Below, in pieces: positions 1-64,000 of a stretch of DNA of 64,000 nt (its first letter is position 1; each line of letters starts with the position of its first letter). Below the pieces are notes generated by a model. That model searched no databases and was not told the DNA's origin. It saw nothing but the letters and a program-made list of their open reading frames with translations. Source of the DNA: Chlorokybus atmophyticus (lineage: Eukaryota > Plantae > Mesostigma and Chlorokybus algae); the NCBI GenBank assembly GCA_009103225.1, contig RHPI01000003.1:280900-344899 (forward strand). The letters are read 5' to 3'. Both the position numbers and the translations under genes were made by a program.

Positions 1-69
1 GTGCTGCTGCTTCGTGCTTTACGTTGCTGCCGACACTAACACTATGCTAGAGCCCTGAGGCTGCTCGAG

Positions 70-1244
70 TTGAGGAGCACGTTGCCTGCAAGCAAAGTTG
101 ATGCTGACATGGCTCTGTGGCAGGTTTGCGACAGCTTTGAGGACCTGCCTGATGGCAGTGCGCCACAGTCGACACTCTGGAGCGTAGAGACGTTCAATCC
201 TAATGAGTACATCACAGTCTCCTCCGACAGAGCATTCCGGGGCAGCAAGTCACTTCACATCCACACCTCCAACAGCGGATACGAGCACGCCATGCTGGTG
301 AACACCAACATCTTTCCAGGTTTGGGTCTTCTTAGGACAGCTCGTGCTTGTTGTCATAAAGCACTGAGCGTGGATTGCTACAACCTACAACCTGTGCTTG
401 TCTCTCACGCTGGCGTGCGCAGTGCTGGACAACACCTTCTGGGGGCGCGTGTACATGTATTATGCGTCACCTCCACCACAAGCGCACTGGAGCATGATCA
501 TTGCATCCGGCACGCTGCCTGGCCAGAGCTCACCAACGTATTTGCGCTATGGTGGTATGTGGACGCATCTTATGGCAAACTACTTTGGGCAAGACGAATG
601 GCAGGTAAGCTCAGGAGGATGGGCACTCGCCTTTGAGTCCTGTCTCAGCACTTACCATCAAACGTGCAAACACCGTGACGTCCGCGCACAGGCTGCAGCT
701 GATAACGTGGATGGGCAATGGGTCAACCAGACAGTCATGCCATCACAGCGTTGGGCCTGCATGGAGTTTTTATTCAAAGGTGCATGCATGCTTGCTGCTA
801 TGGGCGAATGCAGTGCCTGCTGCTGTTGTCTGCATCAACATTGCTCGCTGAGTGTTGCCTGCTCATTGTGGTCAGGCAACACCAACGAGATGCACTTCTA
901 CCTGGACGGAGTGGAGGTACAGAAGCTTGCCATCATGGGGGAGTCATCTGACAACTGCTGCAAGGGCCGCCCCTGGACTGCTCCCCTTTACGAGTATGAA
1001 TAACTCCTGTCAACGTGCCAAATCGCACTGCATGAGCCATATGCAATGCATCCAAATGCTGCAAGTCTTGCGTAGCAATGTGTGGTACTGCCAAGTCTTG
1101 CTGACTGCCATTGTGGACGTCTACTGCAGCAAGATTGCCATTGGCTGGGAGATTTACTCCAACATGGATTCCAACATCCAATCCTTTGACTTGTGGCTCG
1201 ATGATATCGCTCTCAACACAAACCGCATCGGCTGCGCTCGCTGA
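70..1244 (+). CDS. Cip1-like (cellulose-induced protein 1 core, polysaccharide-lyase-like beta-sandwich) protein, copy A; 5' exon lies before the window
   Basis: Spliced translation through GT-AG introns: WQVCDSFED...ITVSSDRAFRGSKSLHI...GYEH...FWGRVYMY...AHWSMI...LRYGG...MPSQRWACMEFLFK...FYLDG...IGWEIY...LWLDDIALNTNRIGC. Motif order matches the Cip1 core as I recall it (DDFES, SGSNS, LRIGG, QCFEY, FGWEAY, WFDDI..RVGC). Confidence 0.75.
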
Positions 1245-3686
1245 ACTCTGTACTTGGTAACGTCCACATCTATTCATCAGGATGTGTGGGTGGAGTGCAA
1301 CGCTGTCCCTTGCGATGGCAGAACTCCTGCAGCTGGTTGGGGGCGGCAAACTGGGTCGCTAGGTGCCTTGTGTAAAACAGTGCTTGTTGTGAGGTAGCCT
1401 TCTCCTGTCAGTTAGCTAGCTGTGCAGTATTTGTGTACTACTCAGCTGTGTGGCTGATTGCGTACGTCGTCGTGTCTATGCGCGTACACGCGCGTTTCAA
1501 CTCCTTGTTACTGTACCACACCCTTTGAGCATGGGACTGCTGTTGAGGCCTTCTCTTGCAAATGCTCTTGAGCACTTCAAGCTGAGATTGAGTAACTCAG
1601 TTCATGTTACAACGGCCGTGCCACACTCATTCAAGTTGTGCTGCACAGCATGGGGCTCAAGCATTGCTCCGCATGTCCTCCTCCAGCATGCCCTACCATA
1701 ATTGCCATCTGGTATAGTCCCTTGGTGACAAGCCCGGCTGGGCCAACATGAGTGACCACGGTGCAACTACCCGCATGCATATGTACGACGACACCATTCT
1801 GGTACGAGCTGACCGTAATGTTGGCGTATGCTACAACCGTCATTGCGTGGGTCATTCACAATAGCTCAATAGCTGCAAAATGATTGCATGACGTCTATTA
1901 TACTACTATAGTCAATAAGAAGCATGTGCGCTATGATGCCGGTGGCCAACGACACATTGTGGGGATCCCTTTGCTGGTGGCACTGATTCGTTGGGTAGTC
2001 ACTAAGAAACTGTAACGCGGGGCTTAGCCGACTAAGCCATGGTAGCAAAAGTCGCTGCCATGAGAGGTTGTGTATTGCTTATTAATGGTTCATAAGCCCT
2101 TCTTAGCCTATTCCATATTAACAGGCATTACAGAAACTATTATGGGTCCAACCCGTGAGTTGAAGAGTTGAATTGAGTCAAGTAGGTTATAGGTTTGAAG
2201 TGCACGTGCAAAGGCTACCGTCCATATATGTTCAGCATATGCCCGTTTAAAATTGCACACTTGCCTTGCTTGTGGAGGTATTGACCACTGAACATCCCTT
2301 AATGACTTTGTTATACATTATGTCATATTTTAATTGCGTATCAGATTGAGACTCTTGAATCTGCGAGAGATCAAGCTTACGCGTAATAAAAGCAACTTAT
2401 AACCACCACATTTCATTGATATTTGTGAGGGGGAGGTCTAAGTTGCATCCTCGCACTGTCGTGGTACAGGCAAGAGTGAACACTTATGTTTGCCCTCGCA
2501 ACCGCACGCAACCGAGATGACAGGTTGTTGTTAATTTGCCCTTAAATTGCAAGGCCATTCATGCGAGGAGTTACGAGGCCCCTTCAAGGCGCTTGACTTG
2601 AATGGTGCTCTAGGGCTGGGCCAAAAACCAATGGTCATAAGTTCAGCACTCAAAGTCAGGCCTGTGCGGCTTAATAACGCAATGAATGTTGTCATGACTC
2701 TTGATGCTCCAATCAGGCTGATACGCGACAGAGGTCCCTTTTCTGTCGCTGGAGCCTGCTGCATACGCTCCGCGGCGCAAGCAACCACTTTGCACGGCCC
2801 AAACTTGGCCGGACAGCACCATGCCGTCGACCGCTTTCTGATTCAGCCGCTGCTGTTCAGAACTGTATTCAAGCCGACAGACTTCGGACTAAAAGGCTGC
2901 CAAATCCGAACGTGATGATGCGCGAGCAGCGGCTGTTTGTCCCGTGATGTTTGGCTCTGTGGCGCCGTCCGTGTCCCGAATTGGGAGGCGCCGCATGCGG
3001 CATGGCTGCTGCTGTTAGCCCCAAGGCATAAATGTCCTTGCTGCTTGCATTGTGTAAGCGGAGAGAAGTTGTGTGTGTGAGCAGCAGGGTTGTTGCAGCA
3101 GCGGGGAGCCGCCATCAGCCTCAAAGGTACTCATAGCAGCTCAAGTCGGCACTAACGCTTTGGAGCCCAAGATCACCCGGCAGCTGCAGCGACAGTCTCC
3201 TCCGAGTAGAGCGGTAAGCTTTGTGCTGGCCACACGCTGAACAGTGTCACTTCAACTAGCTGTAACGCACTGTCATGCTTGTTATTACAAAACACAACCG
3301 TTTTCAAACAACGGGTATGTTGTTGGCACACCTGCTTCTTGTGAGAGCATGTAACCGTCTGCGAGTTACATGCTCATTCAGTCCTGCAGCCATTTTTGGT
3401 GGTGTATGGTTCAGCAGCATGCGTACGCAAGTGTTGGTGCAGTCTACCATTGACAATGGGCACTGCTATATCAATGCGCGGTGCTGTAGGCTGGTGAGCT
3501 CAGTACCATGTACCTTGGTGGCCGTGTCAGTTTTGGCTTAGGTGTCAGTAGATTGCAATCCAAATATTTTAGTAGTCCAATACTGTTGCTTCAACTTGAG
3601 GAGGCTAACACAAGTGCTGCTGCACCTGAACTTGCAGTTGACAGTGAGCCCGGTTGCAGTGCAGGTTACTGAGTAAGCACAGCAAA

Positions 3687-5176
3687 ATGCAGCGTGCATG
3701 TGCTATTGTGGTGGTACTGCTGCTTGGCACGCTGTCGATTACCGAAGGACACCGCGAGCTTCTGCAATCGGAGGCTGCACTAGTAGATTCCTCTGCACCT
3801 TCCCTTGAACACGGGCCTGGCCGACGCTTGCTGTACTCCAGCCCCAAATGCTATCGATCCGGCCTCAAGGTGCCAGTTTTGGTGATAGAATCACATGCAT
3901 TTGATGCTGCTGCTCTGTGAATCGCACGTTTGCATTGCTGCCAACTCGTACACTGTGCACGCTGGAGTTGTCCGAAGCTGCTTTTGTGTGAGGTGCACGT
4001 TGCCTGCAAGCCAAATTGATGCTGACATGGCTCTGTGGCAGGTTTGCGACAGCTTTGAAGGCCTGGCTGATGGCAGTGCGCCACGATCGACGCTCTGGGG
4101 CACAGAGATATTCAACCCCAATGAGTACATCAAAGTGTCGTCCGAAAGAGCATTCCGGGGCAACAAGTCACTTCACATCCACACCTCCAACAGCGGCTAC
4201 GAGCACGCCATGCTGGTGAACACCAAAATGTTTCCAGGTTCGGCTTTTGAATTGAACGTGTGCAGTGTGTTTGTGCAAGCATGAAGGTGCAGTCTTGACT
4301 TGCAATTGCCACAAGCTGTGGTCTGTGCTCTTCTCTCACACTTGTGTGCGCAGTGGCGAACAACACTTTCTGGGGGCGCGTGTACATGTATTACGCGTCA
4401 CCGCCACCACAAGCGCACTGGAGCATGATTGTCGCGTCCGGCACGCTCCCTGGCCAGAGCTCGCCGACATATTTGCGTTACGGTGGCATGTGGACACATC
4501 TTATGGCAAACTACTTTGGACATGACGAGTACCAGGTAAGCGCAATATGGGCACACTTGCTGTCGAGTCCTGTCAGCTGCTGTGATCAGCATAGCAAATA
4601 CCATAGAACCTACAACCTGTCACTGCACAGGCAGCGGCTGACAACGTCAACGGCCAATGGATCAACCAGACGGTCATGCCATCACAGCGTTGGGCCTGCA
4701 TGGAGTTTCTATTCAAAGGTGAGTACACCCTTCGCATGGCCGAATGCAGTGCCTGCTTGTGTAAATTTGGCGGCTGAGTGTTGCCTGCTTACTGTCATCA
4801 GGCAATACCAACGAGATGCACTTCTACCTGGATGGAGTGGAGGTGAAGAAGCTTGCCATTATGGGGGAGTCAACTGACAACTGCTGCAAGGGCCGCCCCT
4901 GGACTGCTCCCCGTTATGAGTACGAACATCATGCCAGTCATACCTAATCGCAGCGTGCATATTACTCATGGGGTTCCGATGTATGTTGAACACAATGCTA
5001 CATCTCAAGACTTGCTGCTCGGTTGAGAAGCTGACCATTGTGTTGTGTACGCCTACTGCAGCAAGATTGCCATCGGCTGGGAGATCTACTCCAACATGGA
5101 CTCCAACATCAAATCATACGACATGTGGCTCGACGACATCGCTTTTGACACGAAGCGCATCGGCTGCGCTCGCTGA
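3687..5176 (+). CDS. Cip1-like secreted protein, copy B (about 6 exons, N-terminal signal peptide)
   Basis: ATG 3687 gives MQRACAIVVVLLLGTLSITEG (signal-peptide-like). Exons near 3993-4238, 4354-4536, 4631-4718, 4802-4919 and 5062-5176 are close paralogs of copy A with the same intron positions. Stop TGA at 5174-5176. Confidence 0.75.
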
Positions 5177-5299
5177 TCTTTATCGTTGGTACTGTACAAA
5201 AGATGCAAGGCGGAGCTGTGTACATCTACTCATCAGGATGCGATGTAAGATGGTTGAGTGTGCACTCAACCATCTCACACTGCTGTCAATTGCAACGGC

Positions 5300-6060
5300 A
5301 AATTCTACAGCGGCAACCTGAGTCGCTAGGTGCCTGTGTACAAAACTGCTAGTTCTGAGGTAGCCTCCTCATCATGACAGTGTTAGTGATCTAGCTGTGC
5401 AGTATGCGCCGCACGAATAGTAAGTCACTATTTATTCAGTTTATTCAGTTTGTTTTTTTCAACTCTTATATTGATTACCCGCAATACATAGGGAGGTCCG
5501 GGTTCTGTCCATGCCTAAAGTTACACAGCTAGCAGCTGTGTGGGTCAATGTGTGCGTACGTGCGTGCAAACATGCACTCATTCCTATGCTTGCATGTGTG
5601 CATATGCGTATATGTTTCGACTCGCCGTTACAGTGCCACGCATTATAAGTTGCGTGTATACGTGCGCTAGCGCACTAGCGTCAGTGTACGTATTTTGGTT
5701 AGGCATGGACATGTTCCTGGACCCTTGCCCGTGTTGCCTTTATTGTGCCAGTAGTGTTAGTAGTTATTATAAGCAGGGGATTACTGTTGGGACCTTATCT
5801 TGGTAATGCTCTCGGGGATTATGAGTGACTCTGTTCACGCAATGGTTGTCAAGTGTCATTGTGTGGGCTGAGAGTACCTAGGCTCAGCATGTTCTGGCAT
5901 GATTACTATCCGGAGTGATTCCCAAGTGACATGGCATGAGTGGCCAACAGCTGCGCGGAATTATGGTGCAACTACAGGCATGTGTATGCACTTAAGCATG
6001 CACCACTTTGTCACCAGCTCACCGTGATGTTGGCGTGCTGCTGCTGCTAGTAATCCCAGC
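5300..6060 (+). repeat. Diverged duplicate of the copy A 3' flank (about 1340-1860)
   Basis: Shared blocks gtcgctaggtgcct...gaggtagcct...ctagctgtgcagtat and ggtgcaactac...accgt(a/g)atgttggcgt occur downstream of both Cip1-like genes, indicating a tandem segmental duplication of about 3.9 kb. Confidence 0.6.
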
Positions 6061-7260
6061 AGGCCAAGGAGTTGAACTGGGATTGGGAGCACTCTGCTGC
6101 GAGGCACGTGTGCTGGGGCTACTGTCCTCAACGTGGACTGCACATAGGGCCTAAGGTTGCACACTTGTCAGCGCACATGCAGCGCACGATGCATACCCTA
6201 TGCAGAGGCTTGCCGAAGTGTGGCAATGGCCTCTGAACATGCCAAGTCGCTGCTCTGTTTCTGAAGTGTCAATGCCGCAGTGATCAGCGATCACTTGCGT
6301 GGCAGATAAAGTGCAGCCTGCAAGCATGGTTTGTGCTCTTCCTAAACCTAAACTTTAACACGTGTTGAGGACATGTAGTGCTTATGCACAGAACTCCGGT
6401 TGGTAGCCTGCTCTCTGTCTTCCAATAATGTACAATCATGACACACCAAGCCCATGCTAAATGAAGGTAAACCTGGCCCAGAGTGCTTTCAAGGCCAGAT
6501 TGCTAGCCTGTCTACAGATCGAATATCACAGTCTTCAAAGACTACACCAGCTACATTGACTTGACTGTCGATGCATACAATTGTCCTTTCCTTGTTGTGT
6601 TGCTGTCTCCTGCAGCACATGTCAGCAAGCAACCAACTTGACAGCATGCCATGCAGGAACTCTTGTGCCTATGACACAACAATGATGACAGCAACCATCA
6701 GCTCAGGATGGACCCGCACTTGAATGCAGGGGTGAGAGGCAACCCACCTGGCATGTGGCTGTCGTCCCGTGTCAGCGGCGCTAGCACGGCTCGAGAGCAA
6801 CGTCTGGGACGGCTGTCTTGTGCTGCAGGGTTGGCGCTGTTGACTGGTGCAGGCTCCTCCTGCACACAGCGCTTCTACAAGAGCGTGCTGAGGGCGGCAT
6901 TGGCGCACTTAGCAGCCTTCACGGGGTCTGAGTCTGCACGAGATTGCCCACATGGCGGAAATGCAGCCGCCCTTGGTATTGGCGCCCTTGTTGGGCACGC
7001 ACTCGTTGGCAAGGGCCCCACAGTATGTGCACAACACGGGTCTTGGCCTTGGCCTTGTTGTTAACATGGAGCACTCCCGCCAGCGGCAGGATGGGCCCCC
7101 CGCCCTGTAGTTGAGCTGGTTGATGTCGGAAGTGCCTGCGAGGCTTTTCTTGCGGTACCTTGGACTTGGGAATAGCTCAAGGCTTGCACACCTGCTCGAG
7201 ATGTCCATGTCTGAAAGCCCGCAACGTGCACCTCGCTCACAGGTCAGTCCGCCTCCCTAA

Positions 7261-8523
7261 TTAGCCTTCGGGTCTTGCTGCTTTCCATGCAGCGTACTGT
7301 GGGTGACCAGTCTCCCACTTCCCCTTTGGCATTGCACACGTCTGCTCTGCTGTGGTGGACAAGCCCACCTCTTTTCGGTACACCAAGCGCAGCAACTTGT
7401 CCATGGCCAGCAACAGCACCCTCCCCCACAGTGAAATGGGCCACGCTCCACGCTCGCTCTCATCAACGTTCTCACAGATGACATCCACCTTGTATTTGAT
7501 GCTCTCGGGCTTCATTGACAACAGCGACGGTTGTGACGTGATGACCGCGTGCGGATCGGAGGTGACGGGGGCAAAGAGTGTGAGGAAAGCGGCGTGTTTG
7601 CGCGCGAGCGTGTCGGGAGAGAAGGCCAACACGGCGGGGAAGCGCAGCCACACTCTCAGCACGCCTGTGCCGTCGAGCCGCAACAGCGCCTGCAGCTTGT
7701 CTCTGTTGACACGAAGCGTGTTGGGAGAGCGATGCAGTATGAATGGGGCGCGAGCGGCGGCTTTGGCTAGCACGCGGTCATCCTTCACGCCCAACGCGGC
7801 CTTGACTGCGCGCACGTTGGCGGCGAGGTTGGCCGTGTTGAGAGTGAGAAGCTTTGGGGTTCTGCGCACCATCGCAGCTATATCGCGGTCTGGGAATAAT
7901 CGCTGCAGATGGTCCATGCGCGAGTCGTGCAGAGGCCGACCTGATGGTTGCATGTAAGTCAGCAGCATGGGTGCTTTGGCTGCCAGCTTGGCTGCTGCAA
8001 GTCCAGGCACAACCTCCCCCAACTGTGTCAACATACACAGTATTGTTGCATACGTACGTTATTCACATCATGCTTGCATGTGATGACAACAGAGCAACTG
8101 CAACTGTAATAGGTTACCATGCTCAGTCGGGACTGCAGCTCCTTTGCATCACGGAAGAAGCTCCTCTTGTGCCCCAATTCCACCAGCCTTCTTATATCTT
8201 CCTGCTACAAGCGCGCTGCTTCAGCAACAAACATGTGCGCTATACAAATACCACGTCATGTGACAAGAGTTTGCAGCGGAAGTCCCAAGTGTTGTAGCTT
8301 ACATTCAGTTGCTGTCCAGCCCAGAAAGCGCGCATACTGTCCTGATCTCCCTTCAGAAACGGTCCCGCTGATTTGCTTGCATGGCAGTAGCGACGCTGAC
8401 GGCTGGGCTGCGCCTAATAGCAAAGAGGGTATTTGTATGAGACAAGGCAGCATACAGACATGTGTTGCTACATGCTGCATTCACCCACTTGTGCTGCAAT
8501 GTGTGCGGCAGCAGGAAAGCCAT
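7261..8523 (-). CDS. mTERF-family organellar nucleic-acid-binding protein
   Basis: Last exon has repeated mTERF-like units (MVRRTPKLLTLN, AARAPFILHRSPNTL, VWLRFPAVLAFSPDTL, VITSQPSLLSMKPESI). Phase-0 GT-AG exons upstream (QEDIRRLVELGHKRSFF..., AQPSRQRRYCHASKS..., MAFLLPHTLQHKW from ATG 8523) give a presequence-like N-terminus. The first exon is inferred. Confidence 0.7.
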
Positions 8524-8877
8524 GCAATACAACTTGCAATTGAACTGCATACACTGAGCACAAGTATTGTTTATGTGTGGTTCGCAAACCTCAACAAATT
8601 ATCGACGGGATTTTGTCCTGCAACGCACTTATGTTTGGCCATGCAACTAGCTCGTCAAACACTAACACGCCTCGTTTGACAGGACTTGTATGCATAACGC
8701 TGTGCACGGCAAATTGGGCAGGGGGGCATTGGTAAAGGCAATCACGCGGCTACTGTGTGGGCACAGCACTCCAACGCAATTGCAACACGACAATCGTTCA
8801 AAGACATGCACAGGCACAATCAACTCAAAGATAGGCGTTTGCTGTCATGCTGCTCAAGGCGCAATGTCTCACACACC

Positions 8878-9191
8878 TCGTGATCTTGATCGTGGCCATC
8901 GTTGAGCAGGGCCTCCTCCTCATCGACCTCGTCTGGCTCCTCTTTCATCGCAGGCTCCTCCCTCCGCTCCTTGCGGCTGCGGTGGTGGCTGCTTCCATCA
9001 GCATGGTTGTCGTTGCCGTCATTGCTGGCCTCCTGCTTAATGGCGGGCAAGGAGGAGGGCGGCAGAGGCGCTGACGGTGAGGAAGAGGAGCAGGCCAGCC
9101 AGGTACCGATGCTGGCATTGACAATGCTAGCCGTCTGCGGGTCCAAGCCCTTAGTCACCGCCGCTGCCGCCGCCGCCAGCAACCCTGCCAT
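8878..9191 (-). CDS. Orphan acidic, low-complexity exon, head-to-head with CPN60B; product unknown
   Basis: ORF MAGLLAAAAAAV...EEPAMKEEPDEVDEEEALL...DQDHE has coding-like GC content and ends at a GT donor (gag|gtgtgt). No family motif recognised and downstream exons are not resolved. Confidence 0.3.
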
Positions 9192-9549
9192 TGCATATAT
9201 TCTTGTCCGGGAGGCAGCGACCGCTTGGATATCACAATCTTGATCATGTGAGTATTGCAGCTTGAGACTTGCAGCCGGGGCTCAATGAAACACTGGACAT
9301 GGTGGGGCCTCGCGGGCTTTCCAGAACCTCTAAGGTCTAACGTTACGTTATGCAGACAGCTTACAACACCCTAGCAGCGGTCCCACCAGACGTTTCCATT
9401 CTGGCTCGCGAGTTGCCGTTCGCGTTAGCTGCCGAGTTGTAAAGTGCCCCGCGGCGGCGGCGGATCAACAGCGACACTGTGCTTGACAGCGGCGGCGGCG
9501 GCAGCGTGGGCGGCGTTGTGCATTGCGCAGAGGCAGGTGTGCATTAGCA

Positions 9550-11628
9550 ATGGCGTCTACCAGCGCCGCGAGTGTGGCCAGCACTTCAGCTGCTGCTCGC
9601 CATGTCGTCGGGCTGGGCGCGCCCACCCTGCCAGGTAGGCGGCCAGAGCAGCAGCGGAGGGGACTTGCGGCGGCGGCCAGGCCGTCGTCCGCCTCCACCT
9701 CTAGGAGACTGTCGACGGTGTGCATGGCGAAAGAGTTGCATTTCAACACGGACGGCGCTGCGCTCAAGAGGATGAAGGCCGGTGTGGACAAGTTGGCCAA
9801 TCTGGTGGGCGTAACGCTGGGCCCCAAGGGCCGCAATGTCGTGCTGGAGAGCAAGTACGGCTCGCCCAAGATCGTGAACGACGGCGTCACTGTCGCCAAG
9901 GAGGTGGAACTTGAGGACCCAGTTGAGAACGTCGGCGCACGCCTCGTGCGCCAGGCCGCCTCCAAGACCAACGACCTCGCTGGCGACGGAACCACCACTT
10001 CCGTTGTTCTTGCCCAGGGCATCATCGCAGAGGGCATGAAGGTCAGTGCATAGTACTATTTTAGTAATGCAGGCATTAGCAACACCAACATGTAGGAATA
10101 TGTATTTGGTGATGTTCCCAATGCTTGCGACGCTGTTCCAACACTGTACTGAAAATGGGGATATGTTTATGCAGCGTATATGGTTTCGTGCCCGGTTTTG
10201 TGTCCAGTGCTTGACTGCATATAGCAAATGAGCTTGAATCGATTTTGTTGCAATCGCCATGCCATTGCAATCACCCCTGTGCTGAGTATTGCATTGCATG
10301 TGCAGGTTGTGGCTGCTGGCGCCAACCCCACCCAGATTGTGCGCGGCATCGAGAAGACGGTGACGGCACTGGTGAAGGAGCTGAAGGCGATGGCCAAGGA
10401 CGTGGAGGACAGCGAGCTGGCGGACGTGGCCGCCGTGTCGGCCGGCAACAACCCAGAGGTGGGCGCTATGATCGCAGATGCCATGGCGAGGGTGGGCCGC
10501 ACGGGTGTGATCACCCTGGAGGAGGCCAAGTCGGTGGACAACAACCTCAAGGTGGTGGAGGGCATGCAGTTTGACCGCGGCTACATCTCGCCCTACTTTG
10601 TCACCGACACCGAGCGCATGGTGGCCGAGTACACCAACGCACGCCTCTTCCTTGTTGACAAGAAGATCTCGACGGCGCGCGACATCATTGGCGTCCTCGA
10701 GGATGCCATCCGCGGCGGCTATCCCCTCATCATTATTGCCGAGGACATCGAGCAGGAGGCACTCGCCACCCTCGTGGTCAACAAGCTGCGCGGCTCCCTG
10801 AAGGTTGCCGCCCTCAAGGCTCCCGGCTTCGGCGAGCGCAAGAGCCAGTACCTCGACGACATCGCCGTCCTAACCGGCGGCACGGTCGTGCGCGAGGAGG
10901 TAGGCATCACCCTTGACAAGGCCACCTCGGAGGTGCTGGGCGTGGCTGCCAAGGTGGAGCTCAGCAAGGACAGCTGCACCATCGTGGGCGACGGCAGCAC
11001 GCAGGCCGAGGTGCAGGCGCGCGTCAACCAGATCAAGCGACAGGTGGAGGACGCCGACCAGGACTATGAGAAGGAGAAGCTGCTCGAGCGCATCGCTCGG
11101 CTGTCCGGCGGCGTTGCCATCATCCAGGTCGGCGCGCAGACGGAGACCGAGCTCAAGGAGAAGAAGCTGCGCGTGGAGGACGCCCTCAACGCCACCAAGG
11201 CCGCCGTCGAGGAGGGCATCGTTGTTGGTGGTGGCTGCACGCTGCTGCGCCTTGCCGACAAGGTGGAAGGTATCAAGGCAGGCCTCGAGAACGACGAGCA
11301 GAGGGTTGGTGCCGACATCATCAAGCGCTCGCTCTCCTACCCGCTGAAGCTCATCGCCAAGAACGCCGGTGTGAACGGCAGCGTTGTCGTGGAGAAGGTG
11401 CGCGCAAACAGCAACCTCAACTTTGGCTACAACGCTGCCACCGACACGTACGAGGACCTGATGGCCGCTGGCATCATCGACCCCACCAAGGTCGTGCGCT
11501 GCTGCGTTGAGCACGCCGCGTCCGTTGCGAAGACTTTCTTGCTTTCAGATGTTGTTGTGGTGGAGAAGAAAGAGCCCGCGTCCGCAGCCGCGGCACCCGG
11601 CATGGACAACTCCGGCTACGGCTACTAA
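9550..11628 (+). CDS. CPN60B: Chloroplast chaperonin 60 beta subunit (2 exons: 9550-10041, 10306-11628)
   Basis: Transit peptide followed by AKELHFN...GPKGRN...NDGVT...[40 protein letters not shown], and C-terminal [10 protein letters not shown] typical of the plastid beta subunit. Canonical GT-AG intron 10042-10305. Confidence 0.95.
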
Positions 11629-12571
11629 ACACACACGGCGTCGCGCTAAGTGATGATGATCGCTTTTGGTGTTCTATTACTTATGCTAGCTAGCTAGCAG
11701 CTTGCAGCCATCCAGAAGGGGGTAGAGTGTGAGAGTAGCAGAGCGAAGCATGCACACCTGTGCATGTTGAGTTTTTCGAGCACGTTCGTTAGAGGGAGTG
11801 AGTCTTCAGTATGGTAGTTGCGTGCTGCAGAGTACTATTTTATTACTACATGCGCCTATGCTTTGAATTCGCCTGCATGCATTGGCCGTGACTTGTTGAC
11901 GTGTTGTCTCTGTTGGTTGTACTCAACACCGGAAAGCTTCACATTGCATGCAAGTCACCAGAGTAACTGGTCTGTCTGTCTCTTTAATCTGCCTGTCTCT
12001 TTAATTAATTAGCTATGAATCTGTCTGCCATGTTCCTGCGTTGCTGATCATCAGTGCCACAATCTGAGACATTGCGGTCTGAAAGGTGGAGAGAATACAG
12101 TCCTTCAGCCACTCATGCTATTGACTTGACAGTCAAGGAAACCATATGCCCACATTGGCTGCTTTTCTGCTGGCGTTACATAGATAACTCTATGCAAGTG
12201 CCATACGTCGCTCTACCGCTCTGCAAGACGCCATGTTTGGATTTAATGTACACCACTACAGTGCTGTTGGTACAGCACCTTCTCTAAAAGGTGCAATGCC
12301 AACACTACTGCTGATGGAAGGTATAAGCTATGGGCGACTTACCCTAGCCAGAAGCACAGCCACCAGTTGTCGTAGGACCAGGGTCTGTGTATAGTTATGT
12401 TACATATGTCACACATGCTGTGCGCATGACCACGCAAGCGCTGCAGCAGATGCCCCACCCGCGTCCCCCTCGAGTGCTTATCACAGTTGCTGTCTGTCAT
12501 GAGCGCCCTCGTCTTCTACGCAACAGAGCACACGTCGTGAGACCGCAGCGCAACAATCTGTAAGCTGCTGC

Positions 12572-14684
12572 TTACGTGAGCGTGCACCTGCCGCCGCCGC
12601 TGGTGCTCGGTCCCGGCGGGCCAGCGGTCGCATGCTGCTGGTTTCCATGAACTTGTGCAGCGCCAGGTCCAACCCCCGCGGCGAGTCCCTTCCCTTCCTG
12701 CAGCGCCGACACCAGGGCGCTCAAGTCACTGCGGTCGCTGCGGCTGCGCGCGCGCTGGATGATGTCCCTGAGGGCGGACAGCGTCTCGCGCGGGTAGGAT
12801 GGTGCGGGGAAGTTGGTCGCCCGTTGGAAGGATGGAGGATGAGCGTCATCGGGGTGCAGGGCGAGAAGAGCCAGGTCGTACGCCCGTGCCGCTCTCTCCG
12901 CAGTATCATATGCACCTGCGCGCACACGAGATGTGCCCACAATGGCTTGATGTGAGACATTGTTTCTCTGCGTGTCACGTCTCCAGAGAGGGGCATTTTG
13001 TATGGACTCTGGACGCACTCTTGCGGCGTATATACTCACTACTCTCACCCAGGTAGAGCGGTGCCGAGGGCGAGGTGGTCGCTTCCTCGAAGTCTTTGCC
13101 ACAGCCCTGTGCCGGCATCAACGACGACAACGACGATAGTGACGAGCTTGATGTTATGCTTGTCGTGGAGGTTGAACCAAGCGGCAGCCTGGCCTCGAAG
13201 CGCGTGGTCCACCTCTGCCGCGTCACCCCGTGGAACGGCAGCAGCAGCGGCTTGGCGGCGGCCGTGCTGATGCTGCTGAAGGTGGATGTGTGGAGTGCGG
13301 GGGCGCTGCCTTCCGAGCGGCTGCGGTGCAGGTGGTGTTGTGGAGATGCTGTGGTGATGTTGGACGTGGACAGCGGCAGGGGTAGGGGGGGGGGGAGGGG
13401 AAGGGGTCCAGTGCCAGGTGCTGCTGTGGTGGTTGGGGCGTCGCGGGTCGCCAGACGCCCGAACAGGGCCTGCCACAACGAGGGCAACCAAAGCCGTTGC
13501 ATGTGCGTGCGCTTTGCGTGCGTGCACGCATGTTTGCACGTGCCTTTGCGTCTGGGTGTGCGTGTGCACGAGCAAGTGCGTCTGTGTATGCATGCGCGTG
13601 CACGCATGCGCGTCTGGATGCATGGGCTTGTAAGTGCGGGTGCATGTCACTTGATGTACACACATACGCGTGCGCTCGGGTGTGTCAGTGTGGCGTGTGT
13701 GCGTGTGATAGCATGCACACAATTGCAGGCTGGATGTCTTGCACGAATGTGTGATAAGCACTGACACCGTGCTTACTTGCACGGGTGGGGCGACGTGCGG
13801 AGCGGTCGGCTGCGGGGCGCGAAGGGGCGAGTGCTGGCTTTGAGGACTGCGGGTGTGCTCATACTGACTGGCCGCTGCAGCACCACTGCCCCTAAGAAGA
13901 ACGTTGTCTTCGAGGCTGTGGCGTCGACTCCGCGTCGCGTGGTCGTGGTGGTGGTGGCTCTCTGTGCAGACGCCCACGGCGCTTGTGGACGAGGCGCGCG
14001 TCATGCGGCCAGGAGGAGTCACATCCGAAGGGGATGGGCCCTGTTCATGTGCACAACACAATCACTCTCAACAATCCACTTCGCTCTCGCTGAGAGACTG
14101 CTGAGACAGGGGCTTTCCCGTGTGTACAACAGGGCACGAGTGTACACACGCACCTGCCATGAGGACAGAAGCGCTCGCATTGCATCAGTAGCGGCAATGT
14201 TGGTCGTGCTGTGGTCATAGCGGTGGCGCTCCCTCATACCGGCGGTCGTGTCCACGTCCATACCGATGTCCTCCATGAGCAGGAGGAAGGGGTCGGAGTC
14301 GGCGGCAGGGGCAGGGGCAGGGGCCGGGTGTCTCATAGCATCACCAAAGCAGCCTGGTGAGGAGGAGGAGGGCGACACCACGATGCGCACAGACTCAGCA
14401 TGCGACTTCTTCTCTCCTCCATCTCTAACGCTGCCTTCCTTCGGGGAGGGGTTGAGGAGGCGCTCCAGGTCCATCTCCAGGTCCAGGTCCGGGTCCAGGC
14501 CAAGGTCCAGGTCCACCAGCATGTCATCATCATCCTCAACGCCACCACGGCAGACACCTGCCCTTGCATCCTCATCCGCACCGGCGATGCCTCCAATGTC
14601 GTCCCACCAGCACGAAGGCGTCGTCGTCGTTGCCGGTGTTGTTATCAGCGGCGGCGGCGGCGCGTCTTGCTGCTGCCGCTGCAT
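12572..14684 (-). CDS. AP2-domain transcription factor (AP2/ANT/WRINKLED-like, single domain), about 4 exons
   Basis: Spliced AP2 domain FHGVTRQRWTTRFEARL-[long insert]-PLYLG|AYDTAERAARAYDLALLALH...TNFPAPSY. Upstream exons join in phase 0 via GT-AG introns. The 3' end may have a short extra exon near 12500. Confidence 0.8.
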
Positions 14685-15118
14685 GGTGCGTCCACGCGGG
14701 CATCAGCCTGGCGGCGGCGGGGACAATCGCATGAGGTGGCGGCGGAGACGGAGCGCATCCCAAGGACTCATGAGCGTGCGCACTAGCAAGCCATGCTCAG
14801 AGCCAGCAGCAGCAGCAGCAGCGGTGAGGCACTCGAGGGGAGAGAGTGGTGTGGCGTTCGGATTGACGTTCAATGCTGTGGGCGGGGGGGGGGGGGGCAG
14901 GTGATGACGGTGCCGCCTGTCCGGACTCCCCCTCCAGCCTGGCCTGTCCGTGTGGTGCCGTGCGACCCCCCCCCCCCCCCCCATGATGACCTTTCGGACT
15001 GGGCCACACGGAGCAAGGGCAGGCGCAGAGGGGCGCGTGCGCTGTGATGGGACAGATGAAAACGTGCTAGTCGTTGTGTGTACGCATGCGTGGCCGCAGC
15101 CGGGGCTAGCGCGCGCGC

Positions 15119-15139
15119 ACACACACACACACACACACA
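15119..15139. repeat. (CA)n microsatellite
   Basis: Direct dinucleotide run. Confidence 0.95.
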
Positions 15140-15300
15140 GAGTAGCGTGTTGGGTAGTGAATGGATCCGGCGGTTAACTTGACAATAGTGTGATTGGTAT
15201 CTGCTGTCTCACTCTGCATGCTACTGACTGTGCATGCCACTATGCATGTGCATTTCCGTTTCACATTGCGCACGCACCCACCCATACGCACACCCACACC

Positions 15301-15303
<3 letters not shown>

Positions 15304-15386
<83 letters not shown>

Positions 15387-15463
15387 NNNNNNNNNNNNNN
15401 NNNNNNNNNNNNNNNNNNNNNNNNNNNNNGAGAGAGAGAGGGGGGGGGGGGGGGGAGGGGGGC
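15304..15463. repeat. (GA)n microsatellite spanning an assembly gap (N 15387-15429), followed by a G-run
   Basis: Direct sequence. Confidence 0.95.
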
Positions 15464-16064
15464 AGGCATGTCCCCTGGTCCATCTCTACTGAAATAAGAG
15501 ATCGTTTGCTACATTAGTAACATGCATGGTGAGTCAGACATGCCACACAAGCAACACGACATCAGCCATGTGTGCACAGGCACATATTCATGGCCAGCGG
15601 AGCTGCTTCTGGTCCTAGGTCATTGAGCTAGACATGCCAAAGCAACGGATTTGCGCTGCAGACAGAAGAGAGAAATGCGCACAACCTTTTGGCCAATGCG
15701 TATGGTGCATTGCGCAAGCTGCTGTTGCTGGACATGTCACGTATGTGGATCTTTAACATCACAGGCGCAGGTAATCACCGCCAGTCGCCAACAGTGACTA
15801 CGCACTGCACTGAGAACATGTGCGAGCTCTGTTATAAAACACTGCACTGCGACAAGACAGCAGCCTGCTGTGACAACACTCCTGATATCCCAAGTGTGTC
15901 GCACAGTCAATGACACCAAGACTGCACTTGCCAACACAGATTAGGCATGCCTGTGACAACTAAACAGGCCCCGCAACAAAGCAGCCTACACAATCCTTGT
16001 TATTGAGGATTCGCTATGAATCAAGTGCAGACTAGCAGCTGTGACCCCATGTTGTGTTACATGC

Positions 16065-17720
16065 TTAAACATTGGCAGCTCCGCGTGGGGCCGTGGGCGC
16101 TCCCAGGAAGGAGAGGAAGCCACCACCGGTAGTATTCTGCACGGCAGACACTGGGATGAGTTCACCACAACACAAACAGTGTATGTGACCATGACATGTG
16201 CGCGCAATATGAACCCGTGTGCCATGACACGAATGTACTGGTGCAAGGGCTTCTGTTTGCGCTAAAGTACTAAGTACCAAAACTCATATTGGCCCGCAAG
16301 CAAGCCGAATGCGCCATGGAAGTTGATGTTTGACAAGCAAACAACAGACGCATCCGGCCCAAGGCGGGCCCTTCTCACAGTAGCAATAGACATTGTGACT
16401 TAGTTTGTAAGACAATGCTCTGATGTACTTAGAGACAGATTCATGGCCATATGCCCCACTCACCGGAGCCTCGTCAAGGAATAGGTCGTCGGGAACCCTG
16501 AAGGCACCATGCAGCACAATCCCTGCCCAGCAGACAAGCCCAAAGTGTCAGATGTTGCTGATATATTGCACATGGTGTGCAAAGGCACAAACCGCACACA
16601 CTGACCTGCCACGCCGAGTCCTACGGCCATGAATAGTACACTTCCAAGCGATGTGAGGAAGAAGACGACGACTGCAGTGATGCCGGCCATGCCCAGCAGC
16701 TTCTCGCGCTCGGAGAATGTGCGCCCGCCAATAACAAGCGGGTCTTGACGCACCACAAACAGGTAGCCCCACGCCGCCAGCAGGAACGCCGCAATCAACA
16801 GCGATGTCGGATTCATCACCCTGGCACAAAAAATACACGTCATCGCATGACACATGTTCGAACTGAGATGTTACTACAGCAGGTTGCAAGCAAAGAGGCT
16901 CACATAACGAGCATGACTGTGGCGATGAGGAAGATGCTGTAGTTCACCCTGAAGTACGCCACATTCCGCTTCACTCGGCTCGTGGCCTACGCAAGATGCG
17001 CCGCTTGTCACATTGCTCGCATTGTTGTTGCTTGGCAAGTTTAGCAACAAGCGTTGAACATCGCAACACATGTTGCAACCACTACTTGGTTCGCATTGCA
17101 TGATCATTGCATAACAAACGCGACAACATGCACACTGGTAACATACAAAGCAGCAACCAATTGTTTGTGTTTTCAGCCTACCACAACTTGCTGCTGAAGC
17201 TTGCATGACACGACACGACACGACACGACATGACATGACATGACATGACAGTCGTGAAGGGGCAAGGACGACCACTGGCTCATGCCAATATGTAATGTGA
17301 TGGCAAGGCTTTGACGCATTGCGGACACAAGCCGTGCCTGTACAAACTGCAACTTTGTGCCAAGGCGAAAGGCACAAAGTTCATTGTAAGCGACTGACCT
17401 CAGCGAGGTTGCCTGCGCGGGAGAACGACGTCCTGTCCACCATCTCAGTCCATGGCCGCCTCTGCATACAACACCAACCATACGGAGCAAAGGCATTAGA
17501 GAAACGATGGCCTACAGAGACAATGACGGCATTCAAACATTACAAAGCAATTGCGATGGACACGGACAATCACCTGAGAGAGGATAAGTTTCGAGGCATC
17601 GGAGACGCGGCCAAGAACGCCCGACCAGGCCGACGAGGCGGGGGCAACGGCGGTGCTTCCGCCGCCTGCCGCCGCTGCTCCGCCCCCGCCTGCCGGCGGG
17701 GCGGTGGACCCCGAGGACAT
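16065..17720 (-). CDS. PRA1: PRA1-family prenylated Rab acceptor (multi-exon)
   Basis: Exons give RRPWTEMVDRTSFSRA, ATSRVKRNVAYFRVNY, hydrophobic segments, GGRTFSEREKL, LHGAFRVPDDLFLDE and last exon NTTGGGFLSFLGAPTAPRGAANV*. First in-frame ATG is at 17720. Confidence 0.88.
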
Positions 17721-18204
17721 GGCTTGGATTTTGCCTGTAGCCTCTCCTTTGACGGGAGGCAGGAGAGGGGCACTCTCGACGTCCGAGGGCGCCGCCGCCT
17801 GTGCGGCGGGCTCTCCCTGCCCCCCTCCTTCCACTGCCAACGGTGCGGCAGCCGGAGGCTGCTGGCGGTTCTCCTTGCCCTCCTCCACCGCCTGCACCTG
17901 GGCCACCTCAGACGCCAGCTTGAGTACCTCCGCACCACCAAACGCCCTCCACTCGGCTTCTCCTCCGCCTCCTCCACGGCTGCCACCCCCGCCGTTGCTC
18001 GCTCAGCGTTGTTATGACATCTGGCAGCCAGGCCAGACCATAAATACAAATCGCCTCTCACGCCCCGATCGCAGCACTATAGACAGTCCCCGTGCACGGT
18101 GCGTGTTCGGTATTAGCATACCACATCGCCAACGCGAACAAACTCAATTTACTTCAGCAGTGCGCATCTGCCTGGCGGAGGTGCTGGCGGAGGCGGAGGC
18201 GGCC

Positions 18205-19195
18205 ATGTCTGGGCGGGCGCTGCTGCAGAGGGCGGCGGGGGGCCTGAAGAGGGCCACCGCCCCCTCATCGACTCTCCAGCGCCGGGGGTTCGCCTCAAAG
18301 CACGACCATGAGGCCGAGATTGCCGAAATGGACAAGTGGCGCAAGGTGGGCTCGTGGGTGTCGACGAGAGTGAGATCCGAGTGTTGTTGATTGAGAAGAT
18401 ACACAAGGCCCGGTGTTGGCCACCCCCATTGTTTGCATATGTGCACAGACTACTCGGTCACGTGTACGGTGTGCGTGCATTCACTGCAATGTGTGTCGCC
18501 AGAGCCCCTGTTAGGGTTTTTATGGCTTGCCTATGTGTGCATGTGGCGAACATGGGCTTAGAGCTGTTTGAACTGACGTGGGGCTGTGTGTAGTTAACGT
18601 ATGTGGGCGTGGTTGTGACTTCCATTTACATGGTGTACACGCTCGGCTTCAACCAGGAGCACCACGGCGAGCATGGGAAGCCGGTAAGACACATTGCGGG
18701 CATTCCTGGCAGTACGAAATTCTAGCACTGCTACGTGTGTACCCATCAGTTGACTCCTACAAGCATATGTGCAGTTTGTTTTGCCAGCACGCAAGAGCAT
18801 GCTTGCATTGGCTTAGCAGAAACATGTGCTGCATTCTGACAGTTGCAATCTGTGTAGCAACCCTGGTTGTCGTCCGCGTGTGCATTACATTTTGAATTGT
18901 ACATGGCCACGCTTAATATTGTTGGGTGTGTGACGTTGTGATGTGTGTGTTTGCGCAGAAGTACCCATACCTGCACATCCGCAACAAGGCCTTCCCTTGG
19001 GGTAAGTTGTCCAGTCTCGTGCACTCCGCAAACGTCAGGCTTTTGGTGTTGCTGTTGCCCCAGGAGAGACGCAATATGTTGCCTCCTCTCTTAGCAGTTT
19101 TCACCTCGCGGCTGTTGCGGGTGCAAACACAAGTTGCTGACTGGTTTCGTGCAGGCCCGTGCGGGTTGTTTGAGACCCATTGCGAGGAGGCCTAA
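18205..19195 (+). CDS. COX6A: Cytochrome c oxidase subunit 6a (4 exons)
   Basis: Presequence MSGRALLQRAAGGLKR...GFAS, then HEAEIAEMDKWRK | TM segment ...HHGEHGKP | KYPYLHIRNKAFPWG | PCGLFETHCEEA*. The YPYLHIRNKxFPWG signature is characteristic. Confidence 0.92.
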
Positions 19196-20926
19196 GGTTA
19201 ATGCTTGATCATGGATGGAAGCGTTATGTCGTTGTGGTTTACATACACAGGTGTAGTCTGACAACGGTACCCAGCATTTGCCATTGCTGGCGTGGTTGAT
19301 GCGCCAAGTACCATTGACAGGTGTACCCTTAGCGTACAGACATGAAGCAAGCTAGACACAACTGTGGTCTCGCTCATTGCAACAGCGTGTGCTTTGGGAA
19401 TTGGCTTCAGAGTGACAACTGGGGGATTGGGATATCTTGATCACTGTGTTGTGCCTGCTGTGTGGGAGTGTCTACTGGCGGTGTTTTGCATGCAACTCAG
19501 TGTTTAACTTGCCTCAGAATACTGGGTTGCCATACATCAACACATTGTGTTGCTGTTGGGTGGCTGTAATTACTTCCGTTGCCTTTGTTGCTGTTGTGCT
19601 ATTCTTCACCTCCATATTATACCCTATATATATAGTGTGTTTGCACACTACAAGGGTGTTTACATTAACACCCCCCCTTGGTTTGAATCTGTCATATGAA
19701 CTCGTGTTACACGTTGCAAGTGGGGGATTGAGGTTGGAAGCGTGCGAGGTACAAGCCCGTTGGCGGCCACAGTAGCATTGCCCTCTTTCGGCAGTTGCTA
19801 ACTGTGGCGCTGTCATACAGATGATGGGTTGGTTGGAGGGAAGCTGTTAGCACCCCTCTGGTGCATTGAAGCTAGCAAGGGTCTGGGCCAATCCTTAAGG
19901 CTATGCTGTTTGCTTGCTTGCTTCTTATCTATTGGTTTGTTTGCCGCATGACTGAGCACGTGTGCTTGAAGCACTGCATTTTTTCAATATAGGTAAGACT
20001 ATATGTATACCCTCGCATGATTGCACACGTCACATGTAGAGCCGTGTGATATTTTGCAGTCCAAAGCTGTTCCACACTTATATCATACTCAGATAACGGT
20101 AATGCATTTCGCAAGCAACGAAATTATTAAGAGCAAGAGGTTGCGTTATCAAGTGCGTTACCATACTCATTGTATTACGCGGCTGCATGGTATGAGAAGT
20201 GTAAGTAATTGTTGTTGCGTTCACCCCAAGTACATGAAGTATAAAAAACACATAAAATTCATATATGTATACCTTATGCCATGATGTGTATATGTGTATA
20301 CATATAAGACTTTTCACGATGACTTGCACAAAGTACATTTTAATTTATACATTAATCAATTTTATGTGTCTCGATTGATCAATGCAACACACGTGAAATT
20401 ATTATTATTATTACCGGCACACATTATTGCATTATGCCATCCTTGTATCCGAAATCGATTGACTTGCGAGCAACAACAAAAGCAATAAATGATGAAAAAG
20501 CAATCAAATGAGCAATTGCATAATGGAAGTTACCTCATGAAACCATCACCATATGGTGGACCACAGTACACTGTACCGGCGCTTCAAGGCAAAGCTTCCA
20601 TGCCCGTCAGGAACTTCCAGGTCTGAATCCAGGTGTGCCCCCCTCCTACGGGCGACGACGGCAACCCAGTGTGGGCCGCGGATCTCCAACCAATCGGAGC
20701 AGAGACTTATCCTCATCCACTTTCGCGCGACAACACCCCCCTCGCTCACCACACCACCAGCCAGTGATCGCTCTAGCTGTGTCCACGCCGGCAATCTCGC
20801 CTCCGGAGGGGGGGTCGGACACCAGCCTAGGCTCTCTGCGCGTCTGGTCGGGGTTGTGCTTGACGCCGTACTCCTCGTTGCCGCCGCCGTCATCCTCGTT
20901 GCCGGAGTCGTTCCGATCGCGCAGCA

Positions 20927-22087
20927 ATGGCCGCCGTCGCTACCTCCGCCGTGGTGTGCTCCGTTGCGCGGCCGGTCGCCGCACCAAAGCGCAGCTTCAA
21001 TGGCGCGCCTGTCGGTGAGGGGCATTGGGTGTTGCACGGAGAAGCCTGTGGCATTGTGTTCAGTCTTGTGTCACCTTCTGTCCAAGTATCATCATCATAC
21101 TGTTGAAGAGGGGCCTGGCGTGCGTTTGTAGCTGCACGAGTGGAGCGTTGATCAGCGGGGCCTAACTTGCACACTGAGTGGGAGGGGAACTTAAAGACCT
21201 GCATGCCACACCCTTCATCACCCCACATTTGCAGTCAGCGGTGCTGTTGGTTATAATGTGCTGGTTGTCAAGAAATCGGTAGACTGCCTCCTTTCAGACT
21301 ATCAAGGGCTGCTGCTACCGTGCTTAGACACCTCAAGCTACACAACGATTGCAGACACAGGCTTGATCTCGTGTTGGATTCTTTGGATCAACTGTTATTG
21401 GCAGCAACGTCACCATAGTTCGCTTGGGGTTTAATAGCTGGTACAATCTGTGCCTCGTACAACGTTGCATATCGCGTGGTGGTGGTGCTGCGTATCTGTA
21501 CGCCAACCACTGCTCTGTTCATGCCTGCTGTTGGTCATCGTGTGAATGAGTGGTTGTGCACAGCATTTCATGAGCTCTGACGAATGTCTTTGCCTGTACG
21601 CAAATCTGATCATGGTAGCTGCTGCCCCTCTCTGACACTTTCGTGCCTTGTGTGTTTCAGCACGCAAGTCAGCGGCGGCCCCGTCTCTCCCTTCTCGCCG
21701 CGCTGTTGTCATGAGGTGAGACTTTTGGCGCTTGAAGCGCGTGCAGTAGTGTCCGCGGGAATGAGTAATGAGCCATGCGTTGGATTGTCGGAGTGTCGGA
21801 CCTTGAAACAGTTATCGTGTGGGTTTATGAGCACAAACACCAAATCACTGACATGCTTAATTGTATCTTGCAGCGCTGACAAGAAGGTTGCCGCCCCCGC
21901 TCTGACCGCCGCCTCCCTGGCTATCATGACCGCGCTTCCCGACATTGCCATGGCAGTCGAGCAGCCCGGAGTGACACCATCACTGAAGAACCTGCTGTTC
22001 TCCGTGCTCGCCGGCGGGACCGTCCTGGGCCTCATTGCTGTGGCGGTTGCCGGCGTGTCATCTTTCGATCAGGTCAAGCGCCGGTAG
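20927..22087 (+). CDS. PSBX: Photosystem II subunit X precursor (3 exons)
   Basis: Bipartite transit peptide (MAAVATSAVVCSVARP...ARKSAAAPSLPSRRAVVMSADKK...PDIAMA), then mature GVTPSLKNLLFSVLAGGTVLGLIAVAVAGVSSFDQVKR. Exons 20927-21014, 21661-21715 and 21874-22087. Confidence 0.92.
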
Positions 22088-23075
22088 AACATCCTTTAGA
22101 CACGCTGTAACTGTTAGCTACCCAACTATGACTATGTTGTGACACACTTTGTTGTGACACACTATGTTGTGACACAATCATGAACTCGGATACATGCTTC
22201 TGGCAGTTGATATTGTTCTGTTTGCTTGCACTTGTGCAGGAGACACCTACCTGTCTGAAAAACAATGTGCAATTGCCCATGGATGGAAATTTGATATGTG
22301 ATGCACAAAGATGTGACATGCGTAAGTGTGATACATGCAACGCAAGCAACTCACCACACCATCAAGTACTTGCATTCACACCATCAGGGTGCCAACCTAC
22401 TCACCACACGTGCACGTGTAAGTGTACCTGCAGGCCATGGTGTGTTTGCAAATAGAATCGCACAAGGCTTACCAGGTGCACTTGCTATTTCTGAATGAAA
22501 GGTTGGGGCTTGCTAAAAACAGATACCATCATCTCACTGATACGAGCCATCTCTTGCTTCTACTTGACTTGCAGTCGTACGCGTAGATAAGTGCACGCGA
22601 ATGTACCACCAAAAAGCCTACGTAGCGCGTGCACGTAAATATTTCGCACTTTGTCAGTACAAGGGCGTGCATCGCACACAAGTCCCAATGGCAACATGTT
22701 GACCAACCGATGAAATGTACCGCAATGTACAGTTAGGCCAGCACAACTGATGTGCTGGCCCAATCCTGCCATCTAAGACGCACATGCTGCATCGCGCTGA
22801 TGTAGAAGTGTCAGCCTCTAGTTCATCAGTACAACATCACATTTGGTCCAAAAACTGATACATGACACCTACAATTTGCAGCTAAGACTCTACACAAAAA
22901 CGAGTCTGTCTAGCCTGTATGTACCAGTAATACCTGTACCCACAACAAACCCATGCCGTAATTTGCCTTCGTCAAGCACTTCCCCTTCAACACCAAACGA
23001 GCTCAACTTGTCCAGAAACTGCATTTCGATGTTTATCATGACACGCAATTGCCTGCCCCGAGACACATATCCCCT

Positions 23076-26000
23076 TCAGCGTGAGGCAGCAGTGAGTTGC
23101 GATTGGACGCGCTGGCCTGCGGAGGCGATGTGTGGTTTTGGCACATAGAAGTGTGCTTTGGCGTAGGCGAGCCAGTCCTCGCGCGAGCGCACATCCGCAT
23201 CATCGGGGCGATATCCGAGTCCTGCGTCGACAATGAAGTCGGCGGTGCGCGCGATGACCTCCTCCGACACGCGCTGGATGTCCGAGAAAGGCGGGAACAG
23301 CTTCCCGCGCTCGAGGTCGGCCTCGGGCGTGAGCTCCGCCAGCGCCTCTGCTGCGTTGAGGAATACCTCGTCGGTGATCTGCATGCAACGAGTCAAAACC
23401 GCCGCGTGACCGATACCAGGGAAGATATCTGCCACGCCAGTTTGTCAAGGAAGAGTACATCACACTGACACATGAATTGACATGCGCATGCACGCACACC
23501 CACCCACACACTCGCGCACGAGCAAGCACACGCAACAATGTTGCAATGGTACAAGTGCGGGGCAGTGACAGAATGGGTGGATACAGGCATTGTTGGCTTG
23601 TGCTGGATAGTATGTCTTTCCGTCCTTGATGAGAGGGGGGAACGGCGACCCGGACGCAAACACCACCTTACCATTGGTCCACTCAAACGCCTCCTGAGAA
23701 CAGCCAATCGAGTTTGAACACGGAGATTCCTGAACAGGATTCGATGAGATGAGCGTGTCAGCCCCACCTCGAATGTGCACTCGCTCTTGCTTGTTGGGTT
23801 GGACAGCGGGAAGATGATGGGGCGCTCGTTGATGGCGGCCATGGCCTGCACCACCTCCTTGGTGAAGGCGCGCGGCTGGGCAGACACACCGATGAGCGCC
23901 GTCGGCTTCAGGCTCTTCACCGCAGACAGCAGGTCTTTCTCGAAAGGCACGTCGTGCGCAAAAGGCAGCTTGTGCGCCTGTTGTAAGGGAGGTGTACATG
24001 TCACCGACACAAGAACAACCCAACATGCATCAGCACGCGCGTGCACACATACAATGCGTGCCGTACCTGCATGTGGTCTCCCTCTTCATTGGCGCGAGCC
24101 TTGTTGATGAGTCCCTTGCTGTCTAGGAAGAAGCATCTGGCGAGTGCGTCAGCCTCATCTACGCCGGCGCGGTCTCTCAGGGCCAGCGCGAGCAGGTGTG
24201 CGATGCCCGTGCCTGCCTCTCCCGCCCCAAGGAACAGAAACTTCTGCTGTTGGAGTGACGCGACACCTTGCACGCGCAGTGCAGACAACACGCCCGCGAC
24301 AACTATGCACGCGGTGCCCTGTATGTCGTCGTTGAAGCAGCAGAGACGCGGTCGGTAGCGCTCGAGTAGGCGGAAGGCGTTGACGTTGCCAAAGTCCTCG
24401 AACTGGAGGAGCATGTGGGGTTGCCACTCCTTGAGCGCAGATATGAACTCCTCAACAAAGGCGTCGTACTCCTCACCACGCACGCGCTCCTGCTTGATAC
24501 CGATGTAGCTCTCATCTTCGAGCAACGATCTGTTGTTGGTCCCCACATCGATGCACACGGGGAGACACCACTCGGGGGGCACGCCCGCCAACACGGTATA
24601 CAATAATATCTTCCCCTCTGATATGCCCATGCCGTTGGCGCCGAGGTCACCCAACCCGAGGATGCGCTCCCCGTCAGTGACCACAATAACACGCACGGCG
24701 GCGTTGGGAGGGCGGGACGCGCGCAGGCGATTGAGGACGTGGCCCTTGTCGCGTGTAATGGTCAGGAACACGCCCGTCGTGCGGAGACGCAGCTCGCTGT
24801 AGCGCTGGCACACCTCGCCCACCGTCGGGGTGTACACGAAGGGCAGAAGCTCCTCAGCGTGAAGACGCAGCAGCGCAAAGAACACCTCGCTCTCCACAGT
24901 CTGGACAAAGGTTGAGAGTTGCACGTTGGACATGCACACGCACACGCAAGCGCAACCATACACCCTCCTGCTGCTTGCCTGGAGGTTGCGCAAGTACAGG
25001 AACTTCTGTATGGGCGTGATCATTTTCCTTAGGCCGTTCATCTCCGCCTGCACGCGCTCCCAAAACTCCTTCTCCTCCTTCGTCTTTGCCTGTGGCAGAA
25101 AAGTGAACCATACATGCACAACTACCCAACACAAACGCCCGATTGCACACGAGAACGGCCAAAAAGCCACGCACTCACCTCCGGCACAGCCACGACGGCT
25201 GCCTCGGGCGCACCCTCCGCCCCTTTCTCCTGCCGCTGCTCCATTTTGGATGGTATCGTCGGCGGCTGCCACATGCGTTGTCTCACAAACTCCGTCCAAT
25301 CCTGGAGACTCCTCTCCTCCTCTCTATCTTTATTATCCACGTCCGACGCGCCCATCCCCGCGAGGAACTCCGCTATGGACGCTATGAGCGGGACGGCGAG
25401 TTCGTTTAGTGTTGAGAGGGGTGGGAGAAGCATCCCCGCGGCGAGGTCCTCCTCGGCAACGTGTTCGGCGAGTACTTGAGACCCGAGCACGAACGCCTCT
25501 TGCGGGAGGAGTCTCGCCTTCGAGAATAAGGCTGCGGCGCCGATGAAAGGGAATAGGTAGCAGTCGTTGAGGAATGTTGGGCACTTGATGGTCCCGTCGT
25601 CGGCCAACTCGGGTAGACTCGGGCTACCCGACGCGTAAACCACTCTCCCGTCCGTCCACTCGTACGCCTTTCTGAAGGACACTTCCTCCAACTCGGTGGG
25701 TGCGCTGAGTGCGAACACGATCGGGCGTGGAGTAATACCCAACATCTCATCAAACACCTCCTTGCTGAATGCGCCCGTCTTGCCCGACGTGCCGATGAGT
25801 ACTGTTGGGCGTACGGCGCGTACAGCCGATAAGAGGTCTGTGGCCAACGTGGCGACGTCGTGGGCGTACGGACGCTTGTGCGCGAGGAGGTCGGGCTCTG
25901 ACTCGAGACGGGCGTGTGTAACCAAACCGTGCGTGTCGAACATGTAGCAAACGCGGCGGGCGTCCACGGGATCGAGACCGTTCTGAGACACAAGCGCCTG

Positions 26001-28126
26001 GAAGGAGGAAGGGAAGGCACGCAAGTAGTTACAACTGACATCGACAGATTATGAAGAATGACGTAGTAGTTTGTTCTATTGCTACTTACCTGCACAATGG
26101 TCTCTGCGATGGCTGCGGCAGCCTCTCCAGCACCTGTCGTGCCAAACGACTTGATGCGTGAGTGCGTAAGTGTTCATCTCACAATGGTCTTACAACACAC
26201 AAGCACACTGTTGCGCACCGAAGAACAGTATGCGCTGCTCGGGTAGGCTCGACTTGGTCACGCGCATGGCCGACTTGAGCCCCGCAAGCACAATCGCTCC
26301 ACCGCACTAGCACAGCAGTCAGACACATTGCCATCACCTCACCACACAACATAGCAACAACCACACAACTGAACCACGTCCAGAGCGTGTCTCCCCACCT
26401 GTATGTCATCGTTGAAGCAGCACACTCGGTCCTTGTACCTGTCCAGCATCTTGAACGCATTCTCATTGGCAAAGTCCTCGAAGTGCATCACCATCTCCGG
26501 TTGCCATTCCTTCACCGCCGTCACGAAATCTTCAACAAACGCGTCGTATTGTTCTCCTCGCAGACGCGGTCCCTTCAGACCCGCGTACGAGGGGTCGTCG
26601 CGCAGAGTAGGGTTGTCCGTGCCGACGTCGAGACAGATGGGGAGGACCTGGGAGGGAGAGACGCCGCCGAGTCCGGAGTAGAGAAAGGACTTGCCCTCCA
26701 TCACGGGCATGCCTTCGAGGCCAGGGTGGAAGTTAGGTTGTATGGGCAAGTGTTGCTTTACGTGTTTGGATGCCAGTGTACAACCCCGCATTTGATGCAT
26801 CCACGATGCATTGCACACGTATAGTCACTAAACTAGCATACACACGCGCGCGCTAACACACATGCATTCAGTTGGAACTGTATTTCAGACACAAATGCAT
26901 GGCTCGTCACAAATACACGCAAATACGCACAAACACCCGTGCACACATGCACGCACGCGCACCCACACACCGTTGATGCCGAGATCACCGAGACCAAGGA
27001 TGCGTTCGCCATCCGTCACAATCACCACTTTGACATCCTGTAAAACACCAGCAACCCACAATCACCACCCACACACCACCACACTCACACCATCACCAAC
27101 CCACCTGGCTCTTCCATTCCCTGAACCTCTCCAGCATCCCCTCCTTATCTTCCCCAACAGCGACCATCCCAACATCATCCTTCCCCTTTCCTTGGGTAAC
27201 CTCACTCCACCTCTGCGCCGCCTCGGCCACGGTTGGCGTGTACACGTAAGGGAGGACGTCCTCCGTGCGTGACGCGAGGAGGCGGAAGAAGAGGTCGGGC
27301 TGGCGAGGGAGGAGCATGCGGGTGAGGTAGGTGTACTTGTCGAAGGGGGAGTCCTCGCCGTGGAGACCAGCGAGGAAGTCCTCGAGGACGGGGGTGTCAC
27401 CGGCTGGGGGCAGCATGCTGGGTGGGTAGGTGGGGTTTACTGGGTGGGTGTGGATGGGTGGACAGTCAAGTGCGTGGGATGGCGATGGGAGACGTTCAGT
27501 CCCAAATGTCACCTGGAAGGAGCATGCTGTTGGGTTGTGTGTGCATGCACGCGCCATGCCAGGACTAGAGTGTGTGTGGGGGAGGCGACTTCCGTGTGAT
27601 GGTTTATGTTTACGTGTGTGCTGTGCGTGTGTGGTGTGCCCTGCAAAGTCGTGTTGCATTCCCTTCACTTTGTCAGACATGCCCGGCCGTATACCGGTAT
27701 GTGTGCTTCTATCAACTTGACATGCGTGCATGTTCGCCTGTAGGTTGCAGTTCAACCACAGCCACAAGCGGAGAGTTGTATTTTAAGCTGCAGCAAAACC
27801 AACATGGCGTCACCCATGAAATGGAGTCCATGACAGCCTACATGATCTTGCAACTCGTAGCCCACAAACAGCGACAGCCAATGAAAGAAACACCATGAAA
27901 GGCATGACTTGGTGGTCTTGTGCTATGCCGCCAACAAACCCCCTGCTGTGCTGTCTTCTTAGCAGCATCGTGCAGCACAAGGACAAACCGCAAATCACTC
28001 ACGCATGAGAGACAGGCACACGTCAACAGCCACAACACGCAACAACCAACCTGTGTTTGCTAATCATGCACAAAGGCCTACTCACCGCAGTGCCTTGCGG
28101 AAAGATATCAAGAAGCGCGAGGACAT
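23076..28126 (-). CDS. Malic enzyme with two tandem ME modules in one spliced reading frame
   Basis: Module 1 (about 27417-25250): [42 protein letters not shown]. Module 2 (25089-23076): [58 protein letters not shown]. The modules are joined by a phase-0 GT-AG intron (25090-25178). First exon [14 protein letters not shown] (28126-28086) is tentative. Confidence 0.85.
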
Positions 28127-28456
28127 GCAAGACAACAAGCAGACGGATTCGACTCAGTCAGTGAGAAGCAGCCTTGCTTGCCCAACGGCCTGCCTTGAAC
28201 TTTGCGTGCAAAGCGGTACAATAATATCCTGTTGTGCTTTGAGCAGGCTGCGTGCCTGACGATGTCGCGCTTGGCTGCGGCAATAGCACGCGGATATCGG
28301 GAGCCAAATAGCGCCTGTGCATGCATTAGCTGTTAAACCTACACTAGATGATATCATGCTAATCTGTCGTTGACAACAGCGCAAGGTGAAGATGATGAAG
28401 CTATCATGAAGGGGTGTAGATGCTGCTGAGATGGTAAGGAGCATGCGCTATTATTT

Positions 28457-29007
28457 TGTGACGGGAGCAATAACAATAGGGGTATTACTGTAATCCAAGT
28501 TGTACCAAATACCTCATTCTGACGACTTCCCTTCTGAAAATCTATAGGTCATTTTGTTATGACTATGGTAATATAAACTTCAACAAGCAACAAACTCGGT
28601 TCCTTTCACGGTTCGTAAAAAAAAGGTATTAACATGTATGCTGATGCTAAAGTAGTGTTATCTTCACACAAAACGTGTCAGTTTGAGAGCAATCATACGG
28701 TTATTAACACTCCTCATTTTATACATGTGTTTTTTCCCCCATTAACATTTATGGTTTGTATGCGTATGTGGGTGAAACATATTTGTTGATAGATCAAACC
28801 TGAACCAATCAAGCCTAGTCCGAGTTTTTCCCAATGTAGAGGTTGTGGATTGGTACGTACCGATTGCAAATAGATTTGTGTTTGAGTTAACAACAGATTT
28901 TTTAAAGTTGAGATGTATAAGTTTCTCAATTTTTTTATCATTGCGATTATTGTATATCCCAATACTATCATATACATAAACATGCAGCATACAACTTTCA
29001 TGTCACA
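28457..29007. mobile_element. Possible solo-LTR remnant related to the LTRs at 36867 and 43311
   Basis: tgtgacgggagcaataacaataggggtattac (from 28457) is nearly the reverse complement of the last ~32 bp of those LTRs. AT-rich body with a candidate gtcaca end at 29007. No convincing TSD. Confidence 0.35.
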
Positions 29008-30915
29008 TCAATACATAACATTTTGTACATCCATGTTGTACAATTACATCAACATTAAACAATACGTGTACCGTGTACGTCTATAGAAGCAGCCCCTAAG
29101 GTTGTCACAATGCACGTCCGTCTACCTGGTCTCTCATGGCGAAAACGGCATCACGCCGGTCTGCTCGTGGGCGACCATAAATCCCACCTTGGGCAGCAAC
29201 AAGAGCATGGTGGACACATTGCATTTTTACTCGTACTATTAACTTTATAACCACATACAAACTCGCGCACACACATGCACGTCCATACGTATCAATTGCC
29301 CCCATCTGCGCACCTGCGCGCAGAAATGCACATATGCGCATATGGGCATGCGTATGCTAGTTCATACGCATACGCGTGCACACATGCGTGTAGGCACACG
29401 CACAGACTCATATGATTCTATACTTAATGTACAGTACAATGATGCACATTTATATATGTGCTCGAGTATGTATATGTTGATAGTATCATGTTTAAGGAGT
29501 AACTAAAAATATATAAGCACGCATACACGCGCGTATGCACGCACACGCAAATGTAGACAAGTACACATACATATATGAATGTATACGTGTGCCTCAGGCT
29601 CTCGTACCCAGTAACCTGGCAGCATTCCTCTGACACCATAATTATGCATGAAAGCATACACGCAGTTGCGCGTACACAAGGGTGCACGCAGAGAAAGTGT
29701 AAGCACACTGACAGCTTGCATAAAATGGACGCGCTCAAATAGTGAGCGAGCTAAGCATGGCATTGTAGTTAGCTAAGTAAGGCTATGGTAATGCATGTGA
29801 CATTTCATATGATGCACGTTAGGTTAAAACCTGTTTAAGTGACCATGTCCGACATCATCATAGAGCTGCTATTGGCAGGCTCAGGGTACGGATGCTACGG
29901 CAAAGCACGCAAGCCGTGCAACAAATGCTGCAGACGAGTCAGTTTGACAACCTGGCATGATAACAGACAAGATCAGCCCAGCTTCATGCCCGTAGTACGC
30001 GTTATATGTTTAATGCCTTGTCACCGCCCATGAGCTTTGCCTTCCCGCTGTGCATAAGTTGAGGAGCTTTGGGCAGTGCACTGCTTGAAACATGTGCGCT
30101 GTTAAACATGCTTATCATGTTCAAACTGCTTGGTACAAGCACAATATGTGTCATCTCAACACATGGCAATACAGGGGTGATTTTTGCCAAGGTAAATACA
30201 AGAGTTTACCGCGTGTAGCTCTCGTTGCCAATTGACTCGCCAGTTTCTTATTCACAATTGCCATGGCGCTAACACAATGCAGCTACAAAAGGCACCAACA
30301 AGTGACCCGCGAGTTAGCGAGTAGTACCTCCACAGGCTTGCCTTGACACTCAGCCGCTTAATGATGTTTTTGGGTTTGGATTGGTTTGTAGCGGCGCGCG
30401 TTGGGTCCGGCCTTGTTCCTGAACTAGTCAAACTGCGCCTTACTAATTACTGGTAGTCGCCACCAACGGAGCCTCCATCTGCACGTGCTTGTCACACAAG
30501 AGGAGGAGAGAGTCTATTATTGCATACATCTATGTGTACAATTGCCATCATATGCTGTGCTGCTCTCAACACTGAATCTCGCAGCAGGGCGGGAAGGGGA
30601 AGGAGTCTTTACAGGTTTGGTACTGCTGGGGTTTGAGGATTAAGCCTAGGTTGAAGCCTTACCATTAGTATTGATGACAAACCTGTGATGCTACCACCGA
30701 ATGCATAAGACAGTGAAGCAACATTACATGCATGATACATGCATGCCATGTGTAAGAGCAATTGCAAGCGCACCCGCAGGAACGGGTTGAGCGTGGAGCC
30801 GACCTTGAAGAACACCAATACGTTGTCCATTGTGTTGCGCTGCGGCTCGCACATACGAGGGAAGGTTGAGCGATTTAATTGTGACAACTCTTCAGCATTA
30901 ATCACGCACAACGTT

Positions 30916-33900
30916 TGTAACGATGCTCGTGCTAACATACACAGCACACAAATCATACAACACATGTGTGCACACTGAGCACAGTCTTCACACCGGAACC
31001 TTGCCTTCCCTCGCGCATACGCATGCGTTGAGCGCGCACACGCACACGAACACTACTACTTCTCACACCAAGCAAGAACGCAATAGTGTGCATTGGATCA
31101 CGCCTCTCTCAAGCATACACCAGTATACTCCCAGCAGAGAGCAGAAAGCAAAGTTGGTTGTATTACACAGGGTTTTCCTATTTATACCAGCACCAACTAA
31201 GCAGGATAATAACCAGGCATTCTGTTCATGATTCACCAAATTTAAAGGACTGTATAAGTGCAGGTTGCTGCCCCTTGTGTCGGGTACCTTTCACGCGGCA
31301 GCTGACTGTGCACTCCGCGTCGTAAGGTACTGCACAGCAGGTAGCTGACTGCGAAGTCCGCGTCACCGGGCACAGTCTAGTCAGGTGTGACGTCACATGC
31401 CGCGGCAGTCACGTCGCTATTGGCTCGGCGGCAAGCACGTCGCAGGTTGGCAGCTGCTGGCGAAGGCGAAGTCGCGCGCTGCAGTAGAGCCAACGCCAGA
31501 AGGGCCTAATAAAGCCTTACAAAACCCTTTAATCAGCCAGAAAAGGGTAAAACACATATTATACATGCACTAAAATATGGAAAAGGGTCCAGGCTGTTAC
31601 ACCCCTTCCCCCTTGGGGAAGCTTCGCCCTCGAAGCTGACGAGTACCTCCCTTGGCCTTGTACTCCTGCAAAATCTGTTTGGCGTTGGTGAAACTCTCCT
31701 CGGGTTCATACGTTGCCTCGTGCATGGGATAGCAGCGCCACTTTACCAAATACTTGCGCACACCTCCCACCAGCTTATCCTTGACAATTGCCTCCACCTC
31801 CCACTCAGCTTGGCCCTCACGAACTAAAACCGGAGGCGGGCGAGGTGGCGGCTCCCCCTTGTAAGCTTTAAGGAGCGAGACATGAAAAACGGGGTGCACG
31901 TGCAAGGTATCGGGCAGCTCCAGCTTGTACGCTACCTCTGAGATGACCTTGATTACATTGAAACGCCCCAACCATCGCTCACTCAACTTGCGCACACCTG
32001 TGACCAGCTGCACATGCTTCGTAGAGAGCATCACACGATCACCCTCCGAAAAGATAACATGCTTGCGATGTGCATCGGCGTATTGCTTTTGCCTGTTTTG
32101 TGCCATAATTAGAGCCTCACGAGCTGCCTTGGTAATGTCTGCACACGTCACAAGAAAGCCATCCACGGCCTCCACGTTGGAGCTTTGCATGCTAGGCACC
32201 CACTCCGTCAATGGCGTCAAAGGATGTTGCCCATAGTTCATGAGGAAAGGTGTCACACCCGAGCTTGCACTTTCGTGGTTGTTGATGGTGAACTCGGTCA
32301 GCTCCAGCATGTCTCCCCAATTGTCTTGACGGCTGTTCACATAGCACCGTAACATGTCCTGGATCACGCGGTTGGCGCGCTCAGTTTGGCCGTCCGTTTC
32401 GGGGTGGTACGCGGTGCTGAACTTCAAACTCGTGCCTAGAGCTGAGTGGAGAGCTCTCCAAAAGTTGCCAATAAACCGCGGGTCTCTGTCACTTGCAATG
32501 CTCCTTGGAAAGCCATGAGACCGCACCACATGCTTGATGAACAACTTGGCAGCCTCCAGAGCCGTGCAAGTCTCCGTACATGGCGCCAATCGCACCATTT
32601 TGCTGGTCTTGTCCACAAACACCAAAATAGCATTATGTCCTTCGCGTGCGTGGCAGCCCCGTAATGAAGTCGAGAGTAACTTGCTCCCACTTCGTCAAAG
32701 GTATCGGCAATGGTTGGAGCAGCCCGCTGGTGCGTTGATTGCTCGCCTTCACCCTTTGACAAGTGTCGCACAATGCCACATAGTCTTTAACATCACGATG
32801 CATCTCCGACCAGAAAAATCTCTGTTCAACAAGGCCAACGTCCGTTCCAGCCCTTGATGACCAGCCATTGGCACGTCATGCGCTTCTCGCATCAATGCTA
32901 CGCGCATAAGCGCAATGTTGGGTATGTACATGCGATCGCCATGCCATAGCAGCCCCTCCTTCAATGCCCAAAGGCCACTATGCTCAGACCCATTCTCCAG
33001 CGCCTTGATAGTCTTGTCACCTACCGCGTCCTCGTGCAACAAGGCTCGGATCTGATCCAACCACGCTGGCTGCACTTGCACCACCGTTTCGAGCGCATTG
33101 AGTTGGCGACTCAACGCGTCCGCCGCCTTGTTTGAAGAGCCGGGCTTGTACTTCACTTCAAAGTCAAGGAGTTGGAAGAACTCGAGCCAACGAGCTTGCC
33201 GACGCGAGAGATGAGGCTGGGTTTGAAGGTACCTCAATGGCAAGTGGTCCGTTCTAAGTGTGAAGCGCTTGCCTTTCAGGAAACAACGCCATTGCCGCAG
33301 CGCTAGCACCTGCGCCAACAATTCCTTCTCATGAACGGGGTAATTGAGCTCAGATCCGCTCATCTTCTTGCTGAAATAGGCCACCAGTTGCAAGCCGTTG
33401 CCGTGATCTTGCTGCAAAACTGCCCCAATGGCCTTGTCGGACGCATCGCACGCCACCACGAAGGGCAATTGCATGTTGGGATGCAGCAGCACGGGAGCCG
33501 TTGTTAGGGCCGCTTTCAAGTCAGAAAATGCCTTTGTTGCAGCCTCCGACCAGCTCCAAGCCACCCCCTTTCTTAGCAACGCCGTCAATGGTGCCGCCAA
33601 GTGCGAGAAGCCCTTCACAAACTTGCGATAGTAGCCGGCAAGCCCTAGGAACGACATGACCCCCTTCACGTCCTTTGGAGTAGCTCAATTGCGCATCGCG
33701 GCAATCTTGTTCGGGTCCGCCTTAATTCCTTGCTTGGATACAATGTGGCTAAGGTACTCTACCTCCTCAAGCAAGAAGCGGTACTTGTTGAGCTGAGCAA
33801 ACGCCTTATGTAGACGTAAACGCTGCATCACCTTGCGTAGCAACACCACGTGCTCCCTCTTGCTCTTCGTGTACACAAGGATGTCGTCGAGGTACACTAG

Positions 33901-35830
33901 CACACCCTTGCCGATCAGATCAGCAAAGACCTCATTCATCAAGGTTTTGAAAGGTTGCCAGAGCGTTTGTCATGCCAAAGGACATCACCAACCACTCGTA
34001 GTGGCCGTGGCGAGTGTTAAAAGCCGTCTTCTCAACGTCTTCAGGTGCAACACGGATCTGGTGGTAGCCACCAGCTAGGTCCAAGCTTGAGAAGAACTCG
34101 GCACCCTCGAGCTGCTCCAACAACTCATCAATGCGTGGCAAAGGGAACACATTCTTTTTGGTGATGTTGTTGAGTGGCCGATAGTCGATGCACATGCGCA
34201 AGGCTCCGCTCTTCTTACGTACAAATAGGATAGGTGCACTATAAGGAGACTTGCTGTGCCTGATGTACCCACGTTGTAGAAGGTCCTCGACTTGGTTCCT
34301 CACCTCTTCGAGCTCAGCCGGAGACAATTTGTACAACGGTCTGTACGGCGGCTTGTGCACGCCCGCTATCAGCTCCACACGGTGATCAACACTTTGCGTG
34401 GGTGGCAGACCAGCTGGTAGCCCATCCACCATGACGTCTTTGAACTCCTTAAGCAACTTCTGCACCTTGGGGTCCTCCGAACTCTCCGAAACAGCGCCGA
34501 CCAGCTCCAAGTTCGACTTGGGAGGTGTCTCACGCACCATGGACAGCCATGCATCCTTCACAACGTTCCCGGACCAGATCTGTCTCCATCTCGGTCTTAG
34601 AAACTCGTGACACCAGCTCCGGAACCTCTCCCCTTGAGCTAGAAGCATGTAGTGGTGTAGCTTGCTGGCGCGCCTTCGTGTCGTGCGCGTCATGCATATT
34701 CAGCACATTGCTAGCAGCCTCGACGCAGCTGACACGCTCTTGAACCACACACTCGCCTTGCATTGAAGCACACTAAAACCTCACCACCGGCTTCCGGGGC
34801 AGCGAGCACGCGCTTTCTCCAATCAATGGCGGGGTTATGTGTCCAAAGCCAAGGCAGCCCCAAATTGCCATCAAAGCCATTGTTCAGCTCGATGCAGCAA
34901 AAGCATAGGCGATCCTTCATCATCCCCATGTGCATCTCAAGCTCTTTGCTTTGCTTAGAAGCTCCTCCTACTGGCGCATAGCCGTCCGCTAGAGCCACCG
35001 AGCCAGCATTTGCCCATGACAGCCACTTGTGCCGACGCGCAACCTCACGACTCATAAAGTTGCTGTTCGCGCCGCAGTCCACTAGCATCTTACACTCCAT
35101 CCAAGGCCCATTGCCCTCCAAGATTAGAGCCATGACTCCAAACAGCTGCCTCGCCTTGTCGGGCACACGAACCATACCGCTTTGCGTTGCCATTGCGCAC
35201 ATGCCGCCAACCGTCAACAATGCTTCCACGCCAGCCGCTGGACCTTCAACATCATAGTGAGGCTGCATCACCACCCCAGCAGGAGCCTCTTCAGCTACTT
35301 AGGTGAGCCGTTTCCCGGCTGTAACATATCCTCCTCCACCATGTTCACGCGTCCACCGCCGCGAGCGTTGCGGGCATGTGCAGCAGACTTTGCTTTGAAG
35401 ATGGGGCATCTGGAGCGCACATGATCAGCGGAAGAGCACTCCCAACACTTCTAAACTGCCTTGGAATCTTTTCGACCCCTTGTCCCCTTCTTGGAGACAT
35501 GGAGAGCACCCAACTCCATTGGAATTGGCCCCGAGCCAGCCCCATGAGCTGCTACAGCTCCCGAACCAACCCCAACAGATGCGTACGAGCGATACGAACC
35601 TCCACAATGAGGAAGGTCGAGGGTCACGCTGTCTCGGGCCGCTGCAGGGAAAGACATGCTGGCTCGCCCCTGTGCTGCAACATGTTGTAACATGTAGCAA
35701 AAGTAAAAGATAACCCAGCTCGTATGGCAAGGAGTGCTTGGTGGAGCTGCTCCGCTGTCGCTGAATAACACGGACATGTGCAGGCGGTGTCCTCCTTGTG
35801 TGCATGCTGTGCTATAGGACACACAGTCAA
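30916..35830 (-). mobile_element. Ty3/gypsy chromovirus remnant (element C), 5'-truncated in gag
   Basis: gag end with PMELG and zinc knuckle CWECSSADHVRSRC (about 35390-35530), protease LVDCGANSNF, RT (YRPLNN, VYLDDIL), RNase H (ACDASD), integrase (SDRDPRF, HPETDGQTE) and chromodomain (WEVEAIV..KYLVKW). PPT aagggggaaggg precedes TGTAAC at 31601, with a candidate LTR 30916-31601 (TGTAAC...GTTACA). Several frameshifts. Confidence 0.85.
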
Positions 35831-35876
35831 CAAGCCACCCCCCTTAAGCTTCTGGGGAAGTTCCAGCTCCAGAGAC

Positions 35877-36861
35877 TCAGTTGTTAACGCAGGTGAGGAA
35901 GGCCGTTGGTGCGGCAATCGTCGCACTAGTACTCCTCCATGGGTATTGCGTCCAATGGGGGCTCCAGACAGTAGCAATGCAGGCCCTTGATACAGCCATC
36001 GCATAGCACCATGAGTACGTCATCGCCGGCGCTGCCGCAGCGTTTACAGCGTATGCTGCGGGCGGGGCGAGGGTGTTGGGCGCAAAGCCAGCTATGTAAG
36101 AAAGGTGACATGGCGCGCAGTCCACCATGTTGTCTTTCACTTTCTCGCCGTTTTTATCGAGGAGGTCCAGCACTCCTGTGGGGTACACCTTAAGTACCTT
36201 GTAGACGGTGCACCCCACGAAGATGTCGAGCGTGTCCTTGGTGGCTACCATGCGGTATGCAAAGTCCCCTGCTTGACACCGCCGTTGGCGCTCCTTGTAG
36301 AAGCCGCTCCGCACGCGCTCGTAGCGCAGGGTGTCGCGGTGCTGTGCGATGCGTAGGTTGTTGAAGGCCATCGGGACGGTGTGCTCGAACAGCGCGGCGC
36401 GTGTGGTAATGTTGTGGTGCATCCGGTTGGGATCGTCGAGGTTGTTCACCACACGATCTACTTCCTGTGCACGAAAGGGAAGCAATGGCGGACGCCCGAA
36501 CAGCAGGTAGTATGGGCTGTACTCGCGCAGAGCCACCTGCTTTGACAATTGGTATCCAAGGGCCACCCACGGAAGGTTGTCGTCCCAGGTGTTCTTCTCA
36601 TATTCCAGCACGTACTTGCGGAGTGCCTTCTTAATTGTCTGCACTATACGCTCAGTGAGACGGTCGGCTTGGGGGTGGTCACGCGAAGTGCGGCGATGAT
36701 CGATGTAGCATCTGTCCAACAAGGTGTTGAACTCTCCTCTGAACTCAGTGCCTTGGTCGGTAATGACCTCAGCGCAGCTGCCGAACCGGCTGAGGACATG
36801 GGAGAGGAAGGCTTGAGACACCCCCCTGCTGCTTTTGTCGGGTAATGGCACCAGCTCCACC
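35877..36861 (-). pseudogene. Element A integrase core, 3' part (5' part at 43835-44300)
   Basis: RYILVMIEHFSK (43830s) continues as WVELVPLPDKSS...ITDQGTEF...HPQADRLTER across the element B insertion. Confidence 0.9.
35890..36111 (-). pseudogene. PHD finger at the C-terminus of the element A integrase
   Basis: [45 protein letters not shown] fits the C4HC3 pattern. The in-frame TAG stands where Trp is expected. Confidence 0.85.
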
Positions 36862-36866
36862 CATTT

Positions 36867-37382
36867 TGTAACAGCACCACCGTCGCCGGTGATGCCCCTT
36901 CAATCCTCTACCCCAACACCCACACCGCCTACGACAAGCCTTTCAGCGGCGTGCCCGCCATTGAGCAGAGAACTGAAAAATGGAGATCACATCAGTTTGA
37001 TGTGACCTTTTATAACAAGAATATATCAGATATATACCTCTCGATAATTAATTCACAACTAGACATCGACCCTACAGATAGGGTAGTTAGGAAATCTAGC
37101 ATGAGCCAATCACAGCTCAGATAAGGTACCTATCGATAAGGTACTTAACGTAAGGTACCTAACGAGATAGTGATCACATTTTATCAGATGTGACACTAAA
37201 TAGGCTTCAATAAGCGGTTTTACACCCATTGGGACTTATTTAAGCTATGATAAAGCATTATAGCCTTTAATAAGCGAGGAACCGTAGAAAAGAGGTATAA
37301 ATAAGCATATTCAGGTACTTATTCATACAAGATAAGTTATTTGGGTAGCAATAATACCCCTATTATTATTGCTCCCGTTACA
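36867..37382 (-). repeat. 3' LTR of element B (516 bp)
   Basis: Direct repeat of 43311-43829 with TG...CA ends. Confidence 0.93.
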
Positions 37383-40300
37383 TTTCCCCCCCACTTAGTT
37401 TTCAACGTTCTTATTGCAGTTGATCAGGCTTCATTTCGAGTAATTGTAACTAGAGAGATAGCAGAAATGACAGGGTGGTAATGAAACTGCACTACCAGTC
37501 TGTCATAAAACCAAGCCCATAGTTTACGGAACAGGACGTGAATCCCAATAAGTTTAAAGCAACTCGCGGCAGCGCGTAAGATGCCTGTCGGGCTCCCAAC
37601 TGTTATGTTCCGAGCTATACCTTTGCATTTCACCAAATAGCGAGTTGCGCGTTGACTATCTAGCTTATGGTTCAATATAGCTTCCACCTTGTGATGGAGC
37701 TCGCTGTTCACCTCAACTGGCGGTGGTGGAGGCTGTGTTCTACCGTCTGAGCGGTAAGGTTTCAACAAGTTCACATGGAACACGTTGTGTATACGCACAC
37801 TTGGGGGCAATTGCAGTCGATAAGCGTGCGTACCAACTCTATTAGTGATAGAGAAAGGACCTAACCATCGGGGCAGCAACTTGCGAGCACCCGTACCTTT
37901 GATGGTTATGTTCTTTGCATTAAGCAAAACTTTATCGCCGACATCGAAAGTGGCCATTCTTCGATGCGTATCAGCATAAGCTTTTTACCTGTCCTGTGCT
38001 TTTGACAGATATAGCTTGGCTCGAGTCAAATTTTCTTGCATATCGGTGGCAAATTTCTTTGCCGCTGGTACAGTCAGGGCATTGCGAGGTACACGCAATG
38101 ACGCTGGTGTGTTCGGGCGAATCTCATAATTCAAGGGAAATGGGGTTTCCTTTACACTTTCCTGCATCGCGTTTTTCACAGCGAACTCTGCCATTTGCAA
38201 GCACCTGTCCCAATCAGCATGGTTAGGAGCCACATAGTGGCGAAACATTTCTTCCAGTATTTGCTCGCTCAGTTTGTCCGTCCGTTTGCGGGTGGAAAGC
38301 AATCGACATCCTTTGTTTCACCCCCAACAATTCACAGGCTTCTCTCCAAAACTTGGAGACAAACTGAGGATCACGATCGGTAATAAACTCAAGCGGTACA
38401 CCGTGAACTCGAAAGACCGTGGACACAAATAAATGTGCTGAGTCCCGTGTACTCACAGTTGTGCAACACGGGGCAAAATGCACCATTTTGGTTAAACGGT
38501 CGACGAAAATCACAATAGTAGTGTATTTTGCTGCTGTTTTAGGTCAGTAATCAAATCCATACTGACACTATCCCACTTTTGTTCCGGAATTACCAATGAT
38601 TTAAGCAATCCCGCTTGTTAGTGTCGTAGTGGCTTATTACGTTGACACACGTCACATGTGCAAACATATTGATCCACATCAGCTGACATTGACGGCCATC
38701 AGTATAACTGTTGCGCAGCTTTCAGTGTTTTGTGTTTCCCCAAATGCCCAGCATACGGCGGGTCATGCACTGAATGTGAGCATTGCTTACGCAAGTCGCC
38801 TGAGTTGGGAATTGCCAACTGCTCCCCTATATACCACAGATTGCTGACAGCAGTAAGCTATTGCAAGTTGGTTTGACTGCTAAACCAATCATCTGAGTTA
38901 TAACCTGTGGACACTTTTTTTAAGAAAGGATCTTCATGCTGTTGTACATTACGCGTACTTCGAGAGCGCATAAGTGCCAAAAGAGCAGGGCTGCGACTTA
39001 GTGGATCCGCCACATTGGTGCGACCCGGACGGTATTGCCAAGTGAAAGTGAAACGAGAAATGAATTCATTCCACCTAGCTTGCCGCCTCGACAGATTTTG
39101 TTGCGTATGAAAGAATGTGAGCGGGTTGTGATCAGTAGTCACTGAAAATTCCACCCCTTCCAAGTAGCAACGCCATGTGCGCAGCGCGTGCACCACCCCG
39201 AGCAATTCCTGTTCGGTGGTTGTGTAATTACGTTCAGCAAGAATGAACTTTCTGCTTTCATATACACATGGTCTGTCATCCTGTAGAAGGACTGCCCCAC
39301 ACCCCATGGTGGAAGCATCAGTGATCACCACAAAAGGCTTGGTGTGGTCAGGGAAGGCTAACACAGGGGCTTGTGTTAATGCATCTTGCGTGTAAAAACA
39401 CCCTCGTGTGCCTCCGTCCACACAAATAAAACATCTTTTCTCAGTAAAGATGTTAAAGGATTTGCCATGCTAGAATATGCTCGCATGAACTTGCGGAAAT
39501 AATTGGCTAGCCCCAAGAAAGCACGTAACTGATGCACATCCTTGGGTGGTGGCCAATACTTCACCGCACACACCTTTTTAGAATCTGGTTTCAATCCTTC
39601 TTTGCTAATCACATGCCCTAAAAAGGGTAGTTCATCCTTTGCAAAGTTGCATTTGGACAGGTGGCATAGAATTTGTGTTCGCGTCATTTAGCTAAAACCA
39701 ATTCCACATGCTTGTGGTGTTCCTCCCGGTTTTTGCTGAACACAGTAATGTCGTCAAGATATACCAGTACAAACTTATGCAATTCATCAGCAAATACTGC
39801 GTTCATTGTCGCCTGAAATGTAGCTAATGCATTTGTTAACCCAAATGGTAACACTTTATACTCAAAGTGTCCTAGCGGGGTGCGAAGTGCCGTTTTTTGT
39901 ATATCTGATGGGTGGCTTGTGATTTGATGATAACCACTGGTCAAATCTAGTGTGCTGAACACTGTTGCACCTGACAGCTTATTAAACAAATCATCAATTC
40001 GAGGCAAAGGGTATCTGTTTTTCACAATTACCTTGTTCAATGTATTCAATACACATGCGTAGCTTGCTATTCGTTTTGGGCACAAACAAATTGGTGCACC
40101 AAAAGGAGATACGCTCTTTGTTATTGAACCTTTATCCAATAACTCTTTGAGCTGTTTTTCCATTTCCGCGTGTTCTAAGGGACTTAGCCTATAGATAGGC
40201 CGCCAAGGTGGCTTTGCCCCTCTTCCAACGGAATGGTATGATGTATGTTTCTATCAGGAGGCAACTCTGGGAGTTCATCCTTAAAGACATATGCGTATTG

Positions 40301-43300
40301 TTTCGTACTACTTGGTAAGTGATTGCACCACAGGGTTAGTAACGGCCTGTTCAACAAGTGTCTCTACCTGTCGTAAGTGCATCAAATATACTTCCTCACA
40401 TTTACGCATGCAACGTTTCGGTTGCAGAGCAGAAAGGAGCAGAACAGTGTTGCGAGCAACACGTGCGAGTACAGGTGCGGTTAACGTCACCTTACGTTTA
40501 CCCTTACGAAGGGTGCACGTATTTGCTCGAGAGTCCAATTGCAAACCTGCTTCGGTGCCATTGTTCACCCAAAACAACATCTACCCCGGGGATACCTATA
40601 TCCACCACGATGAAAGCTGGTCGAGTCTTGTGGCTGTTAATAATAAAACGCCCCTTCACCTCCCCAATTGCATTGAGGGTGGAACCAGCAGCACGTACAT
40701 ACGACATGACTGGTGTGAAAGGTATGTTATTACGTTTCACCCAAGCATGTTCAACAAAGTTATGGTTTGCACCAGTGTCAATCAATGCTGTACATGGTGT
40801 GCCCATAAGTTGACTCTCAAATCTCCAATTGAGTGGCACTGAGTGACCATCAAATGTAGCTAATGTCGGAGTGCCGTGATCGGTAGCAAGCTTGATAAAG
40901 ATCACTTGTAACGGTGAAGTTCCTGTATCTTTGCGTGAGAGCTGCATAATTACTTCTCCCCCTTTCAACAATTGCGACCACGAGCCATAATATCGAGGGA
41001 TAACTACACATGCAGTGACAGCATGTTGTAATTGCAACTCGTGTAAGTGCTTAACAGCAGTTACCAATTCAGAGAATGGAACATTGATTCAAACACAACC
41101 GTTTGCATTTGTCAACACAGGTGGTGTGCTCATATCAGTCCATACATTTAATACATCACAAAGAGAGGAAAGTTCATCAAAAAGTACAGATTTTTAAAAG
41201 TCGTTTTGCTCGACCAAGCTACCAAACATAGACAATTCCTATTTCTTGTCCTTCTGCTGCTTGGCCTTCTGTGCATTCTTCTTTGCATAGCACTTGGCCT
41301 CCTTATGACATGTCTTCTTGCAGAAGTTGCATGTGATGGTGGATTTGGCCGCGTTGTAGGGGCCAGCAGGCTGAGATGTTTTCGCCTTTTTCATAAGAGG
41401 TTTGTTGTCAGTGGCCGGGCGCTTTGCAGCTGAAGTCGGGGCTGCCTCTTTTGCTATGGTTTGCATGTTTACTTGAGAGCGCTTCACACTGTCCACAGCA
41501 GCAACCATCTGCATCAGCATTGGCAAATCCGTCGAGGCCCATTGTTGCAAACTCGCGAGATTGACGGCCACATGCTGCACGAAATCTGTGTCCAAGCCAC
41601 GCCTGAACATATCCAGCTGATCAGCAACACTGATGGGTAGTTTGCCAGCATTGATCTTGCAGACAAAAGATTGAAAGTTCTGATATACTGCTGAACCGGA
41701 CGCCCGTTCTGACGCAGATCGTGCAGCTGGTTGCGAGCAACCTGGGCAGGATCTGCGCCGCCATAGCGCTGCTTAATGAAAGAGCACAACTGATTCACTT
41801 CCCGCCCGAGGTTTGTATCACGTTGCTTACGGCGGTACCACTCTGCCAAAGCATGGTTTGAGATCAGCAACTCAGCTACACGCAACTTCCCCTCCTCAGA
41901 GTTGTGAAGGGAGTTGACATAGTGTCTCAGCTTTACGAGCAAGTCGAAAATTGCCGCTTGTTGGTTGGGAACAAACTTGACATATCGAGCGAGCGCCTGA
42001 ACAGGTGGACCACTGTCAGAGCGTTGAAGGCGCTCAATCATGTTCAGAACACGTTTGCCTTCACCCATCAATCCCTCCCAATCTCGCCCCATAAAGGTGG
42101 TGAGTTTTGAGATCTTTTCCGCCACATGGAAGAGGAAGTTGACGAGCGAGACAATCGCCTCACGAGGCTCCTCATTATCGGTGCCAAGAAAGTGGTCCAT
42201 CAACTTCTGTTTTGTCAAGCGAATTGAGATTTCAGGCTGCACGAATGATGATGGTGGTGGTGGCCCCTCTGGTTCCACCAAGGAATCCACATCCGTAGCA
42301 GCATGAGACTCATCAGATGCATCATCTGGGTTGGAAATATCCTCCATGAATGGAAACTCCTCCTCACACGATAATTGCTCTTTTTGCGAGCTTTCCCCCT
42401 TTGAGGTGGGCAACGAGTTCTCTTCCATTTGTCTGCAAAACAAGCAAAATGGAATGGTGAGAACCTCACCAATGGACCAGGTGCAACGAGAGGATAAAAT
42501 AGACCCCGAGTTGTAAAAGTCCTAGACAGAGTTTAAACTAGTCCCCCAACCAGGAAAGTTGGATCTGGAGTGTCACCAAACAGAACAAGTCTAAATGGGA
42601 CCAGAATGTCCTAACCCTGTGTTGTCTTCAACCAAATCCCAACCTTCAGGCCGAAGTCAGAAGGGGAGGGTTTCAGACTAACAGAGTTTGGGAACACAAT
42701 GTCCTAAAATTTCCCTAAAATTGTCTTAACCATATCCCGATTCCCAGGCTGAAGCCAGAGGGGGAGGGTTTGGGAACAGCTTGGTTCGGAACTTGCGGAC
42801 CCGGGTCAAGCGACCCAAAAAAGCAGCTGGCAGGTCATTGGTACGTCACCGGCATGCAACAGGCAAGCCACAAGCATGCAACAGGCAAGCCGTATAATGA
42901 CCAACTGTGACATGCACTGGCAAGCACAATGACAAGCAATTACCGCATGCAATGACAGGCAATCACTGCAAGCAATGATAGTGCGCTAAGGGTGACAAGC
43001 AGTGATGGCACACTAGCAAGCCGCACTCATGTACTGGCAAGTCACTGAATGATGTGCATGAAAATATACACGTGCACCTGGCAAGCAGATGGCAAGCAGG
43101 CAAGTCACTGACGTGTGTGATGGTACCTCACATGTGGAGAGGCCGCCTCTTAGATGGGTGGCTTCAACGTTGAGGTAGTGCAGGGAAGCTAACTTGAAGC
43201 TTGGGCTGCGTGGACGAATATGAGGCCGCCGCCACCGCCTTCTAATTGGCCAAGAGCAGGTCGCCGCCCCCTATAAGTACCCACGTCACCCCCCAGCTCC

Positions 43301-43310
43301 TGGATACCAA

Positions 43311-43829
43311 TGTAACAGCACCACCGTTGCCAGTTATGCCCCTTCAATCCTCTACCTCAACACCCACACCGCCTATGACAAGCCTTTCAGCGGCGTGGCC
43401 GCCACTGAGCAGAGAACTGAAAGTGTGAAGTCACATCAGTTTGATGTGACCTTTTATATCAAGAGTATGTCAATTATATACCTCTTGATAATTAACTCAC
43501 AACTAGACATCGACCCTACAGATAGGGTAGTTACAAAATCTAGCGTGAGCCAATTATGCTCAGATAAAGTACCTATCAATTAGGTACCTACCTATCGTAA
43601 GGTATCCAACGAGATTGTGATCGCATTTCATCAAATGTGCCATTAAATAGGCTTAAATAAGCGGCCTTACACCCATTGGGACTTATTTAAGCTATAATAA
43701 AGCATCATAGCCTTTATTAAGCGAGGAACCGTAGAATAGAGGTATAAATAAGCATATTTAGATACTTATTCATACAGAATGTGTTATTTAGGTAGCAGTA
43801 ATACCCCTATTATTATTGCTCCCGTTACA
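43311..43829 (-). repeat. 5' LTR of element B (519 bp)
   Basis: Direct repeat of 36867-37382, followed on the minus strand by an initiator-Met-like PBS. Confidence 0.93.
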
Positions 43830-44042
43830 CATTTGGAAAAATGCTCGATCATGACCAAGATGTAACGGTTGCCACGTGCCGAGGGTGCCAAATCTCCCAA
43901 GATGTCGGGTCCCCAGCGATAAAAAAGACTGGAGATGGGGAGAGTGCAAGGTGACGCTGCGTGTGTTGAGGCTGGCGCGTACCATGTCACTCTGTTGGCA
44001 TTGACTGACAAACCCCTGCACCTATTTGGACAGCCCATACCA

Positions 44043-46145
44043 TCAAAATTGCGCCCTTACTAGGCTGACTGTACGCTTGACACCGAAGTGTCCAAGCTCA
44101 GTGTGGAGGGCAGTGATGATGCCCTCGCGGGTGGCTGGTGTCAGCACCTCCTTGTCTTCGTTATGGACGCGGCAATACAACTTGTCATCCGCCCACCGAT
44201 AGTGGCGGGTGTGTTGACTGACACGATCTTTCTCTCGTGCACTCATGTTGGAGGGAAGTTGGCCACTTTGAAGGAAGGAGAGTAATGGCTTGTCCAGCCA
44301 TATGTCTTGCTTGGTGTCGGTGGGTGCCAGCTTGGTGTCGTCAACTTTAATGTCGACCGCGTGGACGTCCCTTAGGGGTGTGGTCACTGTGGGGCCGATA
44401 GACTTAAGGGCAGGAATCTCCTCTGCCGTTGAGGTGGCAGTGGTGTTCATCTGGCGCCCTGAACGTACTGCGGCAACAGCAAACATGGCCGCCACGGTGG
44501 GAGCTGCTGCTGCAAGGCCGAGCTCATGCCAAGCTCCGGTTGTATCGTTGATGATGAGGTGAGGGTTGCGATTGAGGCCATCGGCGTCTTTGTTGGTAAG
44601 GCCGGCGCAGTGGTCGATCTCGAAGTCATACTCCTGCAATAACAGGGCTCAGCGAGCAAGTTTTCTTGTAAGATGTTGGTTGGTTATCAACCACTTGAGT
44701 GGCTGATGATCGGTGATCAGCTGAAATTGTCGACCGAAGAAAAAAGGTCTGAATAAGGAGATAGCACACACTGCAGCGAGGCACTCCCCCTCGTAGCTGC
44801 TGTAGTTGGCCGCGGCGCTGTTGTTGCTTCGGCTGGCGTACGACACCACCCGCTCCGGCTTGTTCTCATCGTGCTGCACCAGCACATCCCCCATCTCAAG
44901 CTTACTCCAGGCGGTGTGAAGAATGAAGGGCTTGGTGTAGTCAGGGCATTGCAGGATGGGAGCGGGGGTGAGCCGCCCTTTAGCTCCTCAAACGCCTGCT
45001 GCTGTGGCTCCTTCCATGCAAACTCCATTTCCTTCTTCAGAAGCTCGCTGAGGGGCCGCGCGATTTCTGCGAAGTCCTTCACGAACCGGCTATAGTAGTT
45101 GGCAAGGACCAGAAAGGCGCGCAGGCGCGTAAGGTCCGTTGGAGCAGGGACAGCTGCCAGGGCCTCCACCCTCGCCTGCTGCACGTACACACCGTGGGGC
45201 ACAATTATGTGCCCTAGGTAGGGTACCTTGCGAGTGAAAAAGGTGCACTTGTCGGGGTGCACCGTCATCCTCACCCCCTTGAGTCTCTCCAGCACCTCCT
45301 CAATGTGCTGTAGGTGCTCTTCGTTGCTGCGGCTGAAGGTGAGAATGTCGGAAATGTAGCAAGGCGCGAAGTTCAGCCCCTTGAAGGCTTTGTTTATGAC
45401 GCGCAGGAACTTGGCAGGAGCATTTTTTAGTCCAAAAGGCATGACCTTCCACTAATACAGCTGCCGGTTGCCCCAAGACAGAGGTCTTGTGCTTGTCCTC
45501 CTCCTTAATGGTGATCTAGTTGTACCCTTGTCGCATGTCCGGGATGCTGAAGACGGTACAGTCTCCTACATCATTAAAGACACCCTCAACAGTAGGCATT
45601 GGATACCTGTCTTGTTTGATCTTGTTGTTGAGGGGGCGATAGTCGCCGCACATACGCCGGTCTGTCCAGTTGCCTGCTGAATCCTTCTTCAAGGGCATGA
45701 CGGTCGCGGCCGCAAAGTCCGATGTGGACTCCTCAATTAGGCCTGCATCTAGCGGAGCCTTGCACCTCTGCTCCACCAAGTCTTCTTCCAACTTGGAGAG
45801 ACGGTATTGTCGAAACACCGGTTTGGTGTCCACCAACTCAATGTCCATCTTGTAAACTAAGCAGATGCCCAGTTCCTTCACGCTGAAGCTGAACATACTC
45901 CTCCACTTGTTGAGGAGAGCCTCAAGTTGTTCTCGCTTTTTGCCTGTAGCCATCGGTTCAATGGCATGGGACCAAAAGGTAGCGTTGGCGACTACTAAGA
46001 TTTTCACCACAATGACTGCTGCCTGCTCCTTCATGTGGGCGATTGTAAGGGTGGTGTGTGCCGCTTTGGTCTCTCGCACGCGATCGGCCCACCCCCGCCA
46101 AGTGTTCGAGCTTCTGGAAGGACACATGGCGGTTCTGGACAGCAA
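44043..46145 (-). pseudogene. Element A reverse transcriptase and RNase H (frameshifted)
   Basis: RMCGDYRPLNNKIKQDRYPMP, MPFGLKNAPAKF, FLVLANYYSRFV, VSYASRS..NYSSYEGECLAAV, ITDHQPLKW, LQEYDFEI. Confidence 0.9.
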
Positions 46146-46149
46146 AGCA

Positions 46150-47090
46150 TATTTTGAATAACCACATCATGCTGTTATGGTCTATGGTGCGTCCCAACAA
46201 CTAACATTGCTCACTGTCGGTCAGCGTGGAACCAGTGATACTGCCAAAAGGAAATCCCATGGCGAATTCCCGCTCACGTGCATTGGGTTCCTCCAGTCGG
46301 CCTGTATTGGAATCCAGCACCATGCCTTCGCCTTGGTTGCGTAAGGCGTATCATTCTAGGTAGGACACAAGAGTGGGGAGCGCACGAAGTGGTTGACCAG
46401 GCTGGTTGCACTGGTAAAAGTGCTGGTGATCGTGTCGTGTGACTGGTTGTGCTGTACGACTAGAGTTCAAGATAGCGTCGACTGTCAAATCGCGCAGACG
46501 ACTGATGTGCAGATATTTAGCAGCAAAGAGATCCTCGATTGTAGCCCGGTTGGTCCACTTGGCGCGGACGCGATGAGCACGGGAGCCATGACGCGCTACA
46601 TTAAATTTCAGAGGGTGTCTTAGTAAAAAACTCACCTGTTAAAAGCTGTTGGACACGTGATGGCGCTTATCGTCCTTAGAGTGCACATTTTCAATGTATC
46701 TTGGAGGCCTACACAGCTAGTTGCTCTGCAAGATTTTGATGACACGCATCAGTTCCCATAACAGTCGCGAGCGAGGATCGGCAAGTCGTTGGCCTCTGCC
46801 TGCTCTGGAGTGTCCTTAACACTCCCATCTTGCTATCAGCAGGTCAATGTTGCCCACCGCCAGGAGGTAATCCGCAGTGATTAAACGGATGTCCTGTGGC
46901 AATGCCGATAGCGGCAGTCGCTGCGGGTAGCATTTGTGTAGGTGGCGCATGTGGTGGCTCAAGGCAAGCTGTTCATGTGGATCAGGGCCACAGTAGAAGT
47001 ACTTGATGACCGTCGCGCCGGTGTTGAGGACAGCGGCGAGGCCACTACCTATACCGACCAAAAAGTTCCAACACGGTGATGCCTTGTTGT
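46150..47090 (-). pseudogene. DNMT3-like C5 cytosine methyltransferase domain inside the element A pol
   Basis: Motif I ITVLELFG(+1 nt)GIGSG; LPQDIRLI; motif IV IDLLIARWEC*GHSRAG (Cys codon at 46819-46821); DPRSRLLWELMRVI; motif VI YIENV; motif VIII AHRVRAKWTN; motifs IX/X ERELAMGFP...LLGR. Confidence 0.85.
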
Positions 47091-49785
47091 GGACGGAATA
47101 CATAAAACTCCATTACTCCAGTGGCCACCTGTTGTTGCTCCTGCACCGCAACTTGGTCCTTGTAGAGAGGGAACCGTGAAGTGAGCCGTGGTCTGGTCTG
47201 TAGTGGATGTACGACCACCTGTGCGCGCCAGCGGCGTTCCGCTGGTTTGCGGTGGGCCACTTCTTCAATGGCATCCTTCTGAGATTTGTCGTACGGGATA
47301 GGCGAGTCTTGGCCAGAGTTGTGGGTGACCACCGCAGCTAGTCTATCAGTGATTGTTGAATCCGACCTGTGAGTGGCTGTTGCAGCTGACCTTTAGTGAG
47401 AGCGAGTGCAAGCCACCAGTTCAAGAGGTTACTAGCTCGAGAAATTCTTAAACCTCTCCATCCTCATTGTCCCAATGGGGACGAAACCATGCCTTCTCTG
47501 TCCAGCCCCATGCCAACAGGGAAGTTGAAGTCCTGTCCCAGCAACTGGTCGAAGGATCCTGCGTTGGTGACCACACACTTTTGTATGACCTCGGTGCTGT
47601 GGGAAGGGTCCACCCCTGTCAAGCGAATGCAGAGGGCCTGCTTGGTGATGCCAATCACCTTGTCATGGCTGCCGGTTGCTGTGTCGAGCACATATGGGCA
47701 AGGCATCAGCTCAGCGCTGGTGATGCCAAGATCGCGTGCGAGGTATCGTTCAATGATAACAGGTTGGGCTCCAGACCAGCATCACACGCTTGGGTGCTCG
47801 TCCATTGATAGTGACATGCTTGCCTTCGTTGGCAATCATGGCTGCATTGGCGTGGATGCGCAGCCGCTTAAATCGTCGGTAGCGTGTGCGTGGGGTGACT
47901 GCTGCTGCAGTCTCCTCCGGTGGTGTCAAGCGCAGTGCGGCAAGCGCATCTCAACCAGCTGGGTCTTGAGAACCTTTTTGTCCGCGGCCTGGCCCGAACC
48001 GTCCTTGTCTTGGCTATTGGTATACGCGCTGCAGCCTAAGAGCTGGCTGTGGTTGCCCTGGTTGTGACGCAGGGGGATTGCGCCTGTGTGTGGCCGGGGT
48101 CATACCTGGCGGCGTAGCCAGTGGATGTTAAGGAAACCCTGCAGGACCGGGTGTTTGTGGGCCCGCGTGCAGCCTGTTCTTCCACATTAGTTCAAGATAC
48201 AGCATGAGCTGCCTGCCTGACCAGTGTACCTTCTCATGTGGCTGTTGAATTATTGACCACGTCACTCCAGCAATGATTCCGAGGTATGGGCTGGAGATAC
48301 ATTGCGCGCAAGAGCCGCGCTCTTATATCGTGGGTGATGGTGAGACCCCTTACAATCCCTGCCACGTAGGTATCCCATCTGCCATTGACCACCCCCACTT
48401 CTAGCACCGCTGTTGCTCGTGCCCGCACAATGAGATAAGTCTCTGGCTATTGGACATGCTGCTCAGAAGCAGCTGCGAAGCGTCTGCGTTGCCGCGCTGC
48501 TTCCAACCCTGGCAAACTCGGTATGGCCTCTTGAGCTCCTTCTAGAATGTCAGTGGCTGTCGAGGCAACCTCGTCGTAGGCTTGCCGTAGCAATCAAAGG
48601 AAGGCGTCCAACCATAACAATCTGGTGCCGAATGCGAATCGAGGGACTGCGGGGTGATTGGTGACTAGCCAAGTCACTAGTCTTGCTTGAGCTGCATTGC
48701 CACCTTTCTGCATCCCTAACATCCGTCTCAGGCCGTTGTCTTCTTATCGATGTAGCATGGTTGTTTGTCGCAACAGGGCTGTGCGAAGTTGCTGTTCTTC
48801 GGGTGAGCCTGCTCCATCCCGTTGTGTACACCCTTGTAGTGTGAGGTAGCCTCTTCTGTGATCCCGTTGATCGTCAAGCAAATCTTCCAACAAGGCGGGT
48901 AGCAGCGGGGCGATCACCCCTCTGGTTTGCTGGGCCAGCGCTCTCGCTTGGTCAATGTCGGGCTCACCGACGAGAAGTGTCGTGCTGGATGGTGGGCCAG
49001 CGACTGTTGGTTTTAGGACAAAAGCGCAAGCAGCGTCGAGGGCTTGCGCTCTTGCATTAATTGTTGCCGTTTGGTCCTGCCGCCAGGTGAACGCCTGTTC
49101 CAGAGCGGTGTAGCGCTCATGAAGCCGAACGGTACGGAGGGGTCTCAGTGCTTCGTTGTCACCCAAAGGCATGTCGGCTGCATCAGCAATGTGCCGCTGT
49201 ACGTTGGGTTGTCGGTCTCAATACATCACCGGTAGAGATGGGTTACGGCAAGTCAGGCTGGATCCGCAACTTTGTTCGTAATTTTGTGCAAAGTTTGTTA
49301 GGGATCCGCAAGATCCATAAATAACTTATAGCTACATCCTTAATCCGGTTCGTGCCTGTCACAAAAGCGCTTTTTCGTTGACACTTCCTTGCGAATAGAT
49401 CCACAATTAAGTTGTGGCTATGTCTTAAACAAACTGCCATCAACCTCTGTTAATGCTCTATATTATAAAGATCCGTAATAAACTCGTGACCTCCTCCAGC
49501 TTTTGTGACCCATGATCAAAGGCCCTAACAAGATTGTGACTTGAACTTGATAATACTCTTGAGTTGCAGTCACAATATACTCTTGGAATATAGTCTTGGA
49601 AATCTCCGCAACAGTGATCTCACAACACAGTTTTGTCCTAATCTCTAAGCAAGTTGGGACCAGCTCTAGTTTAATTTGACGAGCTGGCAAAGGGTCCAAT
49701 CAAGTTGTGGCCCCATGCGGAACAAAATTCACACTTAAGGCATAAACAGTTACTTGCTTCTTTATCACTTGCCCTAGCTCTAATG

Positions 49786-49931
49786 TTATGACCGCATCCA
49801 TAACTTCGTTCAGCCCTACACCCAGTGTCTTTGTGTGTTTCTTACTAAGTCCCAAATCTTATGACCACATCCACAACTGTGTCAAGCCTTACACCTAATG
49901 TCGTTGTGTGTTTTTTGCTAAGTCCCAAATG
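49786..49931. repeat. Two tandem copies of a 73-bp unit just beyond the 3' end of the CACTA transposase gene
   Basis: ttatgacc starts at 49786 and 49859, and ttatggc at 49932. The shared body includes ctaagtcccaaat. Confidence 0.8.
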
Positions 49932-50098
49932 TTATGGCTGCAGTACCAAGTTGATTGCTGCTACACCCACATGCAATAAAGTGCACAAACTCTACATTTA
50001 GATTACACAAAGTTTCTCTAGTTCAAGCCAGCAATGCAGGCTGTGACAACATACAAAATTAGCCAACTAAAGACAAAGCATCCAACTACCCTCCAGCT

Positions 50099-53000
50099 CT
50101 AAGCCTCTATAGCAGCTGCACAATCGCTCCTCTCTTCTCAATGACATCCCTCATTGGAAACCACCTGCGATGCATCTGCAAAACCAAGTGTTAGTGAGAA
50201 TGGCTGATATTAAAGTAAGTTAGTGCATCATCACCTGTTGCACAATAAGTGACGTGGGTGAGACAGGACCATCCCTAACAGCTTGCGCAAAAAAACTGTA
50301 CGTAGTGCAAGGCAAAATAACCACAGTCTGATTCATTACGCTGTTGTGGCACCTGCGCTAATGGTTGCAGGCATTAGTCAGTGCAATCCTCCTTGTCGCA
50401 ACAACGCAACGCATTGTGCAAACACTCACTTTTGGTGTTATCAATGGCATGTTGACCAGTGAGAAGCGATCACCAGGGCTTGTACGCCGCACGCGCTGCC
50501 ACATGAACTCGAGCTATGCCCTGAACGGCCCATTCACGTTCACATTGAATCCGTGCTTTGAGTCAAGATGCAGAAGGAAAGGAGGCGTGTCGCTGCCGGG
50601 CTCACCAGCAGGGTTGCACACAATCACCATCGACCAATGCACTCTGCCATCAATTGCTGCCATGAATAGGTGTTCCACACGCACTGCAAGGCATGCAAAC
50701 TGTGATTTCACGAGGACACGATGATTGCCTTTGGTTGACGGGTGCCACAAGGTAGTTGAAGCTGAAGGGGTCCTGCAACCATGACCAGCCCGCAACACGC
50801 TGGATGCTCTCAGCTGCTAAGCTGTAAAAGAAGGGCGATAGCATGACCACTTGATCTCGTCGCCTATTCCAACATTCTTCTTGCAAGTACCTACCATTGC
50901 ATGAATTAGTGATTTCGTGTTAGCTGACTATTCTCCAAATCAAAAGTAAGCTTGCAAAGTGCAAGCCATTAAGTTACCTGCAGTAAAAATTGATGATGGT
51001 ATCGTTGAGCCATTCACCGGGCTGCAGCGTTGCAATGTCGTGTTAAGTAATTGGCACCCGAGAATCACCTGCTGTAGGATAGTAAAAGGTGTCGAGCACC
51101 AAAGGGCCTGCACTCGCGCGTGAAGTCACCATATCCTCAGCACCGCCATCACCCAAGTTGTTGTTTTTGCTAAGCGCAGCCTCATCCATGTCTTCATATC
51201 CGTAACCATATTAATCACCTGTGCGTCAACCTCTGCGCACACGCATTGTTGGTTAGTACTATGTGGCTATGCATAAGTACACAAACAGCAAGCAAACATA
51301 ACACGTACACACCTTGTCCACTGCGGGCAGGTGCCTGCGTGCGGGCATTACTCTCATCCACTTGCAATTGACTGACTTTGGGAACATCATCAGCAACACC
51401 CTCCTTCCCTTCCTTCCTCGGCAGACACCTTGGCATCTTGACAGGTGCACCACCCTCCTCCAAGACAGCACAGCGCATACATGTCACGAGGTTCGTGCGA
51501 CCAGTTGAATGCTGCTTGCAGAAGCTGACTCGGCAAGTTGCGCAGCGCTGCACCGCCGGAAGCTCACAGTTTCAGCAGCTGCATTGGAAAATGCATGGTG
51601 AAATCAACAACGTAATGAGGTTCACACAATGTGAGTTTGATTGTTAAAATTGGCCTACCTGTGCCTTAGGCATTCCCATTCGGCCTCCTCGTCTTTTAGC
51701 AGTGGTTTCTCCAAGCAGCGGGGGTGGTAGCTCTTGAGGCAACCCTGCTCGTCGCAGCAGACAACATTACCACCATCTTTGCAAACAAAGCAGTAGTCTT
51801 CAGCTTCATCCGTGAAGACAGCTTCAGCTTCCAAGTTAGCTTGCGCCCTACCAAAGCACGTAAAGTGTGTGTGTGGTAGAAGTTGTTGCACAGCACAGCA
51901 CAACAAGGAGGACACCTTTTGTACTCCCAATGCCATGCGCGGAGCGTAGACCACGACCAATTGCTTTGCCCGCTGGACTCTCCAGGTCCCAATCAAACCG
52001 ATAGGATTGTGTTATCCTGACGGTTTGGTAGGGACCTGTGTCAACAAAGCCGCAGTGCGTGTGCAGCATGTGCTTACTGAATGAGGGCGCTTGATCCCCC
52101 TGCGCATGATACTTCGACGGTCTTTGGTCGACACAACAATGACGTGTTTGTTTTTAACATCTACGCCTTCAAACCACTGCCCACGAACCTAGTCATGTGT
52201 TGCACATTTAAGTGATTGAGATTAAGAAGGCACTGTGCAATTTGCGTCACACACATCCCACCTGATCACACGAGATGTGAGTTTACTTTGTGTAAAACGG
52301 CTTCCGCCGATCCACCAAAGGGAAGCCGTCACGAAACTTGACAGCCGAAGGGTTGTACCACTTGGCTCTCACCAGCTGATGCTCAATACCGGCGATGCAT
52401 ACCACATCAAACGACTGCACGCGCCCGTACCAGGTCACTGCTTCTGCTGGGCTTGCACACTCAGCATAGCCAATGGTAACTACTCCACAATCGATGGTCT
52501 CCATGCGTGACTCCATACTCTCTGCTCTGAACTGGCCAATGTCCTTGTATACGTCACGCTTATAACGCGACAGCTGGCTAGGCAGTTGCAGAAGGCTGTC
52601 CACATGATCGGTCAGAGGTCGACTTGGCCTCCATTCACAAATGTCATTGTTGAGGTTTTCCTCGCTGGCTTCTTGGCCTGCCCTCTTGGCTCTGCTGTTT
52701 TGCTGTCGCTGCTTCGCCTTCCAAGCTTGAAATTCTCTGCAGCATTCATATGTGAGTTGAAAATTCGCAGAATATTTAACTCGACACTCCTTTTGGCAAG
52801 CAGAAGCTCACCTTTTCAGCCTGTTGAACTGTTTGTCATTCTCCGCTAGCCAGTGCTCCAGCTGCTGGCGCAACTTGCTCTTGGCCCCGAACCGCACGAG
52901 ACGCTTTGCAAGCAGTCTAAAACCGTCATCCTGCCGCTGCTTTGTTGACCTCAAGGTGATAGTTGGGAACACTGTCTGCAGGTGATCCATCTGCGTGTTA

Positions 53001-56000
53001 ACCATTGTGTGGATGGCATACCGGTTCACAAGCAGACGTTAGCATGCATTTTGTCATTCATGTAGGTATGTCAGTGACTCACCTCCTGCAAGTGCTGGCT
53101 TCAATGGCTTGGCGCGCCAAACCCTTCTTTTTCACAAATTCAATAAGCCTCTCATAAGCCCACTCCCAGTAGTCTCGAACAGGACCCAACCACATGCATT
53201 GGTCCGCCAAGTGACCCAATAAATGCAGCATGCTGGTGAGACACGTGCGTGGGAAGTAAAGCTCCACCTCGCAATGCACCTCCCACACCATCAACTGCAT
53301 TGACAAATTATGTCAACTTTGCATGCGCCAAGATGCAACACACAGACCCTGAAGGCATGGTTGCTGACATACTCACACGCAATTCTTCCAGTTGGGATTG
53401 TTCAACTTCCAAAGCCATGAGTCGTTGATAGACTTCACAAAGCTTGGTTATGGTGGCCTTTTACTCAGCTCCTATCCCTTGTGCACAGCGCAAAACGTAC
53501 TGGAAGACAACAGACCATAGGTTGTGCTTGTCGTGGGACTTCGTAGACCCTGCATATAGTTGCACATTGCGAGAAAATATGCAAGCTGTTGTGTCATGTG
53601 GCAATGCTGGTGGGAACAGACAAGCACAACCTATGCTGTCAACTCACCTGGATTTTTGGAGAATGACTGCAGCTTTGCTCCAAAACTGCTCGGAACCTTA
53701 ACCGCGTCTATCAACTCATCCAGATCATCTATGTCAATCACCCATGGTGCTCTGGGCAGTTTTGTGACCTCAACCTCCTCATCATCCTTGTGAAAAAACT
53801 TCGTTTGCATGCGATGTTGTTAGCATCAACTACAAGGACATGACACATCCCGCATGCGCTCTGCTGCATAGCATGTGTCATCATGATGATGCATCAAACC
53901 TTGGGCCATAGCTCATGTATCCTGCCCTGCTTTTCAAGATCGCGGTATGCGCTGATGTTGTCACGACTCCCATTACCGGATAAGAGCTTTGCAAAATCGG
54001 TGGCCATATTTGCACAAATATGCATGGGCCCATTGACATGTCCAGCTAAAAATTTTGCCAACGGCATCCAGTAAGGCAGCTTGTGGAAGCAGCCAACGCC
54101 AAATATGCCCGATGCCTTTGATGGGTGGTTGGGTAACTTGTGGGGCAGTGTGGACTTCTGTGCTGCTGTACCCTGCCTGCAATGCATGACACGGTACGCC
54201 GACAGCATATCAAGGACAAGGACGACTCGCGCGTAGGCAATGCTGAGTTACCCACCTGAGCATAGAGACTGCAGTTCGTTGTGCTGGAGGTAGTCGCGTT
54301 TTCGGTTCACCAAAGCGCTCATCACTTCGATAAGGATGGTCGGGGGGCAACCAACGTCGATAGTTGTCGTAGATCACTTTATTCAGCTCAGGTACGTAAA
54401 CTCCACAAATAACGCATTTGGCGCACCCGCTCTTTGAGCCGTGAGGCATCTGCATGGCGGCCTTTGACAGCGCTGCATAGCAGTACTAGGGTCAAGAGAG
54501 GTCAAGACATGTTAAACTGCTATAGCAGCAAGTGCTAATTGATTGTACACATCTGAATACTCGTGAACCACAACTTCTAGAATGACCTTGCACGTGAAGT
54601 AGTACTCCTCATTGTGTGCATCGTACATTTTTATTTCTACATAAGGAAGGCATGCATTCAAATCCGCCCCACCCCCACAAAACAAACACCTACCATACCA
54701 CAGCTCTAGCAGTTGGTCAACAATCGGTTCAAGATACGGTTGTAGGGTTGCCGGCTGCTTGGGTCCAGGTATGACAGCAGCCAAAAATGTAGCATCTGAC
54801 TTGTTTATGATGTCCACGGGCAGGTTGAGGACTGACACTGCAATCAACTACAGCTCGTAGTTTCTTGCGTACTTCAGAAGCAATTCATTAACGACATTCA
54901 CCTATATCATATTATATTCTTCAATATATATATATATATATTGAAGAAGAAACATTTGGTGATTATGCACCTAGCCACCTTCGTGCGGGTCTTTGAAGGG
55001 GCTGAATCCGTCAAGAAAGAGAGCTAGCCGTAAATGTCTTGTTCATCTTTGAACTGTGGATATTGCCGCTCTGTCTCCTTGAACATCTTTGAATCTGCAA
55101 ATGGTCATACAGTTAGCAGAACGTTCACACATTAAGGTTGCACATTGAATTGAACAGTACCGTGGATAGATCGCACAACAGGGTCATCATTTGCTCCTCG
55201 CGATGTCATGTGGGCAGTCATGCATTTGCCAATGCTTGGCTTCTTGAACATGGCTCTTAACGCTCCCGCAATCTCAAAATAGCGTACAATTTTCCATGGG
55301 ACCCTTTTGCTAGCTTCCCATTTGAATCGCTTGGCCTTGCACACTGATGCAACACCAGTGTTATGGGTTCACAGATCACTATGAGCTGAGTGCAGAGACC
55401 AGAATGAATTAACCATCACGTACCTTGACAGCGCTTCAAGTGCGCGTTGCGACCGTAGTAAACGGTGCCGTCACAACTGTAAGCATGACATTACTTGAAC
55501 CCCATATTCAAATAACCAGTCATATTCAGTGCGCCATAAATGCTTTTCGGGAGGTTGTTACTCTCAGGTAGCGCATGAGCGTGCAGGAATCTGCATGAAC
55601 GCATGTCACTTTGCAGCCAAGTTGACACGGTAACTATTTGCTTAAGGCAAGTTCTATAGCCTTGGTTACCTAAATAGGCTGTAGACCAAGGCAAACGGTG
55701 CATCGTGGCGTTTTGCAAGGGCAAGCAAGCTGAGCACGAAGCCCAATGTAGTTGTGCGCGACCCAATAATCAATTGGTGTTCACGCAAACTTGATAGCGC
55801 ATCTCTGACTGCGGCCATGTGCACTTCTTCGTCTCTATAAAGCCCAGCAAACATCTCCCTGGCCTGTTCAGTATGAACTGCTGCATCCTCCATGGTATCC
55901 AAGACTTGGACCTTGATGGAAGACCTGGTTCAGCCTTAACTTTATGGTTGTCTTTTCTGGGCATTGCTGCATCAGGTTCTGCATCAGTCTCCTTACTTCC

Positions 56001-56681
56001 CTCGCTAGGTGTTGGCGACCAATACGTCGCTGTGCCTGTTCCACAATGTCATGGTGAGTGCAACATATTGCTGGTATAGCAATATTCCTCCACGTGGGAG
56101 TCAGTGTCCCTAACCTAGATAACTACTTATCACCATTCACACCTGCCAGCTCCTGAGACTTATCAAGGATCAGTACGTTGTTTTGACCGCCATTGTTAAC
56201 ACGAGAAGTATCTATGTTGTCGTTTACAATCACAACCACATCAATTGCAGATACAATCAAGAGTCAACAACATGCAGAGTTAAATACCGAATTTGGTATA
56301 CAAACAAATTATTTACTACAGTCTGCACTTTATACCTCGCACCTCATGCTGCAGATCACAAGCATCACCAGTAAAGCCGCTGAAACAGGGTGGTGGAGTG
56401 GAATGGTTCAGCACGTCAGCAGCGTGGAGACTGTCATTGTCAGCGAAAACATTAGCCCCAGTCTCTTGGGTGGAAGGATAAAAACATCTGTCCGCCTCTT
56501 CAAGAGATGGAATGAGGTGAGCATACTGAGGGAGAATTGGCTCTAATTGTCCACCCCACAAGTTTTGCCCTCCTGCTTCATGCGTAGAATTCCAAGTACG
56601 ATAGCGGTATTTGCAAACGCGGGCTCCCTTACAACTCTTGCATCTGCATCTCTTGAACTTCGGCAGCCTATCCTTTGGCAT
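50099..56681 (-). pseudogene. CACTA/EnSpm-type transposase gene (multi-exon) with C-terminal PHD-C5HCH and ULP1/C48 protease domains
   Basis: N-terminal RCRCKSC; NLPKSIY; LALFLDGFSPF; AVIPGPKQP..LQPYLEPIVDQLLELW; YRRWLPPDHPYR; ELYFP....SMLHLLGHL...GPVRDYWEWAYER (DUF4218-like); YGRVQSF..LVRAKWY (DUF4216-like); CFVCKDGG.VVCCD..GCLKSYHPRCL..WEC..HC.NC....RCATCRVSFCKQH; WLNDTIINFY, HWSMVIVCNP, LLHLDS, VPQQRNESDCG, WFPMRDV. GT-AG introns and some premature stops. Confidence 0.82.
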
Positions 56682-56794
56682 CCTTGCAACTTCGCTAGAC
56701 AACTACCAACAACCTTAGGTGATAGCCAAACCTCCAAGTTGCACCACTCCTCATAACCAGCTCCTCCAATGCAATGTCGTGTGCAAAGGTTGAA

Positions 56795-56976
56795 TAGGGT
56801 TTCGCAGGAGTTGTAGTCAGGGTTTCAATTAGGGTTTTTGAACCGGATTGTTGAAACTAGATCCGCTCAAGTGTCTCTACTCCTTTTCTAACTTCATAAT
56901 TCCATTCCAACGTGCTCCCATATCTGTGTACGTGCTCCCTACGTGCTTCCGAGAAATGCATCTGCTACTAGGGTTT
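56795..56976. promoter_or_regulatory. Telo-box (AAACCCTA/TAGGGTTT) cluster in the divergent intergenic region
   Basis: TAGGGTTT at 56795, 56830 and 56969, plus CAGGGTTT at 56818, between ATG 56681 (-) and ATG 56987 (+). Confidence 0.5.
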
Positions 56977-56986
56977 GCGTGGTAGT

Positions 56987-58660
56987 ATGCGCGGCGTCAA
57001 AGTGTGTAGCTTCTGCAAAGCATACGTGGTTAGGAATGGTAACTTGAAACGACTGTAATGTCACCACGACAAGTGCAAGCTGTACACTGAGCAGTATGGC
57101 TGCTATGAGGTCTGCTGGCACCATAAGGCCAGGGGAGACAATGTGAGGCAATGCAGACGGCTGGCAATATGCATGAGGCCAAAATTTTTTGGGGAGGAGT
57201 GCACTTGCCTGGATTGCTCGCTCTCCAAGTTTGAATGGGACGGCGAGCCTATGGATCACCTGCCTTGGGCTCGGCCTGGAGCATATTGAGATGGGCAGGT
57301 ATGTAATGTGGTTCGACGTCAGCTCACACGCAATGGCCGCGGCAAGTCCACTACTGCCCAAGATGATCATGACCACAAAGTGAGTTCAAATGTCCTTGTA
57401 AGCAGCAACACAGTGCTCACATACATGAACAACTCACTTCTGGTGGATGGTAGGGAAACACAGTTGTCGACACCGTCAACGACGTCGCGACACTGGCTGC
57501 TTGGCGAAAGAAGATAATTTATGAGGGGCAGGCTTTGGTGGCAAGTCATGTTGTGGTGTATTGGCCTGGAATGAGCACCTGGTATTCAGGTCGCATTATC
57601 GATATAGATGCAAATACAAGTATACAGGTAATCATATACTTCAGAGTACGCAATGTACATATGTGTACTCATTTAAGCACTTGCCGTGGCATAGGAAAAC
57701 ATACCATCCAGCACGACGATTACAATGAGGATCCACGGCTTCACATCTTGACCAAAAAGTGGAACATTGTGGCGATCCCAAAGCAGAGCCTTGTTCCGGA
57801 CATGCAGGTAGTGATGGTTCGTGTTGGGTCAATCCTGCCTGAAACTTCAGGACTTGCCTGGGGGAGAGCTCAATCCTTGGCCCAAGCCACCGCCACTTCT
57901 TTTACCGCGAACCGTATGCGACCCAAGCGGCAGGCGTTATAGGCCTCGTGCACTGGACCTTTTTTGCGGCGCGGGTGGAGTAGCCATGGGCCTGTACAGG
58001 GCAGGTTTTAATGTTGAGGGCATAGACAACAAGCCTCAACCATCATACCCATTTAAGTTCAATCAGCTGGATGCGCTAGACGCCGACCTGTCCCCATACC
58101 ATGCATTATGAGCGAGTAATCCATGTCAAGCGCTCAGTGGTGCCATCCCTTCTTGTCAATGAGCCACTTACGGAGATCACTGGGATCACGTCAACCTAAT
58201 TGCACCCATGAGAACAAGGTTGCAGCTGAGCGGCAAGCCATGGGTCATACAGAACGTAGCAGGGGCATTTGCGCACATGACTGCTCACCTCAAGCTATGC
58301 GGCAGCATGTTCAACCTTGACGTGTATCGGCATCGCATTTTTGAGACGAACCCCCCGCTGTGCTCAGACTTGAGATGCAACCACGCTGACTCTGCCCTTG
58401 GAAAGCTGTCCACCCACCCGGTACAGCGCAGGCAATTGAAACCTGGAGAGAGGCAGATCTACCCGATGTATGGTTGGGCATCCTGTCGTGGCACGATTGC
58501 ACGCTGGCAGTCAGCAATGCAGGTTTACTGGATGGAAGAAGAACATGAAATAAGAAATGCAATTCCACCTGCTTACTCTCAGCATATAGGTCGACTGCTG
58601 CTAGAGGCCATGGGCTTCATGTGGACTATACACCGTTTTACTGAGGTGGTCAGAGTGTAG
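56987..58660 (+). pseudogene. Spliced gene: Cys/His-rich domain, Tudor domain, phage/bacterial-type C5 DNA methyltransferase
   Basis: MRGVKVCSFC...CHHDKC...GCYEVCWHH...C...C...CTCLDC; Tudor-like ALVASHVVVYWPGMSTWYSGRIIDID..KHTIQHDD; MTase RALDLFCGAGG, GIDNKPQPSYPFKFNQLDALD, HAL*ASNPCQ (Cys at 58124-58126), GKPWVIQNV, LCGSMFNLDVYRHRIFE, AMQVYWM, EIRNAIPPAYSQHIG. Several in-frame stops. Confidence 0.85.
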
Positions 58661-58806
58661 TTATTATGTCTTGCAGCGCACTTGTTGGTATGACGACAGA
58701 CAAAGTGTTGTTTGCCAATGCCAAGATACACAAGCACTGCAACAGCATATGTCAACAACAACAATACCAACAATTACGTGCCTGTTGTAAAGTGTATATT
58801 CAAACC

Positions 58807-59560
58807 TGCCTGTGCTGCGGCAAAAAGGTGTTTGCTGCAAGCCGCTGGGGCAGCCTTGGGTATAACCCCTCAGTGGCCTTGTTGAGATGGACGATGAGAA
58901 GCCTACACATACACATGTGTGCACGCCAACAGCAACACCAACATGAGGAAACCATGCACTACAAGACCTTAGCATATGCACATGCTACATCGTGACTAGC
59001 GACTCTACACCAACAAGAGTGTTTTAGATGTATGTCCGCGCCGCGCCTGAATCTCTATTCAACTCATGTCCGCGCTTGGACCTTCTAAAGTCTTCGCCTG
59101 GAACCTTCCGGCGGCTATTAAGGGCAAGCTTACCGACTGATCTATTGACTTAAATGTAGGAATATCCTCAACAGGCCTTGCCTGTGCTGCGGCACAAAAG
59201 TTGTTTGCTGCAAGCCACTGGGGTAGCCTTGTGCATAACCCCTCAGTGGCCTTACCTGAGCTGCGGCACAAAAGGTGATTGCTGCAAGCCGCAGGGGCAG
59301 CCTTGGGCATAATCCCTCAGTGGCCTTGCCTGTGCTGCGGCAAAAAGGTCTTTGCTGCAAGCCGCTGGGGCAGCCTTGGGCATAACCCCTCAGTGGCCTT
59401 GCCTGTGTTGCGGCAAAAAGGTGTTTGCTGCAAGCCGCTGGGGCAGCCTTGGGCATAACCCCTTTAGGGCCTTGCCTGTGCTGCGACAAAAACGTGTTTG
59501 CTGCAAGCCGCTGGGGCAGCCTTGGGCATAACCCCTCAGTGGCCTTGCGGCAAAAAGGTG
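58807..59560. repeat. 73-74 bp minisatellite (one isolated copy at 58807, five tandem copies from about 59181 plus a partial)
   Basis: Unit cctgtgctgcggcaaaaaggt.tttgctgcaagccgctggggcagccttgggcataacccctcagtggccttg starts at 59181, 59255, 59329, 59402 and 59475. No spacers. Confidence 0.92.
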
Positions 59561-61540
59561 TTCTTTCGGTGTGTGCTTGCGCTAGCACTGTGTCTCTCAA
59601 AAGTTATTTCCCTGCTTTATTTTTGACTCTACTGTTGGTTAACTACGGTGTGTGATCCATAGGTAAAAAGCTACCATTTAGCGATGGCCGGTCGCTTTAG
59701 GTCCAGCGTGTTAATCTCGTCGAACATGCGGTAGGTTTTAGGTCTTGACTCAGTCGCTTGCATGCATTTAACAGAGGGTATGATGATCCAGCCGGCTGCT
59801 TTTAAGACAGCAGGTAAACCAAAGCTCGCATGCCAGGCATGGTGTGTTTGTGGATGAGACTCAGATCCGAGTATTTGGCTCCGTGTTTTGGGTGTCTTGA
59901 CATTCTTACAGCTGCTATCAACAGGTTGAGCATTGCCTGCAGCATGGTTGCAGGACACCGCCAGTCACGGTGCCCAAGAAGTTGGCAAGAGCTCCAGCGA
60001 CGACAGGGACATATACATGCATCCTTGCATGCGTATGACATGAATGTGCATGTGTGTATATGGTGTCCAGTCAGCTGGGGCAGTTGATTGTAAGCCCTCA
60101 TGTGTGTGTATGCGCGCGCGCGTGTGTTGCAAAAGTCCGTGTTCACTTTTTTTGCTGCGCAAACATACCTTGTGTTTGTGCATATGTGAGTGCAGTTGTG
60201 AGGGGCTTTTCCAACAGCATGTTTGGGCAATTCTACTGCCAGTGTTAGGAGCTTGCACGCCTGACTTGTGTCCAACAGTTTTGAGCGCAACCCGCTTTGC
60301 CTTACAGGCTGTGCTACGGCCATGAGGTAATACAAAGTACAAGGTCAGATCTTTGCATTATCCTTGCACAAGGCCTATAGTTTGGTGGTAGTATGATAGT
60401 TTGATAGTTGTATAGTTGTTGTGTAGTTGTATAGTTTGGTGGTAGTTTGGTAGTTGTTGTGTAGTATAGTCGTAACGTAACTAATCTGCTAGTCACTATG
60501 TTGTTGCGAACACAATTGTGGCGGTTGTGCCTGAGCTGATCTGCTGCTAGATCTCCAAGTTGCACAAAGGCACACACTCCACTGCTATTAGTAATTGCAC
60601 AAGCAACAGCCACACTTAGAGAATTACCAACAGAGCAGCTCAGCGGTAACCCGAGTGTAAAGGGCAAACAAAGTGTGTGTAGACCAATGGTCATTGCGAC
60701 GAGTCACTAGGTTCACTGGGTTTACTAGGAGGGTCGCAAGTAGGGAAAACTTTACTACAAATTGGTGTGAGACTGGTACCGGGCGTTGCACGAGGTGCAG
60801 GGACTTAAGAGCCAGTAAACACACTCCAGCGTGCAGCAATATTGTTGTCGCACTCGATCACAATGCGCAGGCCAGCAGCGCCATAGGTGCCCGAGTCAAT
60901 GATAGTGCGAGTAGGAAGAGGCGCATCTGGAGGCGAGGGAGTGTTCTCATGCACGGAGACTGCCACATACACACCGGTTTATACAGTAGCTGCAATTGCA
61001 ATGGGTGCCTAATGAACACTTCCACGAGTTGAAAGCTCCCAATTGCATAACTGGACCTGACAAACAAGTTTACTGAGTAACTCGCATGTTGCATCGCATT
61101 CATGCGTAAACATGCGCCAGAAGTTGATGCAAATACATAGGCAGTGCCTCTATTGTTATAGACATGAACTGGACACGCATTCAGGCAGTAGCATAGCATG
61201 ACATGCACGGCATGTAACGCGCAAGTGTGTTGCATGGTACTAATCAGAGCTGTGCATATATATAGGCGTTCTTATCATAGCAGGACAAACATATGCACAC
61301 TACACAGGCAAACTCAAGCCAAATCGCACACAAGGCATACGCATGTACAAACAATGCGCAACAGTATGGTACATGCATAGTGGCATGCATAGTCAGCAGC
61401 ATGCAGAGTGACATAGCGCACGCAACTCACACCATGTACAGCGAGAAAGATACCTGATGATAGCGAGCATCGCCAGAGTCCACATAGCCGTTCCATGGTT
61501 GTATCAAGACTGTTGATGATATTTTTATATCGCATCAGCC
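59060..61540 (-). pseudogene. Degenerate multi-exon gene with a Cys-rich motif (WKCSLGTHCNCSYC)
   Basis: GT-AG-bounded exon PVMQLGAFNSWKCSLGTHCNCSYCINR (about 60975-61056) and other short exons (e.g. ARPVEDIPTFKSIDQS). The motif resembles the end of zf-4CXXC_R1-type fingers. Gene model incomplete. Confidence 0.35.
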
Positions 61541-62218
61541 TTGCCCTTCATATAGGCATAGGCGTCAACTTCGAAGGTTTGCCCGCCGCGCGTAGAAGAA
61601 CACTAATAACTCGGTGGTTACTGCACCGATTGGCGCGTGGCTTAGCTTGTTAAAAAGGTCTTGAAGTTAGCTACGTCATGCAGTTATATTCATGATGATA
61701 GGTGACGTGCAGCGTACACAGTTGCTTCTGAAGTAGACAGGTGTATCTGCAGCGGGTATAAAAGCCCATGCTTGAGTTGTAATCAAGTGAAAGTGTTGCT
61801 CTTGTGTATGCTCTCGCGGTTGTAGAGTTGTGTGTGTGCATGTCCAACATCAGCCTTAGCTACATGTGTTGCTAGCTTCTTCAATAAAGATTTATCTAGT
61901 CCCACTAATCGCCGCCCGACTGCGAGGAGCGCCTGCGTTAGAGCCTCATTCATGGTGCGCATGGGTACAGGGGGTCCATCTTTTCAGCAAAACTACCACC
62001 ACCGCCGCCATCGCCGTGTTAAAGTAGGCGGATGTTCGGGTGTGCTTATGCAGTAACTTAACCTACTTGGCAATGCAGCATTGGGCATAGGGTATGCCAA
62101 AAAACATTTTCAGCATTAGACATTGAAAATCCAAAACGAAACTTCAGTGGTCACCTTTTAGCCATATGTGACACGCCGCAAGTGCTAGTTGCCATACAAG
62201 TTGTGTCAACCGCACTTG

Positions 62219-62253
62219 AGAGTAGAGTAGAGTAGAGTAGAGTAGAGTAGAGT
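62219..62253. repeat. (AGAGT)n pentanucleotide microsatellite
   Basis: Direct sequence. Confidence 0.95.
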
Positions 62254-62486
62254 TGTGCGGTTTTTGCGTGAGCAATTGGACGGTCACCATTCGGAGTTCT
62301 CGCTGCTGATCGTCCAATCTAATGGTGCAACACACGGTTTGTCTGCGGCAGCTGCGAGAGTAGCTTCAAGCTGCAAGTACAGCTTTCAGCTGCGGTAGCT
62401 GTGGTCAGTGGCAGGGGTTAGGTTGTTGGCGGTGTGGTTGCGGGCGGTGAGGTTGTTGGCAGCGGGTTTTTGGGTTGTTAGAAGAG

Positions 62487-62494
62487 CACTAGTG
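62487..62494. mobile_element. Candidate CACTA terminus (CACTAGTG)
   Basis: CACTA/TAGTG signature preceded by short repeated ggttgttggc motifs resembling subterminal repeats. No partner end found in the window. Confidence 0.3.
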
Positions 62495-62507
62495 AAGGGT
62501 AGCAGGT

Positions 62508-64000
62508 ATGTCCGGAGAAGCCAGCAGGTCCACGGACCATGAACCATTGGAGAACCCATGCAGCCCGATCCACATGATAGAACCCCACTTTGGCCAAGAA
62601 GGCGAACCCTCTAAGCAGCAGCTGCATGACGACTGGCATGCTGCAGACAACCACGTAGCTGCTGCAATCAGGACCATGAGCTTGGCTTTCCAGCCAACAA
62701 AGGCAATGTTTCAGCATGTGTTTCTTTGGTAGCAGCCTTGCATGCACTTGTAGAAGCATGCAAAGCACTAAGGCATACAAAGAACTGTAATAGAAGCATG
62801 CAAAGCACTACAGCAATGTACTAAAGCATTGAAGCATTGCATGCTCAGCACAGAAGCGCACCAGCACGACTTCGTCTTTGATTGCAGACGATGATGGAGT
62901 ACTCATGGCGAGGTTGGCATATGGCCATTGCAGAAAGGACAGCAGACATTTTGCAAAAGAAGAGGCGGATTGCAAGAGATGTTGGGCTGCATTGTAGGAA
63001 GAATCAACGGGAGCAGCCGCCACTCAACTACCAACTTGCAGTGGCTATCCTCATGCTCTATCTCCCGGACGAGCCTACCAAAAAGGTAACAGATCTGTTG
63101 CCTTAAGTTAGTGAGTGACTGCATCAAGCAGCAACGCAATGACCTTTGTGAGATTCAGCTAGCAAGATGGTGTTGACAGACTACTGCATGGCTGGAAAAT
63201 GAAATTGGTTAGCGCAACTGGTCATCCTGTAACTGGTCATGGTGCAGGTCCGAGGTAGGTTCAGGACTTTCTGCAAAATCACGAAGGATTGGGGTGAACC
63301 TGAGTATTGCTTAAAGAAGAAGGAGCAAAATCGGCAATACAAGGAAAAAAAGAAGAACATGTTGGTGACCTTTAAAGAGCTAAAAAGACATCCGAACAAG
63401 GTGGTAGCTCTTCTGCAGCTCTGCTTGTCAAGGTGATCTCCTAATGACAATATTGCACGGTCAACCCAACAGTTATTTGCGGCGGAACAACTCTTAAAGA
63501 CCTTAGCCGGTAAACAACCCTGTGGACGCGTGTATGTGTGTGTCTCCGTGTGGTACATATACCACAACTAGTAGTTGACGTGCATAGAACAACAAGAGGC
63601 AGAGGAGGAGGCCGGCAAGAAAAGCAAGAGAGACTCTGGGAAATGCAGCAAGTCGGCACCTTTATCTTCTGGCAGGAACTCTGGTGAAGGCTCAGGCGGC
63701 TACAGGCGCACAGGTTAAACTGGGGGAAGCTTTGAGGCTGTGAAAGCTCGTAACAGATGAGTAGATGACATGTTGCTGCAGGGTGGAGCATCAGCTGCAT
63801 TCAAGGCGACGACACGACTACGCCAGCAAGAACACAAGCTGCTCAGGTTACATAAGTCAACAAAAATTGTGACTGAATAGTCTGCTAATTACTTACATCC
63901 CAGAGCATGCTGCAAAGGAGAAGAAGAAGAAACAGCAGCAGGAGGAGGAGGAGAGGAGGAAGAAGACGAAGAAAAGGAGTGAGGAGAGGCGTATGAAGAA
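62508..64000 (+). pseudogene. Fragmentary multi-exon ORF of unknown, possibly TE-related, origin; runs off the window
   Basis: Short GT-AG-bounded coding-like segments (e.g. MEYSWRGWHMAIAERTADILQKKRRIARDV, WGEPEYCLKKKEQNRQYKEKKK) and a terminal Glu/Lys/Arg-rich tract. No family motif recognised. Confidence 0.3.

What the first reader, a model, noticed from the sequence alone, without database searches (positions are those of the whole stretch)
50099..58660. Candidate new system: CACTA-type DNA transposon with a divergent Cys-rich/Tudor/phage-type DNA methyltransferase gene
Seen: the transposase-PHD-C5HCH-ULP1 gene (ATG 56681, minus) and a spliced zinc-finger-like/Tudor/C5-MTase gene (ATG 56987, plus) are about 305 bp apart, share a telo-box-rich spacer and are decayed to a similar degree. 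The MTase is the compact LDLFCGAGG...PQP.YPF...PCQ...LCGSMF...RHR.FE...AIPPAY type that I recognise from bacteriophage and bacterial orphan methylases, not from eukaryotic DNMT1/3/CMT. Inference: a DNA transposon captured a prokaryotic or viral methylase, added introns and chromatin readers, and encodes a reader-writer-deSUMOylase kit. The TE-borne DNMT reports I know concern retrotransposons.
Basis: partly seen in the sequence, partly recalled or inferred. Interest (0 to 1): 0.87.

Follow-up and report, generated by a model that had tools for sequence, protein, structure and literature searches.

The report
Dead CACTA transposon with viral-type methyltransferase
This stretch of an algal genome holds a broken copy of a cut-and-paste (CACTA) transposase gene, head to head with a broken gene that joins a histone-reader-like module to a small DNA cytosine methyltransferase of giant-virus/phage type. 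The pairing is unusual for a DNA transposon, but this copy is dead and its ends cannot be found.

Summary
On the minus strand (ATG 56681) lies a CACTA/EnSpm-type transposase gene continuing into PHD, C5HCH-like and ULP1 (C48) modules. On the plus strand (ATG 56987) lies a three-exon gene: a Cys-rich part, a Tudor-like part (weak support) and a compact C5 DNA methyltransferase. A 305-bp spacer separates them and holds 3 of the window's 4 exact telo-boxes.

Both genes are pseudogenes. The methyltransferase gene has four in-frame stops, a 2-nt deletion and QNV in place of the catalytic ENV.

The methyltransferase belongs to the compact family common in actinophages (38% identity). On a careful tree it sits inside a starred clade of metagenomic proteins. 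All three members whose long contigs I inspected lie in giant-virus-like gene contexts.

Related copies in two public runs differ from it mostly at third codon positions (20/26, P 7e-6). The gene family has therefore been under purifying selection.

Not shown here: I found no terminal inverted repeats or target-site duplication. The left flank is a pile of Ty3/gypsy elements.

The scan has already noted the same head-to-head pair on more than ten other stretches of this genome, some reported as bounded elements. This window adds a dead, unbounded copy. I found no paper describing a C5 methyltransferase on a CACTA element.

The parts
50107..56681 (-). Pseudogene for a CACTA/EnSpm-type transposase continuing into PHD, C5HCH-like and ULP1 (C48 protease) modules. 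It is read in many pieces (introns plus breaks).
   Evidence: ATG 56681; Pfam pieces; last exon ends 'RGAIVQLL*' at about 50107.
54210..54847 (-). Transposase_21 (tnp2) core, in two pieces.
   Evidence: E 3.5e-6 (26.8 bits, just under the 28.6 cutoff) and E 0.009, covering profile positions 57-104 and 147-210.
53079..53306 (-). DUF4218, the domain that accompanies CACTA transposases.
   Evidence: E 4.2e-9, 36.7 bits, above cutoff 27.
51655..51996 (-). NSD-type PHD finger.
   Evidence: PHD_NSD E 8e-7 (29.7 bits, above cutoff 23.9); zf-HC5HC2H; PHD.
51215..51553 (-). C5HCH-like Cys-His stretch (weak).
   Evidence: PF17982 E 0.035, below cutoff.
50278..51210 (-). ULP1/C48 protease region with two in-frame stops (51043-51045 and 50974-50976).
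   Evidence: Peptidase_C48 E 3.1e-5, 24.3 bits, above cutoff for 50278-50373; motifs LNDTIINFY, HWSMVIV, LHLDS, QQRNESDCGYF.
56682..56986 (.). 305-bp spacer between the two start codons, with three exact telo-boxes (56795-56802, 56830-56837, 56969-56976) and one AACCCTG (56818-56824). Likely a shared bidirectional promoter (inferred).
56987..57298 (+). Exon 1 of the cargo gene: Cys-rich part, with stops at 57056 (TAA) and 57287 (TGA; related copies read CGA).
   Evidence: no family match.
57454..57619 (+). Exon 2: first half of the Tudor-like module. It is flanked by GT..AG introns at 57299-57453 and 57620-57694.
   Evidence: Frames and splice sites read from the sequence; PDB 7de9 (PDS5C Tudor) E 0.18; LBR_tudor E 0.087.
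57695..58660 (+). Exon 3: second half of the Tudor-like module, a linker, and the compact C5 DNA methyltransferase (57920-58657). Breaks: 2-nt deletion after 57825, stops at 58109 and 58160, QNV for ENV at 58250.
58750..59548 (.). 73-bp repeat region just downstream of the cargo gene: a lone unit at 58807-58881 and a 5-copy array at 59174-59548. It is abundant in the public runs. Whether it belongs to the element is unknown.

Best explanation
The stretch is a dead copy, without recognisable ends, of a CACTA/EnSpm-family DNA transposon lineage that carries a cargo gene beside its transposase.

Shown:
- The transposase gene is fused to an NSD-type PHD/C5HCH-like reader and a ULP1 (SUMO-protease-type) domain.
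- 305 bp away and divergently oriented lies a three-exon gene: a Cys-rich part, a Tudor-like part and a compact C5 DNA methyltransferase.
- The methyltransferase's nearest relatives lie on giant-virus-like contigs, within a family otherwise common in phages.
- Both genes are broken here.
- The methyltransferase gene family exists in several diverged copies whose differences are mostly synonymous.

Inferred:
- The telo-box-rich spacer acts as a shared bidirectional promoter.
If the Tudor is PDS5C-like, the mark would be the gene-body mark H3K4me1.
- The enzyme then writes 5mC at a short sequence context on or around the element. That would give the transposon control over its own chromatin state: self-limitation, or mimicry of host gene-body methylation.
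- The methyltransferase was taken from a giant virus, or from a source shared with giant viruses.
For: - Domain hits on both strands.
- Head-to-head layout with three telo-boxes in the spacer, against about one expected in the whole 64 kb.
- phrog_363 at E 4e-12 and actinophage methyltransferases at 38% identity, E 2e-18.
- Best of 1.84 billion representatives is 45% identical, E 1.5e-29.
- Careful tree: the window groups with P0001, P0002, P0024 and P0077 at 97/87*, and with seven more at 99/94*. The three phage sequences fall elsewhere.
- P0002, P0006 and P0152 lie among topoisomerase II, RNR small subunit, RNA polymerase Rpb1 with an intein, PolB and dense intronless ORFs.
- The motif 'DP.G.R.RP..LDLFCG.GG' and 'CNH...SLG' are shared with that clade.
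- A profile of the clade hits solved C5 methyltransferases (3g7u at 2e-6, DNMT1, DNMT2, M.HaeIII).
- GT..AG introns fit the frame changes.
- Public runs hold near-identical contigs at depth about 3, plus 80-90%-alike contigs at depth 21-35, over the cargo gene.
- 20 of 26 listed differences in the methyltransferase domain are third-position and 20 of 26 are synonymous, P 6.7e-6.
- Leads, not support: earlier notes of this scan report the same pair on more than ten other stretches, some with defined ends.
Against: - No TIR pair, CACTA/CACTG terminus or 3-bp TSD frames the two genes. Joint mobility is therefore not shown here.
- In the runs laid, the transposase part is covered only thinly, while the cargo gene has deep, diverged relatives. 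The gene may therefore also travel with other elements.
- Tudor identity is weak.
- No RNA run holds the stretch, so expression is unknown.
- This copy cannot work: four stops, one frameshift and ENV changed to QNV.
- Target sequence, histone ligand and benefit to the element are all inferred.
Confidence: 0.65

Rival explanations
1. The Cys-rich/Tudor-like/methyltransferase gene is a separate repeated unit. Here it merely lies beside, or was captured once by, this CACTA transposase. In that case the pair is not a stable 'kit'.
For: - In runs X1 and X2 the cargo gene has deep (21-35) relatives 80-90% alike, while the transposase part has only thin cover.
- No common ends were found.
Against: - The two start codons are 305 bp apart with a telo-box cluster between them. 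Random juxtaposition would rarely give this layout.
- Earlier notes report the same head-to-head pair many times (unchecked).
- A slowly evolving cargo gene and a fast-evolving transposase would give the same depth pattern.
Confidence: 0.2
2. The methyltransferase gene is a remnant of an endogenised giant virus that happens to lie next to a transposon.
For: Nearest relatives lie on giant-virus-like contigs.
Against: - It has two GT..AG introns and eukaryote-type N-terminal parts.
- It lacks the MBD insert of its nearest viral-type relatives.
- No other viral-type gene lies within 64 kb. The neighbours are gypsy elements and a transposase.
- Several diverged copies exist.
Confidence: 0.05
3. 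It is a decayed duplicate of a host gene (a domesticated orphan DNMT) with no link to transposition.
For: Orphan viral-type DNMTs are reported in many eukaryotic genomes (PMC12344493). Purifying selection was found in the family.
Against: - The copy lies in a TE-dense region, head to head with a transposase. It is broken, and deep diverged copies exist.
- No relative above about 50% identity exists among 1.84 billion representative proteins.
Confidence: 0.07

Closest known systems
DNMT-carrying retrotransposons (KnitGypsy-Dnmt3 of Klebsormidium nitens; SymbioLINE-Dnmt and SymbioDIRS-Dnmt3 of Symbiodinium), de Mendoza et al. 2018, PMC5890265
   Same: A mobile element encodes its own C5 cytosine methyltransferase, and the copies are under purifying selection. 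A gypsy element noted as carrying a DNMT3-like domain lies 4 kb away in this same window.
   Different: Those are retrotransposons with the DNMT inside the polyprotein, and the DNMT is mostly of eukaryotic Dnmt3 type. Here the carrier is a cut-and-paste CACTA-type element, the DNMT is a separate spliced gene of giant-virus/phage type, and it is fused to a reader-like module.
TET/JBP-carrying DNA transposons of fungi (Plavaka, Kyakuja, Dileera, Zisupton), PMC12730594; SET-carrying HarbingerS/MuDR cited there
   Same: Cut-and-paste DNA transposons, including the CACTA-related Plavaka, carry a separate gene for an enzyme that edits an epigenetic mark.
   Different: That cargo oxidises 5mC or methylates histones. 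Here the cargo writes 5mC, the opposite direction, and it is of viral type with a reader fusion.
Mariner-1_OLpv, a Mariner transposon inside a giant-virus (Organic Lake phycodnavirus) genome that encodes transposase, an EcoRII-like endonuclease and a C5 DNA methylase (Bao and Jurka 2013, PMC3627910)
   Same: A DNA transposon with a C5 methyltransferase gene, in the giant-virus world from which this methyltransferase's relatives come.
   Different: That one is a restriction-modification-like cassette in a viral genome, on a Mariner. Here there is no nuclease partner, the location is nuclear, the gene has introns and a reader fusion, and the transposase is CACTA-type.
Compact orphan C5 methyltransferases of actinophages (phrog_363; e.g. 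Gordonia phage Yakult gp45, Mycobacterium phage Bobby gp114)
   Same: Same compact domain of about 210-240 residues with the same motif set; 35-38% identity over the C-terminal 145 residues.
   Different: On the tree the window's domain is not with the phage sequences. It sits in a separate starred clade with metagenomic proteins whose inspected members lie in giant-virus-like contexts. The phage enzymes have no reader part and no introns.
Plant CACTA/MULE elements carrying ULP1-like protease domains (from my own knowledge, not checked here)
   Same: A C48/ULP1 domain associated with a plant-lineage DNA transposon.
   Different: Here ULP1 follows an NSD-type PHD/C5HCH-like reader in the transposase gene and is accompanied by a methyltransferase gene.

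Membership tests
CACTA/EnSpm superfamily transposon | Transposase with the tnp2 (Transposase_21) core and the accompanying DUF4218 | tested here: met
   Transposase_21 in two collinear pieces (26.8 and 15.7 bits, each under the 28.6 cutoff on its own). DUF4218 scores 36.7 bits, above its cutoff.
CACTA/EnSpm superfamily transposon | Terminal inverted repeats beginning CACTA/CACTG | tested here: not met
   No pair of inverted CACT[AG] or CAC-starting termini frames the genes. Local alignment of 48.5-50.15 kb against the reverse complement of 58.66-61.6 kb gives only chance-level matches. The copy may be truncated.
CACTA/EnSpm superfamily transposon | 3-bp target-site duplication | not testable with these tools
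   No ends were found in this window, and the rest of the genome cannot be searched with the tools given.
CACTA/EnSpm superfamily transposon | Subterminal repeat arrays | tested here: inconclusive
   73-bp arrays lie at 49782-49936 and 59174-59548, but they are unrelated to each other.
C5 cytosine DNA methyltransferase (PF00145 superfamily) | Motif I (FxGxG), motif IV (PCQ), motif VI (ENV), motif VIII (RxR) and motif X, in canonical order | tested here: met
   LDLFCGAGG, NPCQ, RHRIFE and AIPPAY are in order. Motif VI reads QNV in this dead copy, where relatives have ENV. The window's own Pfam hit is sub-threshold (E 0.01). phrog_363 scores E 4e-12. Relatives P0006 and P0021 hit PF00145. The clade profile hits solved C5 methyltransferases at E 2e-6.
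Giant-virus-like clade of compact C5 methyltransferases (P0001, P0002, P0024, P0077 and seven others) | Groups with the clade on a maximum-likelihood tree | tested here: met
   97/87* for the 5-row set and 99/94* for the 12-row set; SH-aLRT 84 and 93 on the 122-row quick tree.
Giant-virus-like clade of compact C5 methyltransferases (P0001, P0002, P0024, P0077 and seven others) | Large insert between motifs VIII and IX, an MBD in the nearest subclade | tested here: not met
   The window has only a short linker there, like the phage enzymes. MBD is found in P0001, P0024 and P0077.
Tudor domain (plant PDS5C/MSH6 type) | Recognisable Tudor fold or profile match with an aromatic cage | tested here: inconclusive
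LBR_tudor at E 0.087. Exon 2 against PDB 7de9 gives E 0.18, with 'V.V.WP...Y.G' shared. Exon 3 start alone gives no hit, and the exons alone give no Pfam hit.
ULP1/C48 cysteine protease | His, Asp and Gln...Cys catalytic motifs, and a profile match | tested here: met
   Peptidase_C48 at 24.3 bits, above cutoff 20.7, for the Cys box. HWSMVIV, LHLDS and QQRNESDCGYF are present. The domain is broken by two stops.
DNMT-carrying retrotransposons (de Mendoza 2018) | DNMT inside a reverse-transcriptase-encoding element | tested here: not met
   The partner gene is a DDE-type transposase, not a reverse transcriptase. The DNMT is a separate divergent gene.

The most novel reading that the evidence does not exclude
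Intact members of this family are active CACTA transposons that use a histone-mark reader (PDS5C-like Tudor, H3K4me1) to aim a giant-virus-derived cytosine methyltransferase at chromatin. In this way they write host-like (gene-body-type) methylation on themselves or their surroundings and steer their own silencing. That would be a reader-writer module owned by a DNA transposon, with the PHD-ULP1 transposase as a second chromatin-acting arm.
Probability: 0.12. Interest if true: 0.85.

Novelty: new variant of a known kind. Interest (0 to 1): 0.5.

Why it matters
Mobile elements that carry their own DNA methyltransferase are so far described for retrotransposons, and for one Mariner inside a giant virus. 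DNA transposons are known to carry 5mC oxidases (TET/JBP) or SET enzymes.

A nuclear cut-and-paste transposon family would extend that picture if it carries a reader-fused methyltransferase of giant-virus type that has been kept under purifying selection. It would link three things usually studied apart:
- gene flow from giant viruses to algae;
- cargo capture by transposons;
- the origin of lineage-specific 'orphan' DNMTs.

It would also offer a compact natural reader-writer enzyme to test.

This window adds limited weight. It holds a dead, unbounded copy. It does supply an exon model, a list of the breaks, a supported tree placement, and codon-position evidence that the family's methyltransferase was functional.

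Tried and rejected
- Element ends: I looked for inverted repeats, for CACT[AG]- and CAC-started inverted termini with or without a 3-bp TSD, for local alignment of the left flank against the reverse complement of the right flank, and for self-matches by blastn. None gave a credible pair. The only inverted match (15185-15268 against 61352-61435, 79%) spans 46 kb and includes host-looking genes, so I rejected it as the element's ends.
- More cargo to the right (OTU and others, as earlier notes describe for longer copies): ORFs at 58.7-64 kb have no Pfam hit.
- Other copies and relatives: patterns from the methyltransferase found no relative in metagenome or viral contigs. The transposase's first exon found nothing in the protein collection. 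A look-up of earlier findings by sequence was blank.
- Expression: no RNA run holds the stretch.
- Joints in the laid contigs (57744 to 57920, and 57744 to 58169): I first read these as splicing and then rejected that. The ends are not GT..AG, and a closer contig runs straight through with only a 2-nt difference. They are therefore length variants between DNA copies.
- Cys-rich part: no Pfam hit and no Atlas look-alike.
- DNMT3-like pieces of the neighbouring gypsy: no Pfam hit with the pieces I chose.
- Species name: not established, because the organism names of the runs are coded. A Klebsormidium-like alga is only a guess, from the gypsy-DNMT3 note and the telo-boxes.
Full report
**What is there.** The window is eukaryotic and rich in transposable elements.

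On the minus strand, an ATG at 56681 opens a 121-codon first exon. Downstream pieces match:
- Transposase_21/tnp2 at 54512-54847 (E 3.5e-6) and 54210-54455 (E 0.009);
- DUF4218 at 53079-53306 (E 4e-9);
- an NSD-type PHD finger at 51655-51996 (E 8e-7);
- weakly, C5HCH at 51215-51553 (E 0.035);
- Peptidase_C48/ULP1 at 50278-50373 (E 3e-5, above the curated cutoff).

The ULP1 motifs HWSMVIV, LHLDS and QQRNESDCGYF are all readable. Two in-frame stops (51043-51045 and 50974-50976) sit inside one contiguous conserved block. This gene is therefore a pseudogene.

**The divergent gene.** The plus-strand ATG at 56987 lies 305 bp from the minus-strand ATG. From the frames and the sequence I read three exons:

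| Part | Coordinates | Content |
|---|---|---|
| Exon 1 | 56987-57298 | Cys-rich |
| Intron 1 | 57299-57453 | GT..AG |
| Exon 2 | 57454-57619 | First half of the Tudor-like module |
| Intron 2 | 57620-57694 | GT..AG, phase 1 |
| Exon 3 | 57695-58660 | Rest of the Tudor-like module, linker, methyltransferase |

The methyltransferase domain (57920-58657) reads in one frame with motifs I (LDLFCGAGG), IV (NPCQ), VIII (RHRIFE) and X (AIPPAY). Motif VI reads QNV where every relative has ENV.

Breaks in this gene:
- stops at 57056, 57287, 58109 and 58160;
- a 2-nt deletion after 57825. A 94%-alike contig in a public run has GG there, which carries the Tudor frame straight into the methyltransferase frame.

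Related copies read C at 57287, giving CGA where the window has the TGA stop.

**The spacer.** Exact AAACCCTA occurs four times in 64 kb, against a shuffle mean of 1.0. Three of the four lie within 182 bp of the spacer, all in one orientation. I read this as a shared bidirectional promoter. That is an inference; telo-boxes are known plant promoter elements.

**What kind of methyltransferase.**
- Pfam's DNA_methylase sees only motif I in this copy (E 0.01). PHROGs family 363 (DNA methyltransferase) matches both halves (E 4e-12 and 6e-4).
- tblastn finds 321 phage records, mostly actinophages, at up to 38% identity and E 2e-18.
- Against 1.84 billion representative proteins the best match is 45% identical (E 1.5e-29), with no closer relative.
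- The top hits carry a large insert. P0002, P0006 and P0152 lie on contigs with topoisomerase II, RNR small subunit, RNA polymerase Rpb1 with an intein, PolB and dense intronless ORFs, which are giant-virus-like contexts.
- P0001 and P0160 lie on short virus-like contigs without transposases.
- On a careful maximum-likelihood tree of 65 rows the window's domain groups with P0001, P0002, P0024 and P0077 (97/87*) and with seven more such proteins (99/94*). The three phage enzymes fall elsewhere. The 122-row quick tree agrees. For alignment and trees the domain was read through with X at the two stops.
- A profile of the clade hits solved C5 methyltransferases: 3g7u at 2e-6, DNMT1, DNMT2 and M.HaeIII.

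So 'phage type' is right as a family resemblance. 'Giant-virus-type clade within that family' is the more exact description. The window's copy lacks the MBD insert that its nearest relatives carry.

The Tudor call is weak:
- LBR_tudor at E 0.087.
- Exon 2's only PDB match is 7de9 (E 0.18). This is the H3K4me1-binding Tudor of Arabidopsis PDS5C (10.1101/2022.05.28.493846). The aromatic 'V.V.WP...Y.G' pattern is shared.
- The exons alone give no Pfam hit, and exon 3's start alone gives no PDB hit.
- The Cys-rich part matches nothing.

**Is it one mobile element?** This window does not show it.
- No TIR pair, CACTA terminus or TSD frames the genes.
- The left flank (31.6-49.9 kb) is three Ty3/gypsy elements, one with an LTR pair at 36867-37382 and 43311-43829.
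- The right flank has a 73-bp repeat region and no recognisable gene.

The copy is probably truncated or overwritten.

**Evidence from public reads.** Two runs, held as contigs with coded organism names, contain near-identical contigs at depth about 3. They also contain contigs 80-90% alike at depth 21-35, restricted to the cargo gene. The transposase part is only thinly covered.

Among the differences listed for the methyltransferase domain, 20 of 26 are at third codon positions and 20 of 26 are synonymous (P 6.7e-6). Exon 1 shows no such bias.

The methyltransferase gene family is therefore multi-copy and has evolved under purifying selection. The deeper subfamily lacks 57745-57919, which is 59 codons once the 2-nt deletion is counted. 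It is a length variant, not an intron.

Depth from contigs is not a copy number, so I draw no count from it.

**Earlier notes of this scan.** More than ten other stretches of the same genome were noted with the same head-to-head pair. Follow-ups describe bounded copies of 11, 17.8 and 22 kb, and one case beside a Plavaka-type transposase. I could not read those stretches. They are leads, and they raise my odds that the pair is a family trait, but they are not independent tests.

**Literature.**
- DNMTs on retrotransposons (Klebsormidium gypsy-Dnmt3, Symbiodinium LINE/DIRS) are described in PMC5890265.
- Orphan viral-type DNMTs in eukaryotic genomes are described in PMC12344493.
- TET/JBP genes on Plavaka, Kyakuja and other DNA transposons, and SET genes on HarbingerS/MuDR, appear in PMC12730594.
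- A Mariner in a giant virus with a C5 methylase appears in PMC3627910.
- Searches combining CACTA/EnSpm, methyltransferase, Tudor, giant virus and Klebsormidium found no paper on a CACTA-borne DNMT. The library does not hold every journal.

The family-level idea is a new variant of a known kind and is worth a proper genome-wide study: a CACTA transposon lineage with a PHD-ULP1 transposase and a reader-fused, giant-virus-type C5 methyltransferase cargo. This particular copy is dead and unbounded, and the scan has already found better ones.

Noticed in passing
P0001, P0024, P0077 (metagenomic proteins; loci L001, L012): The nearest relatives of the window's methyltransferase carry a methyl-CpG-binding domain (MBD, E 2e-6 to 3e-8) inserted between the catalytic motifs, on virus-like contigs. 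That makes them writer-plus-reader enzymes in one chain. The window's copy lacks this insert.
   Followed up: partly
window 57745-57919, as seen in runs X1 and X2: A deeper, 84%-alike subfamily of the cargo gene lacks this 175-nt stretch, which is 59 codons once the window's 2-nt deletion is counted. Another contig joins 57744 directly to 58169, which skips motifs I-IV.
   Followed up: partly
window 59174-59548 and 58807-58881: A 73-bp tandem array (5 copies, 91% alike) and a lone unit 300 bp upstream lie just after the cargo gene's stop. Contig depth there is the highest of the stretch (up to 99), so the unit is abundant in the genome.
   Followed up: no
window 31597-49900: Three Ty3/gypsy-type elements lie in a row on the minus strand: one a chromovirus with a chromodomain integrase, and one with LTRs at 36867-37382 and 43311-43829 (90% alike). 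The third is the one that another note calls DNMT3-carrying. The pieces I tried at 46351-47329 gave no Pfam hit.
   Followed up: partly
window 15185-15268 and 61352-61435: An 84-bp inverted match at 79% identity, 46 kb apart, beginning CACTCTGCATGCT. It is probably two copies of a small repeat rather than the ends of one element.
   Followed up: no
P0003, P0004, P0005, P0017 (metagenomic proteins): Several relatives are tandem fusions of two complete compact C5 methyltransferase domains in one protein.
   Followed up: no
window 49782-49936: A second, unrelated 73-bp tandem repeat (2.1 copies) lies between the gypsy pile and the ULP1 end of the transposase gene.
   Followed up: no
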